From contig CAZSXU010000014.1 in NCBI GenBank assembly GCA_964610505.1, forward strand, positions 4,652-68,651: a DNA stretch of 64,000 nucleotides, read 5' to 3'. The translations under genes and the position numbers were made by a program. Positions 1 through 64,000 of this stretch are shown here, in pieces. The number at the start of each line of letters is the position of its first letter. Positions within the stretch are counted from its first letter, which is position 1. The notes beneath the pieces were generated by a model. That model had not been told where the DNA came from, made no database searches, and saw only the letters and a list, made by a program, of their open reading frames with translations. This stretch comes from an uncultured bacterium. GTDB lineage: Bacteria > Arandabacterota > Arandabacteria > JAGLYR01.

Positions 1-1405
1 GATCTGCGACATGTACTGCGACGAGGCGAAGACCGCCCGCTACTCGGATCTGGAGAAGGAATTCAACGAGCTTCTCAAGGAACAGAAGAGCATCATCGTC
101 AAGGATGAGCTGAGTGAGATCTATCGGAAACACGGCGGGTTCTTCCTGAACGCTTTCACCTCTTACGACATGACCGCCTACTTCGTGCGGCTTCCCAAGA
201 ACAAGATCGAATTGTTCCTGTGGATGGAATCGGACCGAATGCAGAACGCCGTGTTCAGGGAGTTCTACTCGGAACGCGATGTGGTGCTGGAGGAGCGGCG
301 GATGTCCCTGGAATCCACACCGACGGGCAGGTTGGTGGAATCCTTCGACGCCGTGTTCTGGGAATCCGGCCCGTATGGGTGGGACGTCCTGGGATGGCCG
401 AGCGACATCCGGTCGATCTCCCGGGAGGACGCGGCCTGGTACCGGGATACGTATTACGCGCCGAACAACGCCACGGCCCTCTTCGTCGGAGACTTCGATC
501 CCGACGAGCTCTTCCGAAAGGTCAAGAAGTACTTCGCGCCCATTCCGCGCGGGAAGGAGGATCCCCCCGACGTGACGACGCTCGAAATCGAGCAGGTGGG
601 AGCGAAGCAGCTGGTGGGGGAAGCGGACACGTCTCCCCAGGCCGAGGTCCGATTCCACACGGTGGGCTTCCAGCATCCCGACAGCTATCCGCTCCAGGTG
701 CTGGCGGGAGTGCTGAGCGGAAAGTCGGGCCGCCTGTACAAGAAGATGGTCCTGGAAGACGGGATCGCCCTCTCGGGGACCGTTTCCGAGATGATGGGGC
801 CCAGGCTCCACGTCGACGCCGAACAGGACTCGAGAAAGTACGGCGGGTACTTCGCCGCCAGCGCAGAGGGAAAAGACGACGTTTCCCCCGAGCGGCTGCG
901 GGACGCCATCCTCGAGATTCTGGAGGATCTGAAGGACAGTCCCATCACGGAGTACGAGCTGGACAAAGTCAAGAACCAGGTGCTGGCCCGCAATGTGAAG
1001 ATGCTGCGGCGGTTTCAGGGCATCGGGCTGATGTTCTACCTCGGATCCTACGCCGCGCAGGGGGACTATCGGGAGATGAACACCGGCATGGACAAGGTCA
1101 TGGCCGTCACGCCCGAGGACGTTCAGCGGGTGGCAAACACCTACTTCGATCGCTGGAAGCGAAATGAGCTGCTCATCCACCCGAAGCAGAGGGAGGAAGG
1201 CGCCGTTCGACTCGACCCTGAAACTCAGCAGTTTCTTGGCATGATCGAGAGCTCGAACGACACCGATCGCCTGGGGGGAATGATCGGGATGATCCAGGCG
1301 AGGATGGAGAGCATGACCGAAGAGAAGGATCGCGAGCAGGCGAAGGTCCTGCTGGAAGCGGCCAAGAAGCGGCTTGAGGAGCTCAAGGCGAAGAAGGACT
1401 CGTAG
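1..1405 (+). CDS. M16 family peptidase homolog, C-terminal portion (5' end outside window)
   Basis: Reading frame is open to the window edge (codons before the ATG at 11 are in frame, no stop). Translation resembles the M16 middle/C-terminal domain (e.g. YYAPNNATALFVGDFDPDELF). A second M16 homolog follows 66 bp downstream. Confidence 0.75.
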   Translation, partial: ICDMYCDEAKTARYSDLEKEFNELLKEQKSIIVKDELSEIYRKHGGFFLNAFTSYDMTAYFVRLPKNKIELFLWMESDRMQNAVFREFYSERDVVLEERRMSLESTPTGRLVESFDAVFWESGPYGWDVLGWPSDIRSISREDAAWYRDTYYAPNNATALFVGDFDPDELFRKVKKYFAPIPRGKEDPPDVTTLEIEQVGAKQLVGEADTSPQAEVRFHTVGFQHPDSYPLQVLAGVLSGKSGRLYKKMVLEDGIALSGTVSEMMGPRLHVDAEQDSRKYGGYFAASAEGKDDVSPERLRDAILEILEDLKDSPITEYELDKVKNQVLARNVKMLRRFQGIGLMFYLGSYAAQGDYREMNTGMDKVMAVTPEDVQRVANTYFDRWKRNELLIHPKQREEGAVRLDPETQQFLGMIESSNDTDRLGGMIGMIQARMESMTEEKDREQAKVLLEAAKKRLEELKAKKDS

Positions 1406-1471
1406 CCTCGAAACGGTGAATGGGTGTGAGACCCGCGATGCGGAGCGGGTCCGGCAAGAAGGGAAGGGACC

Positions 1472-2953
1472 ATGAAGTCAGGCATAGAAGTCATGATCGT
1501 AGGGGTCGCGCTGGGCTGCGTGCTGGCGGCCGGTCCGGCCATGGCCGGGAAGGTTAAGCATCCGGATGATCTCAAGTTCCCCGATCTCGTGTACACGCCT
1601 CCCGAGGCGGAATCCTACCGAATGACCCTCCAATCGGGCGTTCCGGCCTTCATCGCCGAAGACCGGGAGGTGCCGACGTTCGACCTCCAGGTTCTCGTTC
1701 GTACGGGTACGATCTACGAACCTCCCGAGAAGACGGGTCTGGCCGACATGGTGGGGGATCTCCTGAGAAACGGCGGCACCCGATCCTTCACGGGCGAGGA
1801 GCTCGACGACCGCCTCGAGTACCTGGCCGGATCCATCTCGTGCCGAATGGGGATGACCTCGGCCACGGTGACCGTCTCGACTCTCAGCAAGGACATCGAC
1901 GAGGCTCTGGAGATTCTCAAGGAAGTGCTTCGGTATCCGGTCTTCGATCCTGAGGCGGTGGAGCGCTACCGCGCCGACCGGATCCAGAATATGAAGCTGC
2001 GTAACAGCGAGACGCGAACGATCGAGGCTCGGGAGTGGGCGTTCCTCGTCTATGGAGATCACGCGTACACCCGCCAGTTCCGCCAAACGCAGGCGTCGCT
2101 GGAATCCATCTCCATCGACGACCTCAGGGCATTCCATCGGAAGTACTTTTTCCCGAAGAACCTCGTCGTTGCCGCGGCCGGAGATTTTGATCCCCAGGCG
2201 CTTGCGCGGAAGTTGGATCGGGTATTCGAGGGGTGGGAGGATCATCCCCTCGATCTTCCGGACATCCCGGCCGTGACCTACCGGCCGAAGCCCGGCGTCT
2301 ACCTGGTTAACAAAGAGGACGTGAACCAGGCCCGGGTCCGGCTCGGGCACCTGGGAATCCGGCGGGACGATCCCGACTATTTCTCCGTGTCCCTCATGAA
2401 TTACCTTCTGGGGGGCGGAGGGTTCAGCTCCCGAATCACGCAGCGGGTCCGCTCGGACGAGGGACTCTCGTACAACCAGGGTAGCTATTTCGCCACGCCG
2501 GTTCTGTACGAGGGAGACTTCCGGGCCTATTTCCAGACCAAATCCTCGACGGTGGCTTTCGGAACCGCCATTATCCTGGAGGAGATCGACCGCATTCGGG
2601 AAGAGCGGGTGGATGAGGAAACGCTCGGGAACGCCAAGGAGAACATCCGGAGCATGTTGGTCAACAACTTCGTGGACAGATGGACGACCGTGAGAACCTT
2701 TGCCCTGGACTTCCTGACGGCCCGCCCGGCGGATTTCTGGCAGACGTATGAGGCGCGCTACGAGGCGGTATCGGCCAAGGACGTGCGCGACGCGGCGAGG
2801 AAGCACCTCCACCCGGAGGAGATGGTGTTCCTGGTTGTGGGCAATGCCGAGGACATCAAGAACGCCACGACGGAAAGGAGCCCGGCAACGATCGCCGATT
2901 TCGGGCGAATCGTCGATCTGCCTCTCCCGGATCCTTTGACGCTCGAACGGTAG
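1472..2953 (+). CDS. M16 family peptidase homolog with signal peptide; no HxxEH zinc motif seen (likely non-catalytic partner)
   Basis: ATG at 1472 preceded by GGGAAGGGA. N-terminal hydrophobic signal (MKSGIEVMIVGVALGCVLAAGPAMAG). M16-like fold motifs throughout; I could not find HxxEH in the N-terminal domain. Confidence 0.75.
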   Translation: MKSGIEVMIVGVALGCVLAAGPAMAGKVKHPDDLKFPDLVYTPPEAESYRMTLQSGVPAFIAEDREVPTFDLQVLVRTGTIYEPPEKTGLADMVGDLLRNGGTRSFTGEELDDRLEYLAGSISCRMGMTSATVTVSTLSKDIDEALEILKEVLRYPVFDPEAVERYRADRIQNMKLRNSETRTIEAREWAFLVYGDHAYTRQFRQTQASLESISIDDLRAFHRKYFFPKNLVVAAAGDFDPQALARKLDRVFEGWEDHPLDLPDIPAVTYRPKPGVYLVNKEDVNQARVRLGHLGIRRDDPDYFSVSLMNYLLGGGGFSSRITQRVRSDEGLSYNQGSYFATPVLYEGDFRAYFQTKSSTVAFGTAIILEEIDRIREERVDEETLGNAKENIRSMLVNNFVDRWTTVRTFALDFLTARPADFWQTYEARYEAVSAKDVRDAARKHLHPEEMVFLVVGNAEDIKNATTERSPATIADFGRIVDLPLPDPLTLER

Positions 2954-3111
2954 GGGAGAGGTCTCCGGTCCCGCGGGGGCGGGGCGTTCAGGAAACATCC
3001 GAGTGGAGGGTTCGCGGAGTCCCCGTGCCGGCGGAATGAAAGCGGGGAGATGCGCGTGTCGTGCCGTAATTCCCTAGGTTCGTGTTTTTCTCGGTTCCAT
3101 CCCTTCGTCGC

Positions 3112-4596
3112 CTATCCCAGTTGCTCGTCGGCGATGCGGACGGCCCATTCCTCGGCGTAGTACCGATTCCAGATGGGGTCGGCCAGCTCCTTCAGCCGCT
3201 CGTCGAACTCGCGCATGCGGACCCGGTATTCGGGATCCTCGAGGGCGAGTCCAGCGTTTTCCTCTTCGGGTTTGGCCTCCTCTGTCAGGATGTTCTCCCT
3301 GAAGTTGTCGTAGTGGTCCCGAATGGAGCAGGGCATCAACAGATTCCCGATCTTCACTCCATCCTGAAGGGGCCTCTGGGGGTGCCCCTGGTAGGAGCAC
3401 TGCCAGTTGCGGCCCCGGACCATCATGGGGGAGTCCAGGGCGTCGGTGATGGTTTTCCCGCGAGCGAAGAGATCCTGGACGGTCTGTTCGTAGTACGGGA
3501 CGAACACGCAGGGCATGATCTTGCCGTCCCAGTCGACGTAGATGTAGCCGTCCTGCTTGCCGTACGCGATGCATCCGTCCGCGAGGATCCCACTGTTCCA
3601 GAAATCGGCGATCGTGTACTGCTTCTCGACCGTGCATTTGAGGATTCGGTCGCGAATCGCCAGGCGCTGCTCCGGCGTGATCATGAGATCCATCGTATCT
3701 CTGGCCAGGCCGATGGGCATGAGGTGGAAGGACCACATGTAGAGGCTGCCCTGCTCCTCGAACCAGAAATCGTAGAACTCGTCGCCGGCCAGAATCCCCG
3801 CGTTCTCGAGCGTGGCCGTCACCGAGGTCCCGAAGGGGACTCCGTGGCGACGCAGCGTCTCCTGGGCCTTCAGGATTCTCGTGAAGGTCCCTTTGCCGCG
3901 CCGGGCATCGGTCTCCCTTTCGTAGCCCTCCACGGAAATCGCCGGCGTCACGTTTCCCAGCTCGGCCATTCGGGACGCCGCCTCGTCGTCGATCAACGTG
4001 CCGTTGGTGTAGTACATGAAGTACATGTCTCGATACGTCTCGAAAATGTCGAACACGGTCCGCCCGTTGTCGCGGTACATGAGAGGCTCGCCGCCGGAGA
4101 GAACGACGAAACCGGCGTTCCACAAGTCACGAACTTGCCCGACGATCCTGTCGAAGATCTCGAACGGCAGCTTCGAAATCGTCTGATTCTCGCACGCGGC
4201 GTAGCACCCCTTGCACCGGAGATTGCAGGCGTTGGTCGGTGAGATCACAATGAAGGACGGAGGCTCCATCCCGCGTTCCTTCTTGAACGTCTGCCGTAGG
4301 GCGGCGTTCTCCTCGCTCGTGTGGCGCGTGAAGAGAGGGAAGAAGTTGATGAGAGCCTTCTGAAGGTAGTCCGAGGAGATGTAGCCTCGATCCAGGTTCC
4401 GGCAACTGCCCCGAAGGATGCTCGAAATCCACCGCAGCTTCTCTTCCTGTATAAACGCGGGGTGCTGGAGGGGATCCTTGCGGACGAGGAGGTCTTCGAG
4501 CTTGGACTCAAAGATCCCCACGGCGCCGCGGCGCAGCCTCTTTGACGTGATCGCCGTCTTCACGGCATTGAAAAGGATCCGTTCCATCTTTGTCAT
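3112..4596 (-). CDS. Radical SAM enzyme with SPASM/twitch-like C-terminal region
   Basis: CX3CX2C cluster in ISPTNACNLRCKGCY. C-terminal GCIAYGKQDGYIYVDWDGKIMPC resembles the start of a SPASM/twitch auxiliary-cluster domain. Strong SD (GGAGGAGGGG) immediately upstream of the ATG at 4596. Confidence 0.8.
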   Translation of the reverse strand: MTKMERILFNAVKTAITSKRLRRGAVGIFESKLEDLLVRKDPLQHPAFIQEEKLRWISSILRGSCRNLDRGYISSDYLQKALINFFPLFTRHTSEENAALRQTFKKERGMEPPSFIVISPTNACNLRCKGCYAACENQTISKLPFEIFDRIVGQVRDLWNAGFVVLSGGEPLMYRDNGRTVFDIFETYRDMYFMYYTNGTLIDDEAASRMAELGNVTPAISVEGYERETDARRGKGTFTRILKAQETLRRHGVPFGTSVTATLENAGILAGDEFYDFWFEEQGSLYMWSFHLMPIGLARDTMDLMITPEQRLAIRDRILKCTVEKQYTIADFWNSGILADGCIAYGKQDGYIYVDWDGKIMPCVFVPYYEQTVQDLFARGKTITDALDSPMMVRGRNWQCSYQGHPQRPLQDGVKIGNLLMPCSIRDHYDNFRENILTEEAKPEEENAGLALEDPEYRVRMREFDERLKELADPIWNRYYAEEWAVRIADEQLG

Positions 4597-4703
4597 CGAT
4601 CCCCTCCTCCTGGATCATTTTGCCCGTCCCCAGTCCTCCCCCCATCAATAATCACAAACTGTGCCAATCTCGACGGCGTATTCCCAACGAGTTAGGTGAT
4701 TCT

Positions 4704-4796
4704 ATGCGGAAGCTTCGCAACGTTTCTGTTGCAGTGTTGCGCGACGTATGCTACGCTAGTTGCGTGGGCGGTCCACTGGGGGGATCCGGCCTTTGA
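4704..4796 (+). CDS. Candidate 30-aa small ORF (MRKLRNVSVAVLRDVCYASCVGGPLGGSGL); speculative
   Basis: ATG at 4704 with AGGTGA 5 nt upstream; stop TGA at 4794-4796. Lies in the intergenic gap between the radical SAM and the sigma-54 activator. Could be a chance ORF in GC-rich DNA. Confidence 0.15.
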   Translation: MRKLRNVSVAVLRDVCYASCVGGPLGGSGL

Positions 4797-4820
4797 AGGC
4801 CCCAAGACGAGGATGGAGAC

Positions 4821-6482
4821 ATGAACGAAGCGATGAAGGAATTCGCCTCCCTCTTCACCGTTGATCCGGGAAAGGGAGCCATTCATCTGTTTGGTGAGAG
4901 AATGGCCATCTTCAACACCGAAGCCCTGGGTCTCTGCCGGAAGGAGCTCATTGAGACCCTGGGGCCGGAGAAAAGCCGGCACGTTCTCACCCGCATCGGG
5001 TTCGTATTCGGACTGCACGACTATGAGGTGCTCAAGCGAGTTCTTCCCCAGGCCGAGGTCCTCTCCCTCGCCGGGATGACCAAGCGGCTCTTGAGTCTTC
5101 AGGGCATGGCCGGCATGGACGACATGGTGGCCACCGGGTCACTCACGGACGACGGCGGCCAGCAAATGATCATCGAATGGCAGAACTCCATAGAGGCCGA
5201 GCTGCAGCTTGCCCAGCTGGGACCGTCGGAAGAGCCGTCGTGCTCGATGATGACGGGCTACGCGTGCGGGTACGCGAGCGCGCTCCTCGACAGGAGGGTG
5301 CTTTTCATCGAGACGGAGTGCATGAGCCAAGGGGCCGCGCGCTGCCGTGTGGTCGGGCGACTCGATGAAGGCTGGGGCGACGAGGCCAACCTGGTCCGCA
5401 GCCATCTTCATCCCATCGATCTGGAGGCGATCCTGCGGGATCTCGCAGAGACCGTTGAGGCACAGCAGGCCACCCTCCGGAGGAGCGAAGCGGAACTCAC
5501 CCGCCTGCGGCTGAGCGCCAGACCTTCCTTCAGTTTCTCCCACATCATCGGCGAAAGCCACGCGATGCGGCAAGCCCTCTCCGTGGCCGAACGCGCCGCC
5601 AGGTTCGACACGACGGTGCTGGTCCAGGGGGCGAGCGGGACGGGCAAGGAGATGCTGGCCCGCGGCATTCACCGGGCGTCCGGCCGCAAAGACGGGCCCT
5701 TTATCGGCGTCAACTGCGGCGCGCTGACCGAGACGCTCCTGGAGAGCGAGCTGTTCGGATACAAACGGGGAGCCTTCACCGGAGCCGAGAAGGATTCGGA
5801 GGGGCTCTTTCGAGCTGCGAGCCGGGGGACGATTCTCCTGGACGAGATCAGCGAGATTTCCCCCGCGCTTCAGGTCAACCTGTTGCGGGTCCTGCAGGAG
5901 AGGGAGGTCCGTCCCGTGGGCAGCGCCACGCCCGTTCCCGTCGACGTCCGTGTGATCGCGGCCACCAACCGAGACCTCAAGGAGAGGGTCTTGAAAGGTC
6001 TGTTTCGGGACGATCTTTTCTACCGTCTGAACGTCATCTCGCTGCGCCTGCCCTCCCTGAGGGAGAGGGAGAACGACGTGCTTCTGCTGGCCGATCATTT
6101 TCTCACGGCGTTCTCGAAGAAACACGGTCGTGACGTCCAGGGGTTCACGGCCGGGGCGCGGCGCGCCCTTCTCTCGGCCCGGTGGCCGGGGAACGTCCGC
6201 CAGTTGCAGAACGCTATCGAGCGAGCGGTGATCCTGGGAGATGGCCCCGTGGTCGACGTCGTTCACCTGCCGGGCGATCTCATCTCATCCGCCGTGGACG
6301 ATTCTCCGGTGGGGTATCTCTCCGAGGCCGCCTTCGGCATCCGTTCCGCGGAGGAGCCGGAGGCGAGGGAGATCCTGGCGGTCCTGGCGCGATGCGGCGG
6401 GAGCCGGACTCGAGCCGCTGCCGCTCTTGGTGTCGCGCGCAGCACCCTGTGGAGACGGATGAAAAGACTGGATCTGTGCTAG
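4821..6482 (+). CDS. Sigma-54-dependent transcriptional activator, XylR/DmpR type (N-terminal ligand-sensing domain, AAA+ sigma-54 interaction domain, C-terminal HTH)
   Basis: Walker A GASGTGKE, GAFTGA motif (YKRGAFTGAEKD), RWPGNVRQLQN, C-terminal Fis-type HTH. N-terminal ~200 aa resemble the XylR_N/V4R effector-binding region. Confidence 0.9.
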   Translation: MNEAMKEFASLFTVDPGKGAIHLFGERMAIFNTEALGLCRKELIETLGPEKSRHVLTRIGFVFGLHDYEVLKRVLPQAEVLSLAGMTKRLLSLQGMAGMDDMVATGSLTDDGGQQMIIEWQNSIEAELQLAQLGPSEEPSCSMMTGYACGYASALLDRRVLFIETECMSQGAARCRVVGRLDEGWGDEANLVRSHLHPIDLEAILRDLAETVEAQQATLRRSEAELTRLRLSARPSFSFSHIIGESHAMRQALSVAERAARFDTTVLVQGASGTGKEMLARGIHRASGRKDGPFIGVNCGALTETLLESELFGYKRGAFTGAEKDSEGLFRAASRGTILLDEISEISPALQVNLLRVLQEREVRPVGSATPVPVDVRVIAATNRDLKERVLKGLFRDDLFYRLNVISLRLPSLRERENDVLLLADHFLTAFSKKHGRDVQGFTAGARRALLSARWPGNVRQLQNAIERAVILGDGPVVDVVHLPGDLISSAVDDSPVGYLSEAAFGIRSAEEPEAREILAVLARCGGSRTRAAAALGVARSTLWRRMKRLDLC

Positions 6483-6498
6483 TTCAAGAGGAAACGGC

Positions 6499-7053
6499 AT
6501 GGAATCGGGACAGCGGACTCTACGGGTGGGAAGAACCCGGGTACGCCTGGGTCGGGGCAAGGCTTTCGGCTCCGGTGAGCACGAAACCACGAGAAGCTGT
6601 CTCCACGTGCTAGAGCATCTCGCCCCCGCCGAGGGAGCCGCCGTGCTCGATGTCGGATGCGGCACGGGGATCCTGGGAATCGCGGCGCTCAAGCTGGGGG
6701 CCCGCTCGGTCGTGGCGTTCGACACCGATCCCGACGCGCTGGAGACCACCCGGGTCAACGCCGGTCTCAATGGTGTTTCCGGTCAAATGACGCTCTTTCT
6801 GGGGGAGGTCCACGCCCTTCGCAACGTCCGCTTCGATCTCATCCTGGCCAACCTCTACGGAGATCTTCTGCTCGCTTCCATGCGTTCCCTGGCGTCCCTC
6901 TTGATTCCCGGGGGCCACTTCCTGATGTCGGGGATCCGGTGGGAGGACAGGTTCGAGCTGGAAACGTCCGTTGGTCGGCAGGGTCTGAGCATCCGGAAGG
7001 TCTTCATGCTGCCGGAGTACGTGACGGTGCTTGCCCGGGCCGGCCGCGATTGA
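6499..7053 (+). CDS. PrmA-like class I SAM-dependent methyltransferase (ribosomal protein L11 methyltransferase catalytic domain only)
   Basis: KAFGSGEHETTRSCL and VLDVGCGTGILGIAALKLGA match the PrmA catalytic domain. Only 184 aa; the usual N-terminal substrate-binding domain has no room upstream because the activator ends at 6482. Confidence 0.6.
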   Translation: MESGQRTLRVGRTRVRLGRGKAFGSGEHETTRSCLHVLEHLAPAEGAAVLDVGCGTGILGIAALKLGARSVVAFDTDPDALETTRVNAGLNGVSGQMTLFLGEVHALRNVRFDLILANLYGDLLLASMRSLASLLIPGGHFLMSGIRWEDRFELETSVGRQGLSIRKVFMLPEYVTVLARAGRD

Positions 7054-7070
7054 GCCTACGTCTCGGAGGA

Positions 7071-7973
7071 TCAACCCGCCAGGAGAACCGCGATTCCGAT
7101 GAAGGCAACCACCGTGCCGAGGATGGCGCGCGGGGACACCCGCTCATTCAGCTGCCAGTAGGCAAGGGGGAGGATCAAGACGGGAGGAAGCGCCATGATG
7201 GTGGCCGCGACGCCCAGACGGGAGTATTGGATCGACACGAGAGAGAGCCAGATTCCCAGAGCGGCTCCAACGATGATGGCGCCGAACAGCGGTGCCAGAG
7301 CCTCGCGAGTGAAGATCGCACGAATGATTCGAGGCGCTCGGCCGCTCAACAACGAGACGCCCCACATCGTCGCGGCGGCGGCCACCATGCGGATGAGCGT
7401 GGCCGAGATGGCGGGAAAGTCTCCGGCCATTCCCTTTTTCGCCGCGACGAGTCCCAGCGCCTGACCCAGTGCGCCGGCGACGGCGAAGATTACCCCTCGA
7501 GCGTAGCGCTTCGGTCGCCCGGCGTCTTGCCCGTTGCCTCTCTCCATCACGACCCAGCCGATCCCCGCCACGGCGATGAGGACGCCGGTGAGTTCCAGCG
7601 GCAGGAGCCTCTCCCTCAGGAAGATCCAGGCGGCCGTGGTGCTCAGAATGGGCACCAGGGACATGATCAGAAGCGCGAGCCGGGGGCCGATGAGGGCAAA
7701 GGCATTGAACAGGAAAGAATCCCCGAGAACCAGGCCGATTACGCCGGAGAGGGCCAACCATCCCCACCGGTAGGACTCCACGTCCACGGGAAACCCGCGC
7801 CCGCACGTTACCAGGTGGATCCCCACCATGAAAGGAAGGGCCAGGATCACCCGGGCATGATTGACGGTCACGCCCCCGATGAGGCTGGACGCGCGCGTGA
7901 AGAACAGGGCGCTGACCGTCCAGCAGATCGCCGTGCCGAAGGCGGCCAGTTCCCCGATGCCTGTAAGGGTCAT
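7071..7973 (-). CDS. EamA/DMT-superfamily transporter
   Basis: 300 aa, about 10 predicted TM helices, two-repeat architecture typical of EamA permeases. Confidence 0.75.
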   Translation of the reverse strand: MTLTGIGELAAFGTAICWTVSALFFTRASSLIGGVTVNHARVILALPFMVGIHLVTCGRGFPVDVESYRWGWLALSGVIGLVLGDSFLFNAFALIGPRLALLIMSLVPILSTTAAWIFLRERLLPLELTGVLIAVAGIGWVVMERGNGQDAGRPKRYARGVIFAVAGALGQALGLVAAKKGMAGDFPAISATLIRMVAAAATMWGVSLLSGRAPRIIRAIFTREALAPLFGAIIVGAALGIWLSLVSIQYSRLGVAATIMALPPVLILPLAYWQLNERVSPRAILGTVVAFIGIAVLLAG

Positions 7974-8063
7974 TGCTCTCCGACGGTTCCATTGCTTCGC
8001 TGCTCGGCTGCTTCGCGTGGATTATACACCAATTCGGGGCGGGCGGTTCGTGAATAATTCAAC

Positions 8064-8744
8064 CTAGGCGGGTACGGGTCCGTCCGGGGTGATTCGGCCG
8101 TCCATCATGTGAACGATGCGTTTGGACTCCCGAGCGATGGAGGCATCATGGGTGATGATGATGACGGTCCGACCTTCTTTCCAGAGGTTGTGAAACAGAT
8201 TCAGAATCTCTCTCCCCGAGCCCGAGTCCAGATTGCCCGTCGGCTCATCCGCCAGAATAATGGCCGGAGCATTGGCCAGGGATCTCGCAATGGCAACCCG
8301 CTGCATTTCTCCCCCCGAGAGCTCGCCGGGTTTATGATCCAGGCGGTCGCCGAGCATCACCAGATCCAGCAACTCCGAAGACCTCCTCCTCCGTTCGCCG
8401 GCCGTCGTCCCCCGGAAAATCATGGGCATCTCGACGTTCTCCCGGGCGGTGGCATAGGGAAGAAGATTGAAATTCTGAAATACAAAGCCGATCTTTTCAT
8501 TCCGGATTTCCGCCAGCCGGTTGTGGTGGAGTCCCTGGACCTCCTCGCCGTCCAGCACGTACGTCCCGGAGCTCGGTACGTCGAGACATCCCATGATGTT
8601 CATAAGCGTGGACTTACCGGAACCGGAGGGGCCCATGATCGAGATGAAATCCCCCCGCTCGAACTCAATGTCGATCCCTCGAAGCGCCTCCACTTCGATT
8701 TTGCCTGTATCGTACACCTTGGTGATGTTTGTCATCGAGATCAT
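8064..8744 (-). CDS. ABC transporter ATP-binding protein (MacB/LolD-like)
   Basis: Walker [13 protein letters not shown] signature [15 protein letters not shown], Walker [12 protein letters not shown]. Confidence 0.9.
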
Positions 8745-8765
8745 CCGTGCGGGTCCTCCTCCCGT

Positions 8766-10016
8766 TTACTCGTAGCGCAGAGACTCGGCCGGGTTGATGC
8801 GAGACGCCTTGCGGGACGGGAACAGTCCGGCCACGGTGCCGATCAGGCCCAGGATGCAAACCGTAATGAGGCCGATCTCCCAGGAAATCTCGGGCTTGCC
8901 CAGGAATTGAAGGCCCTCGTTCTCGATTTCGATTCCCTGGAGGACCGAGACAAGGGCGGCCGAGACGGCCAGGCCCACGGCGCCTCCGACGAAGGCGATC
9001 AGCAGGGATTCGATCAGGAACTGGTGCATCACGTTGGAGGGTTTCGCCCCGATCGCCATCTTAATTCCGATTTCCCGAGTCCGCTCCTTGATCGTCACGT
9101 ACATGATGTTGGCGACCCCCACCCCGGCCACAAGCAGGGTCAGGCCGCCGATGACTCCGAGAAACACCTGAATGCCCATCATCATGTTGGACATGGATTT
9201 CTGACTTTCGATGGCGTCCCAGATGGAGAGAGCGGACTCGTCCGTCGGGTCAAACTGATGTTTGGTGCCGAGGACGCGATAGATCTCCCGCTCGACGCTC
9301 TTGCGCGCCTCCGGGTCCTTGGGCTGGTACACGAAATTGCCGAAGTACGATCGCTGGGCGAATAGCGTCTCCATCGTGGTGAGGGGGATCGCCGCCTTGT
9401 CCACGTCGGGCCCCGAATACATGCCCATTTGCAGTTTCTCCTTCATCACGCCGATGACCGTGAAGGGCATCCGGTCGATGACAATCTGTTCCCCAACGGC
9501 CTGGCGATCTCCGAAGAGTTCTTCTCTCAACTTCGATCCGAGGAAGACGACTCTCCGTTTTCTCTCCATGTCCTCTCGGTCGAAGAAACGCCCCCCCCGC
9601 TCGGCGATCCAGTTGCGCATCAGGCCGAATTCGGGGTTGACCCCCACCATATGGCGGCTGACGCTCTTGGCGCCGTGGGTGATCGGGGTTCCCCAGCGGC
9701 TGTACTCCCCGCTGATCCTCCGGATTCCCGGGATCCGCCGCCGCAGAAGGTCGATATCCTCGTCCGAAAGACGAACCGGGCGTCCCCTGGGTAATCCCTT
9801 GTAAGGGAGACTGGTCTGCCCTCCCCATACGATCACCAGGTCCTCGCCGAGTCCCTTGCGGGCCCTGAGAATCTGGTCTTTCATCCCCTCGCCGAAGGCC
9901 AGGAGCAGGACAATGGAGAGGGTTCCCCAAGCAATGGCGGCGACCGTCAGGGCGATCTTCTTTCGCTGTACCTTGAGCTCGCGGCCATAGTACCTAAGGA
10001 GGAAGATGCTTTTCAT
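8766..10016 (-). CDS. ABC transporter permease, FtsX/MacB-type
   Basis: N-terminal TM helix, large periplasmic domain, C-terminal FtsX-like 3-4 TM bundle. Same strand as the ATPase. Confidence 0.85.
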   Translation of the reverse strand: MKSIFLLRYYGRELKVQRKKIALTVAAIAWGTLSIVLLLAFGEGMKDQILRARKGLGEDLVIVWGGQTSLPYKGLPRGRPVRLSDEDIDLLRRRIPGIRRISGEYSRWGTPITHGAKSVSRHMVGVNPEFGLMRNWIAERGGRFFDREDMERKRRVVFLGSKLREELFGDRQAVGEQIVIDRMPFTVIGVMKEKLQMGMYSGPDVDKAAIPLTTMETLFAQRSYFGNFVYQPKDPEARKSVEREIYRVLGTKHQFDPTDESALSIWDAIESQKSMSNMMMGIQVFLGVIGGLTLLVAGVGVANIMYVTIKERTREIGIKMAIGAKPSNVMHQFLIESLLIAFVGGAVGLAVSAALVSVLQGIEIENEGLQFLGKPEISWEIGLITVCILGLIGTVAGLFPSRKASRINPAESLRYE

Positions 10017-10041
10017 CGCTTACCTGCCCGCCGGATCCCGG

Positions 10042-11274
10042 CTAGGGTTTGAGGGCTTGTACAGGGTGTAGCGACGCGGCCCGCCGGGCCGGGAAATAGC
10101 CCGAGATCATGCCCACGAGAAACAGCAGGCCGGCGGCGGCCATGGCTACGAACGAAGACACCCGGGGCACGCCCACGTATTCCTCGAGATGAAACGCGGG
10201 AAACACCGCCACGATTCCCCAGGAAATCAAGAACCCGACGGCGCCTCCCGCGACCGTGATCGTCAACGTCTCGGCCACGAACTGCCAGAGGACATACCGC
10301 CGCTTGGCCCCCAGGGCCATCTTGACGCCGATCTCACGCGTGCGCTCCTCGATGACCACATTCATGATGTTGGAGACGCCGATGCCCCCCACGATGAGCG
10401 TGAAAGAGCCGACCACGCCCAGGAACATCCGCATTCCGTAGAACAGCGCGTTGAACATCTTTTCCATTTCCGATGTGTCCCAGGTCATGAAAGCTTCCCG
10501 ATCCTCAGGATCGAAACGGAAACGGCGGGCGTAGAACCCGTACATCTTGTCGACAACGCCCTCCCCATCCAGTCCCTCTCGCGGCTTAAAGACGAAGTTG
10601 TTGACGTACTGCGATCCATAGAGAGATCGATAGGTCGTCCAGGGGATGAACAGCTTGTCGTTGTCCCGTCCGCTGTAGCTGGAGTCCTGTTCCTTGGGAA
10701 TGAGAACGCCGATGACCAGAAAAGGGACCGAATCGATGAAGACGTGCTGCCCGATCGGATCCTGATCCGCGAACAACTCGTTCTTGAGTTCATCCCCGAG
10801 AAACACGACACGCCGCTTGTCCTCGATATCGGTGGGATTGAAGAAGCGCCCTCCCATCTGAGGCACGACCCACCGCATGGGCCCGTAATCGGGGTCGACG
10901 CCGTGCAGCCGCTTCAGGAGGATGTTCTCGCCGTGCTTGACCTGAACCTGCCAGTTCGTGTACTCGGGGCTGGCGTATTGGATTTCGGGGATTTCCTTCT
11001 TGAGCAGGATGACGTCCTCCGGCTTGACGCGAATCGCCCGGCCCCGCTTGAGCCCCTCGAAAGCCTTCGCCGTCCTGGCGGGCCACACGATGACGATTCT
11101 CTCGCCCAGCGCCCGGGATTGCGCGGCCACGTTTCTGTGAAGACCCTGACCGAAAGCCAGAAGGAGGATGATGGCGGTCGTTCCCCAGACGATTCCGAAC
11201 ACGGTCATCAGGGTGCGGAACTTCTGAGACCGGACGTCCCTCCAGAGCTGCCCCAGGAACATCAGGAGGTGCAT
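10042..11274 (-). CDS. ABC transporter permease, FtsX/MacB-type (second copy)
   Basis: Same architecture as 8766..10016; paralogous. Confidence 0.85.
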   Translation of the reverse strand: MHLLMFLGQLWRDVRSQKFRTLMTVFGIVWGTTAIILLLAFGQGLHRNVAAQSRALGERIVIVWPARTAKAFEGLKRGRAIRVKPEDVILLKKEIPEIQYASPEYTNWQVQVKHGENILLKRLHGVDPDYGPMRWVVPQMGGRFFNPTDIEDKRRVVFLGDELKNELFADQDPIGQHVFIDSVPFLVIGVLIPKEQDSSYSGRDNDKLFIPWTTYRSLYGSQYVNNFVFKPREGLDGEGVVDKMYGFYARRFRFDPEDREAFMTWDTSEMEKMFNALFYGMRMFLGVVGSFTLIVGGIGVSNIMNVVIEERTREIGVKMALGAKRRYVLWQFVAETLTITVAGGAVGFLISWGIVAVFPAFHLEEYVGVPRVSSFVAMAAAGLLFLVGMISGYFPARRAASLHPVQALKP

Positions 11275-12362
11275 TACTCGATCTCCTTGGGAGGTTGTTC
11301 GACGACCCGATCCCCCTCCTCCAGACCTTCCACGATCTCAACCTGCAGGCCGTCGCTGAGGCCCGTGACCACGATCTTTCTTGAAATCACGCCGTGGGCG
11401 CCCTCCACCTCAACATAGGTGCTGTCCGCGTCAAAGTGAACCAGCCGCTCGGGCGTGACGAGAACATCCGACTTTTCCTGGATGATGATGTCGGCATTTG
11501 CCGAATACCCGGCCCGGAGAGGTTTGTCCCCGCTGGAGATGATGTGGATTTCCAGGTCGAAGAGAGTGGTGTTCTCCTCTTTCTTCGCCTGGGGGCTGAT
11601 TCGATACAGGATCCCCTCCACGGGTTGGTCCGGAAGAGCGCCGACCTTGATGCGGACCGGCATGCCCTCGTAGAGCTTTCCAACGTCGATTTCATCCACG
11701 GTGCCCGTGAAAATGAGATCATCCATGTCCGCCAGGGTGAAGAGGGCGGTGCCGGCTTGGTAGGAGGTGAGGGGAACCACCGGATCACCTTCGTCGACGA
11801 ACCTCTCGAGCACGATGCCCGCGATGGGCGACTTGATGACGTTCTCGATGTCCCGGTTGGCGATTCGCGTTCGACCGTCTTCAATCAGGGCCAGCTTCTC
11901 TTCGGCCAGCTGTTTCCGGAGGCGGCTCTCCCGGAACTCGCTCTCCGCCTGGTCGTATTCCCTTTGGGACACCAGCCCTTTACTTAGGAGACTCTGAACG
12001 CGGGCGAAGTTCGATTCGGCCGTTTCGAAGACGACGGTTGCGATCTCCATCGATCGTTTCGCGTCCGCGTATTCTACGGGAGTGGGGTCGGGCGCGATGC
12101 CGACGAGGATCTGGTCGATGGCGACCCGGTCTCCCATCTCGACGAAGACATCTCTCACGATTCCCGGAATCTTAGACTTCACGTCGATCCGGTGCTTCGG
12201 GCCAATCTCTCCAATGGCCAACGCCTTGTCGACAATGGTGCCTCGCTCGACGGGGAACGTCTTGATCCCGTTCTCATCTTTGCTTCCCTTGCCGTTCCTC
12301 ACGGCGAGGAGCACGACCACCGCGGCCACGAGGACAAGCAGAACAATACCGACCTTCTTCAT
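11274..12362 (-). CDS. Efflux periplasmic adaptor subunit (HlyD/MacA family)
   Basis: Start chosen at internal ATG 12362 (MKKVGIVLLVLVAAVVVLL membrane anchor) rather than the ORF-track start 12572. Coiled-coil and beta-barrel adaptor regions. Stop overlaps the permease start. Confidence 0.8.
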   Translation of the reverse strand: MKKVGIVLLVLVAAVVVLLAVRNGKGSKDENGIKTFPVERGTIVDKALAIGEIGPKHRIDVKSKIPGIVRDVFVEMGDRVAIDQILVGIAPDPTPVEYADAKRSMEIATVVFETAESNFARVQSLLSKGLVSQREYDQAESEFRESRLRKQLAEEKLALIEDGRTRIANRDIENVIKSPIAGIVLERFVDEGDPVVPLTSYQAGTALFTLADMDDLIFTGTVDEIDVGKLYEGMPVRIKVGALPDQPVEGILYRISPQAKKEENTTLFDLEIHIISSGDKPLRAGYSANADIIIQEKSDVLVTPERLVHFDADSTYVEVEGAHGVISRKIVVTGLSDGLQVEIVEGLEEGDRVVEQPPKEIE

Positions 12363-12939
12363 AACGATCCTCTCTCTGCGACTCCACAAAAAGCAGGGAC
12401 GATCTCGGATGTGTTCAACCCGGAATACGTGCGGGACGGGCAGGGGTTCTCCCGCATCCATCTCCATGAGGGTATACGAAACCGGGGCGGCCCGGTTTCG
12501 CCCGGATACGAGGAAAGATCCGGGCTCGCCAAGGGATTCTACCGACAGTTCGCCCGGAACGCAAGCTTGCATTCGGGTAGGGCAACGGAGAAGAAGAGAA
12601 ACAGGGAGGCCGGCACGTGAGGCCCGCCCCGGATCGAGCTTGCGGTTTTTTGCCTCAACGGGGCCGTTTTCTCGAGGGGTGGCCGGGGCGCGGTACTTGA
12701 GGGCCGGCGTCCGCCCGGCCCCTCCGGACGGCCAACAGAGCCGGAAGGGTCGCCGGAGCCGGCCGAGCGGCGGAGGTTGGTCTACAGGCCCGAAGGGGAC
12801 GTGCCGATGGTACGGTAGGATGCAGGCTCAGGGAGAGGGGCGTGCTCAACGAAGGCACTTTTGGCCGCGTGGCCCGCCTCTGGCCCCCCTTTTTCTGATC
12901 CGCACAGGGTTACCTCTTCCGTCGAAAGGGAGGACGCGA

Positions 12940-14157
12940 ATGCAGCGAACACAAACCACTCCTTCGGCCGGAGTCGGCACCAGCACTGCTCTTGACTCCG
13001 AACAGGCCGGGGCCGAGGCGGCCAAGACCGCGATGGAACATCTCGAAAGCGGGTCCTGCGATTTCGTTCTTGTCTTTGGCGGCATGGGCTACGAACACCG
13101 CGGTCTACTCCGGGGAGTCCGCTCGGTTACCGGAAACGCGCCGCTGGTCGGGTGCTCGACCCAGGGAGTCGTCGGCTCCCGGTGGGCGAGGGAATCGCCC
13201 AGGGCCGTTGCCGTCATGGCTCTGCGGTCCCGCGATCTCACCTTCACGCACGGCGTCTGCGAGGGGCTCAGCCGGGACTCCTATGAGGTTGGACGAAAGA
13301 TCGGGAGAGATCTCCTTGCCTCGCCTCCCGATCATCCCGTGGTTCTGTTCTGCGTATATGATCCGCTGACGGGCGTCAACGTCGATCGGCTCCTCGGGGG
13401 TCTCGAGAGCGTTCGATCGATCCCCGTCGTCGGCGGTGCGGCCTCTCAGCCCTGGGGTCGGTTTGTGGAAACGCGGCAGTACTTCGACGGCGAACCGCTT
13501 CAGGACGCGGCCGCCTGCGTTCTGGTGTCCGGTGCGGCCACGGCGGAAATCGGCGTCACCCATGGAGCGGTTCCGCTGGGGATGGAGGCGACCATCACCC
13601 GAGCGGAGGGCAACATCATCTATGAGATCGACGGACGTCCGGCCTACCGGGCATGGAGAGATCAGGTGTCCGCGCAGGACGACTTTTCCACCGAAGACAC
13701 CGCGCAATGGGCCATTGGGATTCGCCCGGCGGAGATTCTCCAGGGTGACTATGAAGGATGTGTGACGCGTTCTCTGTTCAAGGTGGACCCTGAGTCGGGC
13801 AGCATCTACCTCCAGTCGGAAATCCCCGAGGGATCTCGAGTCGTGTTTCATCGCCGGACCTTCGAAGCCGTCATCGATCGGGCCGCCCGCATGGGCGAGC
13901 GCCTGGGACAGCGAATCGGAGATCGGTCGCCCTATTTCGCACTGAGTTTCGAGTGCGGCGCGCGGTCGAGTCCCTTCTTAGGACATCCGGGTGCTCTGGA
14001 TGAGCTCTGCCGGGTCCAGGCCGCCATCGGCGCCGCCAGCGGCGCAGAGATACCCTGGCTGGGGATGTACGCCTGGGGTGAAATCGCTCCCCTGGGAGGC
14101 CGAAACTACTTTCACAATTACACGTTTCCCGTCTGTGTGCTGCTGCCGGATCGGTAG
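12940..14157 (+). CDS. FIST domain sensor protein
   Basis: ATG at 12940 preceded by AGGGAGGA. FIST N/C-like motifs (PLVGCSTQGVVGS, VVGGAASQPWG). The upstream 858 bp of the 691-aa track ORF lies antisense to the adaptor gene and is treated as shadow. Confidence 0.75.
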   Translation: MQRTQTTPSAGVGTSTALDSEQAGAEAAKTAMEHLESGSCDFVLVFGGMGYEHRGLLRGVRSVTGNAPLVGCSTQGVVGSRWARESPRAVAVMALRSRDLTFTHGVCEGLSRDSYEVGRKIGRDLLASPPDHPVVLFCVYDPLTGVNVDRLLGGLESVRSIPVVGGAASQPWGRFVETRQYFDGEPLQDAAACVLVSGAATAEIGVTHGAVPLGMEATITRAEGNIIYEIDGRPAYRAWRDQVSAQDDFSTEDTAQWAIGIRPAEILQGDYEGCVTRSLFKVDPESGSIYLQSEIPEGSRVVFHRRTFEAVIDRAARMGERLGQRIGDRSPYFALSFECGARSSPFLGHPGALDELCRVQAAIGAASGAEIPWLGMYAWGEIAPLGGRNYFHNYTFPVCVLLPDR

Positions 14158-14160
14158 GCG

Positions 14161-16548
14161 GTGTTTCGGGTACAAACCATGAATCCTTCAGCAAACAAGG
14201 TCGAAGTCGAAAGGCTCCAGGCTCAGGTCGAGGATCTCGAGAATCACGCGAGGGCTCTCCTGGTTGCCGAGCGGCGCGCCTATGAGGCCAAAGTCAGTCT
14301 GGGTCGGCAGCTGGAGCTTCTTCAGAAAGTCAACGAACTCGGGAAGATCCTTTCCGCCACCAGCGGTCCGGCCGACATCCTCAGGCAGGCCATCGAATTC
14401 ATGGTCAAGGAGTTCTCCTACGAGGCGGGGGCCGTCTTGCTGCTCGACGGAAGTCTGAAGAAAGCGTCGACGGTGGTGGCGGTCGGCGGAACGGGATCCG
14501 CTCCCGAGTCATTTGACGTGAGCCATCTGAAGCGAGAGCAAAGTGTACTCTGGGCGGCGCTCGCCGAGAACCGTCCGGTCCTGGTCAACGGAAATCTCGA
14601 GCCGGGGGATCCCGCTCGGGGTTTCGGTCTGGAAGATCTCTTCGTATTCCCGTTGGGAGTGGAGAGGTCCATTCCCACCGGGCTCTTCCTCCTGGGCAAC
14701 ACTCCCGACACCGGAGTCTACTACAGGGCGGTCAAGGATAGTGACGTCGCCCTCCTTTCCAACATTGCGGGACAGATGGCCCTCATGTTGGAAAAGGCCG
14801 AACTGTACGAGCACCTCCAGAAGGAAAAGGATGAACTCGAACGGGCGCAGATGGAACTGCGCAGCGTGAACGAGAGCCTGGAGGCGCGGGTTCGGGAGAA
14901 AACACAGGCTCTTCACGTCTCCATGGAAAAGCTCGAGGAGTCGAGGTTCCAGCTGGAAGAGTACAGCCGGGAACTCGAAGCGCAGGTGGAAGAGCGCACG
15001 TTGCGGCTGAGGGAATCCGAGCAGATCTACCGAAGCGTCATGGCCAATTCCAAGGCCGGCATGGCGGTGTACCGGGATGGATTGATTCTCGAAGTGAATC
15101 CGGCTTTGACCGAAATCGTGGGTGAGCACCTGGAGGGCCGCAATCTGTCCTGCTTCGCTTCACGGGTGGCGGATCCCACGCGGAGAAATGACCTCAACCG
15201 GGTTCTGAGCAACGAGCCGTTCGACAACGGCAACGCCGACGGGAGTTTCGAGGCCCAGGCGAAGCGCGGTGACGAGGAACGGATCTGGAACATCAGTGCC
15301 TTTCCGCTGGACTCCGAGAACAGACTGTTCGGGTTGCTCGTGTTGGATACCACGGAGTCCCGTCGGGTCGAGGAACAGCTGTTCGGGTCTCAGAAAATGG
15401 CGAGTCTCGGCAACCTGGCTGGCGGAATCGCTCACGAGTTCAACAACATTCTGGTGGGCATTCTGGGGAATGCATCGCTGCTCAAGACCCGCATTCCGGA
15501 GGAGAGCGGGTCGGGAAGCCTTGTCGATACGATTGAGAGTTCTGCGCTCCGGGCCGCCGAACTGGTGCAGCAGCTCCTGGGATTCGCCCGAAAAGGCAAG
15601 TACCGATCCGAATCGATGGATCTCAATGCGGTGGTCAGGGACACCCTGGAACTGGCCCTCCGTTCCTTCGGTCCGGGCATCGACATTCGAATGGATCTGG
15701 TGCCCGAGGTGTGTCCGGTGGAGGGAGACGCGACTCAGATCCAGCAGGTTGTTATGAATCTGGCCCTGAACGCGAAGGAGGCGATCGGAGAGAGCGGTGT
15801 TCTCGTGGCGAAGACCCGGTTGCTGACCCTCAACGAAGAGGAGGCCCGAACCATTCCAGGCTTGCATGCGGGCCGCTGGGCGAAAATCGAGATTCAGGAC
15901 ACGGGTCCCGGCATCGATGAAAACACGAGGCGGGTAATCTTCGAACCTTTCTTCTCCACGAAGGGCTCCGGGGCGACGGGGCTCGGCCTGCCCATGGTAT
16001 ACGGAATCGTCACCAACCACGGGGGGGCGGTCGACGTTCGGAGCGAGCCCGGAAAGGGAACGTCGATGCTCGTTTATCTCCCCCTGGCGGGGCCGAAGGA
16101 CCGGTCGGCCCCCTCGGCGAAAGAGAATCGAGTTCGGCCGAAGGCCAGCATTCTGGTGGTCGACGACGAGGAGATTCTCCGGCGGATGTGCCGGGATGCG
16201 CTGACCGAGTTTGGGTATGACGTTCACACGGTCGGAAGCGGGGACGCGGCCTGCGAGTACATTCGCACAGGACACTCGGCCGATCTCACGCTTCTCGATC
16301 TGGCCATGCCAGGGAAGAAGGCGGAGGACACCTTCCGGGAGCTTCGTCGGATGTGCCCGAAGATGAAGATCGTCATCTGTTCCGGAAGCGACGAAAGCGA
16401 GTGGCCCGAATCACTTTCGAAGGCCGCGGTACACGGGTCCTTCTCAAAGCCCTTCACTTGCCATGAACTCCGGGCCGCCGTTGAGCACGCGCTTTCGGAC
16501 GCCTCGGTTCCCCAAACCGAGCCGACGTTGCTCAAAGACTCGTCCTAG
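14161..16548 (+). CDS. Hybrid sensor histidine kinase / response regulator (GAF, PAS, HisKA, HATPase_c, REC)
   Basis: H-box LGNLAGGIAHEFNNIL, ATPase motifs (DTGPGIDE, GLGLPMVYGIV), C-terminal receiver ILVVDDEEILR..LLDLAMPG. Start begins 4 nt after the FIST stop; ATG 14179 is an alternative. Confidence 0.9.
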   Translation: MFRVQTMNPSANKVEVERLQAQVEDLENHARALLVAERRAYEAKVSLGRQLELLQKVNELGKILSATSGPADILRQAIEFMVKEFSYEAGAVLLLDGSLKKASTVVAVGGTGSAPESFDVSHLKREQSVLWAALAENRPVLVNGNLEPGDPARGFGLEDLFVFPLGVERSIPTGLFLLGNTPDTGVYYRAVKDSDVALLSNIAGQMALMLEKAELYEHLQKEKDELERAQMELRSVNESLEARVREKTQALHVSMEKLEESRFQLEEYSRELEAQVEERTLRLRESEQIYRSVMANSKAGMAVYRDGLILEVNPALTEIVGEHLEGRNLSCFASRVADPTRRNDLNRVLSNEPFDNGNADGSFEAQAKRGDEERIWNISAFPLDSENRLFGLLVLDTTESRRVEEQLFGSQKMASLGNLAGGIAHEFNNILVGILGNASLLKTRIPEESGSGSLVDTIESSALRAAELVQQLLGFARKGKYRSESMDLNAVVRDTLELALRSFGPGIDIRMDLVPEVCPVEGDATQIQQVVMNLALNAKEAIGESGVLVAKTRLLTLNEEEARTIPGLHAGRWAKIEIQDTGPGIDENTRRVIFEPFFSTKGSGATGLGLPMVYGIVTNHGGAVDVRSEPGKGTSMLVYLPLAGPKDRSAPSAKENRVRPKASILVVDDEEILRRMCRDALTEFGYDVHTVGSGDAACEYIRTGHSADLTLLDLAMPGKKAEDTFRELRRMCPKMKIVICSGSDESEWPESLSKAAVHGSFSKPFTCHELRAAVEHALSDASVPQTEPTLLKDSS

Positions 16549-16554
16549 CTGCGT

Positions 16555-18306
16555 CTACCCTCCGCCGTCCTGCAATCTCCCGGGAACCGGGATCTCGGCC
16601 TCCATCTTCGACACGCCGAGCGACAGCCGCCCGACATTGATGGGGGTCCGGAGAACGGCCTGGTGGAAGCCTCCCGGTGGATCCGCCAGGTCCATATCGA
16701 ACCTCCTCTCCAGGACCGTCCACAGAAAGCGGTTGATCCGCATGGGAGAACGCAGGATCAGGCAGCGGCGTCCCTTCCGGAGTTCTTCGACCAAGAAGTC
16801 CGACACGTCGTGCGCCTCTTGCTCCAAACGATCCTCATTCATCATGAGCGCCGACTCGTCGAGACTTCCCAGGTGGGCGGCCATTTCCGCGGGAAACGAT
16901 ACGAGGACGCGGGGTTGCCCCCGGGCCATGAAGTGGTATTCCGTCGAGGCGCGTGCGAAACCGGTGCAGACGATGATGTCGTAGGGACGGGTCAGCGCTT
17001 CCGCGTGTTCGGCGATCTCTCGGTCACCGGCCCGCCGGTTGGATCCGTAGTAGGGAACGAGGGTCAGCAGGGACAGTGTGGTGAACAGGGCAAGCGCCGC
17101 AGCGGCCACCGCACGCCTTCTCATTCGCAATCCGCCGGCGGTGAGCAGAATGAGAAACACCGGATAGACGACCGTGTCCGTACGACCCACGGCGTACACG
17201 GGCTGAACGACCCAGGAATAGAGAAACGGGAGGAAGAGGGGAACGATGAACGCGAGAGCCGGTAATTGCCCGCGCAGGGAGGTGGGTTCGCTTCGGTCGT
17301 TCGCTCCGCCGCGGCGTGGCGCGATTCCCATGATCAGAAACGCCAGGGCCAGAAGAGGAGACCACACCCGGGCCCAGGCCAGCCCGCCGAGGTCCGTGTA
17401 AGACGGCAGGAAGCCTCCGGGTACGAAGGCTTCCAGGGTTCGATACAGGGCGGCCCACGGCGGATAGGTGCTCCAGAAAAACTCGAACCAGCTGTAGTGC
17501 GTAGGGTTGCGAAGCTGCTGGTAAAGCACCGGTAGCCACGGCACGACCAGGAGCGGGATGATGGCCTGCCAGAGCAGCCATCGGCGGAAGGTCGTGGAAG
17601 GCCGGCGCACGCCCCACCAGAGGAGCGCGGCCGAGATCCACACGAAGATTCCGACGTTGTGCGTGTGAACACAACACACGGCGATCGCCAGGTAGGCGGC
17701 CAAGGCGCCGCGTCCCCCCCGGCGGAGGAACCTCAGGGCCGACCAGAACAGAAGGACCGTGAGAAACGGCAGGAGCGAATACATTCGCACTTCCCGAGCA
17801 TAGTAGATCGCCAGGGGAGCGACGGTGATGAGGCCCGAGGCCCACAGACCGGCCTTTCGCCCCGAGATTTCCCGGCCGAGGAGGTAGGTGGCGGGGATCA
17901 GGAGAGTTCCGAAGACGGCGGACAGAGATTTCACGGCCAGCGATCCCATCCCGAAGACCTGAATCCAGAAGTGGAGGATGAGGTAGTAGAGAATCGGAGA
18001 GGAATCCAGGCGAAGGCGTTGGACGATTCCGGGAAGACTCTCGGCTGCGATGATGACGGAGTTGGACTCGTCGAGCCAGAGTCCCATTCCGCCGAGCCCG
18101 AAAAAGCGAAGCAGCGCGCCCGCCGCCGTGAAAATCGCCACCGCAGCGAGTGCGCGTTCACGATCTCGGTGATCCGCAGTCTCTTGCACTGCCCGCTCCG
18201 TTCGACGGAATCTCAGGGGCAGGGGTATCGTCCCCGGATCGGAAGCATGAGCCCCCCGCCGTCGCGCCGGGCCGGCGGGGACCGTGTGTGAATCTTTCGC
18301 GCTCAC
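16555..18306 (-). CDS. GT39/GT83-like (PMT/ArnT-type) membrane glycosyltransferase; start uncertain
   Basis: Multi-TM protein with a DE-type motif after TM1 (GLWLDESNSV) and a soluble C-terminal domain. N-terminal ~45 aa of the track ORF may not be translated. Confidence 0.55.
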   Translation of the reverse strand: MSAKDSHTVPAGPARRRGAHASDPGTIPLPLRFRRTERAVQETADHRDRERALAAVAIFTAAGALLRFFGLGGMGLWLDESNSVIIAAESLPGIVQRLRLDSSPILYYLILHFWIQVFGMGSLAVKSLSAVFGTLLIPATYLLGREISGRKAGLWASGLITVAPLAIYYAREVRMYSLLPFLTVLLFWSALRFLRRGGRGALAAYLAIAVCCVHTHNVGIFVWISAALLWWGVRRPSTTFRRWLLWQAIIPLLVVPWLPVLYQQLRNPTHYSWFEFFWSTYPPWAALYRTLEAFVPGGFLPSYTDLGGLAWARVWSPLLALAFLIMGIAPRRGGANDRSEPTSLRGQLPALAFIVPLFLPFLYSWVVQPVYAVGRTDTVVYPVFLILLTAGGLRMRRRAVAAAALALFTTLSLLTLVPYYGSNRRAGDREIAEHAEALTRPYDIIVCTGFARASTEYHFMARGQPRVLVSFPAEMAAHLGSLDESALMMNEDRLEQEAHDVSDFLVEELRKGRRCLILRSPMRINRFLWTVLERRFDMDLADPPGGFHQAVLRTPINVGRLSLGVSKMEAEIPVPGRLQDGGG

Positions 18307-18522
18307 TGGATTCGGATAAAAAGCGCGGAATCCAAGTACGGGCGACTGTTGAAGAAGTGATCTTCGCGGTCCAAGGGTTCGTCGTGACGGTCCGCGTCCG
18401 GTGTGAGGGGGTGTTCAACAGCCCTCCGGCCCCGTCAAACAGGTCAAGGGTAACATAGACGGACGGTGGAAAGCCAGCTTTCGAGCTTTCCGGGGAATGC
18501 GGAGGCGGAAACAACACGGGGG

Positions 18523-19818
18523 TCAATCTCCACGACCGTCGACGACATCCTCCAGGTGTTTCTTCAGTCCTGCGAAGCGTTCCTCAAACTGGGGCGGAAT
18601 TCCCTGGGAGAGTGCCCGAGCCACCTGTGAGAGGGCTTCTTGGGGTTTGCCCCGGGCGGAGGTGATGAGGGCCAGGTAGTACGAGAAGGTAGCCATTGTC
18701 CCCGGGTCGCCGGGAAAACCGCAGGATTGACAGATCGAGTGGAGGGCGGCCTCGGCGTTGTCCAGGCTCCGCTCGTGCCGGAGGCAGAATTCCACGAAAG
18801 CCACGCGCCGCGCCGGGTTTCGGGAGTCGGTGGCGTAAGCGGCCTGGAAGGCCTTCTCGGCATTGTCCAAGTCGCCGGCCGCCTCGTGCGCGGTTGCGAA
18901 GAGATGCCACAGGTCGGGCGTGCCGTCGGGAATGGAGGTCCGCAGTTTCTCCAGCTCGGTCAGGGCTTTCTCGGGACGGTTGCGATGAATGTGGATCCCC
19001 GCCATGGACAGTCTCAGGGCGTATTCTCCCGCCGGGATCTCTTCGATTCCCGCGGCCAGGATCTCGAGGGCCTCGCGATCTTTGTTCTCGATCGAATCGA
19101 GGATGGCCCCCAGGGAGAGCCGGGCATCCTGTCGTCGCGGGTCGCGTTGGAGCGCTTTCTGATAGGCTCTGCGAGCTTCGGCGGAGCGCCCGGCCATTTC
19201 GAGCGCCTTACCCCATTGTTCGTAGGTGATGGCCGATTGGGGCCGCTCATGCGTGGCCCGCTCGAGTTCCTCGGCGGCCGTTTCGAAGTCTCCCTCGATC
19301 AGGCTCATGAATCCCTTCTGGAAGTGGGCGCCGTAGGACCGAGCCTCCTCGGCGTCTTCGGGTCCCAGGGTATGGAGTGCCTGTTCGAACTCGATGATCT
19401 CTTGCGTGACTTCTTCCTCCCGAAGCTCCTCCTGCATCTGTTCTTCGTACTGCTGGTGCGACGCCTGGATATCGGATTTGACCCGGGCCCCAATAGCGGC
19501 CTCCAGCTCTCGAAGCTGCTCGTCGTACTTCCCCGGGTGTTCACGGGCGAAGTTGTGGGCGATCTCCAGCTGCTCCCGGGCGACGTCGGGCTCGCCGTCC
19601 TCCAGATGCTCGCCGATGAGACGGACGAATTCCCGAATCACGCGGTCGTCGGCCTGTTCCATCTTTGCTTTGAGCCGCGGGGCGGCGTCGGGATCCTTCT
19701 TCTCGCACTTTCGGAGGGCGGACCGATAGGCTTGCGCGGCACCCGCGAAGTCCTCCTGCTCCAGCAACCGATCGCCCTTGGCTTCGAGCTTCTCAAATGA
19801 ACTTCCAAAGAGACCCAT
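18523..19818 (-). CDS. TPR repeat protein
   Basis: Start chosen at internal ATG 19818 (MGLFGSSFEKLE) with GGAGGG upstream. Repeated A-x-x-Y/F-x-x-A-L TPR helices. Confidence 0.65.
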   Translation of the reverse strand: MGLFGSSFEKLEAKGDRLLEQEDFAGAAQAYRSALRKCEKKDPDAAPRLKAKMEQADDRVIREFVRLIGEHLEDGEPDVAREQLEIAHNFAREHPGKYDEQLRELEAAIGARVKSDIQASHQQYEEQMQEELREEEVTQEIIEFEQALHTLGPEDAEEARSYGAHFQKGFMSLIEGDFETAAEELERATHERPQSAITYEQWGKALEMAGRSAEARRAYQKALQRDPRRQDARLSLGAILDSIENKDREALEILAAGIEEIPAGEYALRLSMAGIHIHRNRPEKALTELEKLRTSIPDGTPDLWHLFATAHEAAGDLDNAEKAFQAAYATDSRNPARRVAFVEFCLRHERSLDNAEAALHSICQSCGFPGDPGTMATFSYYLALITSARGKPQEALSQVARALSQGIPPQFEERFAGLKKHLEDVVDGRGD

Positions 19819-20102
19819 GAGAACCCTCCGTATGGATTTGCGTGATACGTAGATTCTAGTGTGCGAAGAAGGATCCGTAAATCGTAAATCGAGCGGGTTT
19901 GAGAATGAACGGCCGGGGGCTGCAAGGGGGTACCGTTTCGCAATCCGCTGCTGCATGCAGGCGTATTGGATACGGGATGAGGGATGGCGGGTGACGTCTC
20001 CGGGAACACTCCGTAATTGTCACGAGACCGTTGAACGCGTATGATGGGCGGGGAAGACATGGAGAGGAAGACCCGCAATCTCCCGTTTCAGCGTGACCGG
20101 CG

Positions 20103-20789
20103 ATGAGTGAGCGACCCAGCAGATTCGACTTCGGAGACTCGGCCGCTTCGTACGACGAGTGGTACGGCACAAGCCTCGGCCGCACCTATGATCTCTATGA
20201 AAAGCGAGCGATCGAACGAGTGCTTCCGGACCCGGCCACCGGGAATCGGTTGCTCGACATCGGCTGCGGGACCGGGCATTGGAGCGCCTTTTTCAGCCGG
20301 AGCGGCTTTGTCGTGAACGGGGTGGACGTCTCTCCGGAGATGATCGAGATTGCCCGCCGGAGGCGCATCCACAACGCATCCTTTGAGGTAGCCGACGCCC
20401 ACGCGCTTCCCCTTGAAGACGGGCGCTTTGACGTCACCGTGGCCATTACAGCCCTTGAGTTTGTTCGCAACGCCGAGGTGGTGGTTCGGGAAATGGCGCG
20501 CTGCACCCGTCGCCCCGGCGGGGTTCTGCTGGTCGGCGTGCTCAATGCGTTGGCCGCCGTCAACGTAGGGAGAAAGGCGGATGCGCGGCCGCCCTACGTG
20601 GATGCGCGGTTCTTCTCGCCGGAGGAGTTGAAAGCGCTCCTGGTTCCCTTTGGAAAGACCCGGGTCGCGGCTACCACGTTCGTCCCTCGCTCAGCGTGGG
20701 CCGTGCCGCTCGCTCCGCTTACGGATCTTCTAGGCCGCGTTTTCGGAACCCCGCACGGCGCGTTCGTCGTAGGGCAGGTCCTGCTATAG
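20103..20789 (+). CDS. Class I SAM-dependent methyltransferase
   Basis: Motif I LDIGCGTGHWS, Methyltransf_11-like layout. Confidence 0.8.
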   Translation: MSERPSRFDFGDSAASYDEWYGTSLGRTYDLYEKRAIERVLPDPATGNRLLDIGCGTGHWSAFFSRSGFVVNGVDVSPEMIEIARRRRIHNASFEVADAHALPLEDGRFDVTVAITALEFVRNAEVVVREMARCTRRPGGVLLVGVLNALAAVNVGRKADARPPYVDARFFSPEELKALLVPFGKTRVAATTFVPRSAWAVPLAPLTDLLGRVFGTPHGAFVVGQVLL

Positions 20790-20861
20790 GTTCTGCGCTT
20801 GACAGGCTTCCAACGCTCTTCTTCGGAATCGGCCGTCTACTCTCGAATTCCTTGTTTTCCC

Positions 20862-20901
20862 GCAGAGAGGGGTTCGGCTTCAGCCGAACCCCTCTCTCTG
20901 C
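20862..20901. terminator. Perfect 17-bp inverted repeat between convergent genes (putative bidirectional terminator)
   Basis: GCAGAGAGGGGTTCGGC-ttca-GCCGAACCCCTCTCTGC between the methyltransferase stop (20789) and the C25 peptidase stop (20920). The T-tract lies on the 5' side on the plus strand, so not a canonical intrinsic terminator. Confidence 0.4.
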
Positions 20902-20919
20902 TGGCAGGTCCATCAGCAC

Positions 20920-23900
20920 TTACTTCAACATGATCATCTTCTTGGTGAGGATCTTGCCGCCGGCCGTCAACCGGCAGAAATAGATGCCGGAAGATGCCTC
21001 CACCCCGCGGGTATCACGGCCCTCCCAGTGCGCGGCGTGGGTGCCGGCCTTGTACAGGCCGTCGGCCAGGGTTCTCACCAACCGCCCGTGAACGTCGTAG
21101 ACCGAGAGGTTCACGGCCGTGTCCTCGGGCAGTGCGAAGACGATCTCGGTTACCGGATTGAATGGGTTGGGCGAGTTCTGCGAAAGCGCCACTTCCGTGG
21201 GGTGCCGCCTTGTCCGATCCGCCACGTCGGTGGCATCGGTGATGGTGAAGTCGGCATCGCTCATGTCGCTCGCCGAGTTGCCGCCCCCGTCCCAGGCGTC
21301 GATCCGAATTCGGCACGTGGTCGCATCCACGTCCACCACCGGCCAGACGTACACGGAGTCGTTGACCTCTCCCATCGCCAGGGTGTCCGGGAAAGTGAGA
21401 CCGCTGTCATAGGACAGGAAGATGTTGACGGCGGTCACGCCCTCATTGTCCTCGGCATGCCAGAGGATCGGGTAGTCCGTCGTGCTCTCCAGCTCCTCGC
21501 CGCCGTTGGGATCGAGTACAACCACCGTGGGCGGCTCGGTGTCGCCGGGAAGCGGACACGCGAGGATCTGAAAGTCGTCCACACCCGCCTCCACGATGGA
21601 TCCCCCGCCGGCGTCCTCGGCCACGAAGCGGACCAGAACCTGCGTCGTGAGGTCCACGTAATCTCCGATGTTGAATTGCTGGAAAGCCCAGCTGCGATTC
21701 GAGACATTCGTCGTCTCCAGATTCTCCCAGCTGCCCCCTCCGTCATCGGAAATGTCCACCTTCCATACGTCCGTGCCGGGCTCGCTGCCCGTGTCGTTGG
21801 TGTACCAGCGATAGTAGGATACCAGAGCGCTCGAGTAATCGGAGAGGTCGATCGTGGGCGAGAAGAGCGTGGTCTTGCCGCCGTCGACGTCGTTGTCGCC
21901 CTGAGCTGCGCCCACAGGGGATTGCCCGGTGATGTAACACTGAGTTCCGGGAGCGACCGTGTGGTCGTCCTCCGGCTGGACCTGGTGGGTGCCGTCGTTG
22001 GTGCCGTTGGGATCGCACCGTTCCCAGATCCCGGTCGTGGCGCCGTCGTCACCGGCGCCGACCGTCCACCCCAAATCCGACTCGAGGTCATCGGCGAAGG
22101 CGGCCGTGTAGGTGATCTGGAAGTCGTGGTACGCCCCGGGAGCCAGATTCGGATCCGTCTCCCGATTGTGGGCGGTGTCGACGGCCAGGATGTAGTAGCT
22201 CACCACGGTTCCGCAGGTTTGTGCCGGGATGTCGGCGCGATACTCGTCGGGTGTTCCCGTACTCCACATCTGGATCGGTTCCCAGTCGCCGAAGGTCTTG
22301 AAGACGACGAAGAGAGAATCCGGATCCAGCGGCGCGGCCGTCGTCGTGATCTGGGCGACGACCGGGTATGGATGTGTAGCATCGCCCGTATCGGCCAGCG
22401 GTGTGTGGGTGATGAAAATCACCGGCGGCTGCTCGGGAGTGGCGCTCACCTCGTTCGAAAAGATACTGGGGTTGCCGTCGGTGTCCACGGCCTTGATGCG
22501 GTAGTGGTACGTGCTGTCGTTCTGGACGGCCGGGTCGAGGTACGTCGTGTCCGGGGCGTACACGACGTCCAGGGAATCGGTGGGTTCGGGTGCACGGTCC
22601 CGGAAGATGATGTAGTACGACAGGTTCGGCTCCGTGTTTGCGTCCCAGCTCAGAACCACCTCGGCATCGCCCGGTTCGGCCGTGAGGCCGGTTGGTTTGG
22701 AGGGACCGGAGCCGCCCACCGTCAACGTCGTGATATAGGGACTCTTGTTGTAGGCCGTCACCGTAAGAGTCGCGGTTTCTTCGGACAGGGTGCCCACGAT
22801 GGGAATGTCCACGTACCCGGAGGCGTTGGTGAAACCGTGGCCGTGATACTCTCCATCGCAGCAAGAGATCGCGCACCGGGCTCCCTCAATGCCCACGACG
22901 GTCACGGCAAACGTCGTTGCCTCGGGATCGATCGCCTCGTCGTGGTTCACGCTCATGGTCGCGGGCGTATCCGTCCGGACGGCCAGAGAGGGGTCGCCGA
23001 ACACGGTCCAGTACAGGAACTCGCCTTCCCCAAAGGACCCGTACTCGTCCATCATCTGGCAGGAACCGTTGAAACACAGGGCTCCGAACGTACGCTTCTC
23101 GTCGGCCACCAGGAGATCCACGCATTCGTCCTGTGCGCACATGGGCGGGTCCCAGGACTGGGAGATCGTGGATCCGTAGAACCCGATGGCGCCGGTCGGA
23201 ACGGATCCGTTGGTTGCCCTGAGCCACGACTCGGCGAAGCAGGTGTAACCGTCGAATTCGCCCACGTTGCAGGCCACGCTGAAGATGAACGGGAGCATAT
23301 CATGGTTGGTGAGGGCGTTGACGTGAGAGACGGAAAACCCGGTCGTGCTCCACCCCGTGACGCCGCCATGGCCGCAGTACGTGCCGATGCTCCGTCCGCC
23401 GTTGACGGCGATCGTGACCGACGACGACGATGCGCCCGGGTCGTAGATCTGATCGACTTCCGTGTACGTGTAGGCCAGGAGGTCGGCGCGAATGTTGTCG
23501 ATGTGCTCCCAATCATCCTCGCCGTCGTCACCGGGCCCCTCGGCGGAACCGATCCCGAATCCCTTGTGGTACCAGGAGGCCCCGGGCTGGGGGTCCCGCT
23601 CGTACTCCACCGTTCGCTCCACCTGGGTGTCCAGCTGCCCCGTGTTCTCCGCCGAGAACCGGCCGATCAAAATCTCGGGGTAGTTGTCGGACCCGGTAAT
23701 CAGGGAGTAGGAGGGATCCGAGGCGGCGGAACTCACGATCGGAGTGGGGCATTCGAGGTAGTCGCCCACCAACAGGACGTAGACCAGTTCTCCGCCGGAT
23801 GCATTGTACGCGTTGGTGATGTAGGTATCGATGGCGGAGGCCGATCCGCCGGCCTGGGTGACGGTGACCATCTCGGTCTCGAGGCCCATCTGGTTTTTCC

Positions 23901-24672
23901 AATCGACCAGAGGTTGCACGTTGGAGGTCCAGGCATCGTAGCAGATAACGAGCATCGTGCCTTCTTCGTCGACGGACGCGTAGCGATTCGGGTCATGATT
24001 GATGAAGTGCTCGCTATAGACCTGGTTGAAATCCCGCGTGAGCGTCTGTAGAGAATGAAGGCGTTCCAGCTCGTTCACGCCGGCGGAAAACGCCGGCCGA
24101 ACCTCGACGACTACATGCGTGTACACGCGAAGCGTCTGAGTTGCCGGGTTGTACTGGAAGGGATTCAGGACCACGACGGCGCCGCGAAAGTCTCTGAAAA
24201 TGTAAGGATCTCGATGGGTCGCGACCTCGGCCGGATACCAGGCATCGGTTTCGTAAAACGGATCGAAGGTGTAGGGAACGTCCTCCGGGTTCACGGTGCG
24301 CAGAAGGTTGCCCTTTGAGGGAGTGACGAGAACTCCGGAGATCTCGCGGTATGCGGACTCGAGAATCCGAAGATCGAGGCCTCCCGCATCGGCGAGAATT
24401 ACGCTTCGGCAGATGTTGGGAAGTTCGGGAAACCCGGCGGTGAGGTCCTTGCTCTCTCCTCCCAGGCCGATCCTATGGTAGGTCTCCCCGTCGATTTCGA
24501 CCGGAGTACGATCGAACCCGTTCACGCGGTACTCGATCACCGTATTGCCGATGTCGGCCCGAAGAACCTCCACGGAGAACGGCAGGGGTCCCTGTCCGAT
24601 CTCGATCCAGTCGGCCAGCGCCGGGGTCGCCGTGAATCCCGCCATGATGAGCACCACTAGCGCATTCCGCAT
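20920..24672 (-). CDS. C25 (gingipain-like) cysteine peptidase with C-terminal T9SS-type sorting domain
   Basis: Signal peptide MRNALVVLIMAGFTATPALA; catalytic-region motifs (YCGHGG, FSVACNVGEF); C-terminal ~80 aa (SPNPFNPVTEIVFALPEDTAVNLSVYDVHGRLVRTL...SGIYFCRLTAGGKILTKKMIMLK) match the Por-secretion/FlgD-Ig-like tail by recall. SD GAGGAGAGG before the ATG. Confidence 0.7.
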   Translation of the reverse strand: MRNALVVLIMAGFTATPALADWIEIGQGPLPFSVEVLRADIGNTVIEYRVNGFDRTPVEIDGETYHRIGLGGESKDLTAGFPELPNICRSVILADAGGLDLRILESAYREISGVLVTPSKGNLLRTVNPEDVPYTFDPFYETDAWYPAEVATHRDPYIFRDFRGAVVVLNPFQYNPATQTLRVYTHVVVEVRPAFSAGVNELERLHSLQTLTRDFNQVYSEHFINHDPNRYASVDEEGTMLVICYDAWTSNVQPLVDWKNQMGLETEMVTVTQAGGSASAIDTYITNAYNASGGELVYVLLVGDYLECPTPIVSSAASDPSYSLITGSDNYPEILIGRFSAENTGQLDTQVERTVEYERDPQPGASWYHKGFGIGSAEGPGDDGEDDWEHIDNIRADLLAYTYTEVDQIYDPGASSSSVTIAVNGGRSIGTYCGHGGVTGWSTTGFSVSHVNALTNHDMLPFIFSVACNVGEFDGYTCFAESWLRATNGSVPTGAIGFYGSTISQSWDPPMCAQDECVDLLVADEKRTFGALCFNGSCQMMDEYGSFGEGEFLYWTVFGDPSLAVRTDTPATMSVNHDEAIDPEATTFAVTVVGIEGARCAISCCDGEYHGHGFTNASGYVDIPIVGTLSEETATLTVTAYNKSPYITTLTVGGSGPSKPTGLTAEPGDAEVVLSWDANTEPNLSYYIIFRDRAPEPTDSLDVVYAPDTTYLDPAVQNDSTYHYRIKAVDTDGNPSIFSNEVSATPEQPPVIFITHTPLADTGDATHPYPVVAQITTTAAPLDPDSLFVVFKTFGDWEPIQMWSTGTPDEYRADIPAQTCGTVVSYYILAVDTAHNRETDPNLAPGAYHDFQITYTAAFADDLESDLGWTVGAGDDGATTGIWERCDPNGTNDGTHQVQPEDDHTVAPGTQCYITGQSPVGAAQGDNDVDGGKTTLFSPTIDLSDYSSALVSYYRWYTNDTGSEPGTDVWKVDISDDGGGSWENLETTNVSNRSWAFQQFNIGDYVDLTTQVLVRFVAEDAGGGSIVEAGVDDFQILACPLPGDTEPPTVVVLDPNGGEELESTTDYPILWHAEDNEGVTAVNIFLSYDSGLTFPDTLAMGEVNDSVYVWPVVDVDATTCRIRIDAWDGGGNSASDMSDADFTITDATDVADRTRRHPTEVALSQNSPNPFNPVTEIVFALPEDTAVNLSVYDVHGRLVRTLADGLYKAGTHAAHWEGRDTRGVEASSGIYFCRLTAGGKILTKKMIMLK

Positions 24673-24888
24673 GAGCCTCTCCTCGGGTGAGTTCTACCAG
24701 AAAATACTGCGAACCGGGCGCGGCCATTCGTCGGCCGAGCACGGTCAACGTTCGGCAGAGGGTTTGAGTGTACCCGCAATTCATCACAAAACTATCACGC
24801 GATGCGGCTTCCCTCGCGTTCCATTGCCTTCGCTGTTTGATTCTCGCGCCTGGAACGCTCATCGCAACCGTCTGCTGCAGGCGCTGCA

Positions 24889-24920
24889 CAATAGAAAAGG
24901 GCGGACCCGGAAGGCCGCCC
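24889..24920 (-). terminator. Putative intrinsic terminator of the polysaccharide operon
   Basis: Minus-strand reading: GGGCGG..(loop)..CCGCCC stem followed by TTTTCTATTG, about 190 nt downstream of the sulfatase-fold gene stop. Confidence 0.5.
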
Positions 24921-25040
24921 CTGAATTCGATATGATTATGCCACATTCGGCCGGAGAAGTCAATCGGGAAACCCGACAAGGGCAACCACGGATTTCACGG
25001 ATTCCAGAGAGCCATCTTTCCTGCAAGGTGACGAAGATGG

Positions 25041-25100
25041 GGCAAAGAACCGAAAGCCGAGAGCCGAAAGCCGGAACCCCCATGCCCCGGGCCGGCCGCG
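25041..25100. repeat. Copy A of a degenerate repeated element (AAAGCCGAGAGCC ... CGGGCCGGCCGCG)
   Basis: Shares AAAGCCGAGAGCC and CGGGCCGGCCGCG blocks with 35118..35159 and GCCGAAAGCCGG-N2-CCCCC-N-TGCCCC with 35341..35367. Confidence 0.6.
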
Positions 25101-25112
25101 CAGAGAGCGAGA

Positions 25113-27101
25113 TCACTGAAGGTATCCCAACGACCGGAGTCTTTCGGTCGTCCGTCCGTCGAGGTCCGTCGGCGTGGCCGACGAGGCGGGCACGGTGCCG
25201 GAGGCCTTTCGCCAGGCTGAGAGGATTTCGATCAGCTCCTCCGTCCGGTGCGGTTCGGTGGACACCCGGTTGACGAGTTCTCCGGGGTCATCGGCGAGGT
25301 CGTAAAGGTGGTGGACTTCTCCCCCGATTTGAATGAGCTTCCAGGCGCCGTCGAAGACGGCCGCCTGCTCTCGGCCCAGGTCCGGATTCCTCTTCACAAG
25401 ATCCGGTTCGGGATGCAGTTCGGCAAAACAGCGTCGATGGGTGAGCGAGTCGATGGGCCCCGGTCCCGTCCACAGGCGCGCGAGGCTCTTGCCCTCCGTC
25501 TCTTCGGGAGGATCCAGGCCGAGAATCTCCAGGACGGTGGGAACGATGTCGATGGTCTGGACCCGAGTATCGACGCGAACGTTGCCGGGAACGCCCGGAC
25601 CGGAGATGAGCAGAGGGACCCGAAGGGTCGGATTGTACAGAGATCCGCGGTGCCCCATCCGCCCGTGCTCTCCGAAGGACTCGCCGTGGTCGCCGGTTAC
25701 CACGACCAGCATCTCTCGCTCGGTTTCGCGCCCCTCCAGGGATCGGAGCAGGCGGTCCATGACGGTGTCCAGATAGAGCAGCTCTCCGTCGTAGAGATCG
25801 GTGATGTAGCGAAGGTCCCGAGTGGAAAGGCCGGCTTCGTCGGCCAGAATGAAGTCATCATGGGAAGCCGGGTTTCGTAGAGGGCCCGAGTACTCGGGGT
25901 TCGACAGGAACGCTCTTCGGAATTCCCCCGGGGGGTCGTACGGAGCGTGGGGGTCGTTGAAATTCACCAGCAGAAAATACGGACGGGTCTCCAGTCCGTC
26001 GATCCAGCGAAGGACCGATTCGGCCGTGTTCTGCGCGCGTCTCTCGGCGTATTCCGAACGGAAGAGAAACGACAAACCGACCTTGCTGGCGATCCTCCAG
26101 AGAGATGTCTTGCGGATCCAGGAATCCAGCTCGTCGTCGTAGACGTCGAAACCCTGATCCAGATTGAAGATCTTCGACAAGAACGGATTGCTCACGAAGG
26201 CGCCGGTTGCGTACCCGTTACCGGCCAGGGTCTCGGGCAGAGACACGTTCTCGTTCTCCAGCTTCCAGTGCTGCCAATGGGCTCCGTGACTCCGGGGAAA
26301 GCGACCGGTGAGAATGGACGCGTGGCCGGGCAGGGTCCAGGGTGACGGGGACACCGCGTCTTCGAACGTCACCCCCCGGGCGGCCAGGGTCTCCAGGAAA
26401 GGCGTCGTCCGGCGCTCGTAGCCGCAGCAGGAGAGGTGGTCGGCGCGGGTCGTGTCCATCACCCAAAGAAGAACGTTGGGAAGCAGAGGACTCCCACGTG
26501 CCGGTGGAAGGGGAGGCGTGTCCGAAGGCCCCGGCGCTCTCATTAGAAGGGGAGGAAGAAAGGACATCCCCAGGACCACCAGGACCGACATTCCCCCAAC
26601 GGCCATGCACGGGCGTACGGCGGGTCCGCTCCCGCGGGAGATTCCCGGGAAGAGGACTCGCAGGATCCGTCGCCAGAGGGGAAACAGTGCGGCGGATCCG
26701 AGCGCCAGTCCCGCTGTGGCCGCCAGGCTCACCCCCGCCAGTAGATCCGTGCCCGGAAGAAGAGAAACATGGACGTACGTGGCCAGGGGAAGGAAAACGA
26801 GCAGACTCAGAAGAGCGGCTCCGGCGTCTTCCGGCCGCGGCGCACGTCCCAGGCGCCCGAGGCCCGCGGCGTAGACAGGGCCCCAGAGAAGACCCAGGAG
26901 GCTTCCCAGCCCGGCATGAACGAGAAACGCCCAGAGCACGATGGGGGTCCGGGCGGGCCAGTGGATGAGATCCACCACGATGGAAACGCCTTGAAGGAGG
27001 CCCAGTCCGCCCCCTGCCGCCGCGCCGACGACAAGTCCCCACGCTGCGAACCGGGCCCGAGAGAACCGTGGCGCTTTCTCTCCGGGATTCAGCGCCCGCA
27101 C
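25113..27101 (-). CDS. Membrane-anchored sulfatase-fold (alkaline phosphatase superfamily) enzyme; probable phosphotransferase (EptA/LtaS-like) rather than true sulfatase
   Basis: N-terminal ~230 aa multi-TM region then sulfatase-like domain (PNVLLWVMDTTRADHL...ILTGRFP). By manual alignment to the arylsulfatase C-T-P-S-R signature, the formylglycine position is Thr (T-L-P-G-H). Start set near a GTG that overlaps the GT2 stop; the track ORF extends to 27233. Confidence 0.7.
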   Translation of the reverse strand: MRALNPGEKAPRFSRARFAAWGLVVGAAAGGGLGLLQGVSIVVDLIHWPARTPIVLWAFLVHAGLGSLLGLLWGPVYAAGLGRLGRAPRPEDAGAALLSLLVFLPLATYVHVSLLPGTDLLAGVSLAATAGLALGSAALFPLWRRILRVLFPGISRGSGPAVRPCMAVGGMSVLVVLGMSFLPPLLMRAPGPSDTPPLPPARGSPLLPNVLLWVMDTTRADHLSCCGYERRTTPFLETLAARGVTFEDAVSPSPWTLPGHASILTGRFPRSHGAHWQHWKLENENVSLPETLAGNGYATGAFVSNPFLSKIFNLDQGFDVYDDELDSWIRKTSLWRIASKVGLSFLFRSEYAERRAQNTAESVLRWIDGLETRPYFLLVNFNDPHAPYDPPGEFRRAFLSNPEYSGPLRNPASHDDFILADEAGLSTRDLRYITDLYDGELLYLDTVMDRLLRSLEGRETEREMLVVVTGDHGESFGEHGRMGHRGSLYNPTLRVPLLISGPGVPGNVRVDTRVQTIDIVPTVLEILGLDPPEETEGKSLARLWTGPGPIDSLTHRRCFAELHPEPDLVKRNPDLGREQAAVFDGAWKLIQIGGEVHHLYDLADDPGELVNRVSTEPHRTEELIEILSAWRKASGTVPASSATPTDLDGRTTERLRSLGYLQ

Positions 27102-28282
27102 GTGATTCTCCGCTCGTCCGCAGGTTGCTCCGGAATGCCGCCCGGTGCGGCGGGATCCGTCGACCCGCCGCCGGGATCCCCCCGCGGCGCCATCGGTCCG
27201 GGGACGGAGCTTTCGCTTCGCCTTCGGCTGCATTCTCGAACGAGCCCCCAGAACGATCCGATCGCAAAGGTAAGATTACCCATAAGAACGAAGACGGGCA
27301 CCGCGAGTCCCAACCGGGGCGAAACCCGAAAGGCCCTGGCCGAAAGCGGAGTGGAGAGAGCCAGCGAGGTGAGAACGAGACCCAGGCTCACCAGCCCCGC
27401 GAGTGGGAAGACCAGGGCCAGGGGAAGGAAGAGAAAGGCAAGGCCGAGGAGCAGAATCCCGGTTCTCCGGGACTGGGGAGTGCTCCTGTCCGTCGTGACC
27501 TTGTTCGGGTACCGGCGGTAGAGGGAAAACGCATACCTCGAGTACTCGAACTTCCTTCGCAGATAGATCCCCAGCGTCTCCGGATGGCGATGAAGGACAC
27601 GAGCGTCGGGAACGTAGATCATCCGGTGCCCGCCCTCCGCAAGCCGGAAGGACAACTCCACGTCCTCCAGCCGCCGGTAGCGCTCGTCGAACGGATGGTC
27701 GACAAGAAGCTGCCGCCGGAAGGCCGAGTTCCCCGATCCGACAAAGTCGGTCCGATCCCGCCCGGCCATTCGAGCATATCGCAGATCCAGCTCGAACTGA
27801 ACAAACCTCGCCATGACGGACTCTTGTTCCGAACTACACCGTCCCACCGTTCCTGCGAGCGTGGTGTCTTCCAGCAAAGGTCCCGTCAGTTTCCGCAGCC
27901 AATCCCGATCGGGGTCACAGTCCGCATCGATGAACGCGACAATGTCCCCTCTTGCCTCGAACACGCCTCGATTGCGGGCCCCGGCGGGTCCGTGTTTCTC
28001 CTGGCGGATAACACGGGCACCGAACGGGGATGCCGCATCGGAGACCCCTGCCGCGGAACCGTCATCCACGACCACGATTTCAAATTCTTCCGAAGGCACG
28101 GATTGGCGCCGGAGCGAGTGCAGACAGCGCACCAAGTCTTTCATCGCGTCTCGAACGGGAATGATGACGGAGATTCTCGGGTTCTGCGAAGTCACTGGGC
28201 CTCTCTCTCCCCTTCGGCGTCCGCTTCCGGCCGGTCTCGGCCTTTCCTCGAATAAGGTATCAGGTCCCGGCGGGCGGTACAA
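27089..28282 (-). CDS. Glycosyltransferase family 2
   Basis: ISVIIPVRDAM, VVVDDGSAAG, DADCDPDRDWL motifs; C-terminal TM helices. Confidence 0.8.
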   Translation of the reverse strand: MYRPPGPDTLFEERPRPAGSGRRRGERGPVTSQNPRISVIIPVRDAMKDLVRCLHSLRRQSVPSEEFEIVVVDDGSAAGVSDAASPFGARVIRQEKHGPAGARNRGVFEARGDIVAFIDADCDPDRDWLRKLTGPLLEDTTLAGTVGRCSSEQESVMARFVQFELDLRYARMAGRDRTDFVGSGNSAFRRQLLVDHPFDERYRRLEDVELSFRLAEGGHRMIYVPDARVLHRHPETLGIYLRRKFEYSRYAFSLYRRYPNKVTTDRSTPQSRRTGILLLGLAFLFLPLALVFPLAGLVSLGLVLTSLALSTPLSARAFRVSPRLGLAVPVFVLMGNLTFAIGSFWGLVRECSRRRSESSVPGPMAPRGDPGGGSTDPAAPGGIPEQPADERRITCGR

Positions 28283-28369
28283 CCCACAAGTGCGCCGGGC
28301 GCAAGTGCGCCGGGCGTCGATGCTCGGGTTCGCCGGCGGACGAAGGGCCCGACATTGAAAGTACAGAAC

Positions 28370-29509
28370 TCATGAGAATGGAGGCGGATGGCCCTCAGGG
28401 AGCCGGTCGAGGATTTCCGTGAGCGCCGCAATGACGTCGTCCGGCGAGATGGCTTCCATGCACTCGGGGTTCCCGCGCTCGCAGTCCTTCTGCGAGCAGG
28501 GCGAACAGGGAAGCCCGCCGTAGAGGACGATGTGATCGGGACCGAACGGTCCGAAACGCCGGGGATCCTGCGGCCCGATGAGGGCCACGACGGGGGTTCC
28601 GACGGCGGTTCCGACGTGCATGATCCCGGTGTCCACGGAGACCAGTGCGCTTGCCTGGGAGATCACGGCCACGGTTTTCTCAAGGTCGGACGAGCGGGCG
28701 ACGGACGCCGCTCCGATTCCCACCTCTTCGGCGATACTTTCCGTTTCCTCGGCTTCCTCGCGTGAACCGGTGATGATGACGCCCAGCCCGCGGCCGTCGC
28801 GGAGCCATCGGGCAACCTGCACGAACCGGTCCCGGGGCCATTTCCTCAAGGGAGAGGCCGCGCCGGGATGGATCACCGCAAATGTCTCAACGTCTCCCAC
28901 AAGGCCGGGTCTTTCCCGCTGGAACCACTCGAGCGCCTGTCCTGCAATCGGCAGAGAGGGCCGGACCCCGGACCCCGGCGGCTCGCAGTGTCCAACGATG
29001 CACAAGTTGGTTTCCACCTCGTGCGTCGGAATGAACCCGGGGTCGAAACCCAGTCGGGCCGCCCATCGCTTGATCTTCATCCGGATTCGAACGGTGCCGC
29101 GGTCGACGCGCTTCCCGGCGCCGGAGCGAGCGGCGTAGGCGAGCGATGCCCGGTCGTCCCGCAGGCCCACGATGAGATCGTAGGATCGTGACCGAAGCAC
29201 CGTCGAGAGGTTCGGGGCGACCCGCAACGGCGCGCCCCGGATGTATTCGGGGCTGGCATAGATCAGAATCCGATCCAGCGCCGGGTGGGCTTTCATCAGG
29301 GGCCGGGCCCAGGGACCGATCACTCCGGTGATCTCCGCCTCCGGATGGAGCGCCCGAAGATGGGAGAGGGCGGGCGTGGCCGTCACGACGTCTCCGAGGT
29401 GATCCAGCTTGAAGACCAGGATTTTCCTCACGGGGCGCCTGGAGAACCATCCTCGGGCGTTGACCAGGAGACTCACAAGAGCCGAGGCTATGAAGAAGGC
29501 ATACTCCAC
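28370..29509 (-). CDS. Glycosyltransferase family 9 (LPS heptosyltransferase-like)
   Basis: KILVFKLDHLGDVVTATPALSHLR start and overall GT9 layout. Confidence 0.8.
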   Translation of the reverse strand: MEYAFFIASALVSLLVNARGWFSRRPVRKILVFKLDHLGDVVTATPALSHLRALHPEAEITGVIGPWARPLMKAHPALDRILIYASPEYIRGAPLRVAPNLSTVLRSRSYDLIVGLRDDRASLAYAARSGAGKRVDRGTVRIRMKIKRWAARLGFDPGFIPTHEVETNLCIVGHCEPPGSGVRPSLPIAGQALEWFQRERPGLVGDVETFAVIHPGAASPLRKWPRDRFVQVARWLRDGRGLGVIITGSREEAEETESIAEEVGIGAASVARSSDLEKTVAVISQASALVSVDTGIMHVGTAVGTPVVALIGPQDPRRFGPFGPDHIVLYGGLPCSPCSQKDCERGNPECMEAISPDDVIAALTEILDRLPEGHPPPFS

Positions 29510-30672
29510 TCCGGGCTCCTCTCAGATTCCAACGTTCCGTCGAGCAAGCGGGCATACGTGTCCTTGTGCGCCTCGACCACGCGCCGCCAGGTGAAATGCC
29601 GAAGGACCCGCTCGCGCCCGGCCGCCGCCAGGCGGGCGCATGTCCGGGGATCGTGGTAGAGCTCCTCAAGGGCCCCGGCGAGCGCCACCGCATCTCCCTC
29701 CGGCACGACGACGCCTGCATCGCCGATCACCTCCGGAATAGCCCCCGAATCGGACCCGACGACGGGAACCTCGCACGCCATCGCCTCGATCAGCACCCGG
29801 CCGAACTGCTCCTTCCACGTGGGAGTCGTAAGCGAGGGGAGCACCAGGACGTCCATGAGGTTCATCCGGTCCGGGACCTCTCCGTGGGTGACGTTGTCGT
29901 CGATGACCAGACGATTCTCCCACCCCTCCGCCCGGGCGCGGGCCCGAACGGCGCCGGCCTCCGGTCCGCCTCCCACGACCAGCAGGCTCCAATCCATTCG
30001 GAGAAACGACAGGGCTTCGAGCAATACCCGGATTCCCTTGGCCGGAATCAGCCGGCCCGCGAACCCGATGACGAATTCCCGAATGCCCCGTTCGGATCCG
30101 GTTTTTTCCACCTCCCGTCTGCAGAACCGCTCCGGATCCACGCCGAAGGGGACGTGGCGGATGGGCCGGGTGAATCCTCGGGATTCAAGGACCCGTCGAG
30201 CTTCTCCCGAAGACACCAGTCCGCAATCCGACACCCTCTGGACGATCCGCTGAACTCCCCCGTAGAACCATGACGGGCGGCAGGGGTACCGGAAACCCGT
30301 GTTCAGGTTGTCGAAGGTGTAGAAGACAATCCGCGTCGCCGGACACATGCGTTTCGAGAGGAGCGCAACCTGGAGCGCCATCAGGCTGTAGGGTTCTTCC
30401 ATCAGCTGGAGCACGTCCGGGCGCGCGGCCCGAAGCGCCCGCCGAACGCCCGTGTAGAAGAATCCCCGGTTCTCGTATCCCCGGAATCCGGCCTTTCCCG
30501 TGAGAATCCTGTACCCCGACGCGTCTCTTCCGGCTCTGACCACCCTTCCTCCCTCGACCCACGTTTCGGGAACGAACACCGTCAGGTCGATGTCCGGGTC
30601 CGTCGAGAGAACGCGATACCGCTCTCTGAACACATCGACGCCACCCGTGTGATCCACCGCCAGAACCCGCAT
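29488..30672 (-). CDS. Glycosyltransferase family 4
   Basis: GT-B C-terminal domain with E-x7-E-like region (EQFGRVLIEAMACEVPVVGSDSGAIPEVI). Confidence 0.8.
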   Translation of the reverse strand: MRVLAVDHTGGVDVFRERYRVLSTDPDIDLTVFVPETWVEGGRVVRAGRDASGYRILTGKAGFRGYENRGFFYTGVRRALRAARPDVLQLMEEPYSLMALQVALLSKRMCPATRIVFYTFDNLNTGFRYPCRPSWFYGGVQRIVQRVSDCGLVSSGEARRVLESRGFTRPIRHVPFGVDPERFCRREVEKTGSERGIREFVIGFAGRLIPAKGIRVLLEALSFLRMDWSLLVVGGGPEAGAVRARARAEGWENRLVIDDNVTHGEVPDRMNLMDVLVLPSLTTPTWKEQFGRVLIEAMACEVPVVGSDSGAIPEVIGDAGVVVPEGDAVALAGALEELYHDPRTCARLAAAGRERVLRHFTWRRVVEAHKDTYARLLDGTLESERSPEWSMPSS

Positions 30673-30673
30673 C

Positions 30674-32119
30674 TCAATTCTCCGAACCGTTGTCCCGCCG
30701 GGAGAGAACGGCGTCCCGAATTTGTTTCCTCTCCTCCGGACGGATCGCCCGCGTCAGCAGAAGGGTCGCCGCATAGACACCGGCCCCCACGGCCACCGCC
30801 CCGGCCAGGTTGAGCGAATCCCAGGCGAGAAGGACGGCCGTCATGGTACATCCGGAGACGGCCAGCTTGACGAGCCGCGCGGGGCTCAGCCGAACGCCCG
30901 TGTAGCGGATCACCAGGAAGGAGAACAACCCGGCCAGAAGTACCTGAGTCACGAGCGTCGCCCGGGCCGCGCCCAGATGCGCGTACCTCGGAATCAGAAT
31001 CAGGTTCAGCGCCACGTTGACGACGACCCCGACCAGGGAACAGTAAAACGTGATCTTCTGCCGGTCGATCGCGCCCAGGACGACACCGAGGAAGTTGTTG
31101 ATGAAGACGAAAAAGAGGGCGGCGCCGATCCAGCGAAGCACGGGGATCGTCTCCACATATCCTTCGCCGAAGAGGGTCCACACGATGCGGTCGCTGACCA
31201 GAGCCAGTCCCAGGGCCATGGGCAGCCCGAAGGCCATCATGAATTCCCAGGCCCCCGCAACGGCCGTTCGCAGCCGGTCCTCCGAAGTCGTCTTGAGCTT
31301 TGAGAGGGTCGGGAACACGGTGTTGATGAAGGCGGCCGGCAGGTACACCAGTCCTTCCAGCAGCCGATATCCCGCGCTGTACCATCCGACGTGTCGGCTT
31401 CCCTTCATGGCCGAGAGCATCACCACGTCGATTTTGAAGTAGACCAGTCCGAGCACCAGCGCCAGGGCAAAGGGCGTGGCTTCTCGGATCAGCAGTCGCC
31501 AAAAGGCGAAATCTACTTTCGGTGTGAACCGGAATCCCATCTGGCGCGACAGAACGGGCATCGAAATAACGAGATTCAGGGCCGCCTCCAGAAGAAAAAC
31601 CAGAGCGATCCAGACCATCCCCAGACCCAGGTGAACCACGAGTAGCCCGACGAGAATGGCGACCAGTTTGCTCACGACCATGATGATGGACGGGAACTCC
31701 ATCTTTTCCCGGCCGAAGAAGACGGAGTTGGACGTGGCGTAGAGTCCCGCGATGGACGTCGAGATTGCGGCGATGTAGACCGGTCCGAGCGTGGCGGTCG
31801 TGGCGCCCGTGTGGAGAGCGATGAACACCGTCAACGGGATGGAGATCACCGAGAGGGTCATGCGGAGCGACAGGACGTTGGAGAAGTACCGCGCCGCCTC
31901 TTCCGGGCGCCGGGCCACGGCGCGCGTGATGACCGAAGAAAACCCGAACTCGACGAGAATGCCGATGAGACTTCCGAGAGAAAAGGCATAGGTCAGGTGT
32001 CCGAACCGGGCGTCTCCCAGGTGGCGGGCGATGATGGCCAGCCAAACCAGACCCAGGATTTTCACCGTGACCTGACCGGCGAACATCACGCTGGAATTGA
32101 ACAGGACCCTACGAAGCAT
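30674..32119 (-). CDS. Polysaccharide flippase (Wzx/MOP superfamily)
   Basis: 481 aa, about 12-14 TM helices, polysaccharide-biosynthesis-protein layout; between a GT and the ligase-like gene. Confidence 0.8.
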   Translation of the reverse strand: MLRRVLFNSSVMFAGQVTVKILGLVWLAIIARHLGDARFGHLTYAFSLGSLIGILVEFGFSSVITRAVARRPEEAARYFSNVLSLRMTLSVISIPLTVFIALHTGATTATLGPVYIAAISTSIAGLYATSNSVFFGREKMEFPSIIMVVSKLVAILVGLLVVHLGLGMVWIALVFLLEAALNLVISMPVLSRQMGFRFTPKVDFAFWRLLIREATPFALALVLGLVYFKIDVVMLSAMKGSRHVGWYSAGYRLLEGLVYLPAAFINTVFPTLSKLKTTSEDRLRTAVAGAWEFMMAFGLPMALGLALVSDRIVWTLFGEGYVETIPVLRWIGAALFFVFINNFLGVVLGAIDRQKITFYCSLVGVVVNVALNLILIPRYAHLGAARATLVTQVLLAGLFSFLVIRYTGVRLSPARLVKLAVSGCTMTAVLLAWDSLNLAGAVAVGAGVYAATLLLTRAIRPEERKQIRDAVLSRRDNGSEN

Positions 32120-33596
32120 GTTCCGAATTCCCGGCGACGGGGGTTATGGATTTCGCCCTCTGCTTCGCTATCCGCGCGCAGACGGCCACGGCTCCGACGA
32201 AGGTCCAGGCGGGCACAAGAACCTTGTCCCACGAAGGGTAGTAGTTGAACAGGCCGTGAATGGCGTAGCCGACCAGGCCGGCCGTCAGGGCGACGGTCAT
32301 CTGCGCCACGGGTTGACCTCTTGCGCCCGCATCGCGGCAGAGGTGTAGCGTGCGGCGAACCACCGAGAAGAAAGCGATGGCAAAGAAGAGTCCCACCGCG
32401 GCGCCCACGACCCCTGTCTCCGAAAGAACGCTCAGGTAGATGCTGTGCGCGCCCGCCTTGGGGCTGGATTCCGTGGTGGCCAGCTGGATTCGGCGAAATT
32501 CGTAGTAGTGGTGTTTGTACATTCCGAATCCCACTCCGCCCAGCGGATGGGCCCGGAACATATCCCAGGCGGCCGCCCAGCGGTTGAGGCGCTCCAGGTT
32601 GGAGATGTTGGTTTTCAAGTTTACCACGGACTGGGCGTGCTGGGACAGCATCGAGGTGGATCGCAGGAGGGTGGCGCCCATCACGATGAGGGCCAGCACC
32701 AGGATCACCACGACGAACCCTCGGCTCCTTCGAGACTTGAGCGAGTAGTACAGGAAGGTGGCGAACATTCCGAAGAAGCCCAACCACGCCGCGCGGGTGA
32801 GTGAGAACAGGATTCCAGCCAAGGTCATGAATCCCACACAGGCGAAGAAGAATCTTTCGATGCTCTTCTTCGCCCACAGGAGGGACACCGCGGCCATGGG
32901 GAACGCGAAACACAGATAGGCGGAGAAAGTCCCGTGCTCGGCGAAGAAGGGCAAGGCGCTCACGTTGCTGCTCTCGACGCTGAGGCCGCCCCGGGCCAGG
33001 TTCACGAGATAGTAGCCGCCGGCCGCCGCTGCCGGGACGGAGAATACGGCGGCAAACCTCCGCAGGTCTCTTATGTTTCTCAAGCTTAGAAGTGCCAGGA
33101 AATAGCCGAAGATCACGTACCAGGCCAGATTGGCCGAGGCTTTCAGGCAGGCCACGGGATGACGCGTGTAGAAACAGGAAACGAAGGCCAGCGCCAGGAT
33201 CAACGACACGGCCCGGGTCAACCGCCGCGAGGAGAGCAGGATTCTGGATCCCTGGAGGAGGCGGAAGAGCCAGATGCCTTCGAGGAGCAAGATCATGGGT
33301 TCCGTGGGCGCCTGGAGCGCCGAGCCGGTACCGGGAATCATGATTTCCAGGGAAAAGGGTACGAGCAGGGCGACGGTCAACCACGCGGCGGTGGGCCGGA
33401 GCCAGGCCAGCGTAAGGAAGGCCAGCCCTCCCATCACGAAGATTCCCGCCAGGGGTCCCTCGATTCCAAGGGCCAAGAGGACGGCGCATTCCCCGAGGAA
33501 CACGGCTGCGGGCAGGACCCATCGAACAGAGCCCGGAGGAGGCGTGGACGGAGCCCCCGGGATGGCGGCGTTCTGGACATTTGCCGAATCGGTCAT
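32109..33596 (-). CDS. O-antigen ligase/polymerase family membrane protein (Wzy_C-like)
   Basis: Multi-TM protein with a large periplasmic loop containing the ligase-type GAHSIYLSVLSETGVVG motif. Confidence 0.7.
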   Translation of the reverse strand: MTDSANVQNAAIPGAPSTPPPGSVRWVLPAAVFLGECAVLLALGIEGPLAGIFVMGGLAFLTLAWLRPTAAWLTVALLVPFSLEIMIPGTGSALQAPTEPMILLLEGIWLFRLLQGSRILLSSRRLTRAVSLILALAFVSCFYTRHPVACLKASANLAWYVIFGYFLALLSLRNIRDLRRFAAVFSVPAAAAGGYYLVNLARGGLSVESSNVSALPFFAEHGTFSAYLCFAFPMAAVSLLWAKKSIERFFFACVGFMTLAGILFSLTRAAWLGFFGMFATFLYYSLKSRRSRGFVVVILVLALIVMGATLLRSTSMLSQHAQSVVNLKTNISNLERLNRWAAAWDMFRAHPLGGVGFGMYKHHYYEFRRIQLATTESSPKAGAHSIYLSVLSETGVVGAAVGLFFAIAFFSVVRRTLHLCRDAGARGQPVAQMTVALTAGLVGYAIHGLFNYYPSWDKVLVPAWTFVGAVAVCARIAKQRAKSITPVAGNSEHAS

Positions 33597-33683
33597 CGTT
33601 TCAGGGACCCCCGGAACGGCCGGATGTGGCTCCGCGCGCTGCTCGGAACGGGCCGCGGGGATTGCGGCTACGGGGTCACGCGG

Positions 33684-34922
33684 CTACCCACGAGGCCCTC
33701 CCCCCCTGCTGAGGCGGTTCCAGTCTTCCGTGAGGGCCCGCGTGATGGCGTCCAGGCGCCGAACGTTCTCCGGATCGCGGCGCCAGCGATCGACCGAGTC
33801 CATCCCGAAGGCCAGGGCCACGCTGCCGAGAAAAGCGGCGGCGAACGCGATGACGACGATCAGCCATCTCTTCGGCCTGGATTTCTTCTCGGGCGGCGAG
33901 GCCCGGTCCAGGACTTGGATGGTCGGGGTATCGCGCGATTCCATGATCTTGGCCCGCTCGTACTCTTGGGCCAGAAACGCGTGGATCTTGGACTGCAATT
34001 CCACGTCCCGGAGCAGTCGGACATACTGCATCCCCAGGGACGGCAGCTCGCTCAACGAGGGGAAAGGTTTCGATTCACCGTTCTGAAGGAAAGCCTCCGT
34101 CAATTCCGAGGTCCCGAGGAGTTCCGTCAACTGCTTTTCGAGGTTTGCCTTTCGGTTTGCCAGGGATTTGATTTCCGGGTTGCTGTCGGTGGCATAGGTC
34201 GACAGCGTGGCCAGGCGGATTTCGGTCGTGCGGATCTGGGACTCGATCTCGGCGGCGGCCGAGATGAGCGCCTGGGTTTGCTCCGTGAGCTCGACGGCCC
34301 CGTATTCCTGCTGGTAGGCCTGCAGCGCCTGCTCGGACTCGCCAAGTTCCAGCCGGGTTTCTTTGAGGCGTTCCTCGACAAACATCCGGGTCTTCTTGCC
34401 CTCGGTCATTCGCGTGGTCCGGTTAAATTCGTCGAGCACTTCCAGAAAAGCATTGGCCATGTCGGCGGCGCGGTCGGGATCCTTGGCCTCCACGGCAATG
34501 GAGATCAGGCCCTCATCCACCACACGTACCCATCGGTGCTTCTCCAGCTTGCGGATGGCTTTCTCCATCGTCTTCGCTTTGTACAGGCGTTTGAGGTCGA
34601 ACTCGTCGATGATCTTCTCCGAAACGTAGCGGCTTCGGAGGATGGCCCCGTACACATCGGACGTCGTGGCGAACCACGGAAGGTTGGCCGTAGCGGCCGT
34701 CATTTGCAGCGCTCCGAGACTCATGAGCGGATCCATCGACGTCTCGGGCGGCAGGATCACGGCCGTGGTTCTGTACCACTTGGGAAGAACCAGCGAGAGG
34801 ACGACGGCGAGAAACACCACGGCCGCGACGTTGATGGCGATCAGCCGACGGCGCCTCACCAGCGTGTCCAGGGCGTCCAGGGACACAGATCCTTTTCCGG
34901 GCGTCGGGTTGGCATCCTGCAT
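33684..34922 (-). CDS. Polysaccharide chain-length determinant (Wzz/PCP family, no kinase domain)
   Basis: N-terminal TM, long coiled-coil periplasmic domain, C-terminal TM (RWLIVVIAFAAAFLGSVALAF). Confidence 0.7.
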   Translation of the reverse strand: MQDANPTPGKGSVSLDALDTLVRRRRLIAINVAAVVFLAVVLSLVLPKWYRTTAVILPPETSMDPLMSLGALQMTAATANLPWFATTSDVYGAILRSRYVSEKIIDEFDLKRLYKAKTMEKAIRKLEKHRWVRVVDEGLISIAVEAKDPDRAADMANAFLEVLDEFNRTTRMTEGKKTRMFVEERLKETRLELGESEQALQAYQQEYGAVELTEQTQALISAAAEIESQIRTTEIRLATLSTYATDSNPEIKSLANRKANLEKQLTELLGTSELTEAFLQNGESKPFPSLSELPSLGMQYVRLLRDVELQSKIHAFLAQEYERAKIMESRDTPTIQVLDRASPPEKKSRPKRWLIVVIAFAAAFLGSVALAFGMDSVDRWRRDPENVRRLDAITRALTEDWNRLSRGGGPRG

Positions 34923-35092
34923 GATCGGTCCGCGGCCCGGATCGACGGTGCGGGAACCGGGCGGTTGAAGAACCGTGAGTTCGACATCCGGGCGTTCGGC
35001 CGCCCGGAGCGTTCCCTTACTCTATCCGGGCCGGTGGGGCAAGTCAATTGTAAAGGGGCGCATGGGCGACCCGGAGACTGCGGAACAACGGG

Positions 35093-35159
35093 ATGGCGGG
35101 ACTGCGAGTCAACTGCCAAAAGCCGAGAGCCAGAACACACAGTCCTCGGGCCGGCCGCG
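35093..35159. repeat. Copy B of the degenerate repeated element
   Basis: ACTGCGAGTCAACTGCCAAAAGCCGAGAGCC...CGGGCCGGCCGCG; related to 25041..25100 and 35303..35367. Confidence 0.6.
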
Positions 35160-35302
35160 GTGAAGGTTCGCCGGATCGAAAGCCGCAGCGTGGCCTGTTC
35201 GCCCGAGTGAATCGTCGCCCTCCGTGCCGACCTGTATTCCCCTTCACGCTGCGGCAGAGAGACGCCGGACCTTTGCCGCGGCTGGGGGCCCGCGCAGGAA
35301 AC

Positions 35303-35367
35303 GAGACTGCTGGTCAACTACCCAGAAACCGATCGGCGAAGGCCGAAAGCCGGGTCCCCCTGCCCCC
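35303..35367. repeat. Copy C (partial) of the degenerate repeated element
   Basis: GAGACTGCTGGTCAACTACCCAGAAACCGATCGGCGAAGGCCGAAAGCCGGGTCCCCCTGCCCC; 5' half resembles copy B, 3' half resembles copy A. Confidence 0.5.
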
Positions 35368-35505
35368 GCGCCCCAATTCTCTCTCTTGGCTTTGTCCGCC
35401 GATTCGACTATCCTGAGGGCGGCTTCTCGGCACCGAGGCGCCGAGAAGGGATCTCCGTGAAATCCGCGCAATCTGCGGTTGCGCCGTCGGCCTTGAGAGG
35501 TCTTT

Positions 35506-36720
35506 GTGAAGATCCTCTTCGTCACAACCGAAGTCCCCTCCCCGCGCGGGAGCGGGGGGTTGATCGCCAACTACTACCACCTGCGCGGTTTGGTCAGGGA
35601 GGGCCACGAGGTCACCCTCGTTTCCCTGGCGCCGCGAGGCGCGGCCGGGGCGCGCGTTGACATCGACGGGCTCCATCGATCGATGCTCATCCCGGGCGTT
35701 CCGCCGACCACGGTCGGCGGGCTGATGGCGAACGTGTTCCAGAAGGAGCCGTTTCCCATCCGCAAGTACATGAAGGTGGACGCCGGATCGGGCCTTCGGA
35801 CTCTCGCCGTCGAGCATGTCTTCGATCTGGTTCACCTGGCCGGCCTCCACACGGCGCATCTCGCCGAGGATCTTCGAAACGTCGTGCACGGCCCGATGGT
35901 TCTCTACGAACACAACGTGCAGGCGAAAGTGCACGAGTTGTTCTACCGGATGCAGCGGGATCCGCTGAGGCGATGGTACGCACGGCTCCAGTGGAAGAGG
36001 ATGTTGGCTTACGAGGCGGAGGTGTGCCGGCGCTTCGATTGCGTGCTCACTTTCTCCGAGCCGGACGCGGGGAGACTGGCGGGGCTATCGAAGGGCGCCA
36101 GGGTCTCATGGTTGCCTCTTGCCGTGGACGCCGAGAGGTTGTCCAGAATTTCGACGAGCGAGGCGTTCGATGTGCTGTGGATCGGATCTCTCCGGTGGTT
36201 GCCGAACATCGACTCGCTCCGGTGGTTTGCGGATGAGATTGTGCCGAAGATCCTTGCGGGTCGGCCGGAGACATCCGTCGCCGTCGCGGGATCCTCGCCG
36301 CCGCCCTGGCTGAAGAAGCTCGCCGGGCGAAGTCCGCGAATTCGCGTTCTCGGTGAGGTCGATGACGCCTACGACCTCATGGGCCGCTCGAGGCTGATCG
36401 TGGTTCCGCTTCGCATCGGAAGCGGCGTTCGAGTAAAAATCCTCGAAGCGCTTGCGCTTCGCCGCGCGGTTCTGAGCACGACGCTCGGATGCGAGGGGAT
36501 CGAAGTCGAGTCGGGCAAACATCTGGTGGTGGCGGATGATCCGAAGGCGTTTGCCGGCGAGGCAATTCGTCTTCTGGACGACGACCGTCGGCGGAGTGAT
36601 CTCGCCGCGCGTGGTTACGATTTGGTTCTCGCGCGTCACGACTACCGCAAGGTCGGCGCGAAGATGTCGGCACTCTACGAGAGCCTGCGGCAAGGCGACA
36701 CGGTTCAGGCGACACGGTGA
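35506..36720 (+). CDS. Glycosyltransferase family 4
   Basis: GTG start per ORF track; GT-B fold with C-terminal GT4 signature region (RVKILEALALRRAVLSTTLGCEGIEV). Confidence 0.8.
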   Translation: MKILFVTTEVPSPRGSGGLIANYYHLRGLVREGHEVTLVSLAPRGAAGARVDIDGLHRSMLIPGVPPTTVGGLMANVFQKEPFPIRKYMKVDAGSGLRTLAVEHVFDLVHLAGLHTAHLAEDLRNVVHGPMVLYEHNVQAKVHELFYRMQRDPLRRWYARLQWKRMLAYEAEVCRRFDCVLTFSEPDAGRLAGLSKGARVSWLPLAVDAERLSRISTSEAFDVLWIGSLRWLPNIDSLRWFADEIVPKILAGRPETSVAVAGSSPPPWLKKLAGRSPRIRVLGEVDDAYDLMGRSRLIVVPLRIGSGVRVKILEALALRRAVLSTTLGCEGIEVESGKHLVVADDPKAFAGEAIRLLDDDRRRSDLAARGYDLVLARHDYRKVGAKMSALYESLRQGDTVQATR

Positions 36721-36781
36721 CACGGCGAAAGAGCCAAGCCCCGAGCCATAGATCTCGCAGAGGGCGGATGGAGGAACCGGG

Positions 36782-37345
36782 ATGAACGGCGAGAGTGAAT
36801 CCGGACGTGGGGAAGGAGCAGGGGTCGAGCGAGCCGAGGCATGCCTCAGACAATGCTTCGGTGAGATGCCCGGCCGGTGCCTGATCGTCAACGTGTCGGC
36901 CCAGCGGCTGGTGCTGTTGTCGGATGGCGCGGTGACAAACGGCTACGATGTATCCACCGCACGATCCGGTGTCAACGCCCGGGAAGGATCCCGCGGGACC
37001 CCCCCGGGAGTACATCGCATCGCCGAAAAAATCGGCGGCAAAATGCCGCCGGGAGCCATCTTCCGTTCCAGGGTTCCCACGGGTCGGATCTGGTTGCCCG
37101 GAGCAACCGATGATCCCGATCAGGATCTCATATTGAGCCGCATCTTGACCCTGGAAGGCGTGGAGGACGGCATCAACCGTGGTCCCGGCGTGGACACGTT
37201 GGCTCGCCACGTCTACATCCACGGAACCAATCACGAGAGAGACATCGGGGCACCTGTCTCCGGGGGGTGCATACGAATGACCAGTGCGGGCGTCATCGAT
37301 CTGTATGACCGTGTCGAACAGGGGGATCCAGTTGTCATCATCTGA
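36782..37345 (+). CDS. L,D-transpeptidase (YkuD domain) protein
   Basis: Catalytic region HGTNHERDIGAPVSGGCIRM (His...Cys). Confidence 0.75.
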   Translation: MNGESESGRGEGAGVERAEACLRQCFGEMPGRCLIVNVSAQRLVLLSDGAVTNGYDVSTARSGVNAREGSRGTPPGVHRIAEKIGGKMPPGAIFRSRVPTGRIWLPGATDDPDQDLILSRILTLEGVEDGINRGPGVDTLARHVYIHGTNHERDIGAPVSGGCIRMTSAGVIDLYDRVEQGDPVVII

Positions 37346-38711
37346 GAAGGGGGGCGAGACACTCCCCCGGTACCACTTTGTCGGCATCGCCGGAAGCGGC
37401 GTGAGCGCGCTGGCGCAATATCACGTCATGATGGGCGGAACCGCGTCCGGAAGCGATCGTGCTTTCGATCGGGGAGAAAACGGCGGCGTCCGGCGGCGAT
37501 TGGAATCCCTGGGTGTCGAAGTGGTTCCCCAGGATGCCAGCGGTCTGGGGTTGGGATGTGACGCCGTGATCGTGTCCGGCGCCGTCGAGGGAGCGGTCCC
37601 CGACCTTCACGTGGCGCGCCAGCAGAAGGTCCCCGTCCTTCACCGCTCCGAGCTCCTGGCCCGCTACGTGGCCGAGAGACACACGACGGCGGTTGGCGGC
37701 ACCAGCGGCAAGTCCACGGTGACGGCGATGATCTTCGAGATTCTCCGGGCGGGGGGGCGCGACCCGTCCCTCATCACGGGCGGCAATCTGATTTCCCTTC
37801 AGGAGGAAGGCTACGTGGGAAATGCCTGGGTCGGCGATTCGGACCTCCTGGTGATCGAGGCGGACGAGAGCGACGGCAGCCTGGTCCGTTACGAGCCGTG
37901 GATCGGGGTTCTCCTCAACCTCAGACGGGATCACCGGGAACCGGAGGAACTGGCCCGAGTGTTCCACGAGTTTCGGGAACAGACTCGAGGAGCGTTTCTG
38001 ATTGGAGAGGATGAGAATCTGGACGCGTTCTCCGCGGGGGCCGTGGTGTTCGGTCTGGATTCGGGCGCGGATTTTCGCGCGGAGTCGGTGGATCTCGAAC
38101 TCGAGGGTTCCCGGTTCTCGATTGCCGGAGTCGAATTTCGCCTCTTGGCGCCGGGACTTCACAACGTGCTGAACGCCACGGCTGCAGCGGCCGCGTGCCG
38201 GGCGTCGGGCGTGAGTCTCGAAGAGGCATCCAGCGCGCTCTCCCGATTCCGCGGCGTGGAACGGCGCTTTCAGATCGTCGGGCGGCGCGCCGGCGTCGAA
38301 GTGGTCGACGATTTCGCTCACAACCCGGACAAGATCCGTGCGGCCCTGGCCACCGCACGGTACCGGGCCGACCGGATCCTGGCCGTCTTTCAACCGCACG
38401 GCTACGGGCCGACACGTTTCATGCGCGAGGATCTGGTGGACATGCTGGCCCTGGGTCTGCGTCGTGCGGACCGGCTCTGGATGCCCGAGATCTATTACGC
38501 CGGCGGGACCGCCGAACGCGACATTTCATCCCGCGAGATCGTCGAGGAAGTGGCTCGGCTTGGCATTCCGGCCGCCTTTGCGGAGAGCCGGGACGATCTC
38601 ATCGACGAGGTCGTGGCCGAAGCGCGAAGCGGCGATATCGTCCTTGTCATGGGCGCCAGGGACCCGTCGTTACCGGAGGTCGCGCGCCGGATCTTCGAGC
38701 GACTGAGGTAG
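37305..38711 (+). CDS. Mur ligase family protein (MurC/Mpl-like); start uncertain
   Basis: HFVGIAGSGVSALA N-terminal Rossmann motif, ATP-binding GGTSGKSTVTAM, central and C-terminal Mur ligase domains. Possible starts: GTG 37284, ATG 37305, TTG 37332 (AGGGGGA upstream). Confidence 0.75.
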   Translation: MTVSNRGIQLSSSEKGGETLPRYHFVGIAGSGVSALAQYHVMMGGTASGSDRAFDRGENGGVRRRLESLGVEVVPQDASGLGLGCDAVIVSGAVEGAVPDLHVARQQKVPVLHRSELLARYVAERHTTAVGGTSGKSTVTAMIFEILRAGGRDPSLITGGNLISLQEEGYVGNAWVGDSDLLVIEADESDGSLVRYEPWIGVLLNLRRDHREPEELARVFHEFREQTRGAFLIGEDENLDAFSAGAVVFGLDSGADFRAESVDLELEGSRFSIAGVEFRLLAPGLHNVLNATAAAAACRASGVSLEEASSALSRFRGVERRFQIVGRRAGVEVVDDFAHNPDKIRAALATARYRADRILAVFQPHGYGPTRFMREDLVDMLALGLRRADRLWMPEIYYAGGTAERDISSREIVEEVARLGIPAAFAESRDDLIDEVVAEARSGDIVLVMGARDPSLPEVARRIFERLR

Positions 38712-38730
38712 GGGGGCAGGCGGAGACCCT

Positions 38731-38749
38731 CAGCCACAGATTCCACAGA
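38731..38749. repeat. 19-bp exact direct repeat, copy 1 (CAGCCACAGATTCCACAGA)
   Basis: Identical to 48320..48338; immediately 3' of the Mur ligase stop and 25 bp upstream of a consensus promoter. Confidence 0.9.
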
Positions 38750-38773
38750 GGTCACTATAGGTTTTTTGTTATG

Positions 38774-38802
38774 TTGACAAAGCATTCCGTCGAATGTATA
38801 CT
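38774..38802 (+). promoter_or_regulatory. Near-consensus sigma-70-type promoter (TTGACA-N17-TATACT)
   Basis: TTGACA at 38774-38779, 17-nt spacer, TATACT at 38797-38802, in an AT-rich patch upstream of the metal-efflux operon. Confidence 0.5.
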
Positions 38803-38845
38803 GTAGTGGTGGACTTGGAATGAGCCGCTTCAGGTTTTTCCGTGA

Positions 38846-39301
38846 ATGGAGCGTGATTCTTTGAAATCACAGCGGTTACCGGCATTCTTGATCTGGGTAT
38901 GTCTGGCGGCGTACCTCCCGGCGGCGGTTCCCGGAACGGCGGCGTCTCCCATGTTCTGCGTGAGGACGGACGGGCGCGTGGCCGTGGAGACCGGCGGGGA
39001 AAGCCACTGCAACCCGATCCCTGTTTCGGACGCCCACGCCTGCTGCTCTCACACCCAAGAGAGCGTCCAATTCCAGGATACGAGGTGCCACTGCGGTCCG
39101 TGTATCGACATCGCCGTCCCGCTCGATCAGAGCATTGTCGGAATCCCCGACGTTTCGTTCAATCCCGTGACGGTGCCTCTCGCCATTCATGCCGAGATCT
39201 TCGTTCCGGACCCCCTCTCGGGAGAGAGCGAGGTTCGCTCCGTCCCGCCTGATAGCCGGGATCCGCTCTCTTCCCTCCGCACGGTCGTTCTTCTGATCTG
39301 A
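38846..39301 (+). CDS. Hypothetical small secreted Cys/His-rich protein (possible periplasmic metal-binding protein)
   Basis: Signal-peptide-like N-terminus; cluster HCNPIPVSDAHACCSHTQESVQFQDTRCHCGPC. First ORF downstream of the promoter, upstream of the TolC/adaptor/RND genes. No SD seen, so start uncertain. Confidence 0.4.
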   Translation: MERDSLKSQRLPAFLIWVCLAAYLPAAVPGTAASPMFCVRTDGRVAVETGGESHCNPIPVSDAHACCSHTQESVQFQDTRCHCGPCIDIAVPLDQSIVGIPDVSFNPVTVPLAIHAEIFVPDPLSGESEVRSVPPDSRDPLSSLRTVVLLI

Positions 39302-39414
39302 TCCGTCGAAATCGGTTCGCCCATCCACGGACGCCGACCGAGCCACCGGTCTTCTGCCGACATGTCGGACGTGCGTCCCACCGAGTTGACACGAGCGGAT
39401 TTCGAGGGAATCTC

Positions 39415-40833
39415 ATGTCAAAGAACAACTCCATGTTTCATGTGCTCCAGATCCTTGCGATGGCTACCGGACTCGCGGCGGCCGCAGGCTGCGGGGGGGC
39501 TTCGAGTGGCCCCTGGCCCGAGGCCCGTCCTCTCGGGCGAGACCTCGACGCCTACCGGGCGCCTGCGCGTCCGACGTCGGCCTCCGACGCGCCGGCCCGG
39601 AGTTCGGGTGCCGATCCCCCTTCGACCGTCCTTTCCCTGAAAGATGCACTGGCGTTTGCGCTTGAGCGGAGTCCCGAGCTGGCGGCCTCCTCCTGGGAGG
39701 TTCGAGCCGCCGAAGCGAGAGCCGTTCAGGCGGCCTTAAGGCCGAACCCCGAAATCGAGCTGGAGGTCGAGGAATTCGGAGGCACCCACGGCCGGCGGGA
39801 CTTCGACGGGGCCGTCGTGATTCCGGCCGTCACTCAGGAGGTTGAGCTCGGCGGTAAACGCTCCAAGCGAAAGCGGGTTGCTCTCCTGGATACGCAGCTG
39901 GCCGGCTGGGACTACGAGTCCAAACGCCTCGATGTGTACACGGAGGTGAGGATGGCGTTCATTGCCGTACTCGCCGGCCAGGAACGGGTCCTCCTGGCCG
40001 AGGAACTGGTACGGCTGTCCGACGAGGTCTACTCGTCCGTTGCGGAAAGGGTGAACGCCGGGAAGGTTTCCCCGCTTGAAGAGACCAAGGCGAGCGTGAC
40101 TCTCTCCACCAGCCGCATCGAGCGGGACCATGCGAAACGCGATCTTGCCGTGGCGAGAAAGCGGCTTTCGATTACCTGGGGAAATCCATCGCCGACGTTT
40201 GAGAGGGTCGAGGGGCAGCTGGAGTCACCGGGCCAGGTTCCGCCCGTCGAGACGCTGGTCTCCCGGGTTGCCGGGAACCCCGAGGTGGCCCGCTGGACGA
40301 CGGCGATCGAGCAACGTCGTGCCGCCATCGAGATGGAGAAGGCCGGGAGGATTCCGGACCTGACCCTATCGGGCGGCGTCCAGCAGTTCAGGGAAACCGG
40401 CGATCGGGCATTCAAGGTGGGGATCTCCATTCCGTTTCCGATCTTTGATCGCAACCAGGGGGCGGTGAGGGAAACCGAGAGCGCCCTGGCCAAGGCGAAC
40501 GAAGAACGCCGGGCCGTCGAGGTACGGGTTCGCGGCCGGATTCTGGAAACACATGAATTGTTAACGGTAGCTCATTCGGAAGCCCGGAGTCTCGGCGAGG
40601 TGGTTCTTCCGGCCGCCCGCCGGGCGTTTGAGGCTGCCGAGGAGGGCTACCGGAGTGGGAAGCTGGGATACCTGGATGTCCTGGATGCCCAGCGGACCTA
40701 CTTCCAGGTGAAAGAACAGTGGGTCCAGGCGCTCTCGGCCTATCACGGGGCCGTGGCGGAAATGGAACGACTGATCGGCGGGTCCCTCCGGGAAGCGGGC
40801 GGGCTCGAACCAAACCAGGAGAATCAACGATGA
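39415..40833 (+). CDS. TolC-family outer membrane efflux protein (CzcC/CusC-like lipoprotein)
   Basis: Lipobox-like LAAAAGCGG; OEP-type coiled-coil repeats; stop overlaps the adaptor start (ATGA). Confidence 0.85.
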   Translation: MSKNNSMFHVLQILAMATGLAAAAGCGGASSGPWPEARPLGRDLDAYRAPARPTSASDAPARSSGADPPSTVLSLKDALAFALERSPELAASSWEVRAAEARAVQAALRPNPEIELEVEEFGGTHGRRDFDGAVVIPAVTQEVELGGKRSKRKRVALLDTQLAGWDYESKRLDVYTEVRMAFIAVLAGQERVLLAEELVRLSDEVYSSVAERVNAGKVSPLEETKASVTLSTSRIERDHAKRDLAVARKRLSITWGNPSPTFERVEGQLESPGQVPPVETLVSRVAGNPEVARWTTAIEQRRAAIEMEKAGRIPDLTLSGGVQQFRETGDRAFKVGISIPFPIFDRNQGAVRETESALAKANEERRAVEVRVRGRILETHELLTVAHSEARSLGEVVLPAARRAFEAAEEGYRSGKLGYLDVLDAQRTYFQVKEQWVQALSAYHGAVAEMERLIGGSLREAGGLEPNQENQR

Positions 40834-42299
40834 AACGAACGGAGACCTTGGCCCTGGCTGTGGCGGTCTTTCTTTTCGCAGTCTCGGGCGTCCTGTGGCT
40901 CACGAAGCCCGACTCGCCGGGTGTCCCCGCGGCGCACGACGGCGGGGATCATACCGGCGGCGGATTGTGCGGCCACGACCATTCCGCCGAGGCACCGGCG
41001 GACGCGAACGTGCCCGCGTGCGGCCACGACCATTCCGCCGAGGCACCGGCGGAAGACGGCGCACCCTCGTGCGATCATGACCATTCGGGGGAACACGCGC
41101 ACGGCGAAGGCGCGGCGGATCTTGAGATGTCGATCGATGAAATCATGACGACCGAATGCGAGCACGGAGTGGCCACGCATCTCTGCGATGACTGCCGGTA
41201 CGAAGTCGGTGTCGTCAAGGTGGACGAGTCGCTCATTCGAAATCACCCCACCTCCGAAGAGGGACTGATCCGCGTCATCCCGGCTTCCCGATCGGCAACG
41301 CCTTCCGTCTTGCGGGTCACGGGGGAGGTGGGACTCAATGAAAACCAGGCCGTTCGCATCAGCCCGCAGGTCCCCGGCATCATCCGATCGGTGCCCATTG
41401 ACATCGGTGCCCGGGTGAAGAGGGGGGACGTGCTCTTCGAGATCGAGAGCCGGGAGCTGGGGCGGGCCTTCAGTGAGTATGAGAGAAACCGGGCGATGGC
41501 GGATCTGGCCAGGCAGAACTTCGAGCGGGAGAAGACCCTTTTCGACAAGAAGATCTCCTCCGAGTGGGACATGATCGAGACGCAGATGGTCTATAAGGAG
41601 CACGAGACGAATCTCCAGGCGTCGGAGACGGCGCTCCGGGTTCTGGGATTTACGGACGAAGATCTACGGTCGCCGGCAGGACCGACGGGCGCGGCGCGGA
41701 CCGGGCGCCTCCCGGTTCGTTCGCCCATTGACGGCAGGGTCATCGAGAAACAAGCCGTGGTGGGAGAGCGGGTGGACGAAGGCGATGACCTGATGATGGT
41801 TGCGGATCTCGGTGCCGTCTGGGTGTGGGCCGACATCTATGAACAGGATCTGGCGACTCTCATCGAGGCCAGGCGGCACGGTCCGGTACCGGTCGAGGTA
41901 TCCGTGCACGCGTTTCCCGGGTTGGCGTTTCCGGGGGAGATCGACTACGTCGGCGCCGTGATGCAGGAACGAACCCGAACCGTGAAGGTGCGGGCGACGG
42001 TGGCCAACGGGGAAGAGCTTCTTCGCCCCGGGATGTTCTGCGAGATCCGGCTTCTCCTGGGAATCACCGATGCCGCCCTGGCCGTCCCCAAGGCCGCACT
42101 CCTCTCCGACGAGGGCGTCGATTTCATTTTCAAGCATCTGACGGGCAACTGTTTCGTCCGGAGACCGGTGGACCTAGGACGAGAGTTCGAGGGCCGGGTG
42201 GAGGTTCTCGCCGGACTCGGTGCCGGTGAGATGATCGTGACCGACGGCGCATTTCTTCTGAAATCGGATGTCCTGCGCTCGAAGATGGGCGCAGGCTGA
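40830..42299 (+). CDS. RND efflux periplasmic adaptor (CzcB/CusB-like) with His/Cys-rich N-terminal extension
   Basis: Start at ATG 40830 (MKRTETLALAVAVFLFAV). N-terminal CGHDHSAEAPA repeats, then HlyD-type adaptor domains. Confidence 0.85.
   Translation: MKRTETLALAVAVFLFAVSGVLWLTKPDSPGVPAAHDGGDHTGGGLCGHDHSAEAPADANVPACGHDHSAEAPAEDGAPSCDHDHSGEHAHGEGAADLEMSIDEIMTTECEHGVATHLCDDCRYEVGVVKVDESLIRNHPTSEEGLIRVIPASRSATPSVLRVTGEVGLNENQAVRISPQVPGIIRSVPIDIGARVKRGDVLFEIESRELGRAFSEYERNRAMADLARQNFEREKTLFDKKISSEWDMIETQMVYKEHETNLQASETALRVLGFTDEDLRSPAGPTGAARTGRLPVRSPIDGRVIEKQAVVGERVDEGDDLMMVADLGAVWVWADIYEQDLATLIEARRHGPVPVEVSVHAFPGLAFPGEIDYVGAVMQERTRTVKVRATVANGEELLRPGMFCEIRLLLGITDAALAVPKAALLSDEGVDFIFKHLTGNCFVRRPVDLGREFEGRVEVLAGLGAGEMIVTDGAFLLKSDVLRSKMGAG
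40967..41053 (+). repeat. In-frame 51-bp tandem repeat inside the adaptor gene
   Basis: GTGCGGCCACGACCATTCCGCCGAGGCACCGGCGGA occurs twice, 51 bp apart (40967 and 41018), encoding CGHDHSAEAPA twice; a third degenerate unit encodes CDHDHSGEHAHGE. Confidence 0.8.
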
Positions 42300-42341
42300 G
42301 CGGATTAGACGGCAGGCGTGCCCTGCCCTGTGGGGAGAACA

Positions 42342-45300
42342 ATGCTTGACGGCTTTATCAGACTCATACTTGCCCGGCGTTCTCTCGTGCTGATCGGAAC
42401 GGTCGTGCTCGTGATCGCTGGACTCTTCGCGTGGCGGCACCTGCCCGTCGACGCGTTCCCGGACGCCACGAACGTACAGGTGGTGATTCTCACCGAAGCG
42501 CCCGGTCTGGCGCCCGTGGATGTCGAACAACAGATTACGTTTCCCATCGAACTGGCGATGCAGGGTCTCCCGGACGTACGGGAGGTCCGCTCCCTGTCGA
42601 AATCGGCCCTCTCTCAGGTCATCGTGATCTTTGAGGACCATGTCGATACCTACTTCTCCAGACAGCTGGTGTTTGAACGTCTGGAGGCCGCCAAGGATGA
42701 TCTGCCGGATTGGGTCGAGCCCGAGATGGGGCCCATCAGTACAGGCCTGGGGGAGATCTACCAGTATACCCTGGAGAGCGACGTCCGGTCCCCGACCGAA
42801 CTCAGGACCATCCAGGACTGGCTCATCGCCCCCCAACTGCGCCCTGTGGCCGGAGTGAACGAGGTCAACAGCCTCGGCGGGTACGTAAAGCAGTACCACA
42901 TCCTGGTCGATCCCAACCGGTTGCTGAAGTACGGCGTCACGCTTCGAGATGTGGTCGAGGCGGTCGAGAACAACAACGCCAGCGCGGGCGGGAACTTCAT
43001 CGTCAAAGGATGGGAACAGGCCTACGTGCGATCCGTCGGCCTGGTCCAGACGCTGTCGGATATCGAACACATCGTTCTCAAGGCCGCGGACGGAGCGCCC
43101 GTGTTCCTGAGAGACGTGGCCGACGTGGAGGTTGGCGCGGAGACGCGGCAGGGTGCGGTCACGCGGGATGGAAAAGGGGAAACGGTGGCCGGGATGGCCA
43201 TCATGTTGAAGGGGTCAAATTCGAAAGAGGTCGTGGATCGCGTGAAGGAAGCGATCTCCAGAATCCAGGCGGGTCTGCCCGACGACGTGAGAATTTCACC
43301 CTTCTACGACCGGACGGCCCTCATCCAGGCATGCATTCATACCGTGAGCAACGCTCTCCTCCTGGGCGGGATTCTCGTCGTCCTGGTGCTTCTCCTCTTC
43401 TTGGGGAATCTCCGAGGAGCACTGGTTGTTGCGGCGTCTCTCCCGCTCACGGCGTTTATTGCCTTCATCCTCATGGGATGGAGCGGGGTGACCGCCAACC
43501 TCATGAGCCTGGGGGGGCTCGCCATCGCGATCGGCATGATCGTGGACGCGTCGATCATCGTGTCCGAGAACATCTCCCGCCACCTGGCGGAGCGGGGAAG
43601 GCGGACCTCGCCGACCGCCGAGATTGCCTTTGAGGCCGTGCGGGAAGTGGCGAGGCCCGTGATCTTCGCAATTCTGATCATTGTCATCGTGTTTGTTCCA
43701 CTGTTCACGCTGGAGCAGATGGAAGGCAAGATGTTCAAGCCCCTGGCCATGACCATGGTCTTCGCGCTGATCGGCTCACTCCTTGTGGCATTCACGGTGG
43801 TGCCGGCTCTAATGACATGGGTTCCGCGGGGGCGGAAAGGGGAGGAAGACAACCGGATCGTTCGCATGCTCAGGCGGGGATACCGGCCCGCCCTTTCCCT
43901 GGCACTGAAGCATCGATGGCCGACCGTGGTGATCGCCTTGGTCCTTCTCGTCGGGGTCATACTCCTCGTTCCCCATCTCGGCACAGAGTTTCTGCCGCAG
44001 CTCGACGAGGGGGCGATCGCGATCAACGCGACCCGCCTCCCCTCGGCTTCGCTGGACGGATCGGTTGCCGTAGGGACCTTCGTCGAGCAACGCCTCGCCG
44101 AGTTCCCGGAGGTGCAAACGGTCGTGACCAAGACCGGCCGCGCCGAGATCTCCGAAGACCCGATGGGCCCCGAGCAGAGCGACTTCGTCATCATGCTCCA
44201 TCCGAGGAACGAGTGGAAGACCGGTCGTTCCAAGGCGGATCTGGTGGCGGCGATCCAGGAGAACCTGAGCCAGATCCCCGGGCTCCGGCTCTCGTTCTCC
44301 CAGCCGATTGCCCTGCGTGTGAACGAGCTGATCTCCGGCATCAAGAGCGACCTGGCGGTCAAAGTGTTCGGGCCGGATCTGGAGGTTCTCAGGGATACGG
44401 CCAATGAAATCGCCGTCCGGATGCAGGGCGTTCGCGGAGCCGAAGACGTGAAGGTCGAGCAGATCTCCGGATTTGCACAGATTGAGGTCGATATCGATCG
44501 TCGTGAGATTGCCCGTCACAAAATCAACGTTGCGGACATCAACGAGATCATCGAGACGGCCGTCGGGGGCAGGGTGGCGACGACCATCGTAGAAGGGCAG
44601 ATGCGTTTCGCGGCGGCGGTGCGGTTCCCGGAGCCGTTTCGCCGGGACGCTGCTTCGTTGGCGCGAATTCTGGTGCCCGCGCCCGACGGGCGACGGATCC
44701 CCCTGGGGCAGCTGGCGGACATCCGGCAGGTGGAGGCGCCCGGGCAGATCAGCCGGGAGAACAACCTGCGTCGTGTGGTCGTGGAGTGCAATGTCCGCGG
44801 GCGTGACCTGGGCAGCTTCGTGGCGGAGGTTCGGGAGAAATCCCGATCCATCGTCGCGGGGATGCCGGCGGGATACTTCCTGGATTTCGGAGGTCAGTTC
44901 GAGAACCAGCAGCGCGCCATGCGGCGGTTGTCCATCGTCGTTCCCGTTTCCATTCTGCTTATCTTTCTGATGCTCTTTTCCGCCTTCGGTTCCCTCCGGT
45001 CGGCTCTTCTGGTTCTGGCCAATCTGCCGTTCGCTCTCGTTGGCGGAGTGCTGGCCATTTTCCTGTCCGGAATCAACCTCAGTGTCTCGGCCGCCATTGG
45101 CTTCATTGCCGTCTTCGGCATCGCGGTGGAGGACGGCACCGTCATGGTTTCGTTCTTCAACCGATTTCGCGACCAGGGATTGAGCCCGATGGATGCCGTA
45201 CGGAAGGGGTGCGAGGTCCGCTTCACCTCGGTTCTGATGACGACGCTCACGACTCTCCTGGGACTCATGCCCATGTTCTTTGCCCGGGGAAGCGGATCGG

Positions 45301-45428
45301 AAATTCAGCGTCCGCTGGCGGCCGTGGTGTTGGGCGGTCTGGCTTCGGCGCTCGTGCTGACGCTGCTGGTCCTGCCGGTGCTGTATTCCCTCGTGGAAGG
45401 TCGATCGGAGGCGGATGCGGAGACGTAG
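42342..45428 (+). CDS. Heavy-metal efflux RND transporter (CusA/CzcA family)
   Basis: About 1030 aa, 12 TM with two large periplasmic loops, HME-RND type; ATG 42342 with GGGGAG upstream. Confidence 0.9.
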   Translation: MLDGFIRLILARRSLVLIGTVVLVIAGLFAWRHLPVDAFPDATNVQVVILTEAPGLAPVDVEQQITFPIELAMQGLPDVREVRSLSKSALSQVIVIFEDHVDTYFSRQLVFERLEAAKDDLPDWVEPEMGPISTGLGEIYQYTLESDVRSPTELRTIQDWLIAPQLRPVAGVNEVNSLGGYVKQYHILVDPNRLLKYGVTLRDVVEAVENNNASAGGNFIVKGWEQAYVRSVGLVQTLSDIEHIVLKAADGAPVFLRDVADVEVGAETRQGAVTRDGKGETVAGMAIMLKGSNSKEVVDRVKEAISRIQAGLPDDVRISPFYDRTALIQACIHTVSNALLLGGILVVLVLLLFLGNLRGALVVAASLPLTAFIAFILMGWSGVTANLMSLGGLAIAIGMIVDASIIVSENISRHLAERGRRTSPTAEIAFEAVREVARPVIFAILIIVIVFVPLFTLEQMEGKMFKPLAMTMVFALIGSLLVAFTVVPALMTWVPRGRKGEEDNRIVRMLRRGYRPALSLALKHRWPTVVIALVLLVGVILLVPHLGTEFLPQLDEGAIAINATRLPSASLDGSVAVGTFVEQRLAEFPEVQTVVTKTGRAEISEDPMGPEQSDFVIMLHPRNEWKTGRSKADLVAAIQENLSQIPGLRLSFSQPIALRVNELISGIKSDLAVKVFGPDLEVLRDTANEIAVRMQGVRGAEDVKVEQISGFAQIEVDIDRREIARHKINVADINEIIETAVGGRVATTIVEGQMRFAAAVRFPEPFRRDAASLARILVPAPDGRRIPLGQLADIRQVEAPGQISRENNLRRVVVECNVRGRDLGSFVAEVREKSRSIVAGMPAGYFLDFGGQFENQQRAMRRLSIVVPVSILLIFLMLFSAFGSLRSALLVLANLPFALVGGVLAIFLSGINLSVSAAIGFIAVFGIAVEDGTVMVSFFNRFRDQGLSPMDAVRKGCEVRFTSVLMTTLTTLLGLMPMFFARGSGSEIQRPLAAVVLGGLASALVLTLLVLPVLYSLVEGRSEADAET

Positions 45429-45532
45429 GCGTGGAGTCGTCGCCGTTCGACGCGGGATCGTCGGCGCCCCCGGCTGTCGGGCCTTCTCGTTCTCTTCTTG
45501 GTTGTACGGAATCCGGATGCTCCGTACAATAG

Positions 45533-47188
45533 ATGACGGGAGGGTTCGGAGTGAGGGGCTTCGGAAGCCGTCCCGGGGCCGGGACTTCCCGGCGCGATCG
45601 GAGACGAAGGATGATCCCTGGGAAGAGGAGAGCCGCCGACAGTTTGCGCGAGGGGGATGCGGAGAGGGGGCGGTTCGGGTTTCACGGTAAGCCGGCGGCG
45701 CTCGTTGTGTCGGTCTTTGTCGTTTCCCGAGTTCTCTTCTTCCTCGCCGGGGTCCGATTCGAGGCCACCCCCCTCAACAGCTACTGGCAGTATCTCGATC
45801 CTCAATGGCTCAGGGAGGATCTTGTCCGGAGCCTGTTCTATCTCCACAGCCAACCCCCACTGTTCAATTGTTTTCTCGGGCTGGTGTTGAAAACGTTCCC
45901 GGGTCACGAGAGCGGAGCTTTCGCCGTCAGCTACATGGCTCTCGGCCTGGTCCTGGGCATCTCTCTCTATTTGCTGATGATCCGGCTGGGCGTTTCGCGA
46001 TGGCTGGGCGCGGTGCTTTCGATCCTGTTCCTCATCAGTCCGTCATGCATTCTCTACGAGAACTGGCTTTTCTATACGTGCCCGGTCACCGTCCTCCTCT
46101 GTGTGTCGGCGCTGTTCTTTCACAGATTTCTGAGCACCCGCAGTGTGGCGAATGGCATCGTGTTTTTCACACTCCTTGCCGCCGTGGTATTGACTCGGAG
46201 CATCTTCCACCTCTTCTGGTTTCTGTTGTTCGGGGTGATTCTGGTTCTCTCGCAGCCGAGGCATTGGAAAAAAGTGGTCGTCGCGGGGTGTGTGCCGCTG
46301 GCGCTTCTCATGTTCGTCTATGCGAAGAATCTGTACCTCTTCGGGAGTTTTTCCAGCAGCACGTGGCTCGGAATGAATTTCGCCAAGATCACGACGGTTC
46401 GAGTGCCCAAGGAGCTGCGATGGGAATGGGTGAGCACGGGCACGCTTTCCAGCTTGGCCCTTCACCACCCCTTCGCCGGCCCCGGGAGTAGATCCTACCG
46501 CGGCTATTTCAGCCAACGGCCGAGAATCGGCGTCTCGGTTCTGGACGACGAGCTGAAGTCGACGGGACACGCGAACTATAACAACATCGCCTATGTCCGG
46601 ATCTCCAAGCAGTACTTCAGGGACGCGATGACCGTGTTGGCGCTCGATCCTGTCCGCTACCTCGGGGGGGTTGCCAAAGCCTGTGAGATTTACCTGAGGC
46701 CCGGAAGTCATTCGGAACTGTTGCGGGAGAATCGCAGGCGGCTGCGCGATTTCGAGAGAGCCTATCACATCGTCTTTCACGGGCAGGTTTCCGACGAGCG
46801 TGGAATCCCCCTCCAGCGTGGCAGCATTGCCGAGTACTATGTGCATGCCCGGGGAAGTGCGGGGTGGTTCACCAGCAAGGCCTGGTTCCTGATTGTGGGC
46901 TGCCCGCTACTCACGTTGTTCGGATTCGTTCTGGGGATGCGGGTGCTGAGGACGAGGGCGGACGCTCCCTTTGCGCTCACGATGCTGTTTCTGGCGGCCA
47001 ACATCGCCTACGTGACGGTGGTCTCCAACGCCGTCGAGATCGGTGAGAACAACCGGTATCGCTTCATTGTTGATCCTTATCTTCTCGTCATCGCCGGCGT
47101 GTGCCTGGAGCGCGGGCTCGGCGCGCTTCGGCGCCGCAGATCGGACATGAGCAAAGTGTGTGGAGACGAGCCGGGATACGGAGGGTAG
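45533..47188 (+). CDS. Hypothetical integral membrane protein
   Basis: Multiple TM helices, no family recognised. Alternative start ATG 45611 (MIPGKRR) has a better SD. Confidence 0.5.
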   Translation: MTGGFGVRGFGSRPGAGTSRRDRRRRMIPGKRRAADSLREGDAERGRFGFHGKPAALVVSVFVVSRVLFFLAGVRFEATPLNSYWQYLDPQWLREDLVRSLFYLHSQPPLFNCFLGLVLKTFPGHESGAFAVSYMALGLVLGISLYLLMIRLGVSRWLGAVLSILFLISPSCILYENWLFYTCPVTVLLCVSALFFHRFLSTRSVANGIVFFTLLAAVVLTRSIFHLFWFLLFGVILVLSQPRHWKKVVVAGCVPLALLMFVYAKNLYLFGSFSSSTWLGMNFAKITTVRVPKELRWEWVSTGTLSSLALHHPFAGPGSRSYRGYFSQRPRIGVSVLDDELKSTGHANYNNIAYVRISKQYFRDAMTVLALDPVRYLGGVAKACEIYLRPGSHSELLRENRRRLRDFERAYHIVFHGQVSDERGIPLQRGSIAEYYVHARGSAGWFTSKAWFLIVGCPLLTLFGFVLGMRVLRTRADAPFALTMLFLAANIAYVTVVSNAVEIGENNRYRFIVDPYLLVIAGVCLERGLGALRRRRSDMSKVCGDEPGYGG

Positions 47189-47189
47189 C

Positions 47190-48290
47190 ATGAGACGTCG
47201 GGTTTTCATCTTGTTCCCGGTGGCGCTGTGGATCGGAATCTGTTGTCGAGGTGCCGTTGTCCTCTCCGGCGGCGTCCCGGATGTCCCGACCGTACGGGGG
47301 CTGGCGGACACCGTCGGATTCGCGTACACGCCGGAGCAGATCGAAGCGGTCGTGGAGCTATCGGAGCGGGTTGAGGACGAACGGTGGAATCGCTCTCTCG
47401 AGCAGGGGCCCTGGGTGGGAGCGGTCGCGCCCCACGACGACCATCTCTACGCGGGTCCGGTCTACGTCCACGTCATGCCCGGCGTTCGGGCGAAGACCGT
47501 AGTGGTGATCGGCGTGGCCCATCGCGCGCGAACGTGGGGGGAGAAAAACCGGCTGATCTTCGACAGGTTCTCGGCGTGGCGCGGCCCGTACGGGCCGATG
47601 CCGGTCTCGAGTTTGCGAGACGATATCCTGGAAAGGATGAACCCCGACGACTATGTGGTGTCCAACGAATTTCACGCCGAGGAGCACTCCATCGAGGGGC
47701 TCCTCCCGTTCCTGCAGTACTACAACCGGGACGCAGAGATCGTGCCGGTTCTCGTTCCCTACATGGATTGGGAGAGGATGGACGAGCTGGCTTTGGATCT
47801 CGGCCTCGCGCTCGCCGAGATCTCCCGGGAGCGCGAATGGATTCCGGGATCGGACCTGGCGATCCTGATCTCGGTCGATTGCGTGCATTACGGAGACGAG
47901 GGGTGGGGGGGGAAGAACTACGCCCCCTTCGGCAGCGACGGCGGGGGATACGACCTGGCCGTGGCGAGGGAACGAGATCTGATCGAAACGCATCTGGTGG
48001 GGACCGTCCGTCCCGACAAGTTGCAGGCGCTGATGCTCCGCCTGGTAGACGAGGAAGACGTCACGCAGTATCGCATCACGTGGTGCGGGCGATTCTCGGT
48101 CCCCTTCGGACTCGATTGCCTGTATCACTATATGACCGAGATCGGACAGCCGACGCCGGCCGGAGTCTTCCTCCGGTACGGGACGAGCATCGATCTCGGG
48201 AGGCTGCCCATCGATCACTTGGGTATCGGCGTGACCGCGCCGGCGTCGCTCCACCATTGGGTCGGTTACGCGGCGGTCGGCTATCGATAG
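47190..48290 (+). CDS. MEMO1/AmmeMemoRadiSam-B-like protein with signal peptide
   Basis: VAPHDDHLYAGPVY and FHAEEHSIEGLLPFLQYY resemble Memo-family motifs; N-terminus MRRRVFILFPVALWIGICC is signal/lipoprotein-like; GGAGGG before the ATG. Confidence 0.6.
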   Translation: MRRRVFILFPVALWIGICCRGAVVLSGGVPDVPTVRGLADTVGFAYTPEQIEAVVELSERVEDERWNRSLEQGPWVGAVAPHDDHLYAGPVYVHVMPGVRAKTVVVIGVAHRARTWGEKNRLIFDRFSAWRGPYGPMPVSSLRDDILERMNPDDYVVSNEFHAEEHSIEGLLPFLQYYNRDAEIVPVLVPYMDWERMDELALDLGLALAEISREREWIPGSDLAILISVDCVHYGDEGWGGKNYAPFGSDGGGYDLAVARERDLIETHLVGTVRPDKLQALMLRLVDEEDVTQYRITWCGRFSVPFGLDCLYHYMTEIGQPTPAGVFLRYGTSIDLGRLPIDHLGIGVTAPASLHHWVGYAAVGYR

Positions 48291-48319
48291 GCTCGGCCGC
48301 GGAGTGCCACGCGAAGAGC

Positions 48320-48338
48320 CAGCCACAGATTCCACAGA
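48320..48338. repeat. 19-bp exact direct repeat, copy 2 (CAGCCACAGATTCCACAGA)
   Basis: Identical to 38731..38749; 30 bp 3' of the Memo-like gene stop. Confidence 0.9.
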
Positions 48339-48474
48339 TTTTGACGAGAGGGACAAGGTCAAGGGCCATCCGCAGATGACGCAGATCAATGCGTAACCCC
48401 GATGCCCCTGTCCAAGCTCAACTTTCGACTGTCGACTTTCCATTTTCTCGGGCCGGCACTGCCCGGCCCGTTGG

Positions 48475-49029
48475 CTACTCGCGCAGGAATGCGAAGATTC
48501 TGGTGAAAGCCCAGATGGTGGGGATACCGGCGAGAAGCGTTGCGGCCACGGCCATGACCAGAGGACGAGACAACACCTCCAGCGCAGAGACCTGTTCCAG
48601 CGGCACATCCGCGGCTCGGGCCAAGAATCCCATGACCGCATCCCCGATCCATGCGACGGGTGCGGCAAGTCCCTGGACCACGGGCTCCATCAAAGCGGGG
48701 AGAATGCGCGCCAGGTCCGTTCTGAACACGAGAAGGAGTGCGGAACCGACGGCAAATGCAAATACCGGAACCAAATTGGCCCAACGTTGCGCCCTCTTCT
48801 CCGCCGCGCGATCGCTGATTGCTTTCTCGGTAACCCGCCGGGCGAAATCGGCCGATAGCCCGGAGGGCAACTCCTGGACCAGAGCCTCGTGGATTTTCTT
48901 CTGCAGGAGGAGTTCGGCCCGGCACCGGCGGCAGCCCGAGAGATGGGCCTCGAGCTCCGTCATCCGGCGCTCGGGGAGTGATCCCTCCAACATTCGGGCA
49001 ATCCACTCCGTGTAGTCGAGACAGGTCAT
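48475..49029 (-). CDS. Anti-sigma factor (zinc-finger HxxxCxxC type, membrane-spanning)
   Basis: HLSGCRRC motif near the N-terminus, TM helices in the C-terminal half; start overlaps the stop of the ECF sigma gene by 4 nt. Confidence 0.6.
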   Translation of the reverse strand: MTCLDYTEWIARMLEGSLPERRMTELEAHLSGCRRCRAELLLQKKIHEALVQELPSGLSADFARRVTEKAISDRAAEKRAQRWANLVPVFAFAVGSALLLVFRTDLARILPALMEPVVQGLAAPVAWIGDAVMGFLARAADVPLEQVSALEVLSRPLVMAVAATLLAGIPTIWAFTRIFAFLRE

Positions 49030-49769
49030 CCGGTCTGCCCCCCATTGCTCACCGCATCGCCCGAGGGTCCGGCGACGAGGTCGGCAAGGTCCGTACTGGC
49101 GAGGACCAGTTCCCTCAGGCGGAGCTTGGCCCGGTGGATGTAGGTTTTGACCGTTCCCAGGGGAATCCCCATGATCTCGGCGATCTCCTCGTAGCGGGCC
49201 TGGTTGACGTAGAAGAGCGTGAGTGCCGTCCGCTGCCGCGCCGGCAGCTGCTCCACCAGGGCCTGAATGTTCTCGGACAGATCCAGCTGCTCAATTTCCT
49301 CTTCGAGGTCGGTTCGCGACGGGGGAAGCAGGCGGTGGACTTTCTCGTCGCCCTCTTCCTCCAGTGAGAGATGCTCGCCGCGCCGCCCGCGCTTTCGGAG
49401 TTCCGAGAGGCAGAGGTTGTGAGCGATCTTGTAGATCCAGGTGCTGAACTTGCTCCCGCTCCTGAAACCGGGGATCGCACGATAGACTCTGAGAAACACT
49501 TCCTGAGTCAAGTCCTCACCCTCCAGGCTCCCCACCATCCGCCTCACGAGCCAGTGAATTCGATGTTGGTACCGCGTGACGATCTCGGCGAAAGCCTCGT
49601 GGTCCTCCTCCCGGCACCGCTCGACCAGTTCCTCGTCCGTCCGTTCCGCCACGGGTCTCTTGTCGTCCACCGTCGATTCCGGGTTAAGAGGCTCATGAGT
49701 CCAGTCCGCCGGGGGCGGTGAGATTGCTCCTGTTCCATCGTAATCGGCTTCGGCAGGACCTGCAAGCAC
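49026..49769 (-). CDS. ECF-subfamily RNA polymerase sigma-70 factor; start uncertain
   Basis: Region 2 (LTQEVFLRVYRAIPGFRSGSKFSTWIYKIAHNLCLSELRK) and region 4 (TALTLFYVNQARYEEIAEIMGIPLGTVKTYIHRA). Confidence 0.85.
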   Translation of the reverse strand: MLAGPAEADYDGTGAISPPPADWTHEPLNPESTVDDKRPVAERTDEELVERCREEDHEAFAEIVTRYQHRIHWLVRRMVGSLEGEDLTQEVFLRVYRAIPGFRSGSKFSTWIYKIAHNLCLSELRKRGRRGEHLSLEEEGDEKVHRLLPPSRTDLEEEIEQLDLSENIQALVEQLPARQRTALTLFYVNQARYEEIAEIMGIPLGTVKTYIHRAKLRLRELVLASTDLADLVAGPSGDAVSNGGQTG

Positions 49770-49811
49770 AGGATTTGTCGACTTCGCCCTTGCGACCCCG
49801 CTCCTGTCCCC

Positions 49812-49840
49812 ATAGACTCCGTGAGCGGCCGAAAGGTTTC
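49812..49840 (-). promoter_or_regulatory. Candidate ECF-type promoter (GAAACC-N17-GTCTAT)
   Basis: Minus-strand GAAACC (plus 49835-49840) and GTCTAT (plus 49812-49817), about 40 nt upstream of the sigma start. Confidence 0.3.
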
Positions 49841-49978
49841 ATAAATAAACGTGGAGGAAAACCGGCGGGGAGTGAAACAATTCTGCCCCGCGGGGAGTCT
49901 ACCTGGAGTGAGCGGACAATGGCCGGGCACCGGAGGGAGCCCGGATAAGCGGCAACATAAGGAGCAAGGGGGTGCAAC

Positions 49979-50368
49979 ATGAACTGGCTACCTTTTATGA
50001 TTCCCATTACCTTCATTCTGGGCGCTTTTGCCGTGGGCATCGTGGCGGTGATCATGAAGTCCAAGGCAAAGGATCGTCAGCACCAGGAGCGTATGTTCTT
50101 GGCCGAGAAAGGATTGCCGGTTCCCCCCGAGCTCTATGAGGTTTCCGAGGAAAAGAAACCCAGCGAGTTTCGGGGGTTTCGTGCGGTCCTCATGGTGCTC
50201 GGGTGCGTCACGACGCTCGTGGGGGTTTCGGTCATGATCGCACTGGGTGTTCGGGACGGCATGCAGGACGGCATAAACGGTGTGATTCCTCTTCTGATCG
50301 GCATCGGGATTCTGGTGGCCGAGAGGATGATCAACACCCTCATCGTGAAGCCCGGCAGGGAACAGTAA
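49979..50368 (+). CDS. Hypothetical small membrane protein
   Basis: 129 aa, 2-3 TM helices; SD-like GCAAGGGGGTG before the ATG. Its stop codon is the first base triplet of the 44-bp repeat array. Confidence 0.5.
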   Translation: MNWLPFMIPITFILGAFAVGIVAVIMKSKAKDRQHQERMFLAEKGLPVPPELYEVSEEKKPSEFRGFRAVLMVLGCVTTLVGVSVMIALGVRDGMQDGINGVIPLLIGIGILVAERMINTLIVKPGREQ

Positions 50369-50555
50369 GACACCGGTCAATCAGTGTGAAGCGCGCCGGC
50401 AAGGAAGGGTAAGACACCGGTCAATCAGTGTGAAGCGCGGCGGCAAGGAAGGGTAAGACACCGGTCAATTAGTGTGAAGCGCGGCGGCAAGGAAGGGTAA
50501 GACACCGGTCAATCAGTGTGAAGCGCGGCGGCAAGGAAAGGTAAGACACCGGTCA
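50366..50555 (+). repeat. 44-bp tandem direct repeat, 4 full copies plus a 14-bp partial fifth
   Basis: Units start at 50366, 50410, 50454, 50498, 50542: TAAGACACCGGTCAATCAGTGTGAAGCGCGGCGGCAAGGAAGGG, with 1-2 substitutions per copy. No spacers, so not CRISPR. Confidence 0.95.
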
Positions 50556-50578
50556 TCGATTTCGTACCCGCTAGTGGC

Positions 50579-50615
50579 GGGAGGCGCCCGGAATGGACGC
50601 CTCCCGTCTTCTTGT
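50579..50615 (+). terminator. Putative intrinsic terminator after the repeat array
   Basis: GGGAGGCG-(11-nt loop)-CGCCTCCC followed by GTCTTCTTGTATCG. Confidence 0.5.
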
Positions 50616-50711
50616 ATCGCCTACGCCCCCGAGGCCATTCCCTCCCGTACCCTGCAAGCGACCGACATGCGCGGCGCTTCGTCCGTATCGCCGTTCACGA
50701 TCTCGTCCCGC

Positions 50712-50727
50712 TGGCACCGAACCTGCA
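50712..50727 (+). promoter_or_regulatory. Candidate sigma-54 (-24/-12) promoter TGGCAC-N5-CTGCA
   Basis: TGGCACcgaacCTGCA; GG and GC dinucleotides correctly spaced. About 270 bp upstream of the CDS at 50998. One such match per window is expected by chance. Confidence 0.3.
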
Positions 50728-50997
50728 TAACACTCCTCCAAACGCGGAGGCAGGCGCCATCTTGAAATCCGTAGGACGTTACCCCGCAACACGTTTCGTC
50801 TTACGTCGGCGACCGACAGGTAGGGTGTTCTCACCCGGGAATCGGGGGATTTTACCCGCTGGAGTGGACTTGAGTCCATCGTTGGTATGGAAGGTATCCC
50901 CGGAGACCATCAAAGGAAAGGAGGGGTGCTCGACCGAATTCGACAGTTCCGGTGTTGTCCCTTTGGCTGAGTATCCGAGAACCATGAGGAGGTTCAC

Positions 50998-51663
50998 ATG
51001 AGGTTCGCTACGTTTCTGACCCTGATCTCTCTGTTTGGATTGACGGCGATTGCCCACGCGGGCGTTCCTCCGACCACGAACAGATTGGATGGGGACCCCG
51101 TCGCTGACGGCGTGGAGTGCATCGTGCTGGATTCCTGTGTCCAATGTCCGGCGGACGGCATTCCCGAGAACGAGGACCCCTGCTACGACTGGTATGCCAT
51201 CCCCGACATATGGAACGGCGGCTGCAATTCCGACCCGCCCATTTTCCAGATTCTCGACCCGACCTGCGAGGGGTCCATCTCCGTCTGCGGGTGGGGTGGG
51301 ACGGACCCGGGCGGCATGGGCTGGCGAGACACGGACTGGTATGAAATCACCCTGGTCGAGCCCAGCCAGATCACCGTGTGCGTGGTCGCCGAGATTCCCG
51401 TCAATCTGTTCATCATCGACGCCGCCGCCGGCTGCGCCACCACGGTGATCCTGCACGAGGCATATGCGACGGTCCCGTGTGAACCGGTGTGCATCCAGAC
51501 CGCGCTCGCCGCAGGAACCTACTGGCTGTGGGTCGGAGCCAACGACTTCTACAGCATCCCATGTGGGCAGTACCTGCTGACCGTTGATGGATACTACCCG
51601 GAAGGCGGACCGTCCGCCACGGAACGGACATCCTGGAGTACGATGAAGAACCAGTACAAGTAG
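50998..51663 (+). CDS. Secreted Cys-rich protein with PPC-like domain and conserved C-terminal tail
   Basis: Perfect SD GAGGAGG; signal peptide MRFATFLTLISLFGLTAIAHA; DTDWYEITL...NLFIID resembles a pre-peptidase C-terminal (PPC) domain; ends ...TSWSTMKNQYK. Confidence 0.55.
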   Translation: MRFATFLTLISLFGLTAIAHAGVPPTTNRLDGDPVADGVECIVLDSCVQCPADGIPENEDPCYDWYAIPDIWNGGCNSDPPIFQILDPTCEGSISVCGWGGTDPGGMGWRDTDWYEITLVEPSQITVCVVAEIPVNLFIIDAAAGCATTVILHEAYATVPCEPVCIQTALAAGTYWLWVGANDFYSIPCGQYLLTVDGYYPEGGPSATERTSWSTMKNQYK

Positions 51664-51814
51664 ACCAAACACGAACCTCAGCAATCCGGAAAAGGAGCCC
51701 CGCGGGTGCGGGGCTCCTTTTCTGTGACGGGGCGCCTTGTCCCCTCTAAGTGAAGGATCTGCAAGACCCCAATGATGATGCGTAGCCCGTCGCTGCGGGA
51801 ATCCACGATCTCGT

Positions 51815-52558
51815 TCAGCGGGTGGAAGAGCTGCGGGATTCTGACGATCGGTCCCCTGGGGGATAGATCTTGGTGGCCTCGTGGATGGCGGCGGCGCCGA
51901 AGAGCAGGGGAGTCCACGTGACCCTCGCAAAACCCGCCTCTCGAAGCATCGCCGCCAGTTCCTCTGCCCCGTAGAACCTGGGGATCGTATGGGAAAGATA
52001 CCGGTATCCGGCGCCGGAACCCGAGATGAGTGTACCGAGGGGGCGGACGGTGAGCCCGACGTAGAAATGGAACAACGTGCGGATGAGGCGGGATTGCGGC
52101 CGGCTCGTTTCAAGGTTCACGAAACGTCCCCCGGGCTTGAGGACTCGCGAGTACTCACGAAAGGCGCCAACGAGCGCCCCGCGGTTGACGTTCAGATTGC
52201 GCGTGGCGAAGGACATGGTGACGGCGTCGAAGGTATCGCCGGCAAACGGAAGCGCCCGGGCGTCGCCGAGAACCGGATCGACGCCCCGCCCCTCGGGCTT
52301 CTCCACCAGCGGGCGGAGCATGGGCAGACAGAAGTCGCAGGCGACGACGGTCGTTTCGTTTCCTCCCAGGCGCCGAAGATAGGCGGCCGTCTCACCCGTC
52401 CCGGTGCATATGTCCAGCCACCGCTCGCCCCCCCGGCGCGCCGCGAGCGCCGCAGCGCGCTTGCGCCACAGAATATCCATGCCCAGCGTCAAGACGTGAT
52501 TCACCGTCTCGTAGGTGCGGGGTACTTCGGAAAAGATCTTCTGAATGCCGTGGTTCAC
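51815..52558 (-). CDS. ubiE: Demethylmenaquinone/ubiquinone methyltransferase (UbiE/MenG)
   Basis: Start at GTG 52558. Matches E. coli UbiE by recall across the length: YETVNHVLTLGMDILWRKR, LDICTGTGE, ARALPFAGDTFDAVTMSFATRNL, RVLKPGGRF, YRYLSHTI. Confidence 0.85.
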   Translation of the reverse strand: MNHGIQKIFSEVPRTYETVNHVLTLGMDILWRKRAAALAARRGGERWLDICTGTGETAAYLRRLGGNETTVVACDFCLPMLRPLVEKPEGRGVDPVLGDARALPFAGDTFDAVTMSFATRNLNVNRGALVGAFREYSRVLKPGGRFVNLETSRPQSRLIRTLFHFYVGLTVRPLGTLISGSGAGYRYLSHTIPRFYGAEELAAMLREAGFARVTWTPLLFGAAAIHEATKIYPPGDRSSESRSSSTR

Positions 52559-52793
52559 GGGTTGCCGCCTTCGCGGGCCGGGAGCGGCCGCTTCTACACA
52601 TTCCGAGCCGACAGAGTGTAGCAAAGAACCGAAACAAGCAAAAGCAATCCTGAAAAAAGACAAAAGGTCCGAGGATTCGGTGCCGATAAGGAACACGAAG
52701 GGGCGTTCGTGGGGAGAATCGAGAACCGCAGACCGGCCCGCCCGAGACCGTGTGGGGGGCCTGCATCCGAACACGAGATGAGGGGATCTGCTC

Positions 52794-53453
52794 ATGAAGA
52801 TGGTCATCGGGATCTGCATTTGGGCGTTTTTCGGATTGAGTCCGGTGAGTTCTGCTGTGGGGGCTCTGGAGGTTTTTCATCTGGAGAGCGACGAGGCACT
52901 GCTCGAGATTCTCCCGGAGGAAAACGTAGCTTTTGTCGCGGAGGGGAGAATCGGGGATCTGGGCGGAGCCGCCATGTTTGAACTGGATCTCGGTCAATCC
53001 GTCGGCGCCCCGGCCGTTACGGATCAGCACGACTGGCAAAGCGGCGTGACGGAGGCGTTCTCTCTCACCTATGACAAGACGTGGAACCGGGTCGACTTCA
53101 CGATCGGAGAGACGATGCTCCAATACACGCCCGGCCAGCTCTTCATGGAAATCTTCGTTCGAGCTTGGGCCGAGGATGCCGGCACGTCCATCTCTCTCGA
53201 GGATCTGATCCTCAACGGAGAGAGTGTGCCCGCGACCTGCGAAGCGACCGGCGCCGCCGGCCTGGACATCCTCCGAATCCGGGGCGGGACCCTACTTGAC
53301 GGATTCGTTCTCACCGGAACGGCGACGATGGAATGGTCGGCAAGCCCGCCGACGGAGTCCGGGCTCTCTTTCCAAATCAACGCCGGATCCCCGGACACCC
53401 AGGTTGCTACGGCAAAAGTCACCTGGGGACAGATCAAGAATCGATTCCGGTAG
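52794..53453 (+). CDS. Secreted hypothetical protein sharing the C-terminal tail of 50998..51663
   Basis: Signal peptide MKMVIGICIWAFFGLSPVSSAVGA; ends ...VTWGQIKNRFR; SD-like GAGGGG upstream. Confidence 0.5.
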   Translation: MKMVIGICIWAFFGLSPVSSAVGALEVFHLESDEALLEILPEENVAFVAEGRIGDLGGAAMFELDLGQSVGAPAVTDQHDWQSGVTEAFSLTYDKTWNRVDFTIGETMLQYTPGQLFMEIFVRAWAEDAGTSISLEDLILNGESVPATCEATGAAGLDILRIRGGTLLDGFVLTGTATMEWSASPPTESGLSFQINAGSPDTQVATAKVTWGQIKNRFR

Positions 53454-53534
53454 CCAAGGATGTGTTCCCATCCTCGGCGTCCTCGATCTCGATATGTCCA
53501 TCTGTGAAGTCTGTGGTTTTCCCTTCGGCGGTGG

Positions 53535-54833
53535 CTATTCGGGACTTTCCGTGCGGAGCACGTATCCCTCGGAGCGGGCCACGTATGCGGCGGCCGTGAT
53601 GTCGCCGGTCACGTTCAGGACCGTCCGGCACATGTCCAACAGGCGGTCGATGCCGAGGATGATTCCGATGCCTTCTCCGGGGACCCCCACGCTCTCCAGA
53701 ACGAGGACGATAACGGGGAGGGACCCGCCCGGCACGCCTGCGGTTCCGATTCCCGCAAGAACGGACATCAAGACGACCGTCACCTGCTGTGCGAAGGTCA
53801 GATCCACCCCGAAGAACTGGGCGAGGAAGAGAACGGTGACGCCCTCGTAGAGAGCGGTCCCGTTCTGGTTCGCCGTAGATCCCAGGGTCAGGACGAAGCC
53901 GGTGATGTGTCGGGGAACGCCGAGATTTCGTTCCGTGACGCGAATGGCGGTGGGGAGGGTGGCGTTGCTGGAGCTGGTCGAGAAGGCCGTGATCATGACC
54001 TCGCGAACGCCGCGGAAAAACCCGAGAGGGCTCATTCGGGCGAGGGACCGTACGAGAAGCGAGTAGACCACGAATTGGTGAATCGCCAATCCTGCGACGA
54101 CCACGAGCACGTACTTCGCCAACAGCCGGACGACGTCGAAGCCCAGGCGAGCCGTCACGGAGAACAGGAGGGCGGCGACTCCGTAAGGGGCCAACTTCAT
54201 GGCGAATCCGATGATCTTCATCACGGCTTCATAGAGCCCCTCCAGGAAAGCGATGAAGGTCGCCGTTTTCTCGCGATCGCCGATCGCCAGAGCCACGCCG
54301 AGGACGAGGGAGAAGAACATGACGGACAGGATCCCCCCGCCGGTGTAGTTGGAATCGAAGGCGCCCACGACGTCTTCAAAGGGATTCCTGGGGATGATGT
54401 CCACAAGGGTCTGGATGGGGGTCTTTGCCTCGGCCGCGCGCTCGACTTTCTCCGCCGCCTGGGATGCAAACGTTTCCAGCAGAATCGCCTGCGATTCCTC
54501 CGGAAGCCCGGTACCCGGGCGGATCACGTTGACCAGCGTCAATCCGATCGCCACCGAGATCGTCGTGACAATGAGCGTGTAGCCAAAGGTCTTGAGACCC
54601 ACCCTTCCGAGGCGACGCACGTCCCCCAGCTCGGCCACCCCCAGGGTGAGGGCCGAGAAGATCAGGGGAATGACCACCATGAAGATCATTCGGAGGAAGA
54701 TCTGACCGACCGGATAGGTGACGTTCCGGACGGTCCACTCGACCGCCGGGTGGGAACCCGCGATGAGATTGACGGTGATCCCCGCGGCCCCGCCCAGGAT
54801 GAGGCCGATGAGGATTTTTGTGTGAAGCGGCAT
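53535..54833 (-). CDS. Dicarboxylate/amino acid:cation symporter (DAACS; GltP/DctA-like)
   Basis: Start chosen at ATG 54833 (MPLHTKILIGLILGGAAGI). DAACS conserved regions (SSSNATLPT, GTALYEGV, GIDRLLDMCRTVLNVTGD). Confidence 0.85.
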   Translation of the reverse strand: MPLHTKILIGLILGGAAGITVNLIAGSHPAVEWTVRNVTYPVGQIFLRMIFMVVIPLIFSALTLGVAELGDVRRLGRVGLKTFGYTLIVTTISVAIGLTLVNVIRPGTGLPEESQAILLETFASQAAEKVERAAEAKTPIQTLVDIIPRNPFEDVVGAFDSNYTGGGILSVMFFSLVLGVALAIGDREKTATFIAFLEGLYEAVMKIIGFAMKLAPYGVAALLFSVTARLGFDVVRLLAKYVLVVVAGLAIHQFVVYSLLVRSLARMSPLGFFRGVREVMITAFSTSSSNATLPTAIRVTERNLGVPRHITGFVLTLGSTANQNGTALYEGVTVLFLAQFFGVDLTFAQQVTVVLMSVLAGIGTAGVPGGSLPVIVLVLESVGVPGEGIGIILGIDRLLDMCRTVLNVTGDITAAAYVARSEGYVLRTESPE

Positions 54834-55063
54834 GCAGCGATGGCGGTGATCCTGTGGGTCCAAGACGGTATCCTCGACGGTGGCGGACGCATCTATTGGT
54901 ACGTGATCCGCTCGCCGAGGACAAGGACAAAGTGCGGGCGGAGCCGAAGGGCAGAACAATAGAGCAATAGAGCAACTGGATCGATGGACCGCAATGGGGC
55001 CGGGTGTGTTTCTCTATGATGCTTCTCACCAGAATCTACTTGCTCGATTGCTCCATTGCTCTG

Positions 55064-55110
55064 CCTGGATGAATCCGGGCTCCGGTACCCGGCGCCCGGA
55101 TTCATCCAGG
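55064..55110 (-). terminator. 17-bp perfect inverted repeat abutting the lipid kinase stop (putative terminator or RNA element)
   Basis: CCTGGATGAATCCGGGC-(13 nt)-GCCCGGATTCATCCAGG directly 3' of the stop at 55111-55113; no U-tract follows. Confidence 0.45.
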
Positions 55111-56082
55111 CTACGACCGGTCCCACAGTTTCGTGATGGGATTGCTCTGAATGAGATGCAGAATCTCGGCCCGGAGGTCCGGGAGGCCCGTGCGTTTGAA
55201 ATCCGGAGGGGGAACGACGAGACGAAGAGCGCCCGGTGCACAGCGGATATCCACGGGCGTGGTGCCGACGATCTCACAGTCGGCGTGCACGGGCAGTTTC
55301 TCGGGCGAGCGGATCCGGACGGCGCCGGCCTGGACGTATTCGACGTCCTCGAGGTCGAGCTGTTTGAGTTGTGCGGTGGCGACCACGTAGCGGAGAAGGT
55401 CCGCCAGGCCACGCCGCTTGAAAACACAGATGTCCAGCTTTCCGTCGTCCAGGCGCGCCAGCGGCGTCACCTTGAACCCGGCGGCGTAGTTTCGTGAATT
55501 GCCTACGATCACGAAGTATCCCCGGCGGGGTTCGCTCTCCCCCTCGACGGAGAGTTCCATTTCGCACGGCTCGAACGTAATCACGGTCTGGAGAGCGGTG
55601 AGGGGGTACGCGGCCGATCCGAAGATTCTCTTCATGAGAGGATCCACCTCACTGGCCACCTGCGCGTCGAGACCGATCCCCACCATGAGCAGGAAGTTCC
55701 GATCCCGGACCACGCCCAGATCGACGGTCACCGTGTATCCCTCGAACATGACGTCCGTGGCGTGAGAGAGATCGAGCGGGATGGAGAATTCCTGTGCGAG
55801 GACGTTCTCCGTTCCCTGCGGGAGAATGGCCAGAGGGACCTCGCTGCCGGCCAGACCATTGATAACCTCATTGATGGTTCCGTCTCCTCCCGCGGCGATC
55901 ACGAGATCCAGGCCCTCGCGAACCGCCCTCCCTGCCGCCTCGGTTGCATCCCCGGGCGCACGGGTCCGGTGCACGCGAAGAGAAATTCCCCGCCGGGCCA
56001 TTCTCCCGCGGATGACGTCCGCGTCGACGCGCGGCAACCACGTGCCCGAAGCCGGATTGATGATGAGATATGCCTGGTTCAT
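55111..56082 (-). CDS. Diacylglycerol-kinase-family lipid kinase (YegS/DagK-like)
   Basis: LIINPASG and VIAAGGDGTINEV catalytic-domain motifs. Confidence 0.8.
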   Translation of the reverse strand: MNQAYLIINPASGTWLPRVDADVIRGRMARRGISLRVHRTRAPGDATEAAGRAVREGLDLVIAAGGDGTINEVINGLAGSEVPLAILPQGTENVLAQEFSIPLDLSHATDVMFEGYTVTVDLGVVRDRNFLLMVGIGLDAQVASEVDPLMKRIFGSAAYPLTALQTVITFEPCEMELSVEGESEPRRGYFVIVGNSRNYAAGFKVTPLARLDDGKLDICVFKRRGLADLLRYVVATAQLKQLDLEDVEYVQAGAVRIRSPEKLPVHADCEIVGTTPVDIRCAPGALRLVVPPPDFKRTGLPDLRAEILHLIQSNPITKLWDRS

Positions 56083-56084
56083 AG

Positions 56085-56153
56085 GAACGAACCTCGGAAC
56101 CTCAGAACTCAGAACCGAGAACTCAGAACTGGGACCTTAGAACTCAGAACCTG
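56085..56153. repeat. Tandem heptamer repeat (GAACTCA)n, about 9 imperfect units
   Basis: GAAC recurs with exact 7-bp period from 56105 to 56153 (gaactca gaaccga gaactca gaactgg gacctta gaactca gaacctg), preceded by two 8-bp variants. Fills the 72-bp gap between the GWxTD-like gene stop and the lipid kinase start. Confidence 0.85.
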
Positions 56154-56154
56154 T

Positions 56155-58242
56155 TCACCGTGTGACATAGAACGTCGTACTTGTCCCCGTCTCGGTACCG
56201 GCCACGGTGTCCTGAATGCTTAGCGTCAGAACGTATCGACCGAACCGCAGGGGCGCGAGATCCAGCGACAGCCGCCGGGGCGAGAATGAGGACGCGCCCT
56301 CGTATGTGAAGGTATTGGCGATGTGAGGTGGGGTTGAGGGCTTTCTCCGGAAGAGCCGGCGGATTCCTTCCCAGAGACCCCCGGCATCTTCGACGTCGAT
56401 CGGAATGACCCGCACGGTTGCCTTGAAACTCGAGCGGCCGCTCCCGTCCAGCGCCAGGCCGTAGACCTCGTAGTAGAAATGGACAGGCTTCGCGCGGCGG
56501 AAGCGGCGGGTCGGCTCCGGCTCGACGGTCAGATCCCCTTTATCGAACGGAGTTCTTCCGGGGGAGGGGCGGATGGCTCTTGCCAGCTGGATGTCGCTGA
56601 TCATCAGACTCGAAGAATCAAAGGCCCTGACGTCAAGCGCCACCTCCGTAAGGCCGATCAGTTCCTCTCGCTCATCCTCCACCGAGATGGCCGCCAGGTA
56701 TCGGCCCGGGAGTAGATTGTAGTCGCTCTGATGAATGAGCGCCCCTCTTCGCACATTCGTCAGCGTGCCGGAGACCTGGGTGATGACGGTGGTGGTTTCG
56801 CGGGCCACGATCTCCCAGTCTTCGTTGTAGATGAGGATTCGTCTCAGGAGTTTCTCCGTCCAGACATCGCCCTCCTTCACGAACCCCAGATCCTCCGCAG
56901 GGACGGCATAGTAGATTTCCTGCCGGGTGATTCCGGGATCGCGGAGGAATGAGCAGGCGTCCGCGATCATTCGAATCTGTGTCCCCTCGTACAGTGGAAG
57001 ATGGAATTCCGGAATCTCGCGGATCATCGTCTCCCAACGCCTCGCATCCGTTCTCCCCTCGTCGAAGGCGAAGCCGAACTGCCCGTCGAGGAAGCGATCG
57101 CGAAACGTGAGCTGGAAATGCTTGCCCTCCATCTCGTAGGTCCACACCTCAACCGGGCGGGGATTGCGCTCGACCTGGTCGTCCTCCATCCCGAGGGCAA
57201 TTTCGTCCTTTCTCAGTTTCCTTTTTGTCTCATCGAGGAAGGAAGCCCGTTCCAGCGGGGGGCCGTACCGGATGTGGGACTGGCCCCGTGCGGAATCCCG
57301 GCCTCGAAGACCGGCCCTGGGAGCTTCGAATCGAAGATCGGCCTGAAGGATACGCCGCCAGTGTTCGAGAAGACGTTCGTTTGCCTCCGTGCTCAGGTCG
57401 GGATCGCGGTTCCGCCACAACCGGCGCCCGAACTCCGCCACGACTGCGGCGTCGGCCTCCCCGGATCCGAGTCCGAGGTTCTCCGCGTACCCGTCGATCC
57501 CGAGAAACAGGGCTCGGCTCTCGCGACTCGTCTCAAGGATGGCGTTCCAGTACGCCTCCTCCGCTTCCTCCAGTTTCCCCCGGCCCTGGAGGGCCGCGCC
57601 ATACTGGAAAAGCGCTTCCGTGTCGGAGGGATCGTCCACGAGGATCCGGAGGAGAGCTTCCTCGGCCATGCCATATTCCTCCAGCTCGTTGGACACCCGG
57701 CCCAGGGTATAGAGCAGATCCCGGTCGGTGGAGCCCTTGTCGTAACCTTGGACAAGGAGGTCGTATGCCTTCCGCAGGTCCTTGTCCTGGTCCCGCCAGC
57801 GCCGGATGTAGATGGCGCCGCATTCCACGTAGGCCTCGGGTCTCTCGGGGGCCACCTCGATGGTCTTCAGAAAAGATTTCTCCGCATACCGGTCGAAGGA
57901 CTGGGCGGCCTGGACCCGACCGAGCGCCAGATGGTAGTCGGCGTTCTGCGGATCGTACCGAATGGCGAGCTCGTATGCCTCGGCCGCCAATCTTCGCGCC
58001 TCGATGGTGTTCAGCCGGAAATAGGCCTCGGCCAGCCGGGCGTGAGCATCGGCGAACTTGTAGTCCTCGTGGACGGCCGCACGGAATTCCTCGATGGCCT
58101 TGTGGGTGTCTCCCTGTTCAAGAAGAGCCACGCCGGCATCGTAGTGAGGGCGGGGTTTTTCGTCCCTGGCCTCGGCCGCGTGGCCGAGACAAATCGCAAA
58201 TGCGATCAGAGAGATCACGACCGCTTGTCGAGAAGTGACCAT
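56155..58242 (-). CDS. TPR + GWxTD-like domain protein (paralog 1), secreted
   Basis: Signal peptide MVTSRQAVVISLIAFAICLGHA; N-terminal TPRs; central FGRRLWRNRDPDL...GLRGRDSARGQSHIRYGPP resembles the GWxTD domain core with W replaced by R. Confidence 0.65.
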   Translation of the reverse strand: MVTSRQAVVISLIAFAICLGHAAEARDEKPRPHYDAGVALLEQGDTHKAIEEFRAAVHEDYKFADAHARLAEAYFRLNTIEARRLAAEAYELAIRYDPQNADYHLALGRVQAAQSFDRYAEKSFLKTIEVAPERPEAYVECGAIYIRRWRDQDKDLRKAYDLLVQGYDKGSTDRDLLYTLGRVSNELEEYGMAEEALLRILVDDPSDTEALFQYGAALQGRGKLEEAEEAYWNAILETSRESRALFLGIDGYAENLGLGSGEADAAVVAEFGRRLWRNRDPDLSTEANERLLEHWRRILQADLRFEAPRAGLRGRDSARGQSHIRYGPPLERASFLDETKRKLRKDEIALGMEDDQVERNPRPVEVWTYEMEGKHFQLTFRDRFLDGQFGFAFDEGRTDARRWETMIREIPEFHLPLYEGTQIRMIADACSFLRDPGITRQEIYYAVPAEDLGFVKEGDVWTEKLLRRILIYNEDWEIVARETTTVITQVSGTLTNVRRGALIHQSDYNLLPGRYLAAISVEDEREELIGLTEVALDVRAFDSSSLMISDIQLARAIRPSPGRTPFDKGDLTVEPEPTRRFRRAKPVHFYYEVYGLALDGSGRSSFKATVRVIPIDVEDAGGLWEGIRRLFRRKPSTPPHIANTFTYEGASSFSPRRLSLDLAPLRFGRYVLTLSIQDTVAGTETGTSTTFYVTR

Positions 58243-58248
58243 GGATTC

Positions 58249-58276
58249 ATTATCCGACTGTAGCCGGGCATGTCAA
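58249..58276 (-). promoter_or_regulatory. Candidate promoter TTGACA-N16-GATAAT ending 6 nt before the ATG (near-leaderless)
   Basis: Minus strand: TTGACA (plus 58271-58276), 16-nt spacer, GATAAT (plus 58249-58254), then gaatcc, then ATG at 58242. Confidence 0.4.
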
Positions 58277-58417
58277 GGTCCGGATACGGACGGGACGGCG
58301 GGTCTGCGAATGGACCCGACGAGGCAACCATTCTGTCATTAAACCCGGCAGTAGCCCGGGCATCCTGCCCGGGATGGCGTCCCCAAGATCCCAGAGGTTT
58401 CGTCGTGTTCGCCTGTT

Positions 58418-58852
58418 TCACAAATGCCTGACGTCGAGGCCGGTTCGGCGCGAAACCGTCTCGGCGAGACGGCTGCGATGACAGCGCCGCACGTCCTTTT
58501 CCACGCAGACGAGAACAGAGGGGGTGGTCTTCACGAGCTCGGCCAGTCGCTCAAGGGCGTCTTCCTGTTCGGGCAGGATTTCGTGCTCGTACTTGTCGAG
58601 GAGATGCTGGTATGACGCGTCATCTGTGAGATTCTTCCGGAGCTCTTTCGGCACGCCGAGGTCCGGCATGTGTACGTACCCGAGGCCGAGCTTCTCTCCG
58701 GTTTCGCTGAATTGCCTCTTGGAGAAACCATATCGCCGGGACACCGGATCGGCTCGCACGTCGACGATACACCGGATGCCCTCTTTCAGAAGCGGGTCGA
58801 AGAAGGCATCAACCGACTTTCCCTCGTAACCCGCTGTGTACACGGCAGGCAT
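58418..58852 (-). CDS. DUF488 family protein
   Basis: 144 aa; YTAGYEGKS...IRCIVDVRADPVSRRYGFSK resembles DUF488 (YeaO-like) by recall. Confidence 0.6.
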   Translation of the reverse strand: MPAVYTAGYEGKSVDAFFDPLLKEGIRCIVDVRADPVSRRYGFSKRQFSETGEKLGLGYVHMPDLGVPKELRKNLTDDASYQHLLDKYEHEILPEQEDALERLAELVKTTPSVLVCVEKDVRRCHRSRLAETVSRRTGLDVRHL

Positions 58853-58884
58853 GGTCTCCTCCTGTGTGTGCTCTGTGCACGCTG

Positions 58885-60933
58885 CTAGCGCGTGATATAC
58901 AGCGATGTGCTCCGCGCGGTTCGTGTGTCGGCCACCAGATCATGCACGCCCACGGTCACACGGTAGACGCCGGGTTTCAGCGTCGTAAGATCCAGCGACA
59001 GGTGCAGGGGGGCGGAGCCGGATGGATACCGGTGCGTGAAAGTACTGGCGATGTGCGGGGGCGTGGACGGTTTCCGGCCGAACAGCCGTCGTGCGGCATC
59101 CCAGAAGCTCTCTTCCTCTTCGACGTCCAGAGGAATCACGCGCACCGTGGACTTGAAGTGGGATTGCGCGCTCTCATCCAGGGCGAGTCCATAGACCTCG
59201 TAGTAGAGATTCACGGGCTTGGAGCGCCGGAAGCGGTGAGAGGGCTCGGGTTCCACGCGCAGGGAGACCTTATTGAACCGGCTCTTGCCCGTGGCGGGCT
59301 TGATCGAGCGGGCCAGCTCGATGTCGCTGATCTCCAGTTCCCGGCCTTCGAAGGTCCGGGCGACGATTCCGACCTCGGTCACTCCCAGCACCTCGGCGGC
59401 GGCGTCTTCCACCTGAACGGCCGCAAGGTAGGTCCCGGGTTTGAGATCGAAGTGGCACTGGTCGACGATCTGGGCGTCCCTCAGCAGCTCAAGGGAACCG
59501 GCCGGCTCGGTGATCACGGTCGTGGATTCCGCCGCCACCACGTGCCAATCCCGATCGTAGATCACGATTCGCCTCTCGAGTTTGCTGCTCCACCCCTCGG
59601 GGTCCTTCCGGAAGTGGAGCTCCCGTCCCGGCACCGTGTAGTAGATTTCCTGGTGTGTCTCACCCCGGATGCGGGAGAAAGAACAGGCGTCCGCGATCAG
59701 GCGAATCTCCTTGCCCTCGTATTCGGGCACGTAGAATTCAGGCAGCTGCCGAACGAGGATCTGCCAGCGCTTGGCCGACCCTCCGTCCTTTTCGGGTTCG
59801 AAGTCGAACGGAAAGCCGAATTCTCCGTTCAAGAAGCGGTCTTCGAATCGGAAGCGGAACCTGTGGCCTCCGATGTGGTAGCTCCACATCTCGTTGGGCC
59901 GGAGATTCTCGGCGATGTAGCAGGTCATCTCCGTCGGCGGACCGTAGCGGACGTAGGATCGGCCCCGGTCGGAGTACCGGCCCTTGAGCCCCGTCTTCTC
60001 CGAGGTGAAGTAGAGGTCCGCCTTGAGAATCCTCCGGTAGTGCTCGAGAAGCCGTTCGTTGACCTGGGTGGCGAGATACGGATCGTGCTCCCGCCAGAAT
60101 CGCCGCGCCAGCTCCGCCGTGCTGTCCGGATCGATCTTGCGAAGAAACCTCTGCAGCGGCTGGGACGCCACCTCTTCGATTCCGAGGAAGACCAACTTGT
60201 CCTGCACGTCCATTGCGGAGATCGCCCGGGCGTACTGAGTTTCCGCCTCCTCCAGCCGCTCCAGGTCATGGAGCGCCAGGGCCATCACGAAGCGCATTTC
60301 CGTGTCGTCCGGGTTCATCTCAAGCGTTCGCGTCGCGATGTCCAGCGCGGTCTCGGGATCCTCCCTCTCTATCGAAAGCCGGGCGAGATGGAACAGGATG
60401 TCGCGATCGGTGGAGCCCCGGTCGGAGGCTTCTTGAAAGCAGTCGTGGGCTCGCTCCAGATCGTCGTCGTACTGGCGGAAGGTGAGCCAGCGACGGATGT
60501 AAATGAGGCCCCGTTCGAGGTAAGCCTCGGTCAGTTCGGGGTCGATCTCGATGGCCTTGCGGAAGCAGGCCTCCGCGTACCGATCGAATGTCTGGTTCAC
60601 GTAGACTCTGCCCAGCGCAAGCTGGTAGTCGGCGTTGTCGGAATCGTACCGAAGGGCCAGACGATACTCTTCGACGGCGAGGCGGCGGCCTTCGATCGTG
60701 TCGAGAGCCGCGTAGGCCTCGGCCAGCTTCGCGTGAGCGTCGGCGAACTTGAAATCCTCGTGTACGGCCCGGCGGAGAGTCTCGATTGCTTCGCTGAAGT
60801 TGCCCTGGTCCAGGAATCTGAGGCCAAGATGGTAGCTGCGCAGGGCCTCGTCGCGGCCGGCGTGCGCCTGCCCTGTGAGAAGAAACACAAGGACTGCCAA
60901 GACTAAGCCAACGTACCGGTGATGGCGGTTCAT
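58885..60933 (-). CDS. TPR + GWxTD-like domain protein (paralog 2), secreted
   Basis: Start set at first ATG 60933 (MNRHHRYVGLVLAVLVFLLTGQAHA) rather than the upstream GTG at 60960, because the conserved promoter lies in between. Core ARRFWREHDPYL...GLKGRYSDRGRSYVRYGPP. Confidence 0.65.
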   Translation of the reverse strand: MNRHHRYVGLVLAVLVFLLTGQAHAGRDEALRSYHLGLRFLDQGNFSEAIETLRRAVHEDFKFADAHAKLAEAYAALDTIEGRRLAVEEYRLALRYDSDNADYQLALGRVYVNQTFDRYAEACFRKAIEIDPELTEAYLERGLIYIRRWLTFRQYDDDLERAHDCFQEASDRGSTDRDILFHLARLSIEREDPETALDIATRTLEMNPDDTEMRFVMALALHDLERLEEAETQYARAISAMDVQDKLVFLGIEEVASQPLQRFLRKIDPDSTAELARRFWREHDPYLATQVNERLLEHYRRILKADLYFTSEKTGLKGRYSDRGRSYVRYGPPTEMTCYIAENLRPNEMWSYHIGGHRFRFRFEDRFLNGEFGFPFDFEPEKDGGSAKRWQILVRQLPEFYVPEYEGKEIRLIADACSFSRIRGETHQEIYYTVPGRELHFRKDPEGWSSKLERRIVIYDRDWHVVAAESTTVITEPAGSLELLRDAQIVDQCHFDLKPGTYLAAVQVEDAAAEVLGVTEVGIVARTFEGRELEISDIELARSIKPATGKSRFNKVSLRVEPEPSHRFRRSKPVNLYYEVYGLALDESAQSHFKSTVRVIPLDVEEEESFWDAARRLFGRKPSTPPHIASTFTHRYPSGSAPLHLSLDLTTLKPGVYRVTVGVHDLVADTRTARSTSLYITR

Positions 60934-60939
60934 ATTCCC

Positions 60940-60967
60940 ATTATCCGCCCGATCACGCACTCGTCAA
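60940..60967 (-). promoter_or_regulatory. Candidate promoter TTGACG-N16-GATAAT ending 6 nt before the ATG (paralogous to 58249..58276)
   Basis: Minus strand: TTGACG (plus 60962-60967), 16-nt spacer, GATAAT (plus 60940-60945), then gggaat, then ATG at 60933. Confidence 0.4.
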
Positions 60968-60984
60968 GGGCGTCTGGAGAATCG

Positions 60985-62631
60985 TCAGAAGGGAACTCGC
61001 ACGCCGAGGGTCAGCATGCCCGTCGACGGATCGCCCGTCAGGCTGAGCCCTGCCGAGGCGGATTCGGGACGTTCGGGAACGAGGAGCGCGGCGTCCACCA
61101 GGCTGTAGAGGTAGATTCCCACGGAGGCGGCCAGGAACATCCGGCGGGTCGCCTTTCGGTCCTCGACGCGGTCGTGCCGCCGGTGGGCCTCATCCCAGGC
61201 CGAGGAAATGGTCTCCGGAGACACCTGGTTCAGGTACCGGTTCCAAGCGGTGTCGTATTCCTTCACCGCTTCGTTGTACGCGTCCGTCGTGATGAGGAGA
61301 CCGAACAGGGAACCCAACTGGGCCGCGGGGAGGAGAATGCTCCGAATTCTCTTTTCCTGGTGCCGCTGGCTCCAGCCGGGGATCAGGATTCGATAGAATC
61401 CACCTTCGTCGGACTTCGGGGCCCACTCCGGCTCAAGAAGAATCTCCTCGTTGGGAAGCACGTTTGCCTCGATCTCGATGGTCCGGTAGCCTGGAGCCCG
61501 AAGGCGGAAGGTCCGCATCCCCGCTACGACCGGCTGAGCCAGGACGGGCGCCCGCCACGTTTCCCTGCTCTCATCGAGCAGCGCCACGGTCGCCCCCGCC
61601 GGCGACGTGCCCCGAAGGGTGACGTATCCCCTGAGAGGATTGAGCGTCACGCGGAGATCGGAATTCGCCCCCGGGAGGACATCCGTCCTCAACCGGTACT
61701 CCTCGTACCCGGGAAGGCGGAAGACGAACCGCCGCTCTCCGAGCGGGACCGCCCACCTGAGCGGTGTGGTTCCAAGCAGCTCGCCGTCCATTTCGATCCG
61801 CGCTCCCGGAGGGCTCGAGAGGAGATGAATCGAGGTTCGCTCGGCCTCCAGCTCAACCGCCAGTGTCTCCGAGGCCCCTTCGGTGAATTCGATCGTCTGC
61901 GTCCACACCTGGTGATTCTCGAGATTCAGGGTGACCTCCGTCCGGCCCGGCCGCACGGAGTTGATGATCGCGGGGGTTTGTCCCTTGGGGTGGTCTCCGA
62001 AGTAGACCCGGGCGCCGGCGGGTTCGGATCGAACGACCAGCTTGGCCGGAACCAGAAGACGCGCATCGAGTCTCGATTCCTCCCCGGCCCGAATCTCCAC
62101 GGTTGCACGGTAGTCGGCGAATCCTTCGTGGTGGATTCGAAGATCGTGATCCCCGGCGGGGATCACGGGAAGGTGGAGAGGAGTGTGTCCTTTCTCCTCG
62201 CCGTCCAGAATGACGAGAGCGTCCTCGGGCGTCGAGAACACCCAGAAGGTTCCTCGGCCATCATTGAGCGTGAGTTCAACCGTCGTGAGTTCACCCACAC
62301 CCACGCGCACGCGAGTGGAGGCAAAGAGGCCGGCCTTTTCCGCTTGTACCAGGTGCCATCCCGACTTGAGCGGGAGGGGGGCCAGGGGAGTGACCCCCTG
62401 AAGTTCCGAATCGACTCGAACCCGGGCGCCCGCAGGGTACGTTGTGACGAGGAGATTCCCCAGATCGAGCAGCAGGTCTCCCGGAGGCGGCCCGAACGAA
62501 TTCGCTCCCGCATCCCGGCCGCCGCCCTCAGGGGCCGAGTCGAAACCGAATACCGGCAACGCTGCGAGAACGCCCATCAGCAGGATGAAAGTTCCCGGAA
62601 GCGTCTTGTTGCCGAGCCTGAGAATCTGCAT
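60985..62631 (-). CDS. PEGA domain-containing protein
   Basis: Signal/anchor then at least five P-x-G-A-x-V repeats (YPAGARVRV, PEDALVILDGEEKGHTP, PAGARVYFGDHPKGQTP, PPGARIEMDGELLGTTP, PAGATVALLD) and a C-terminal TM segment. Confidence 0.7.
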   Translation of the reverse strand: MQILRLGNKTLPGTFILLMGVLAALPVFGFDSAPEGGGRDAGANSFGPPPGDLLLDLGNLLVTTYPAGARVRVDSELQGVTPLAPLPLKSGWHLVQAEKAGLFASTRVRVGVGELTTVELTLNDGRGTFWVFSTPEDALVILDGEEKGHTPLHLPVIPAGDHDLRIHHEGFADYRATVEIRAGEESRLDARLLVPAKLVVRSEPAGARVYFGDHPKGQTPAIINSVRPGRTEVTLNLENHQVWTQTIEFTEGASETLAVELEAERTSIHLLSSPPGARIEMDGELLGTTPLRWAVPLGERRFVFRLPGYEEYRLRTDVLPGANSDLRVTLNPLRGYVTLRGTSPAGATVALLDESRETWRAPVLAQPVVAGMRTFRLRAPGYRTIEIEANVLPNEEILLEPEWAPKSDEGGFYRILIPGWSQRHQEKRIRSILLPAAQLGSLFGLLITTDAYNEAVKEYDTAWNRYLNQVSPETISSAWDEAHRRHDRVEDRKATRRMFLAASVGIYLYSLVDAALLVPERPESASAGLSLTGDPSTGMLTLGVRVPF

Positions 62632-62645
62632 CGAAGTCGGCCCTT

Positions 62646-64000
62646 CTACTGCCTTTCGAAGACGAGGATGCGGTGTTGATACGTATCCGCGATCCAGACC
62701 AAGTTGCCCGCCGGGTCCACCCAGAGCCCGTCGGCGGGGTTTCCGATGTCGCCGTCGCCCCAGGTTGAGAGAAGCAACCCTTCGGAATCAAACTTGTGCA
62801 CGACCCCGTCGCTCTTCAGAACGAATACGTTGCCGCTTGCATCCGCGGCAATGGCTCCCGGAACGCTGCCCGTCCCGAATCCGCCCCAGGAACCGGAGAA
62901 CACCCCGGTGTCGCTGAACTTCTGAATCCTCCGGTTGAAGCTGTCGGCCACGAAGACCGAGCCTTGCGCCACGGCCAGACCGTACGGCGTATCGAATTCG
63001 CCCGAGGCCGTGCCTCGCCCGCCCCACTGGCCGAGGTACACGCCGTTGGGGTCGAACTTCTGGACCCGGTGATTCCCCGTGTCCAACACGTAGAGGTTGT
63101 CGGAATCATCTGCACAGACGTCCCGGGGAAATTGGAACTGGCCGTTCCCGGTTCCCCGCCCCCCGATGCTCCAGATGTACGCGCCGGCGGAATCGAACTT
63201 GGCCACGCGGTGATTGTTCTGGTCGGTGACGAGGAGTGCTCCCTGGGCATCGGTTGCCAGCCCATAAGGGCTCTGAAACGGCGTTGCGCCGGCCAGGGTG
63301 ATGTTTCCGAGATAAACCTCGGGACGGGAGAATATTTGCACTCTGGCGTTATTGAGATCGCTGGCATAGATATGGCCGCGCGCATCCAGGGCCACGTCGC
63401 GAACCACCTCGAACTCTCCGGGTCCGGATCCCCGCGCTCCGTAGGAGGCGACAAGGACGTAGCCGTGGCCCGAAGGAACATGGGTCGAGAACGACCACGT
63501 GGACCGAGTGCTTTCGGCGCCCATCCCGTCGGTTGCCGCTACGGACCAGTAATACGTATGCCCGGGTTCGAGAACGGGCACCGGAGCCGTCGTGTCCGGT
63601 AGATCGGCCGCCAGGACATCCGTCGGGTCGGGGTCCGTCCCGAAGTAGACGGTGTAGGTGATCGGGTCCTGTTCGACATCCTCACTCTCGCCCCATGAGA
63701 GGCGAGGCAGGAGGGACCGGTCGGCGGAGCCGTCAGCCGGAAACGGGCGTGCCGGCGCCGCCGGAGCCCGGTTCACCGCCGTGAAGACACATGCCAGCGT
63801 GTCCGTTCGCCCAGCGCCGTCCTTCACGATGAGGCGAATCGTTTTCGACCCGAACACGCCGTACGTATGTGCGGCCGTTCTCTCCGTGGCCCACGGTGTC
63901 CAGGATTCTCCCTCATCCCACTGCCATGCGAACAGGAGGTTCTCGCCGGGCGTCACGCCCAACGAATCGTACGACGCGGACGCGTCGACAGTGAACCCTC
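62646..64000 (-). CDS. NHL-repeat (beta-propeller) protein with N-terminal PKD/Fn3-like region; 5' end outside window
   Basis: Repeated NHRVQKFD / NRRIQKF / QHRILVF NHL motifs; frame remains open from 63962 to the window edge, so the track TTG start at 63962 is probably internal. Confidence 0.7.
   Translation of the reverse strand, partial: GFTVDASASYDSLGVTPGENLLFAWQWDEGESWTPWATERTAAHTYGVFGSKTIRLIVKDGAGRTDTLACVFTAVNRAPAAPARPFPADGSADRSLLPRLSWGESEDVEQDPITYTVYFGTDPDPTDVLAADLPDTTAPVPVLEPGHTYYWSVAATDGMGAESTRSTWSFSTHVPSGHGYVLVASYGARGSGPGEFEVVRDVALDARGHIYASDLNNARVQIFSRPEVYLGNITLAGATPFQSPYGLATDAQGALLVTDQNNHRVAKFDSAGAYIWSIGGRGTGNGQFQFPRDVCADDSDNLYVLDTGNHRVQKFDPNGVYLGQWGGRGTASGEFDTPYGLAVAQGSVFVADSFNRRIQKFSDTGVFSGSWGGFGTGSVPGAIAADASGNVFVLKSDGVVHKFDSEGLLLSTWGDGDIGNPADGLWVDPAGNLVWIADTYQHRILVFERQ

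What the first reader, a model, noticed from the sequence alone, without database searches (positions are those of the whole stretch)
50366..50555. 44-bp tandem repeat array starting at a stop codon and ending before a terminator
Four near-identical 44-bp units plus a 14-bp partial begin exactly at the TAA stop of the small membrane protein gene; the last 12 coding bases already resemble the repeat end. The array is followed by a hairpin/U-rich terminator (50579..50615), so it is probably transcribed as a 3' UTR. Each unit carries an SD-like AAGGAAGGG (GGA motif). Possible roles: a 3'-UTR-derived RNA that titrates an RNA-binding protein or ribosomes (CsrB/RsmZ-like logic); an array of binding sites for an enhancer-binding protein acting on the downstream sigma-54-like promoter; or a hypervariable minisatellite. 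It is not a CRISPR array because there are no spacers.
Basis: seen in the sequence. Interest (0 to 1): 0.6.

Follow-up and report, generated by a model that had tools for sequence, protein, structure and literature searches.

The report
Young minisatellite copied from gene end
The 44-bp array is real, but it is an ordinary lineage-specific tandem repeat (VNTR) made by repeatedly duplicating the last bases, stop codon and first downstream bases of a small membrane-protein gene; nothing found here shows a regulatory role.

Summary
There are four 44-bp units (50366-50541) and a 14-bp partial (50542-55), 95% alike, unique to this locus, non-coding, between the TAA of a DUF6249 membrane-protein gene and a strong conserved terminator hairpin (50576-50608).

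Relatives show the origin. The unit is a copy of the gene's own 3' end (50341-50377 is a degenerate "zeroth" copy). The repeated block is bounded by the microhomology TCATCG (50340-45 and 50553-58). Orthologous loci carry:
- no repeat (67%-identity relatives: stop, about 47 nt, terminator hairpin);
- one decayed 41-nt extra copy (83% relative);
- at least one 44-nt unit (88% relative);
- four units here.

The array is identical in four assemblies of this strain. A k=31 Logan contig breaks exactly at the predicted branch point.

I found no Rfam match, no modular RNA fold (z +0.46), no copies elsewhere, and no ORF. The downstream sigma-54-type promoter is real and conserved, and it is also present in the relatives that lack the array.

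Best reading: a slipped-strand/unequal-exchange VNTR overlapping a stop codon, carried passively in the 3' UTR. This class is already documented, for example in Yersinia pestis.

One loose end remains. The unit is 100% identical between this strain and the 88% relative, while neighbouring non-coding DNA is 78-90% identical.

The parts
49873..49901 (+). ECF-type promoter motif TGAAAC-N18-GTCTA upstream of the DUF6249 gene (context: probable start of the transcript that carries the array)
   Evidence: Only 2 matches in the window against 0.03 expected. The other (49813-49841, minus strand) faces the ECF sigma gene. Both are invariant in L008, L009 and L010.
49979..50368 (+). DUF6249 small membrane-protein gene (129 aa) whose 3' end was the template of the repeat
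   Evidence: Pfam PF19762, E 1.2e-7. 44 homologues with E below 1e-25, with the C-terminus ...IVKPGREQ retained in the closest relatives.
50340..50345 (+). Left TCATCG microhomology bounding the repeated block
   Evidence: Read directly from the sequence. The same hexamer bounds the block in L008 and L009.
50341..50377 (+). 'Zeroth' degenerate copy: last 26 coding nt including the TAA, plus 11 nt downstream
   Evidence: Global alignment to the unit matches 34 of 37 positions with 7 gap positions. TRF on L009 calls coding end plus extra copy a 2.0-copy repeat.
50366..50409 (+). Unit 1 (private variant GCGCGCCGG)
50410..50453 (+). Unit 2 (consensus)
50454..50497 (+). Unit 3 (private variant CAATTAG), identical to the single unit of relative L008
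50498..50541 (+). Unit 4 (private variant GGAAAGG)
50542..50555 (+). 14-nt partial unit TAAGACACCGGTCA (the original sequence just downstream of the stop)
   Evidence: the same 14-mer follows the stop in L008 and L009
50553..50558 (+). Right TCATCG microhomology
50576..50615 (+). Intrinsic terminator of the DUF6249 transcript: 11-12 bp G+C-rich stem and U-rich tail
   Evidence: dG -26.4, z -4.05. The stem is conserved in L008, L009 and L010 with one compensatory G-C to A-U pair.

Best explanation
The array is a young, lineage-specific minisatellite (VNTR) that overlaps a stop codon.

Origin (inferred from the series of relatives). In an ancestor the DUF6249 gene was followed by about 45 nt and an intrinsic terminator. 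A roughly 37-nt segment held the last coding bases, the TAA and the first downstream bases, and was flanked by the hexamer TCATCG. It was duplicated in tandem by slipped-strand mispairing or illegitimate exchange. The extra copy then picked up small indels, including an in-frame GGC triplet, to reach 44 nt. In this strain's lineage it was amplified to four near-identical copies by further slippage or unequal exchange between copies.

Consequences. The first unit begins with the gene's own TAA, every unit carries TAA and TGA, and 44 is not a multiple of 3. Copy-number change therefore cannot alter the protein. It only lengthens the 3' UTR between the stop codon and the terminator hairpin, from about 45-105 nt in relatives to about 207 nt here. 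The array is most probably transcribed passively, as part of the likely ECF-sigma-dependent DUF6249 mRNA, and has no dedicated function.

Shown: the anatomy, uniqueness, homology to the gene end, the series of states in relatives, and the conserved terminator. Inferred: the mutational mechanism, transcription of the array, and selective neutrality.
For: Array anatomy.

The unit is homologous to the coding 3' end, and the block is bounded by TCATCG.

Orthologous loci, all with the same neighbours (ECF sigma, anti-sigma, divergent DUF6249, terminator, sigma-54 promoter, secreted-protein gene), show a graded series:
- L010/L011 (67% aa identity): no repeat.
- L009 (83%): one decayed 41-nt copy, 82% like its own coding end. 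It shares derived characters with the 44-nt unit (extra bases before GTGAAGC; GAAC changed to GAAG).
- L008 (88%): one 44-nt unit plus the partial.
- This strain: four units.

More distant orthologues (L012-L014, L016, L017) have no such repeat.

The 44-mer is absent from the rest of the window, from 185,579 species genomes, and from all other JGI metagenome contigs.

No sign of coding or structured RNA: no ORF of 30 aa or more lies within the array in any frame. There is no Rfam hit at E up to 10. The RNA fold is no better than shuffles. There is no complementarity of more than 12 nt elsewhere in the window.

The terminator is conserved.

The array is reproduced identically in Ga0180431, Ga0180432, Ga0310068 and ERZ27256778. 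The k=31 Logan contig ends at 50394, exactly the predicted graph branch point.

VNTRs whose motif contains the stop codon of the upstream ORF are a documented class: 10 of 88 Y. pestis VNTRs, including a 41-bp motif (PMC3689786).
Against: The unit, its partial copy and the last 27 coding bases form an 88-nt run that is 100% identical between this strain and L008. Adjacent non-coding DNA is only 78-90% identical. Under uniform neutral divergence, 61 unchanged non-coding bases would be unlikely (about 5e-5 at 85% identity). This could mean constraint on the unit, or a local recombination tract.

No copy-number polymorphism was seen among the four assemblies of this strain, so 'variable number' is shown only between lineages.

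L008 is a 1.6x-coverage SPAdes contig. A perfect multi-copy array collapses at k=55 to exactly 58 nt (one unit plus the partial), so its copy number is only a lower bound.

Transcription was not measured.
Confidence: 0.8

Rival explanations
1. The array is a functional 3'-UTR module. Transcribed with, or processed from, the DUF6249 mRNA, its 4-5 repeated GGA/AAGGAAGGG motifs would titrate an RNA-binding protein or ribosomes, in the manner of CsrB/RsmZ.
For: The array lies between a stop codon and a conserved terminator, so it should be transcribed. Each unit has one AAGGAAGGG. The unit is unexpectedly identical between this strain and L008.
Against: No modular stem-loop presents the GGA: the best-phase unit fold is -8.9 kcal/mol against -10.6 +/- 2.6 for shuffles; GGA unpaired probability is only 0.18-0.55; the whole-UTR z-score is +0.46. 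There is no Rfam match. The array is absent or decayed in relatives L009-L011. The GGAAG motif descends from the coding sequence GGGAAC (codons for Arg-Glu), so it was not acquired as a binding site. No CsrA homologue is in the window, though 64 kb is uninformative about the whole genome.
Confidence: 0.05
2. The array is a set of upstream activator sites for an enhancer-binding protein that drives the sigma-54-type promoter at 50712-50727. Amplifying the sites would tune expression of the downstream secreted protein.
For: The promoter motif TGGCAC-N5-CTGCA is real, unique in the window and invariant in relatives. Each unit holds an imperfect palindrome ACACCG-N6-CAGTGT. L009 has a perfect ACACCG-N5-CGGTGT about 190 bp upstream of the promoter.
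Against: L010/L011 keep the promoter and downstream gene but have no unit and no such palindrome. The palindrome is created by the junction of two copies, and its spacing differs between relatives (N5 against N6). The array lies 157-346 bp upstream, with a strong terminator in between. No sigma-54 activator was found among the ten ORFs of about 440-495 aa that were tested.
Confidence: 0.04
3. The array, or its copy number, is an assembly artefact (expansion or collapse of a repeat).
For: Short-read metagenome assemblies often misjudge tandem repeats. The k=31 Logan assembly breaks here. The four concordant assemblies may share reads or sampling site.
Against: Units 1, 3 and 4 each carry a private SNP, and the longest exact internal repeat is 54 nt. 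Reads of 100 nt or more, and k above 54, therefore give a single path. The array is identical in JGI assemblies and in a MEGAHIT k141 assembly. The Logan contig ends precisely where a true array of at least 2 copies must create a branch.
Confidence: 0.03

Closest known systems
Bacterial VNTR / minisatellite loci whose motif overlaps the stop codon of the upstream ORF (e.g. Yersinia pestis MLVA loci M76, M65, M59; PMC3689786)
   Same: Head-to-tail units of tens of bp. The repeat motif contains the ORF's stop codon, so copy number does not change the protein. Copy number differs between related lineages. Generated by slippage or unequal exchange. Non-coding.
   Different: Here the variation is documented between species-level relatives in metagenomes, not between isolates of one species. 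No within-population polymorphism was seen. The birth of the repeat from the gene's 3' end can be traced step by step.
MIRU-VNTR (mycobacterial interspersed repetitive units)
   Same: 40-100 bp tandem units in intergenic regions, in the same orientation as the adjacent genes, touching stop codons. (Resemblance from general knowledge, not tested here.)
   Different: MIRUs are a dispersed family present at many loci in a genome. This 44-mer occurs at one locus only.
CsrB/RsmZ-type protein-sponge RNAs
   Same: Several repeated GGA-containing motifs on one transcript ending in an intrinsic terminator.
   Different: No hairpin-loop presentation of GGA, no own promoter identified, not conserved in relatives, no Rfam match.
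CRISPR arrays
   Same: Regularly spaced direct repeats.
   Different: No spacers (units abut) and no cas genes seen nearby.

Membership tests
VNTR / minisatellite | Head-to-tail copies of a 10-100 bp unit with high identity | tested here: met
   Period 44, 4.6 copies, 95% matches; four matches with at most 1 mismatch.
VNTR / minisatellite | Copy number differs between related genomes at the orthologous locus | tested here: met
   0 (L010/L011), 1 decayed (L009), at least 1 (L008), 4 (window). Caveat: the L008 value is a lower bound.
VNTR / minisatellite | Copy-number polymorphism within a population or species | tested here: not met
   Four assemblies of the same strain give identical 4.3-copy arrays. 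Read-level variation is not testable with these tools.
CRISPR array | Repeats separated by unique spacers of similar length | tested here: not met
   Units are directly adjacent.
CsrB/RsmZ-like sponge RNA | Multiple GGA motifs exposed in loops of repeated stem-loops | tested here: not met
   The unit fold is no better than shuffles, GGA unpaired probability is 0.18-0.55, and there is no repeated hairpin module.
CsrB/RsmZ-like sponge RNA | Presence of a CsrA/RsmA partner in the genome | not testable with these tools
   No hit in the 64-kb window. The rest of the genome is not available.
CsrB/RsmZ-like sponge RNA | Match to a curated RNA family | tested here: not met
   No Rfam hit over the array at E up to 10; none at gathering score in the window.
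bEBP upstream activator sites | Sites conserved together with the sigma-54 promoter in orthologous loci | tested here: not met
   The promoter is invariant in L008-L010, but the array is absent in L010/L011.
Dispersed repeat families (MIRU, REP/BIME, MITE) | Many copies at different loci | tested here: not met
   Single locus in the window. No other contig in the JGI metagenomes, and none in the GTDB species genomes.
Iterons of a replication origin | Adjacent rep gene, AT-rich region, plasmid or phage context | tested here: not met
   The neighbours are an ECF sigma, an anti-sigma, Memo, UbiE and a transporter. GC is flat at about 0.60-0.62.

The most novel reading that the evidence does not exclude
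The 44-nt unit is a lineage-specific functional element, an RNA- or DNA-binding platform in the 3' UTR of an ECF-sigma-controlled envelope gene. It would be kept unchanged between two lineages that differ by about 9% in the adjacent coding sequence, and amplified here to raise its dosage. That would make it an example of a new regulatory 3' UTR being born from a duplicated gene end.
Probability: 0.07. Interest if true: 0.5.

Novelty: new member of a known kind. Interest (0 to 1): 0.14.

Why it matters
It matters little for function: the array most likely does nothing beyond lengthening a 3' UTR. It has three modest uses. First, it is a clean natural series showing how a minisatellite is born from a gene's own 3' end between 6-bp microhomologies and then expands. 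Second, it is a possible strain marker for this uncultured lineage (probably Eisenbacteria-like) in hypersaline-sediment metagenomes. Third, it is a worked example of how such arrays break k=31 assemblies and may collapse in low-coverage ones.

Tried and rejected
- Rfam, permissive scan of 49000-52000 and gathering scan of the whole window: nothing on the array.
- RNA folding of the whole 3' UTR and of single units in all 44 phases, both strands: no better than shuffles.
- Exact scan of GTDB species genomes for a 27-mer of the unit: 0 hits.
- Metagenome scan for a 23-mer with one N: only the source contig and its sister-sample twin.
- Second genome scan with a DUF6249 alignment: only two distant loci, neither with a repeat.
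- Search for sequence complementary or identical to the unit elsewhere in the window: nothing longer than 12 nt.
- tblastn for CsrA in the window: no credible hit.
- Pfam scan of ten ORFs of about 440-495 aa for a sigma-54 activator: none.
- Search via the downstream 221-aa protein for contigs entering the array from the right: the one extra contig (L022) starts downstream of the terminator and is uninformative.
- Coding potential rejected: no ORF of 30 aa or more lies within the array in any frame. The SD-like motif is followed only by GTG-TGA, 21 nt away.
- ECF-promoter-like reading of the unit (TGAAGC...GACAC) rejected: poor match to the local TGAAAC-N18-GTCTA motif.
- Literature search on DUF6249: nothing relevant.

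Full report

- Tandem Repeats Finder reports one strong array in the window: 50353..50555, period 44, 4.6 copies, 95% matches, no indels, score 364.
- The consensus 44-mer TAAGACACCGGTCAATCAGTGTGAAGCGCGGCGGCAAGGAAGGG matches at 50366, 50410, 50454 and 50498 with 0-1 mismatch. It matches nowhere else in 64 kb on either strand, and no shuffle gave any match.
- A 14-nt partial (50542-50555) closes the array.
- Unit 1 starts on the TAA of the ORF 49979..50368.
- Units 1, 3 and 4 each carry one private substitution; unit 2 is the consensus.

**2. Surroundings.**

- The ORF is a 129-aa two-helix membrane protein of family DUF6249 (PF19762, E 1.2e-7).
- It is transcribed divergently from an ECF sigma factor (49026-49769, minus strand) and a zf-HC2 anti-sigma factor (48475-49029, minus strand).
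- In the divergent intergenic region, the motif TGAAAC-N18-GTCTA occurs once on each strand: 49813-49841 (minus) and 49873-49901 (plus). These are the only two matches in the window, against 0.03 expected. Both are invariant in relatives.
- From this I infer that the DUF6249 gene belongs to the regulon of its neighbouring ECF sigma factor.
- Downstream of the array lies a hairpin at 50576-50608 (dG -26.4 kcal/mol, z -4.05, 0 of 200 shuffles as stable) followed by CUUCUUGU.
- Its stem is conserved in three relatives, with one compensatory G-C to A-U pair. It is very probably the intrinsic terminator of the DUF6249 transcript, which would place the array in the 3' UTR (inference).
- About 100 nt further on is TGGCACcgaacCTGCA (50712-50727). 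It is the only sigma-54-type match in the window and is invariant in relatives. It lies upstream of a 221-aa secreted protein with no family assignment.
- The window has no tRNA, no Rfam family at gathering score and flat GC of about 0.60-0.66. Its genes are housekeeping or envelope genes, so this is chromosomal DNA.
- Names attached to homologues of the 221-aa protein suggest a Candidatus Eisenbacteria-like organism. This is a weak hint from hits at 42-47% identity.

**3. Is the array an assembly artefact?**

- The window is JGI metagenome contig Ga0180431_10000360.
- The identical array, with the same copy number and the same three private SNPs, is present in Ga0180432_10000665, in Ga0310068_1000112, and in a MEGAHIT k141 contig of ERZ27256778.
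- The longest exact internal repeat in 50200-50750 is 54 nt, so any k or read longer than that yields a single path.
- A Logan (k=31) contig from SRR14699969 ends at window position 50394. That is exactly where a k=31 unitig must stop if the following 31-mer is shared by several units. Independent data from another run therefore also contain at least 2 units.
- I rate the artefact reading at about 3%.

**4. What the relatives show.** The DUF6249 protein has 44 homologues with E below 1e-25. I fetched the DNA around the closest ones and read the region after the stop codon.

| Relative (aa identity to the window protein) | State after the stop codon |
|---|---|
| L010/L011 (67%; same sigma / anti-sigma / DUF6249 / sigma-54-promoter synteny) | No repeat: stop, about 47 nt, terminator hairpin. 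|
| L009 (83%) | The coding end ...CATCGTGAAGCCCGGCAGGGAACGGTAAGACACCGGT is followed by one decayed 41-nt copy, CATCGGTGTGAAGCCCCGCAGGGAAGAGTCAAAACAACCGT, then CATCGGTTTCG and the terminator. TRF calls this a 2.0-copy repeat with 82% matches. |
| L008 (88%) | One 44-nt unit plus the 14-nt partial. |
| This strain | Four units plus the partial. |

- More distant orthologues (L012, L013, L014, L016, L017) have no such repeat.
- L015 carries an unrelated 34-bp x 2.1 repeat 19 nt after its stop codon.

**5. Origin.**

- When the array is phased on CA(A)TC..., the window's 50341-50377 (the last 26 coding nt including the TAA, plus 11 nt) aligns to the unit at 34 of 37 positions with 7 gap positions. 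The unit is therefore a copy of the gene's own end.
- The whole repeated block is bounded by TCATCG: 50340-45 on the left and 50553-58 on the right. The same hexamer bounds it in L008 and L009. This is the signature of duplication by slipped-strand mispairing or illegitimate exchange between short direct repeats.
- The extra copies of L009 and of L008/window share derived characters relative to the coding copy: extra bases before GTGAAGC, and GAAC changed to GAAG. The first duplication therefore probably happened once, before these three lineages split.
- The four copies here are 98-100% identical to their consensus, so the expansion, or homogenisation by unequal exchange, is recent.
- Read in the frame of the next TAA, the unit still spells GTG AAG CGC GGC GGC AAG GAA GGG TAA (VKRGGKEG*), against the gene's GTG AAG CCC GGC AGG GAA CAG TAA (VKPGREQ*). 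It is a fossil of the coding end with one extra GGC triplet.

**6. Does it do anything?** No test supports a dedicated function.

- Coding: no ORF of 30 aa or more lies within the array in any frame. TAA and TGA in every unit, with a 44-nt period, close all plus-strand frames. Two TGAs per unit close the minus-strand frames.
- RNA structure: no Rfam match at E up to 10. The fold of 50340-50625 has z +0.46. The best-phase single-unit fold (-8.9 kcal/mol) is weaker than the shuffle mean (-10.6 +/- 2.6). The GGA triplets have unpaired probabilities of only 0.18-0.55 and sit in no recurring loop.
- Targets: nothing in the window is complementary to the unit beyond 12 nt.
- Enhancer sites: the sigma-54-type promoter is equally conserved in L010/L011, which lack the unit. 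The imperfect palindrome ACACCG-N6-CAGTGT arises at a copy junction and has a different spacing in L009. A strong terminator separates array and promoter.
- Protein sequence: because unit 1 starts with the gene's TAA, copy-number change cannot alter the protein. The C-terminus IVKPGREQ matches that of the closest relatives.

**7. The loose end.**

- With the window array collapsed to one unit, the window and L008 share an 88-nt perfectly identical run: 27 coding nt, the unit, the partial, and TCG.
- This is the longest identical run in the roughly 1.5-kb alignment. The CDS is 91% identical, and the neighbouring non-coding segments are 78-90% identical.
- L008's unit equals window unit 3 exactly.
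- In contrast, L009's orthologous copy is much more diverged than its flanks.
- This could reflect constraint on the unit in the window/L008 clade, a short recombination tract, or chance plus low-coverage assembly effects.
- L008 is a 1.6x SPAdes contig. By my calculation, a perfect N-copy 44-bp array collapses at k=55 to 55+3 = 58 nt, which is exactly 'one unit plus 14', so its copy number is only a lower bound.
- I cannot resolve this without reads or more relatives. It keeps a small probability (about 7%) on a functional reading.

**8. Comparison with what is known.**

- The closest class is the ordinary bacterial VNTR or minisatellite.
- In Yersinia pestis, 10 of 88 VNTR loci overlap the stop codon of the upstream ORF. 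They include a 41-bp motif, and their copy number is noted to have little effect on the ORF (PMC3689786).
- The array meets the tandem-unit and between-lineage copy-number criteria. It does not show within-population polymorphism in the data available.
- It fails the defining features of CRISPR (no spacers), dispersed repeat families such as MIRU or REP (single locus), CsrB-like sponges (no GGA-presenting hairpins, not conserved), iterons (no replicon context) and bEBP sites (not co-conserved with the promoter).

**9. Verdict.**

The two regulatory ones are unsupported.
- The feature is a new member of a known kind.
- Interest is low (0.14). Its only appeal is the unusually clear stepwise record of how the repeat arose from the gene's 3' end, plus the unexplained perfect conservation of the unit between two lineages.

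Noticed in passing
window 49813-49841 (-) and 49873-49901 (+): Two divergent copies of an ECF-type promoter motif, TGAAAC-N18-GTCTA. They are the only two in the window (0.03 expected), and both are invariant in relatives down to 67% protein identity. One faces the ECF sigma / anti-sigma operon and the other faces the DUF6249 gene, which suggests that DUF6249 is a regulon member of this sigma factor.
   Followed up: partly
window 50712-50775: A sigma-54-type promoter, TGGCACcgaacCTGCA, is the single match in the window and is conserved in L008, L009 and L010. It is followed by an equally conserved CAAACGCGGAGGCAGGCGCC segment (possible 5'-UTR hairpin CCTCC/GGAGG) ahead of a 221-aa secreted protein of unknown family. 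No sigma-54 activator was found among the ten ORFs tested.
   Followed up: partly
L015 1323-1391: A 65%-identity DUF6249 orthologue carries an unrelated 34-bp x 2.1 tandem repeat (GACTCAATTTTTGAGCTCTGACCCCGGCAAATT) starting 19 nt after its stop codon. This is an independent tandem duplication at the same relative position.
   Followed up: no
window 50339-50558 vs L008 518-605: An 88-nt run is perfectly identical between two lineages whose flanking non-coding DNA is 78-90% identical. It covers the end of the CDS, one repeat unit and the partial unit. It may reflect constraint, recombination or a low-coverage assembly effect.
   Followed up: partly
window 40967-41086: A second tandem repeat, period 51, 2.4 copies, 85% matches. 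It lies inside a long + strand ORF (40719-42299) and its period is divisible by 3, so it is probably an in-frame protein repeat. It is also present in the sister contig L004.
   Followed up: no
window 56089-56152: About 8 copies of a degenerate 7-bp repeat (CTCAGAA/GAACCTCA), in the gap between the ORFs 55111-56082 (-) and 56155-58242 (-).
   Followed up: no
window 50998-51663 and 52794-53453: Two secreted proteins of about 220 aa end in a similar C-terminal motif (...TSWSTMKNQYK and ...VTWGQIKNRFR). The second is a choice-of-anchor W domain protein (NF041928, E 3.5e-48). The motif may be a sorting or anchor signal of this Eisenbacteria-like lineage.
   Followed up: no
L002 (Logan SRR14699969_228668), last base = window 50394: The k=31 Logan contig stops exactly at the first k-mer shared between repeat units. 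This shows how this kind of array truncates unitig-level assemblies, and it gives indirect evidence for the repeat in an independent run.
   Followed up: yes

What the first reader, a model, noticed from the sequence alone, without database searches (positions are those of the whole stretch)
50998..53453. Two otherwise unrelated secreted proteins share a C-terminal tail (W-x-x-I/M-K-N-x-F/Y-K/R)
The protein at 50998..51663 (Cys-rich, PPC-like) ends ATERTSWSTMKNQYK and the protein at 52794..53453 ends ATAKVTWGQIKNRFR; 9 of the last 15 positions are identical or conservative, while the rest of the proteins look unrelated. Both have signal peptides and are about 220 aa. A shared terminal peptide on unrelated cargo suggests a sorting, anchoring or recognition tag. 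It lacks the TM helix of PEP-CTERM-type tags and is much shorter than a T9SS CTD, and I do not recognise it as a described signal. The intervening gene is UbiE/MenG on the opposite strand.
Basis: partly seen in the sequence, partly recalled or inferred. Interest (0 to 1): 0.55.

Follow-up and report, generated by a model that had tools for sequence, protein, structure and literature searches.

The report
Undescribed C-terminal tag on secreted proteins
Two unrelated small secreted proteins in this window end in the same ~17-residue tail, which also sits at the very C-terminus of at least 72 unrelated secreted-protein families in uncultured Fibrobacteres-Chlorobi-Bacteroidetes (FCB)-group bacteria, in the position other bacteria use for known surface-sorting signals, so it is most likely a protein-sorting or docking tag absent from the libraries and literature searched.

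Summary
Both ORFs exist as given, both have Sec signal peptides, and their only detectable similarity is the C-terminal tail (profile comparison: last 35 columns only).

The tail is a conserved module, [P/V/A]-[V/T]-[P/A]-[V/T]-E-x-[S/T]-[T/S]-W-G-x-[I/V]-K-x-L-Y-R-COOH. W and K are invariant. The two window copies (…WSTMKNQYK, …WGQIKNRFR) are atypical variants.

- **Conservation within families:** 53/55 homologs of protein A and 120/120 listed homologs of protein B carry it.
- **Spread:** All are metagenome-assembled genomes (MAGs); the named ones are mostly Eisenbacteria, Krumholzibacteria, Latescibacteria and Fibrobacteraceae.
- **Carriers:** small (median 231 aa), mostly Sec-signal proteins in 72 BLAST-unrelated clusters.
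- **Position:** the motif is C-terminal 150 times and internal 3 times.
- **Structure:** AlphaFold2 (AF2) predicts a flexible linker plus a 7-8-residue helix.
- **Anchor swap:** homologs of the same cargo domains carry PEP-CTERM or IPTL-CTERM where this tail sits.
- **Prior description:** no Pfam or NCBIfam model and no paper found matches it.

Best reading: a sorting or docking tag without a transmembrane helix, read by an unidentified receptor. Function and machinery are inferred, not shown.

The parts
50998..51663 (+). Gene A: 221-aa secreted protein, made of signal peptide, one PPC-like beta-sandwich and the C-terminal tail
   Evidence: ORF. No Pfam or NCBIfam hit. AF2 mean pLDDT 82.9. Foldseek matches ColG collagen-binding / PPC domains and the C. 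perfringens enterotoxin C-domain, E about 1e-5. Homologs are mostly about 345 aa with an extra N-terminal PPC-like domain that this copy lacks.
50998..51060 (+). Signal peptide of A (residues 1-21, AHA|G)
   Evidence: Read from the sequence: basic n-region, hydrophobic core, A-x-A site. No predictor was run.
51145..51588 (+). Cargo domain of A (residues ~50-197), beta-sandwich
   Evidence: AF2 strands 93-197 with pLDDT above 90; fold matches.
51610..51660 (+). Tail of A: PSATERTS-WSTMKNQYK (residues 205-221). The predicted helix is W213-Q219 (51634-51654).
   Evidence: Aligns with the tail consensus SPVExxSWxTIKALYR of 51 homologs. W213 and K217 are invariant. AF2 gives helix 213-219 after a lower-confidence linker.
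52794..53453 (+). Gene B: 219-aa secreted protein, made of signal peptide, choice-of-anchor W domain and the C-terminal tail
   Evidence: ORF. NCBIfam NF041928 at residues 11-198, 163.8 bits against a cut-off of 45. AF2 mean pLDDT 88.0. Concanavalin-A-like fold.
52794..52856 (+). Signal peptide of B (residues 1-21, SSA|V; A24|L25 is an alternative site)
   Evidence: Read from the sequence. The first AF2 beta-strand starts at residue 26.
52866..53387 (+). Choice-of-anchor W cargo domain of B (residues 25-198)
   Evidence: HMM match. As a tail-less query it finds 449 relatives at E<=1e-3. Among the best 150, 27 carry this tail and 72 a PEP-CTERM-like end.
53388..53450 (+). Tail of B: SPDTQVATAKVT-WGQIKNRFR (residues 199-219). 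The predicted helix is W211-F218 (53424-53447).
   Evidence: Lies outside the NF041928 model. W211 and K215 are invariant in 65 aligned homologs. AF2 gives a linker at 199-210 (pLDDT about 63), then helix 211-218.

Best explanation
The last ~17-20 residues of both proteins are a modular C-terminal sorting or docking tag. It has a short Pro/Val/Thr/Glu-rich flexible linker, then a 9-residue peptide, W-G-x-[I/V]-K-x-L-Y-R, at or within a few residues of the free C-terminus.

Proposed mechanism (inferred):
1. The protein crosses the inner membrane through Sec and its N-terminal signal peptide is removed.
2. The folded single-domain cargo is free in the periplasm.
3. The tail folds into a short amphipathic helix with W, I/V, L and Y on one face. 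The invariant W(i)/K(i+4) pair probably stabilises the helix or forms the contact.
4. A lineage-specific envelope protein recognises the tail and retains the cargo on, or delivers it to, the cell surface.

In these FCB-group lineages the tag does the job that PEP-CTERM/exosortase or IPTL-CTERM signals do for homologous cargo elsewhere.

Shown: the module exists, is strongly conserved, is position-locked to the C-terminus, sits on many unrelated Sec-type cargoes, and replaces known anchors at the same junction.

Inferred: that it is read by a protein rather than by lipid, where the cargo ends up, and whether the tail is kept or cleaved.
For: 1. **Modularity.** The A and B family profiles align only in the last 35 columns. 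123 tailed proteins fall into 72 BLAST-unrelated clusters. Their domains include beta-helix, LTD, CHRD, cupredoxin, NHL, M10/M12B proteases, CBMs, ExeM-type nuclease and DNRLRE.
2. **Selection on the peptide.** W and K are invariant in homologs chosen by cargo similarity alone (53/55 and 120/120), while cargo identity is about 40-50%. Synonymous codons and all three stop codons vary.
3. **Position-locked.** The relaxed motif is C-terminal 150 times and internal 3 times in 5287 ORFs. 49/53 and 107/120 homologs end exactly 9 residues from the W.
4. **Secreted cargo.** 92 of 109 complete carriers have a Sec-like N-terminus. Only 7 of those 92 have a lipobox.
5. **Anchor swap.** With the tail-less core of B as query, 27 of the best 150 representatives have this tail and 72 a PEP-CTERM-like end, both starting right after the same last strand (...LAFQIKVG). 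PF07589 was found in all 8 PEP-CTERM-like ends tested, 6 above its gathering score. The A homolog P0052 has IPTL-CTERM (PF18203, 39.7 bits).
6. **Structure.** AF2 gives a low-confidence linker and then a helix starting at the W in both proteins.
7. **Restricted, non-random distribution.** All are in MAGs. Of the 61 with a taxon label, 60 are FCB-group lineages.
8. **Residue identity, not just hydrophobicity, is conserved across phyla.** This favours a protein receptor over generic lipid binding (inference).
Against: - No localisation, processing or binding data exist, and every host is uncultured.
- No candidate receptor or enzyme emerged. Gene neighbourhoods of 120 loci show no conserved partner.
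- About 10% of tails carry 1-10 extra residues after the motif. One B subclade ends in E, Q or D instead of R/K. A strict reading of a terminal Arg carboxylate is therefore unlikely.
- The AF2 helix has only moderate confidence (block means 63-80) and comes from monomer models.
- The anchor-swap argument is by analogy. It shows equivalence of position, not of function.
Confidence: 0.6

Rival explanations
1. Minimal T9SS signal. The tail is a drastically shortened CTD, or mimics its last strand. It hands small cargo to the T9SS translocon or PorV shuttle, with or without PorU-type cleavage.
For: The lineages are FCB-group and use T9SS. 28 of 120 loci carry classical FlgD_ig/Por_Secre_tail proteins next to tailed genes. 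The window itself encodes a C25 peptidase with a type A CTD. Both signals end in K-x-hydrophobic-hydrophobic-basic (tail ...IKALYR; local CTDs ...RKMVLLK). Short and long CTDs both function in Prevotella intermedia (PMC11969387).
Against: Even the 'short' CTDs keep motifs B, D and E as well as a cleavage-site motif, and align over some 60 positions (PMC11969387). The tail is about 17-20 residues, lacks the G..Y and GxY motifs, is predicted helical and matches no T9SS model. The same genomes keep full-length CTDs on other, much larger proteins: median 749 aa against 231 aa. That suggests two separate signals.
Confidence: 0.13
2. In-plane lipid anchor. The amphipathic helix binds a membrane leaflet directly, as the C-terminal helix of E. 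coli PBP5/6 does. It keeps the cargo at the periplasmic face of the inner or outer membrane, with no dedicated receptor.
For: W, I/V, L and Y fall on one helical face (spacing i, i+3, i+6, i+7) flanked by K and R. The hydrophobic moment at 100 degrees is about 0.5-0.6 for the consensus. AF2 predicts a helix on a flexible tether.
Against: Nine residues is less than three helical turns. My rough interfacial-scale estimate gives only weak affinity (own estimate, not a tool result). Lipid-binding helices usually conserve pattern rather than identity, whereas here W, G and K are essentially invariant across phyla and 72 families. Much of the cargo (proteases, nucleases, CBMs, lectin-like domains) is of extracellular type.
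Confidence: 0.15
3. Not a sorting signal. The tail is instead a self-association or regulatory element, such as an oligomerisation helix, an intramolecular cap or a proteolytic-stability tag, acquired convergently or spread by recombination.
For: No machinery was found. Short C-terminal helices can mediate oligomerisation.
Against: It occurs on at least 72 unrelated folds, so a fold-specific cap is implausible. It replaces bona fide sorting signals at the same junction. It is enriched on Sec-signal proteins. The flexible linker separates it from the domain in both models.
Confidence: 0.08
4. Chance resemblance, or the end of a shared known domain.
For: None beyond the shortness of the motif.
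Against: Only 2 of 566 window ORFs carry it. It is conserved in 173 of 175 homologs. At least 131 pattern matches were found against about 17 expected. No shared domain exists.
Confidence: 0.01

Closest known systems
PEP-CTERM / exosortase sorting signal (PF07589, TIGR02595)
   Same: A short C-terminal module on many unrelated Sec-exported, mostly small surface-type proteins. It is attached by a short linker directly after the cargo domain. It is found on homologs of the very same choice-of-anchor W domain at the same junction. A Pro-containing motif (P-V-E versus P-E-P) precedes the rest.
   Different: The tail has no transmembrane helix and no Arg cluster, and is about 10 residues shorter (median 23 against 32 residues after the core motif). 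It matches no HMM. True PEP-CTERM proteins occur beside tailed genes in two loci (L057, L085), so the two signals can coexist.
IPTL-CTERM sorting signal (PF18203, TIGR04174)
   Same: It replaces the tail in one homolog of protein A (P0052...VPTLSEWGMILLSLL...RRQ). Both share a local [S/T]-x-W-G-x-I string after a Pro-Thr/Val motif, which hints at common ancestry.
   Different: IPTL-CTERM continues into a transmembrane helix and a basic cluster. The tail stops after 9 residues. No HMM similarity is detectable. My recollection that IPTL-CTERM is mainly proteobacterial is from memory and was not tested.
T9SS C-terminal domains, types A and B
   Same: Same phylogenetic neighbourhood (FCB group). 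Both are C-terminal, sit on Sec-exported cargo of extracellular type, and end in a basic residue after hydrophobic ones.
   Different: CTDs fold as Ig-like beta-sandwiches of 5-7 strands. Even the 'short' ones keep motifs B, D and E and align over some 60 positions (PMC11285876 abstract; PMC11969387). The tail is a linker plus one short helix and fails all T9SS models.
Secretin S-domain / pilotin docking and the PBP5 C-terminal amphipathic helix (functional analogies, from general knowledge)
   Same: A disordered C-terminal stretch that becomes a short amphipathic helix on binding a partner lipoprotein (secretin S-domain) or a membrane (PBP5), and thereby determines envelope localisation.
   Different: Those are single-family features. 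This tail is a portable tag on dozens of families. No partner is known.
Tripartite C-terminal sorting signals in general (LPXTG, PGF-CTERM, GlyGly-CTERM, MYXO-CTERM, and the orphan WGxxGxxG-CTERM NF038039)
   Same: The same genomic signature used to discover them: C-terminal location, many paralogous and unrelated carriers per lineage, and a restricted taxonomic range (10.1101/2023.06.07.544157). A Cys lies 13-24 residues before the end in 72 of 121 carriers, which recalls the Cys-containing signature motifs.
   Different: It lacks two of the three defining parts, the transmembrane segment and the Arg cluster. The Cys is not invariant and is absent from the B family. NF038039 was not hit.

Membership tests
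PEP-CTERM (PF07589 / TIGR02595) | HMM match to the PEP motif + TM + basic cluster | tested here: not met
   No hit in A, B or 121 other tailed proteins, nor for isolated tails at E<=10. The same tool found PF07589 in 8 of 8 PEP-CTERM-like homologs, 6 above its gathering score.
PEP-CTERM (PF07589 / TIGR02595) | Hydrophobic transmembrane segment followed by an Arg-rich cluster | tested here: not met
   Only 9 residues follow the W, with K and R interspersed. This is read directly from the sequence.
IPTL-CTERM (PF18203) | HMM match; IPTL motif + TM + basic cluster | tested here: not met
   No hit on tailed proteins. The positive control P0052 scores 39.7 bits. Only a local [ST]xWGxI resemblance exists.
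T9SS type A CTD (PF18962 / TIGR04183; FlgD_ig PF13860) | Beta-sandwich C-terminal domain with motifs B, D and E; HMM match | tested here: not met
   No hit on A, B or the 121 others. AF2 shows a linker plus helix. Classical CTDs are detected in neighbouring genes and in window 20920-24672.
T9SS cargo (functional) | Secretion depends on SprA/PorV/PorU | not testable with these tools
   Requires genetics or whole-genome co-occurrence analysis.
Outer-membrane-protein beta-signal (BAM substrate) | Terminal aromatic residue and alternating hydrophobic residues in a final beta-strand | tested here: not met
   The terminal residue is R or K (sometimes Q, E or D). The hydrophobic spacing i, i+3, i+6, i+7 is helical. 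The cargo domains are soluble beta-sandwiches.
WGxxGxxG-CTERM (NF038039) | HMM match | tested here: not met
   Absent from the NCBIfam hits on 123 proteins and on isolated tails.
Choice-of-anchor W domain (NF041928), protein B cargo | HMM score above the curated cut-off | tested here: met
   163.8 bits against a cut-off of 45, residues 11-198.
Choice-of-anchor W domain (NF041928), protein B cargo | Occurs with alternative C-terminal anchors | tested here: met
   Best 150 core relatives: 27 with this tail, 72 PEP-CTERM-like, 51 other or longer.
PPC / collagen-binding jelly-roll domain, protein A cargo | Sequence-family membership (Pfam PPC) | tested here: not met
   No Pfam hit at E<=1.
PPC / collagen-binding jelly-roll domain, protein A cargo | Fold similarity | tested here: met
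   Foldseek matches ColG CBD and the B. anthracis PPC domain, E 2e-5 to 5e-5, target-normalised TM-score about 0.7.
Type I secretion C-terminal signal | No N-terminal Sec signal peptide; export by ABC/MFP/TolC | tested here: not met
   A, B and 92 of 109 complete carriers have Sec-type N-termini.

The most novel reading that the evidence does not exclude
The tail marks a previously unrecognised protein-sorting system of the FCB-group candidate phyla (Eisenbacteria, Krumholzibacteria, Latescibacteria, and some Fibrobacterota, Gemmatimonadota and Zixibacteria). It would be the first widespread short C-terminal sorting signal that works without a transmembrane segment. Unknown envelope machinery would read it in the periplasm. 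Judging from tandem arrays and local density, it may carry many cargo proteins per genome. In scope it would compare with PEP-CTERM/exosortase or the T9SS CTD.
Probability: 0.5. Interest if true: 0.85.

Novelty: new variant of a known kind. Interest (0 to 1): 0.72.

Why it matters
Short C-terminal sorting signals such as LPXTG, PEP-CTERM and the T9SS CTD have each led to a dedicated enzyme or secretion machine. They are also routinely used to predict which proteins sit on a cell's surface.

This tail has the same comparative-genomic signature but breaks the usual three-part rule of motif, transmembrane helix and basic cluster. Its recognition must therefore work differently. It marks a large, currently unannotated set of small surface-type proteins (lectin-like domains, proteases, nucleases, cupredoxins) in abundant but uncultured sediment and soil phyla.

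A profile model of the tail would immediately improve annotation of those MAGs. It would also give a handle for finding the machinery by phylogenetic profiling.

Tried and rejected
- **Tail-only profile search of the 5.8-billion-protein database (A5).** Only 13 candidates were collected and 7 short fragments returned. The word index does not suit a 10-residue motif, so no prevalence estimate came from it.
- **Names and taxonomy for the window proteins.** Cluster look-ups returned no informative names. The window organism is known only as an uncultured bacterium from metagenome assemblies (JGI 3300017987, ENA ERZ27256778, Logan SRR6963311). The closest named relatives of A and B are Eisenbacteria and Latescibacterota MAGs.
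- **Exact-sequence look-ups for two other window genes failed**, probably because of start-codon choice. I annotated the window with Pfam instead.
- **Search for a conserved neighbour as candidate receptor or enzyme.** Clustering all ORFs of 120 loci gave only T9SS-CTD proteins, Ser/Thr kinases, ABC ATPases and housekeeping genes.
- **The window's C25 peptidase as a PorU sortase.** It scores 78 bits against a cut-off of 420, so it is not an equivalog.
- **Literature.** Motif strings, 'choice-of-anchor', Eisenbacteria plus sorting, T9SS plus FCB phyla, and the sortase-family literature returned no description of this tail.
- **Rejected explanations.** DNA repeat or mobile cassette: 28/48 nt identity and variable codons. 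Type I secretion signal: Sec signal peptides are present. OMP beta-signal: wrong periodicity and terminal residue. Lipoprotein sorting: 7 of 92 have a lipobox.
Full report
**1. The observation**

Both ORFs are present as described. A is 50998..51663 (+, 221 aa) and ends ...ATERTSWSTMKNQYK. B is 52794..53453 (+, 219 aa) and ends ...ATAKVTWGQIKNRFR. Each begins with a basic residue, a hydrophobic core and an A-x-A-type cleavage site. These are Sec/SPase-I signal peptides, read directly from the sequence.

The gene between them on the opposite strand is a UbiE-type methyltransferase. Among 566 stop-to-stop ORFs of at least 60 aa in the 64-kb window, only these two end in W-x-x-[ILMV]-K-x-x-[FYW]. 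The two tails share 28 of 48 nucleotides, so no DNA repeat is involved.

**2. The two proteins are otherwise unrelated**

- B is a choice-of-anchor W domain protein (NCBIfam NF041928, residues 11-198, 163.8 bits against a cut-off of 45). The tail lies outside that model.
- A has no Pfam or NCBIfam match.
- AlphaFold2 (AF2) models built on family alignments are confident: mean pLDDT 82.9 and 88.0.
- A is a jelly roll resembling PPC / collagenase collagen-binding domains. B resembles concanavalin-A-type lectins.
- A profile-profile comparison of the two family alignments aligns only the last 35 columns (probability 89.6%, E 1.9e-6).

**3. The tail is conserved within each family**

Homologs were retrieved by whole-protein similarity, so the selection was dominated by the cargo domain rather than the tail. 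53 of 55 relatives of A and all 120 listed relatives of B have W-x-x-[ILVM]-K within the last 22 residues. 49 and 107 of them, respectively, end exactly nine residues from the W.

W and K never vary, although the cargo domains are only about 40-50% identical. The two window copies, with K-N-x-[FY]-[KR], are atypical. The usual form is [ST]-W-G-x-[IV]-K-x-L-Y-R.

**4. The tail occurs on many unrelated cargoes**

I back-translated [ST]-W-G-x-[IVM]-K-x-L-Y-R-stop into a DNA pattern and scanned one genome per species for 185,579 species.

My calculation for uniform base composition expects about 17 matches in the whole collection.
- *Hosts.* All 120 loci are from MAGs. By record title: Eisenbacteria 27, Krumholzibacteria 11, Latescibacteria 9, Fibrobacteraceae/Fibrobacter sp. 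7, Gemmatimonadota 3. Zixibacteria, Cloacimonadota, Effluviviaceae and 'Udaeobacter' have one each, and 59 are labelled only 'bacterium'.
- *ORFs.* Every match terminates an ORF. 92 of 109 complete ones have a Sec-like N-terminus by a crude hydrophobicity test. Only 7 of those 92 have a lipobox.
- *Size.* They are small: median 231 aa, interquartile range 202-259.
- *Diversity.* With signal peptide and tail removed, 123 proteins fall into 72 clusters at BLASTP E<1e-4.
- *Domains.* Pfam and NCBIfam find beta-helix/NosD, lamin-tail, CHRD, cupredoxin, NHL, M10 and M12B metalloprotease, CBM, ExeM-type nuclease and DNRLRE domains. They also find families known elsewhere as PEP-CTERM or MYXO-CTERM proteins (ScyF, PepA, MXAN_2677).
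- *Flanks.* The flanks of those loci hold 24 further tailed ORFs that do not fit the searched pattern, often as tandem paralogs.
- *Position.* Across all 5287 ORFs of at least 80 aa, the relaxed core motif is C-terminal 150 times and internal 3 times.

**5. Anatomy of the tail**

Positions upstream of the searched pattern are unbiased and still conserved: [P/V/A]-[V/T]-[P/A]-[V/T]-E-x-[S/T] at -17 to -11, carrying 1.1-1.9 bits each. A Cys lies 13-24 residues from the end in 72 of 121 proteins.

In both AF2 models the beta-sandwich ends, a 12-15-residue lower-confidence linker follows, and a 7-8-residue helix starts exactly at the W. W, I/V, L and Y are spaced i, i+3, i+6, i+7, which puts them on one helical face, with K and R alongside. 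W(i)/K(i+4) is the geometry of a helix-stabilising cation-pi pair; that point is general knowledge and an inference here. Codon usage in the tail is varied, with four Gly, six Arg, several Leu and all three stop codons in use. Selection therefore acts on the peptide.

**6. The tail takes the place of known sorting signals**

I used the tail-less core of B (residues 25-198) to search 1.84 billion representative proteins. It found 449 relatives at E<=1e-3. Among the best 150:

| C-terminal end | Count |
|---|---|
| This tail | 27 |
| PEP-CTERM-like (Pro motif, hydrophobic stretch, basic cluster) | 72 |
| Longer, truncated or other | 51 |

Both kinds of end start right after the same last strand...LAFQIKVG. 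Pfam found PEP-CTERM (PF07589) in all eight of the PEP-CTERM-like ends tested, six of them above its gathering score. It also shows that P0052, a relative of A, carries IPTL-CTERM (PF18203, 39.7 bits) where A has the tail.

That control matters for a second reason. The tool does detect 24-28-position sorting motifs. The absence of any Pfam or NCBIfam hit on the tail is therefore not a sensitivity artefact. This holds for 123 full proteins at E<=1e-3 or 1e-2, and for isolated tails at E<=10.

**7. Relation to T9SS**

The host lineages use T9SS. 28 of 120 loci carry proteins with classical FlgD_ig/Por_Secre_tail CTDs. The window itself encodes a 1249-aa C25 peptidase with such a CTD at 20920-24672. 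Those proteins are much larger, with a median stop-to-stop ORF of 749 aa.

Even the 'short' CTDs of Prevotella intermedia keep motifs B, D and E and align over some 60 positions (PMC11969387). The tail has none of this. It is therefore not a member of the T9SS CTD families. Whether the T9SS nevertheless handles it cannot be decided here.

**8. Mechanism**

The evidence supports a portable C-terminal tag on Sec-exported, single-domain, surface-type proteins.

I favour recognition by a dedicated envelope protein (confidence about 0.6) for three reasons. Residue identity, not only amphipathicity, is conserved across phyla. The motif is locked to the C-terminus. It substitutes for enzyme-read sorting signals.

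The main rivals are a direct lipid anchor (about 0.15), a minimal T9SS signal (about 0.13) and a non-sorting role (about 0.08).

Weak points:
- No receptor or enzyme was found in gene neighbourhoods.
- About 10% of tails carry a few extra residues, and one B subclade ends in E, Q or D.
- All hosts are uncultured.

**9. Novelty**

Described short C-terminal sorting signals share a tripartite design of signature motif, transmembrane helix and Arg cluster (10.1101/2023.06.07.544157). This tail has only the first element. I found no model for it in Pfam-A (2025) or NCBIfam 20.0 (June 2026), and no paper in the searchable library. The library is limited to open-access papers and preprints, so an existing description cannot be excluded.

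I rate it a new variant of a known kind (C-terminal protein-sorting signals), with interest 0.72.

Noticed in passing
window 20920-24672 (-): 1249-aa gingipain-family protein with C25 propeptide, C25 peptidase, C25 Ig-like domain and a T9SS type A CTD (FlgD_ig/Por_Secre_tail). It scores only 78 bits on the PorU sortase model (cut-off 420), so it is a T9SS cargo or a divergent relative, not a PorU equivalog. It shows that this genome uses classical T9SS signals alongside the new tail.
   Followed up: partly
window 50998-51663 versus homologs P0002-P0054: Most relatives of protein A are about 345-365 aa and have two tandem PPC-like, Cys-rich domains. The window copy lacks the whole N-terminal domain: the upstream frame closes at 50971. 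It keeps the signal peptide and tail.
   Followed up: partly
L001-L120 tailed ORFs, 13-24 residues before the stop: 72 of 121 tailed proteins have a Cys just upstream of the tail, often as C-x(1-4)-P-[V/T]. The B family lacks it. It could be a disulfide staple or part of the signal.
   Followed up: no
L036 (about 2400-5630), L023 (60-4110), L080 (4200-7580), L021 (1-2400): Tailed genes frequently form tandem arrays of 4-5 paralogs. Some array members have degenerate or extended tails (for example ...KSWGEIKTFFAEHDKTGRP).
   Followed up: partly
L057 and L085 (minus-strand ORFs ending ...PPVPEPGTLALLSTGILGFGIAFRRRLIG and ...PPVPEPATLLLLSSGLVGIGVILRRRLCD): Apparent PEP-CTERM ends, judged by regex and by eye without an HMM check, lie within a few kb of tailed genes in two MAGs. 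The two kinds of C-terminal signal would then coexist in one genome.
   Followed up: no
P0052 C-terminus versus tail consensus: The IPTL-CTERM start '...VPTLSEWGMI...' resembles the tail's 'P-[VT]-E-x-x-[ST]-W-G-x-I'. The tail might derive from a tripartite signal that lost its transmembrane helix. HMMs do not detect the similarity.
   Followed up: partly
window 48.4-50.4 kb: An ECF sigma factor (49026-49769, -), a zf-HC2 anti-sigma factor just downstream of it and a DUF6249 membrane protein (49979-50368, +) lie immediately upstream of gene A. No link to the tail was established.
   Followed up: no
window 56155-62631 (-): Two large TPR proteins lie here, one with a weak GWxTD-domain hit, followed by a PEGA-domain protein. 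TPR proteins can bind C-terminal peptides, but this trio was not conserved next to tailed genes elsewhere.
   Followed up: partly
window 11-2953 (+) and 3112-4596 (-): A pair of M16 (pitrilysin-type) peptidase genes sits next to a radical SAM enzyme. No connection to the tail was tested.
   Followed up: no
window 16555-18306 (-) and 27089-32119 (-): An envelope glycan cluster: GT2, GT9 (heptosyltransferase-like), GT4 and a Wzx-type flippase. An Agl23/STT3-like membrane glycosyltransferase (weak hits) and a sulfatase (25113-27233) lie nearby.
   Followed up: no

What the first reader, a model, noticed from the sequence alone, without database searches (positions are those of the whole stretch)
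56085..56153. Heptamer (GAACTCA)n array filling the junction between the GWxTD-like gene and the lipid kinase
About nine imperfect 7-bp units occupy the whole 72-bp spacer and end 3 nt before the kinase ATG, so on the mRNA the kinase start is preceded by repeated UGAGUUC units instead of a normal SD region. Simple-sequence repeats at this position can change length by slipped-strand mispairing (phase or rheostat variation of spacing and translation) or act as a repeated protein-binding site.
Basis: seen in the sequence. Interest (0 to 1): 0.45.

Follow-up and report, generated by a model that had tools for sequence, protein, structure and literature searches.

The report
Decayed heptamer repeat between two genes
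The 72-base gap between a TPR/GWxTD-like gene and a lipid-kinase gene is filled by a real but decayed 7-base tandem repeat of a kind already known to be common between bacterial genes. It carries the kinase's ribosome-binding site, and it shows no sign of being a length-switching regulator.

Summary
Window 56083-56154 holds nine GTTC cores and one GGTC at 7-8 nt spacing on the coding (-) strand, where chance predicts about 0.04 three-unit matches.

The repeat is degenerate. Three units are perfect TGAGTTC and the longest perfect tract is 15 nt. The spacer is identical at 72 nt in all five metagenome assemblies checked.

It does not replace the SD. GAGG sits 9 nt before the kinase ATG, inside the last 8-nt unit.

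Six relatives with 72-82% identical kinases lack the array. The closest relative (85%) keeps two units after the stop and three before the ATG, split by about 330 bp.

GTTCTNR arrays turned up in at least 120 species from many phyla. Period 7 dominates the other tandem repeats near those arrays.

I file it as a new member of the known, functionally unexplained class of intergenic heptanucleotide repeats (STRR, TAACTGA, GGGAATC types).

Most likely it is a slippage-born intercistronic spacer that supplies the SD. A repeated-binding-site role is not excluded, because the GTTC cores are conserved (p=8e-4) and both ends of the spacer are constrained.

The parts
56083..56154 (-). Whole 72-nt intercistronic spacer, which is the heptamer array. 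It has ten units with a GTTC core (one is GGTC). GTTC cores lie at 56150-56147, 56143-56140, (GGTC 56136-56133), 56129-56126, 56122-56119, 56115-56112, 56108-56105, 56100-56097, 56092-56089 and 56088-56085.
56092..56095 (-). GAGG, the likely Shine-Dalgarno core of the kinase, 9 nt before the ATG. It is embedded in the last 8-nt unit. A second GAGG lies at 56100-56103.
   Evidence: Read from the sequence. The same motif and spacing precede other genes in the window. L005 has GGGGG at the equivalent place.
56083..56110 (-). Start-proximal 28 nt (GAGTTCTGAGGTTCCGAGGTTCGTTCCT), conserved in the closest relative L005.
   Evidence: 23 of 28 positions are identical, against 56% identity at four-fold sites of the kinase gene (binomial p=0.003).
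56131..56154 (-). Stop-proximal segment ACAGGTTCT[GAGTTCT]AAGGTCCC. L005 has the same sequence minus the bracketed unit.
   Evidence: 15 of 17 aligned positions are identical (p=0.005), with a one-unit (7-nt) indel between the two lineages.
56076..56093 (-). Predicted local hairpin GGUUCGU-UCCU-AUGAACC. It pairs the last repeat units with the start codon and codons 2-3.
   Evidence: The 50-nt fold is -15.9 kcal/mol, z=-2.27, with 6 of 200 shuffles as stable. It is not conserved in L005 (z=-0.98), so this is weak evidence.
55111..56082 (-). YegS/DAGK-family lipid kinase gene (323 aa), downstream of the array.
   Evidence: Pfam DAGK_cat 2.4e-29 and YegS_C 1e-31. Closest named homologue is Candidatus Eisenbacteria, 74% identity.
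56155..58242 (-). TPR plus GWxTD-like gene 'TPR1' (695 aa), upstream of the array. Its TGA stop is at 56157-56155.
   Evidence: It is a paralogue of 58885-60960 (TPR2). A TPR1-type orthologue was found only in L005.
58249..58276 (-). Sigma-70-like promoter TTGACA-16-GATAAT, 6 nt before the TPR1 ATG. It is the likely start of the transcript that carries the array and the kinase.
   Evidence: 11 of 12 matches. No promoter-like site was found inside the array.

Best explanation
The array is a degenerate heptanucleotide simple-sequence repeat: unit GTTCTGA/TGAGTTC in mRNA sense, which is GAACTCA on the + strand.

I infer that it arose by slipped-strand or tandem duplication of GTTC-containing units. 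Those units already flanked the young TPR1-kinase junction: two sit after the stop and three before the ATG in the sister lineage. The array then decayed by point mutation and two 1-nt insertions.

Today it probably acts as a passive intercistronic spacer. The mRNA most likely starts at the promoter just upstream of TPR1. The last 8-nt unit supplies the kinase's SD (GAGG, 9 nt from the ATG). The units place UGA in all three frames behind TPR1. The only notable predicted structure is a small hairpin between the last unit and AUGAACC.

It is not currently a length-switching element.

Shown: the anatomy, uniqueness within the window, invariance across assemblies, absence in most relatives, and the existence of the wider GTTCTNR array family. 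Inferred: origin by slippage, co-transcription with TPR1, and use of GAGG as the SD.
For: - Anatomy and significance.
- Longest perfect period-7 tract is 15 nt (from the sequence).
- Identical 72-nt spacer in five assemblies (ERZ27256778, JGI 3300029267, 3300017987, 3300017989, SRR6963311). L004 differs by 2 SNPs over 8 kb but not in the array.
- Relatives with 72-82% identical kinases have other upstream sequences, two of them with promoter-like TTGCA(C/G)-N17-18-TAGAGT motifs, and no GTTC array. Their upstream gene, where the contig shows one, is TPR2-type or unrelated, so the TPR1-kinase junction is young.
- L005 (85%) keeps both ends of the array and differs by one unit plus a block of about 330 bp.
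- SD use elsewhere in the window.
- No promoter or terminator in the array. The fold of the whole spacer is not unusual (z=-0.69 and -1.75). No Rfam or tRNA match.
About 77% of these arrays are intergenic, with no strong strand bias towards flanking genes (++ 12, -- 22). That pattern fits a DNA-level mutational process.
- Period 7 accounts for 88 of 162 other tandem repeats in those flanks.
- Literature: heptamers are the over-represented SSR size in bacteria, and a polymerase-slippage explanation has been proposed (PMC4692102).
Against: - Substitutions within the array are far from uniform: 9 of 27 linker positions differ from the consensus against 1 of 40 GTTC-core positions (Fisher p=8e-4). 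Simple neutral decay does not predict this.
- Both ends of the spacer are more conserved against L005 than four-fold sites (82% and 88% against 56%). Part of the array is therefore under constraint beyond the 4-nt SD.
- No experiment or transcript data support co-transcription or use of the SD.
- Only 64 kb of this genome could be surveyed.
Confidence: 0.6

Rival explanations
1. The array is a repeated binding platform on the mRNA. The phased GUUC cores, every 7-8 nt up to the start codon, would be bound cooperatively by a single-strand RNA-binding protein (cold-shock-domain, S1-like or other) or used as a ribosome standby site. That would tune kinase translation, as proposed for TAACTGA repeats in Beggiatoaceae.
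For: - GTTC cores are conserved while linkers vary (p=8e-4).
- The ends of the array are conserved against L005 above the neutral level.
- The array is in sense orientation, ends 2 nt before the ATG and is largely unstructured.
- A precedent exists: sense-oriented TAACTGA heptamer sets ending 1 to a few nt before start codons (PMC4679880). The unit shares CTGA with GTTCTGA.
- From memory, and not tested here: CSD proteins contact about 6-7 nt and prefer GTCTTTG-like heptamers.
Against: - It is the only such array in 64 kb, so there is no visible regulon.
- It is absent from six relatives of the same kinase.
- L005 tolerates about 330 bp inserted in the middle.
- In other phyla the GTTCTNR arrays show no consistent orientation to genes.
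- No candidate binding protein was identified.
Confidence: 0.18
2. The array is a contingency or rheostat locus. Its length would change by slipped-strand mispairing and so alter kinase expression.
For: - Its position is on the 5' side of the start codon.
- The heptamer class is known to vary in 7-nt steps between strains in other taxa (PMC4679880; PMC4692102).
- There is a one-unit difference in the stop-proximal part against L005.
- H. influenzae hmw (ATCTTTC)n is a working example of a 7-nt rheostat in a 5' UTR (PMC12721329).
Against: - The tract is interrupted: at most 2.1 perfect copies, and 3 of 9 full-length units match the consensus.
- Five assemblies from at least three samples all have 72 nt.
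- hmw-type switching uses at least 11 repeats and a long 5'-UTR hairpin. No such hairpin is predicted here.
Confidence: 0.08
3. The array is a leftover arm or scar of a larger intergenic repeat element. It could be one arm of an inverted heptamer-array hairpin, or the site of an insertion and excision. The present array would then be what a ~330-bp block like the one in L005 left behind, or what such a block interrupted.
For: - 26 of 127 GTTCTNR arrays in other genomes have an inverted (GAAC)3 partner within 300 nt.
- The neighbouring intergenic region in this window, and L006, carry inverted arrays of tandem octamers.
- L005 has a ~330-bp block exactly between the two conserved ends. That block contains a motif, GAATCCGTGAAATCYGTGG, that is dispersed to other intergenic regions.
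Against: - No inverted partner lies within 400 nt here.
- No terminal repeats or target duplication can be distinguished from the repeat itself.
- The direction of change (insertion in L005 or deletion here) cannot be set without an outgroup that has the TPR1-kinase junction.
Confidence: 0.09
4. The array is a DNA-level operator. The heptads would be bound side by side by a dimeric repressor, as the omega protein of pSM19035 binds arrays of 7-bp heptads, controlling an internal promoter for the kinase.
For: Contiguous 7-bp direct repeats with a conserved 4-bp core. The 21-bp super-period is two helical turns.
Against: - No promoter-like -35/-10 lies in or next to the array, whereas this clade's promoters look sigma-70-like.
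- No ribbon-helix-helix or other regulator gene lies next to it.
- It is a single site in 64 kb.
Confidence: 0.04

Closest known systems
Intergenic heptanucleotide SSRs: cyanobacterial STRR sequences, GGGAATC in Xanthomonas, GGGGA(T/C)T in Nostoc. This is the 'long SSR' class in which 7-nt units are over-represented (PMC4692102 and the work it cites).
   Same: Head-to-tail 7-nt units. Intergenic location. Length and sequence change between close relatives. Sometimes arranged as inverted pairs. Function unknown, with polymerase slippage proposed as the origin.
   Different: The unit (GTTCTGA) is not one of the described ones. Only one array was seen in 64 kb, whereas STRR-type repeats are dispersed in many copies. 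This array is strongly degenerate and contains two 8-nt units.
TAACTGA direct repeats of marine Beggiatoaceae, some Cyanobacteria and Bacteroidetes (MacGregor 2015, PMC4679880).
   Same: A heptamer in sense orientation, ending within a few nt of a start codon and overlapping the ribosome-binding region. It has stop codons in every frame and little predicted structure. The unit shares CTGA.
   Different: Those sets have 2-6 units, number 169 per genome, and mostly lack any SD. Here there are about 10 units, a single locus, and a GAGG at normal spacing. The first three bases of the unit differ (GTT against TAA).
H. influenzae hmw1A/hmw2A (ATCTTTC)n 5'-UTR repeat (PMC12721329).
   Same: A 7-nt repeat transcribed upstream of a start codon. 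It is the model for rheostat control by repeat number.
   Different: hmw has at least 11 repeats, a long RNase III-processed hairpin and measured length variation. Here the repeat is interrupted, no long hairpin is predicted, and no variation was seen.
Heptad operators of the omega repressor (pSM19035). This comparison is from memory and was not tested.
   Same: Arrays of 7-10 contiguous 7-bp units that serve as cooperative protein-binding sites.
   Different: Omega sites overlap promoters and lie next to the repressor gene. Neither is seen here.
GTTCTNR heptamer arrays found here in Acidobacteriota, Verrucomicrobiota, Planctomycetota, Chloroflexota, Bacteroidota and others.
   Same: Same GTTC(T) core and 7-nt period. 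Mostly intergenic. They often begin a few nt after a stop codon, as here. GTTCTGA is one of the common units (87 units counted).
   Different: Those arrays are mostly near-perfect and have 3-46 units. About 20% have an inverted partner. I found no paper that describes them, so this is a sequence class and not a characterised family.

Membership tests
Intergenic heptanucleotide SSR (STRR-like / long SSR class) | Head-to-tail copies of a 7-nt unit | tested here: met
   TRF gives period 7, 7.1-8.8 copies, 70-74% matches. Ten phased cores, two of the units 8 nt long.
Intergenic heptanucleotide SSR (STRR-like / long SSR class) | Non-coding location | tested here: met
   It fills the 72-nt gap between two confirmed genes. 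UGA occurs in all three frames of the sense strand.
Intergenic heptanucleotide SSR (STRR-like / long SSR class) | The same unit dispersed at many loci of the genome (the 'repetitive' part of STRR) | tested here: not met
   There is no second GTTC array in the 64-kb window, nor in 12 kb of L001. The rest of the genome was not available, so this holds only for the window.
Intergenic heptanucleotide SSR (STRR-like / long SSR class) | Copy number differs between related genomes | tested here: met
   The window has about 10 units. L005 has 2+3 units and a one-unit indel in the shared part. The other relatives have none.
Phase-variable / rheostat SSR (hmw type) | Long uninterrupted repeat tract | tested here: not met
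   The longest perfect period-7 tract is 15 nt (2.1 units). hmw has at least 11 repeats.
Phase-variable / rheostat SSR (hmw type) | Length heterogeneity within the species or population | tested here: not met
   Five assemblies are all 72 nt and identical. Assemblies are consensus sequences, so minority alleles would be missed.
Phase-variable / rheostat SSR (hmw type) | Repeat number changes expression of the downstream gene | not testable with these tools
   This needs reporter fusions or expression data.
TAACTGA-type start-proximal heptamer repeats | Unit TAACTGA | tested here: not met
   The unit is GTTCTGA. Only CTGA is shared.
TAACTGA-type start-proximal heptamer repeats | Sense orientation, ending within a few nt of a start codon | tested here: met
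   The last GTTC ends 2 nt before the ATG.
TAACTGA-type start-proximal heptamer repeats | Replaces a recognisable SD; many loci per genome | tested here: not met
   GAGG lies at -13 to -10. There is a single locus in 64 kb.
Omega-type heptad operator | Heptad array overlaps a promoter and lies near its ribbon-helix-helix repressor gene | tested here: not met
   No promoter-like site lies in the array. The neighbouring genes are TPR, DUF488, kinase and SDF transporter.
TRAP / HutP-type RNA sites | (G/U)AG triplets separated by 2-3 nt (TRAP) or 4 nt (HutP), with the cognate protein encoded in the genome | tested here: inconclusive
   GAG recurs in 5 units, and the 4-5 nt gaps are closer to HutP than to TRAP. 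The other units have AAG, CAG or CGG. Presence of a HutP or TRAP gene could not be checked beyond the window. The definitions of these sites are from memory.

The most novel reading that the evidence does not exclude
The phased GUUC cores may be a cis-acting platform read by a protein or by the ribosome itself, setting translation of the lipid kinase. The window's array would then be one local instance of an undescribed GTTC-core heptad system present in at least 120 species across many phyla, functionally parallel to the proposed TAACTGA network.
Probability: 0.15. Interest if true: 0.65.

Novelty: new member of a known kind. Interest (0 to 1): 0.3.

Why it matters
On its own the locus matters little. 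It is one decayed repeat in an uncultured Eisenbacteria-like bacterium, and it does not behave like a switch.

It is useful as a documented case in two ways. First, it shows a heptamer repeat growing inside a newly formed gene junction and ending up carrying the ribosome-binding site of the downstream gene. Second, it shows an uneven decay pattern, with a conserved GTTC core and free linkers.

The wider result is that GTTCTNR arrays occur in very many phyla, and that period 7 dominates the other short tandem repeats near those arrays. This restates an old open question: why bacteria favour 7-nt repeats, and whether any of them are read by a protein.

Tried and rejected
- **Known RNAs.** Rfam at gathering thresholds on the whole window, and at E≤1 on 54700-56400, found nothing relevant; the only hits were a hairpin behind the kinase that resembles a miRNA model. 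There are no tRNA or tmRNA genes.
- **RNA structure of the spacer.** z=-0.69 (116 nt) and -1.75 (98 nt), so a structured element is rejected. Only a local start-codon hairpin reaches z=-2.27, and it is not conserved in L005.
- **Internal promoter or terminator.** None was found.
- **Extra alleles.** A metagenome scan with the kinase 5' end returned only the same contig and an unrelated AT-rich chance match, L014.
- **A regulon of GTTC arrays.** None exists in the window or in the related loci L005-L013.
- **Orthologous conservation of the array.** This is rejected for six relatives. Their upstream gene, where the contig shows one, is TPR2-type or unrelated, so the junction is not orthologous.
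- **Literature search for the exact units.** It returned only unrelated primer sequences.
- **Inverted partner array.** None lies within 400 nt.
- **Alphaproteobacterial LexA box GTTC-N7-GTTC (from memory).** The spacings here, N3/N4/N10, do not fit.

Full report
**What is there**

Both flanking genes lie on the - strand. In mRNA sense the 72-nt spacer (window 56154 down to 56083) reads as follows, starting at the TGA stop of the upstream gene and ending at the kinase ATG:

TGA-A CAGGTTC TGAGTTC TAAGGTC CCAGTTC TGAGTTC TCGGTTC TGAGTTC TGAGGTTC CGAGGTTC GTTC CT-ATG.

- The downstream gene (55111-56082) is a YegS/DAGK-family lipid kinase.
- The upstream gene (56155-58242, "TPR1") carries TPR repeats. 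Only its paralogue 58885-60960 ("TPR2") reaches the Pfam GWxTD threshold.
- TRF reports period 7 with 7.1-8.8 copies and 70-74% matches, plus a 21-nt super-period.
- Nine GAAC in 72 bp is the maximum for the 64 kb; the next best window has five.
- The three-unit pattern GTTC-N3-4-GTTC-N3-4-GTTC occurs four times, all here, against 0.04 expected.

The array does not stand in place of an SD. GAGG (56095-56092) lies 9 nt before the ATG inside the last 8-nt unit, and a second GAGG lies 8 nt further up. GAGG or GGAGG at 5-10 nt precedes many clear genes in the window (18 of 43 crude calls, for example caggaggagaccATG). The closest relative has GGGGG at the same place.

**Is it a switch?**

The repeat is degenerate. 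Three units are perfect TGAGTTC, and the longest stretch with perfect 7-nt periodicity is 15 nt.

The same locus was recovered from five assemblies: ENA ERZ27256778, JGI 3300029267, 3300017987 and 3300017989, and Logan SRR6963311. All have the identical 72-nt spacer. One of them differs by two SNPs elsewhere in 8 kb.

A metagenome scan with the kinase 5' end gave no further alleles.

The documented 7-nt rheostat, H. influenzae hmw, uses at least 11 repeats and a long RNase III-processed 5'-UTR hairpin (PMC12721329). Here the spacer's fold is not unusual (z=-0.69 and -1.75). Read-level variation could not be tested.

**Evolutionary history**

The kinase has seven relatives at 72-85% identity and then nothing above 44%. 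The nearest named one is Candidatus Eisenbacteria.

The 72-82% relatives (L006, L007, L009, L010, L011, L013) have no GTTC array upstream of the kinase.
- L009 and L011 have promoter-like TTGCA(C/G)-N17-18-TAGAGT motifs there.
- L006 has (CCTTGTCA)x3.9 directly before the ATG.
- In L006, L009, L010 and L011 the upstream gene is TPR2-type (56-78% identity to TPR2, about 51% to TPR1). L007 has an unrelated upstream gene, and the short L013 contig shows none.

So the TPR1-kinase junction is a young, lineage-specific junction.

Only L005 (kinase 85%, TPR1 C-terminus 76%) shares it. There the stop is followed by ACACAGGTTCTAAGTTC. The ATG is preceded by TCTGTGGTTCCGGGGGTTCGTTCTT. About 330 bp lie between the two.

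Both ends of the window's array are therefore older than the split.
- The stop-proximal part differs by exactly one 7-nt unit.
- The two ends are 15/17 and 23/28 identical, whereas four-fold sites of the kinase are only 56% identical (p=0.005 and 0.003).

Whether L005 gained the 330 bp or the window lineage lost it and expanded cannot be decided without an outgroup.

**A hint of constraint**

Against the consensus TGAGTTC, 9 of 27 linker positions are substituted but only 1 of 40 GTTC-core positions (Fisher p=8e-4). The one deviant core (GGTC) is GTTC in L005.

Uniform neutral decay does not predict this. It is the main reason I keep a binding-platform reading alive.

The last unit can also pair with the start region: GGUUCGU-UCCU-AUGAACC, -15.9 kcal/mol in a 50-nt context, z=-2.27. 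L005 does not conserve that fold.

**Transcription context**

The only promoter-like site nearby is TTGACA-16-GATAAT at 58276-58249, ending 6 nt before the TPR1 ATG. TPR1 may therefore be leaderless. No promoter or terminator motif lies in the array. I infer that the kinase is read from the TPR1 transcript.

**The class it belongs to**

About 0.5 chance matches are expected in 596 Gb (my estimate assuming equal base frequencies). Hits came from Acidobacteriota (many), Verrucomicrobiota, Planctomycetota, Chloroflexota, Bacteroidota, Myxococcota, Cyanobacteria and others.

- Arrays have 3-46 units. The common units are GTTCTCA, GTTCTTG, GTTCTCG, GTTCTGA and GTTCTGG.
- With a crude gene caller, 98 of 127 arrays are intergenic.
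- Orientation to co-directional neighbours is not strongly biased (12 against 22).
- Many arrays begin a few nt after a stop codon, as here.
- About a fifth have an inverted partner array within 300 nt, which makes long hairpins. The window's array has none.
- Two Sulfotelmatobacter species carry orthologous arrays of 10 and 11 units.
- In the 846 kb around these arrays, the other tandem repeats with at least 3 copies are mostly period 7: 88 of 162, against 11 for period 6 and 17 for period 8. These flanks were chosen because a heptamer array was present, so this is not an unbiased genome sample.

**What the literature says**

- Heptamers are the over-represented SSR size in many bacteria.
- Specific families have been described: Calothrix STRR, GGGAATC in Xanthomonas and GGGGA(T/C)T in Nostoc.
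- These vary in length between close relatives and have no established function. A link to polymerase slippage has been proposed (PMC4692102).
- TAACTGA repeats in Beggiatoaceae, Cyanobacteria and Bacteroidetes sit in sense orientation just before start codons. They were proposed, without experiments, to regulate translation through S1, Csp or CsrA-like proteins (PMC4679880).
- No paper in the searchable library contains GTTCTCA- or GTTCTGA-type arrays.

**Verdict**

The array is a new member of the known class of intergenic heptanucleotide repeats, here in a decayed and apparently fixed state.

My best explanation (0.6) is a slippage-born intercistronic spacer that now carries the kinase's SD.

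The rivals are:
- an RNA-level repeated binding platform (0.18)
- a leftover of a larger repeat element or of an insertion/deletion event (0.09)
- a length-variable rheostat (0.08)
- a DNA heptad operator (0.04)

Noticed in passing
window 54950-55111 (- strand), the intergenic region between the kinase stop and the SDF transporter gene: Two adjacent strong hairpins. One is a 23-bp near-perfect hairpin that starts at the kinase stop (55063-55111). The other is a long hairpin whose arms are tandem octamer arrays (GAGCAAT x3 ... ATTGCTC x3, 54950-54981 / 55034-55065). Together they give -89.5 kcal/mol, z=-9.6. No Rfam family matches.
   Followed up: partly
window 50353-50555: A 44-bp unit repeated 4.6 times at 95% identity. 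It overlaps the 3' end of a DUF6249 gene (49979-50368, +) and extends into the intergenic region before the 221-aa ORF at 50998.
   Followed up: no
window 24986-25004 (-), window 48323-48340, L005 705-723, L006 5443-5468: A tandem 9-mer motif, AATCYGTGR x2 (GAATCCGTGAAATCCGTGG), recurs in non-orthologous intergenic regions of this genome and two relatives. About 40 nt around it are shared between window ~25000 and L005. It may be a dispersed regulatory or mobile intergenic motif.
   Followed up: partly
window 24935-25078 (-): A second short heptamer array (GCTYTCG-like, 3.4 copies, 25046-25078) lies 35 nt after the stop of the 706-aa gene. It is followed by a promoter-like TTGACT-17-CATAAT (24963-24935), about 260 nt upstream of the 1250-aa gene.
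   Followed up: no
window 58242-58276 (-): The -10 box GATAAT ends 6 nt before the TPR1 ATG, so TPR1 may be translated from a leaderless mRNA.
   Followed up: no
window 56155-60960; loci L006, L009, L010, L011: TPR1 and TPR2 are paralogues (about 50% identical). Four relatives have a TPR2-type gene directly upstream of the kinase. DUF488 plus TPR1 therefore look like a lineage-specific duplication or insertion.
   Followed up: partly
L006 4224-4238 and 4396-4426: (CCTTGTCA)x3.9 lies directly before the orthologous kinase ATG, with an inverted copy (GACAAGGCGACAAGG) about 160 nt upstream. Different relatives carry different short tandem repeats in front of the same gene.
   Followed up: no
L016-L135 (GTDB genomes): GTTCTNR heptamer arrays occur in at least 120 species of many phyla. 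The 5' end of the GTTC strand abuts a gene boundary (within 25 nt) in 42 arrays, against 15 for the 3' end. The inverted-pair architecture, seen in only 26 of 127 arrays, does not explain this asymmetry.
   Followed up: partly
window 40967-41086: A 51-bp unit repeated 2.4 times (85% matches) inside the ORF 40719-42299. It is presumably a repeated peptide segment.
   Followed up: no
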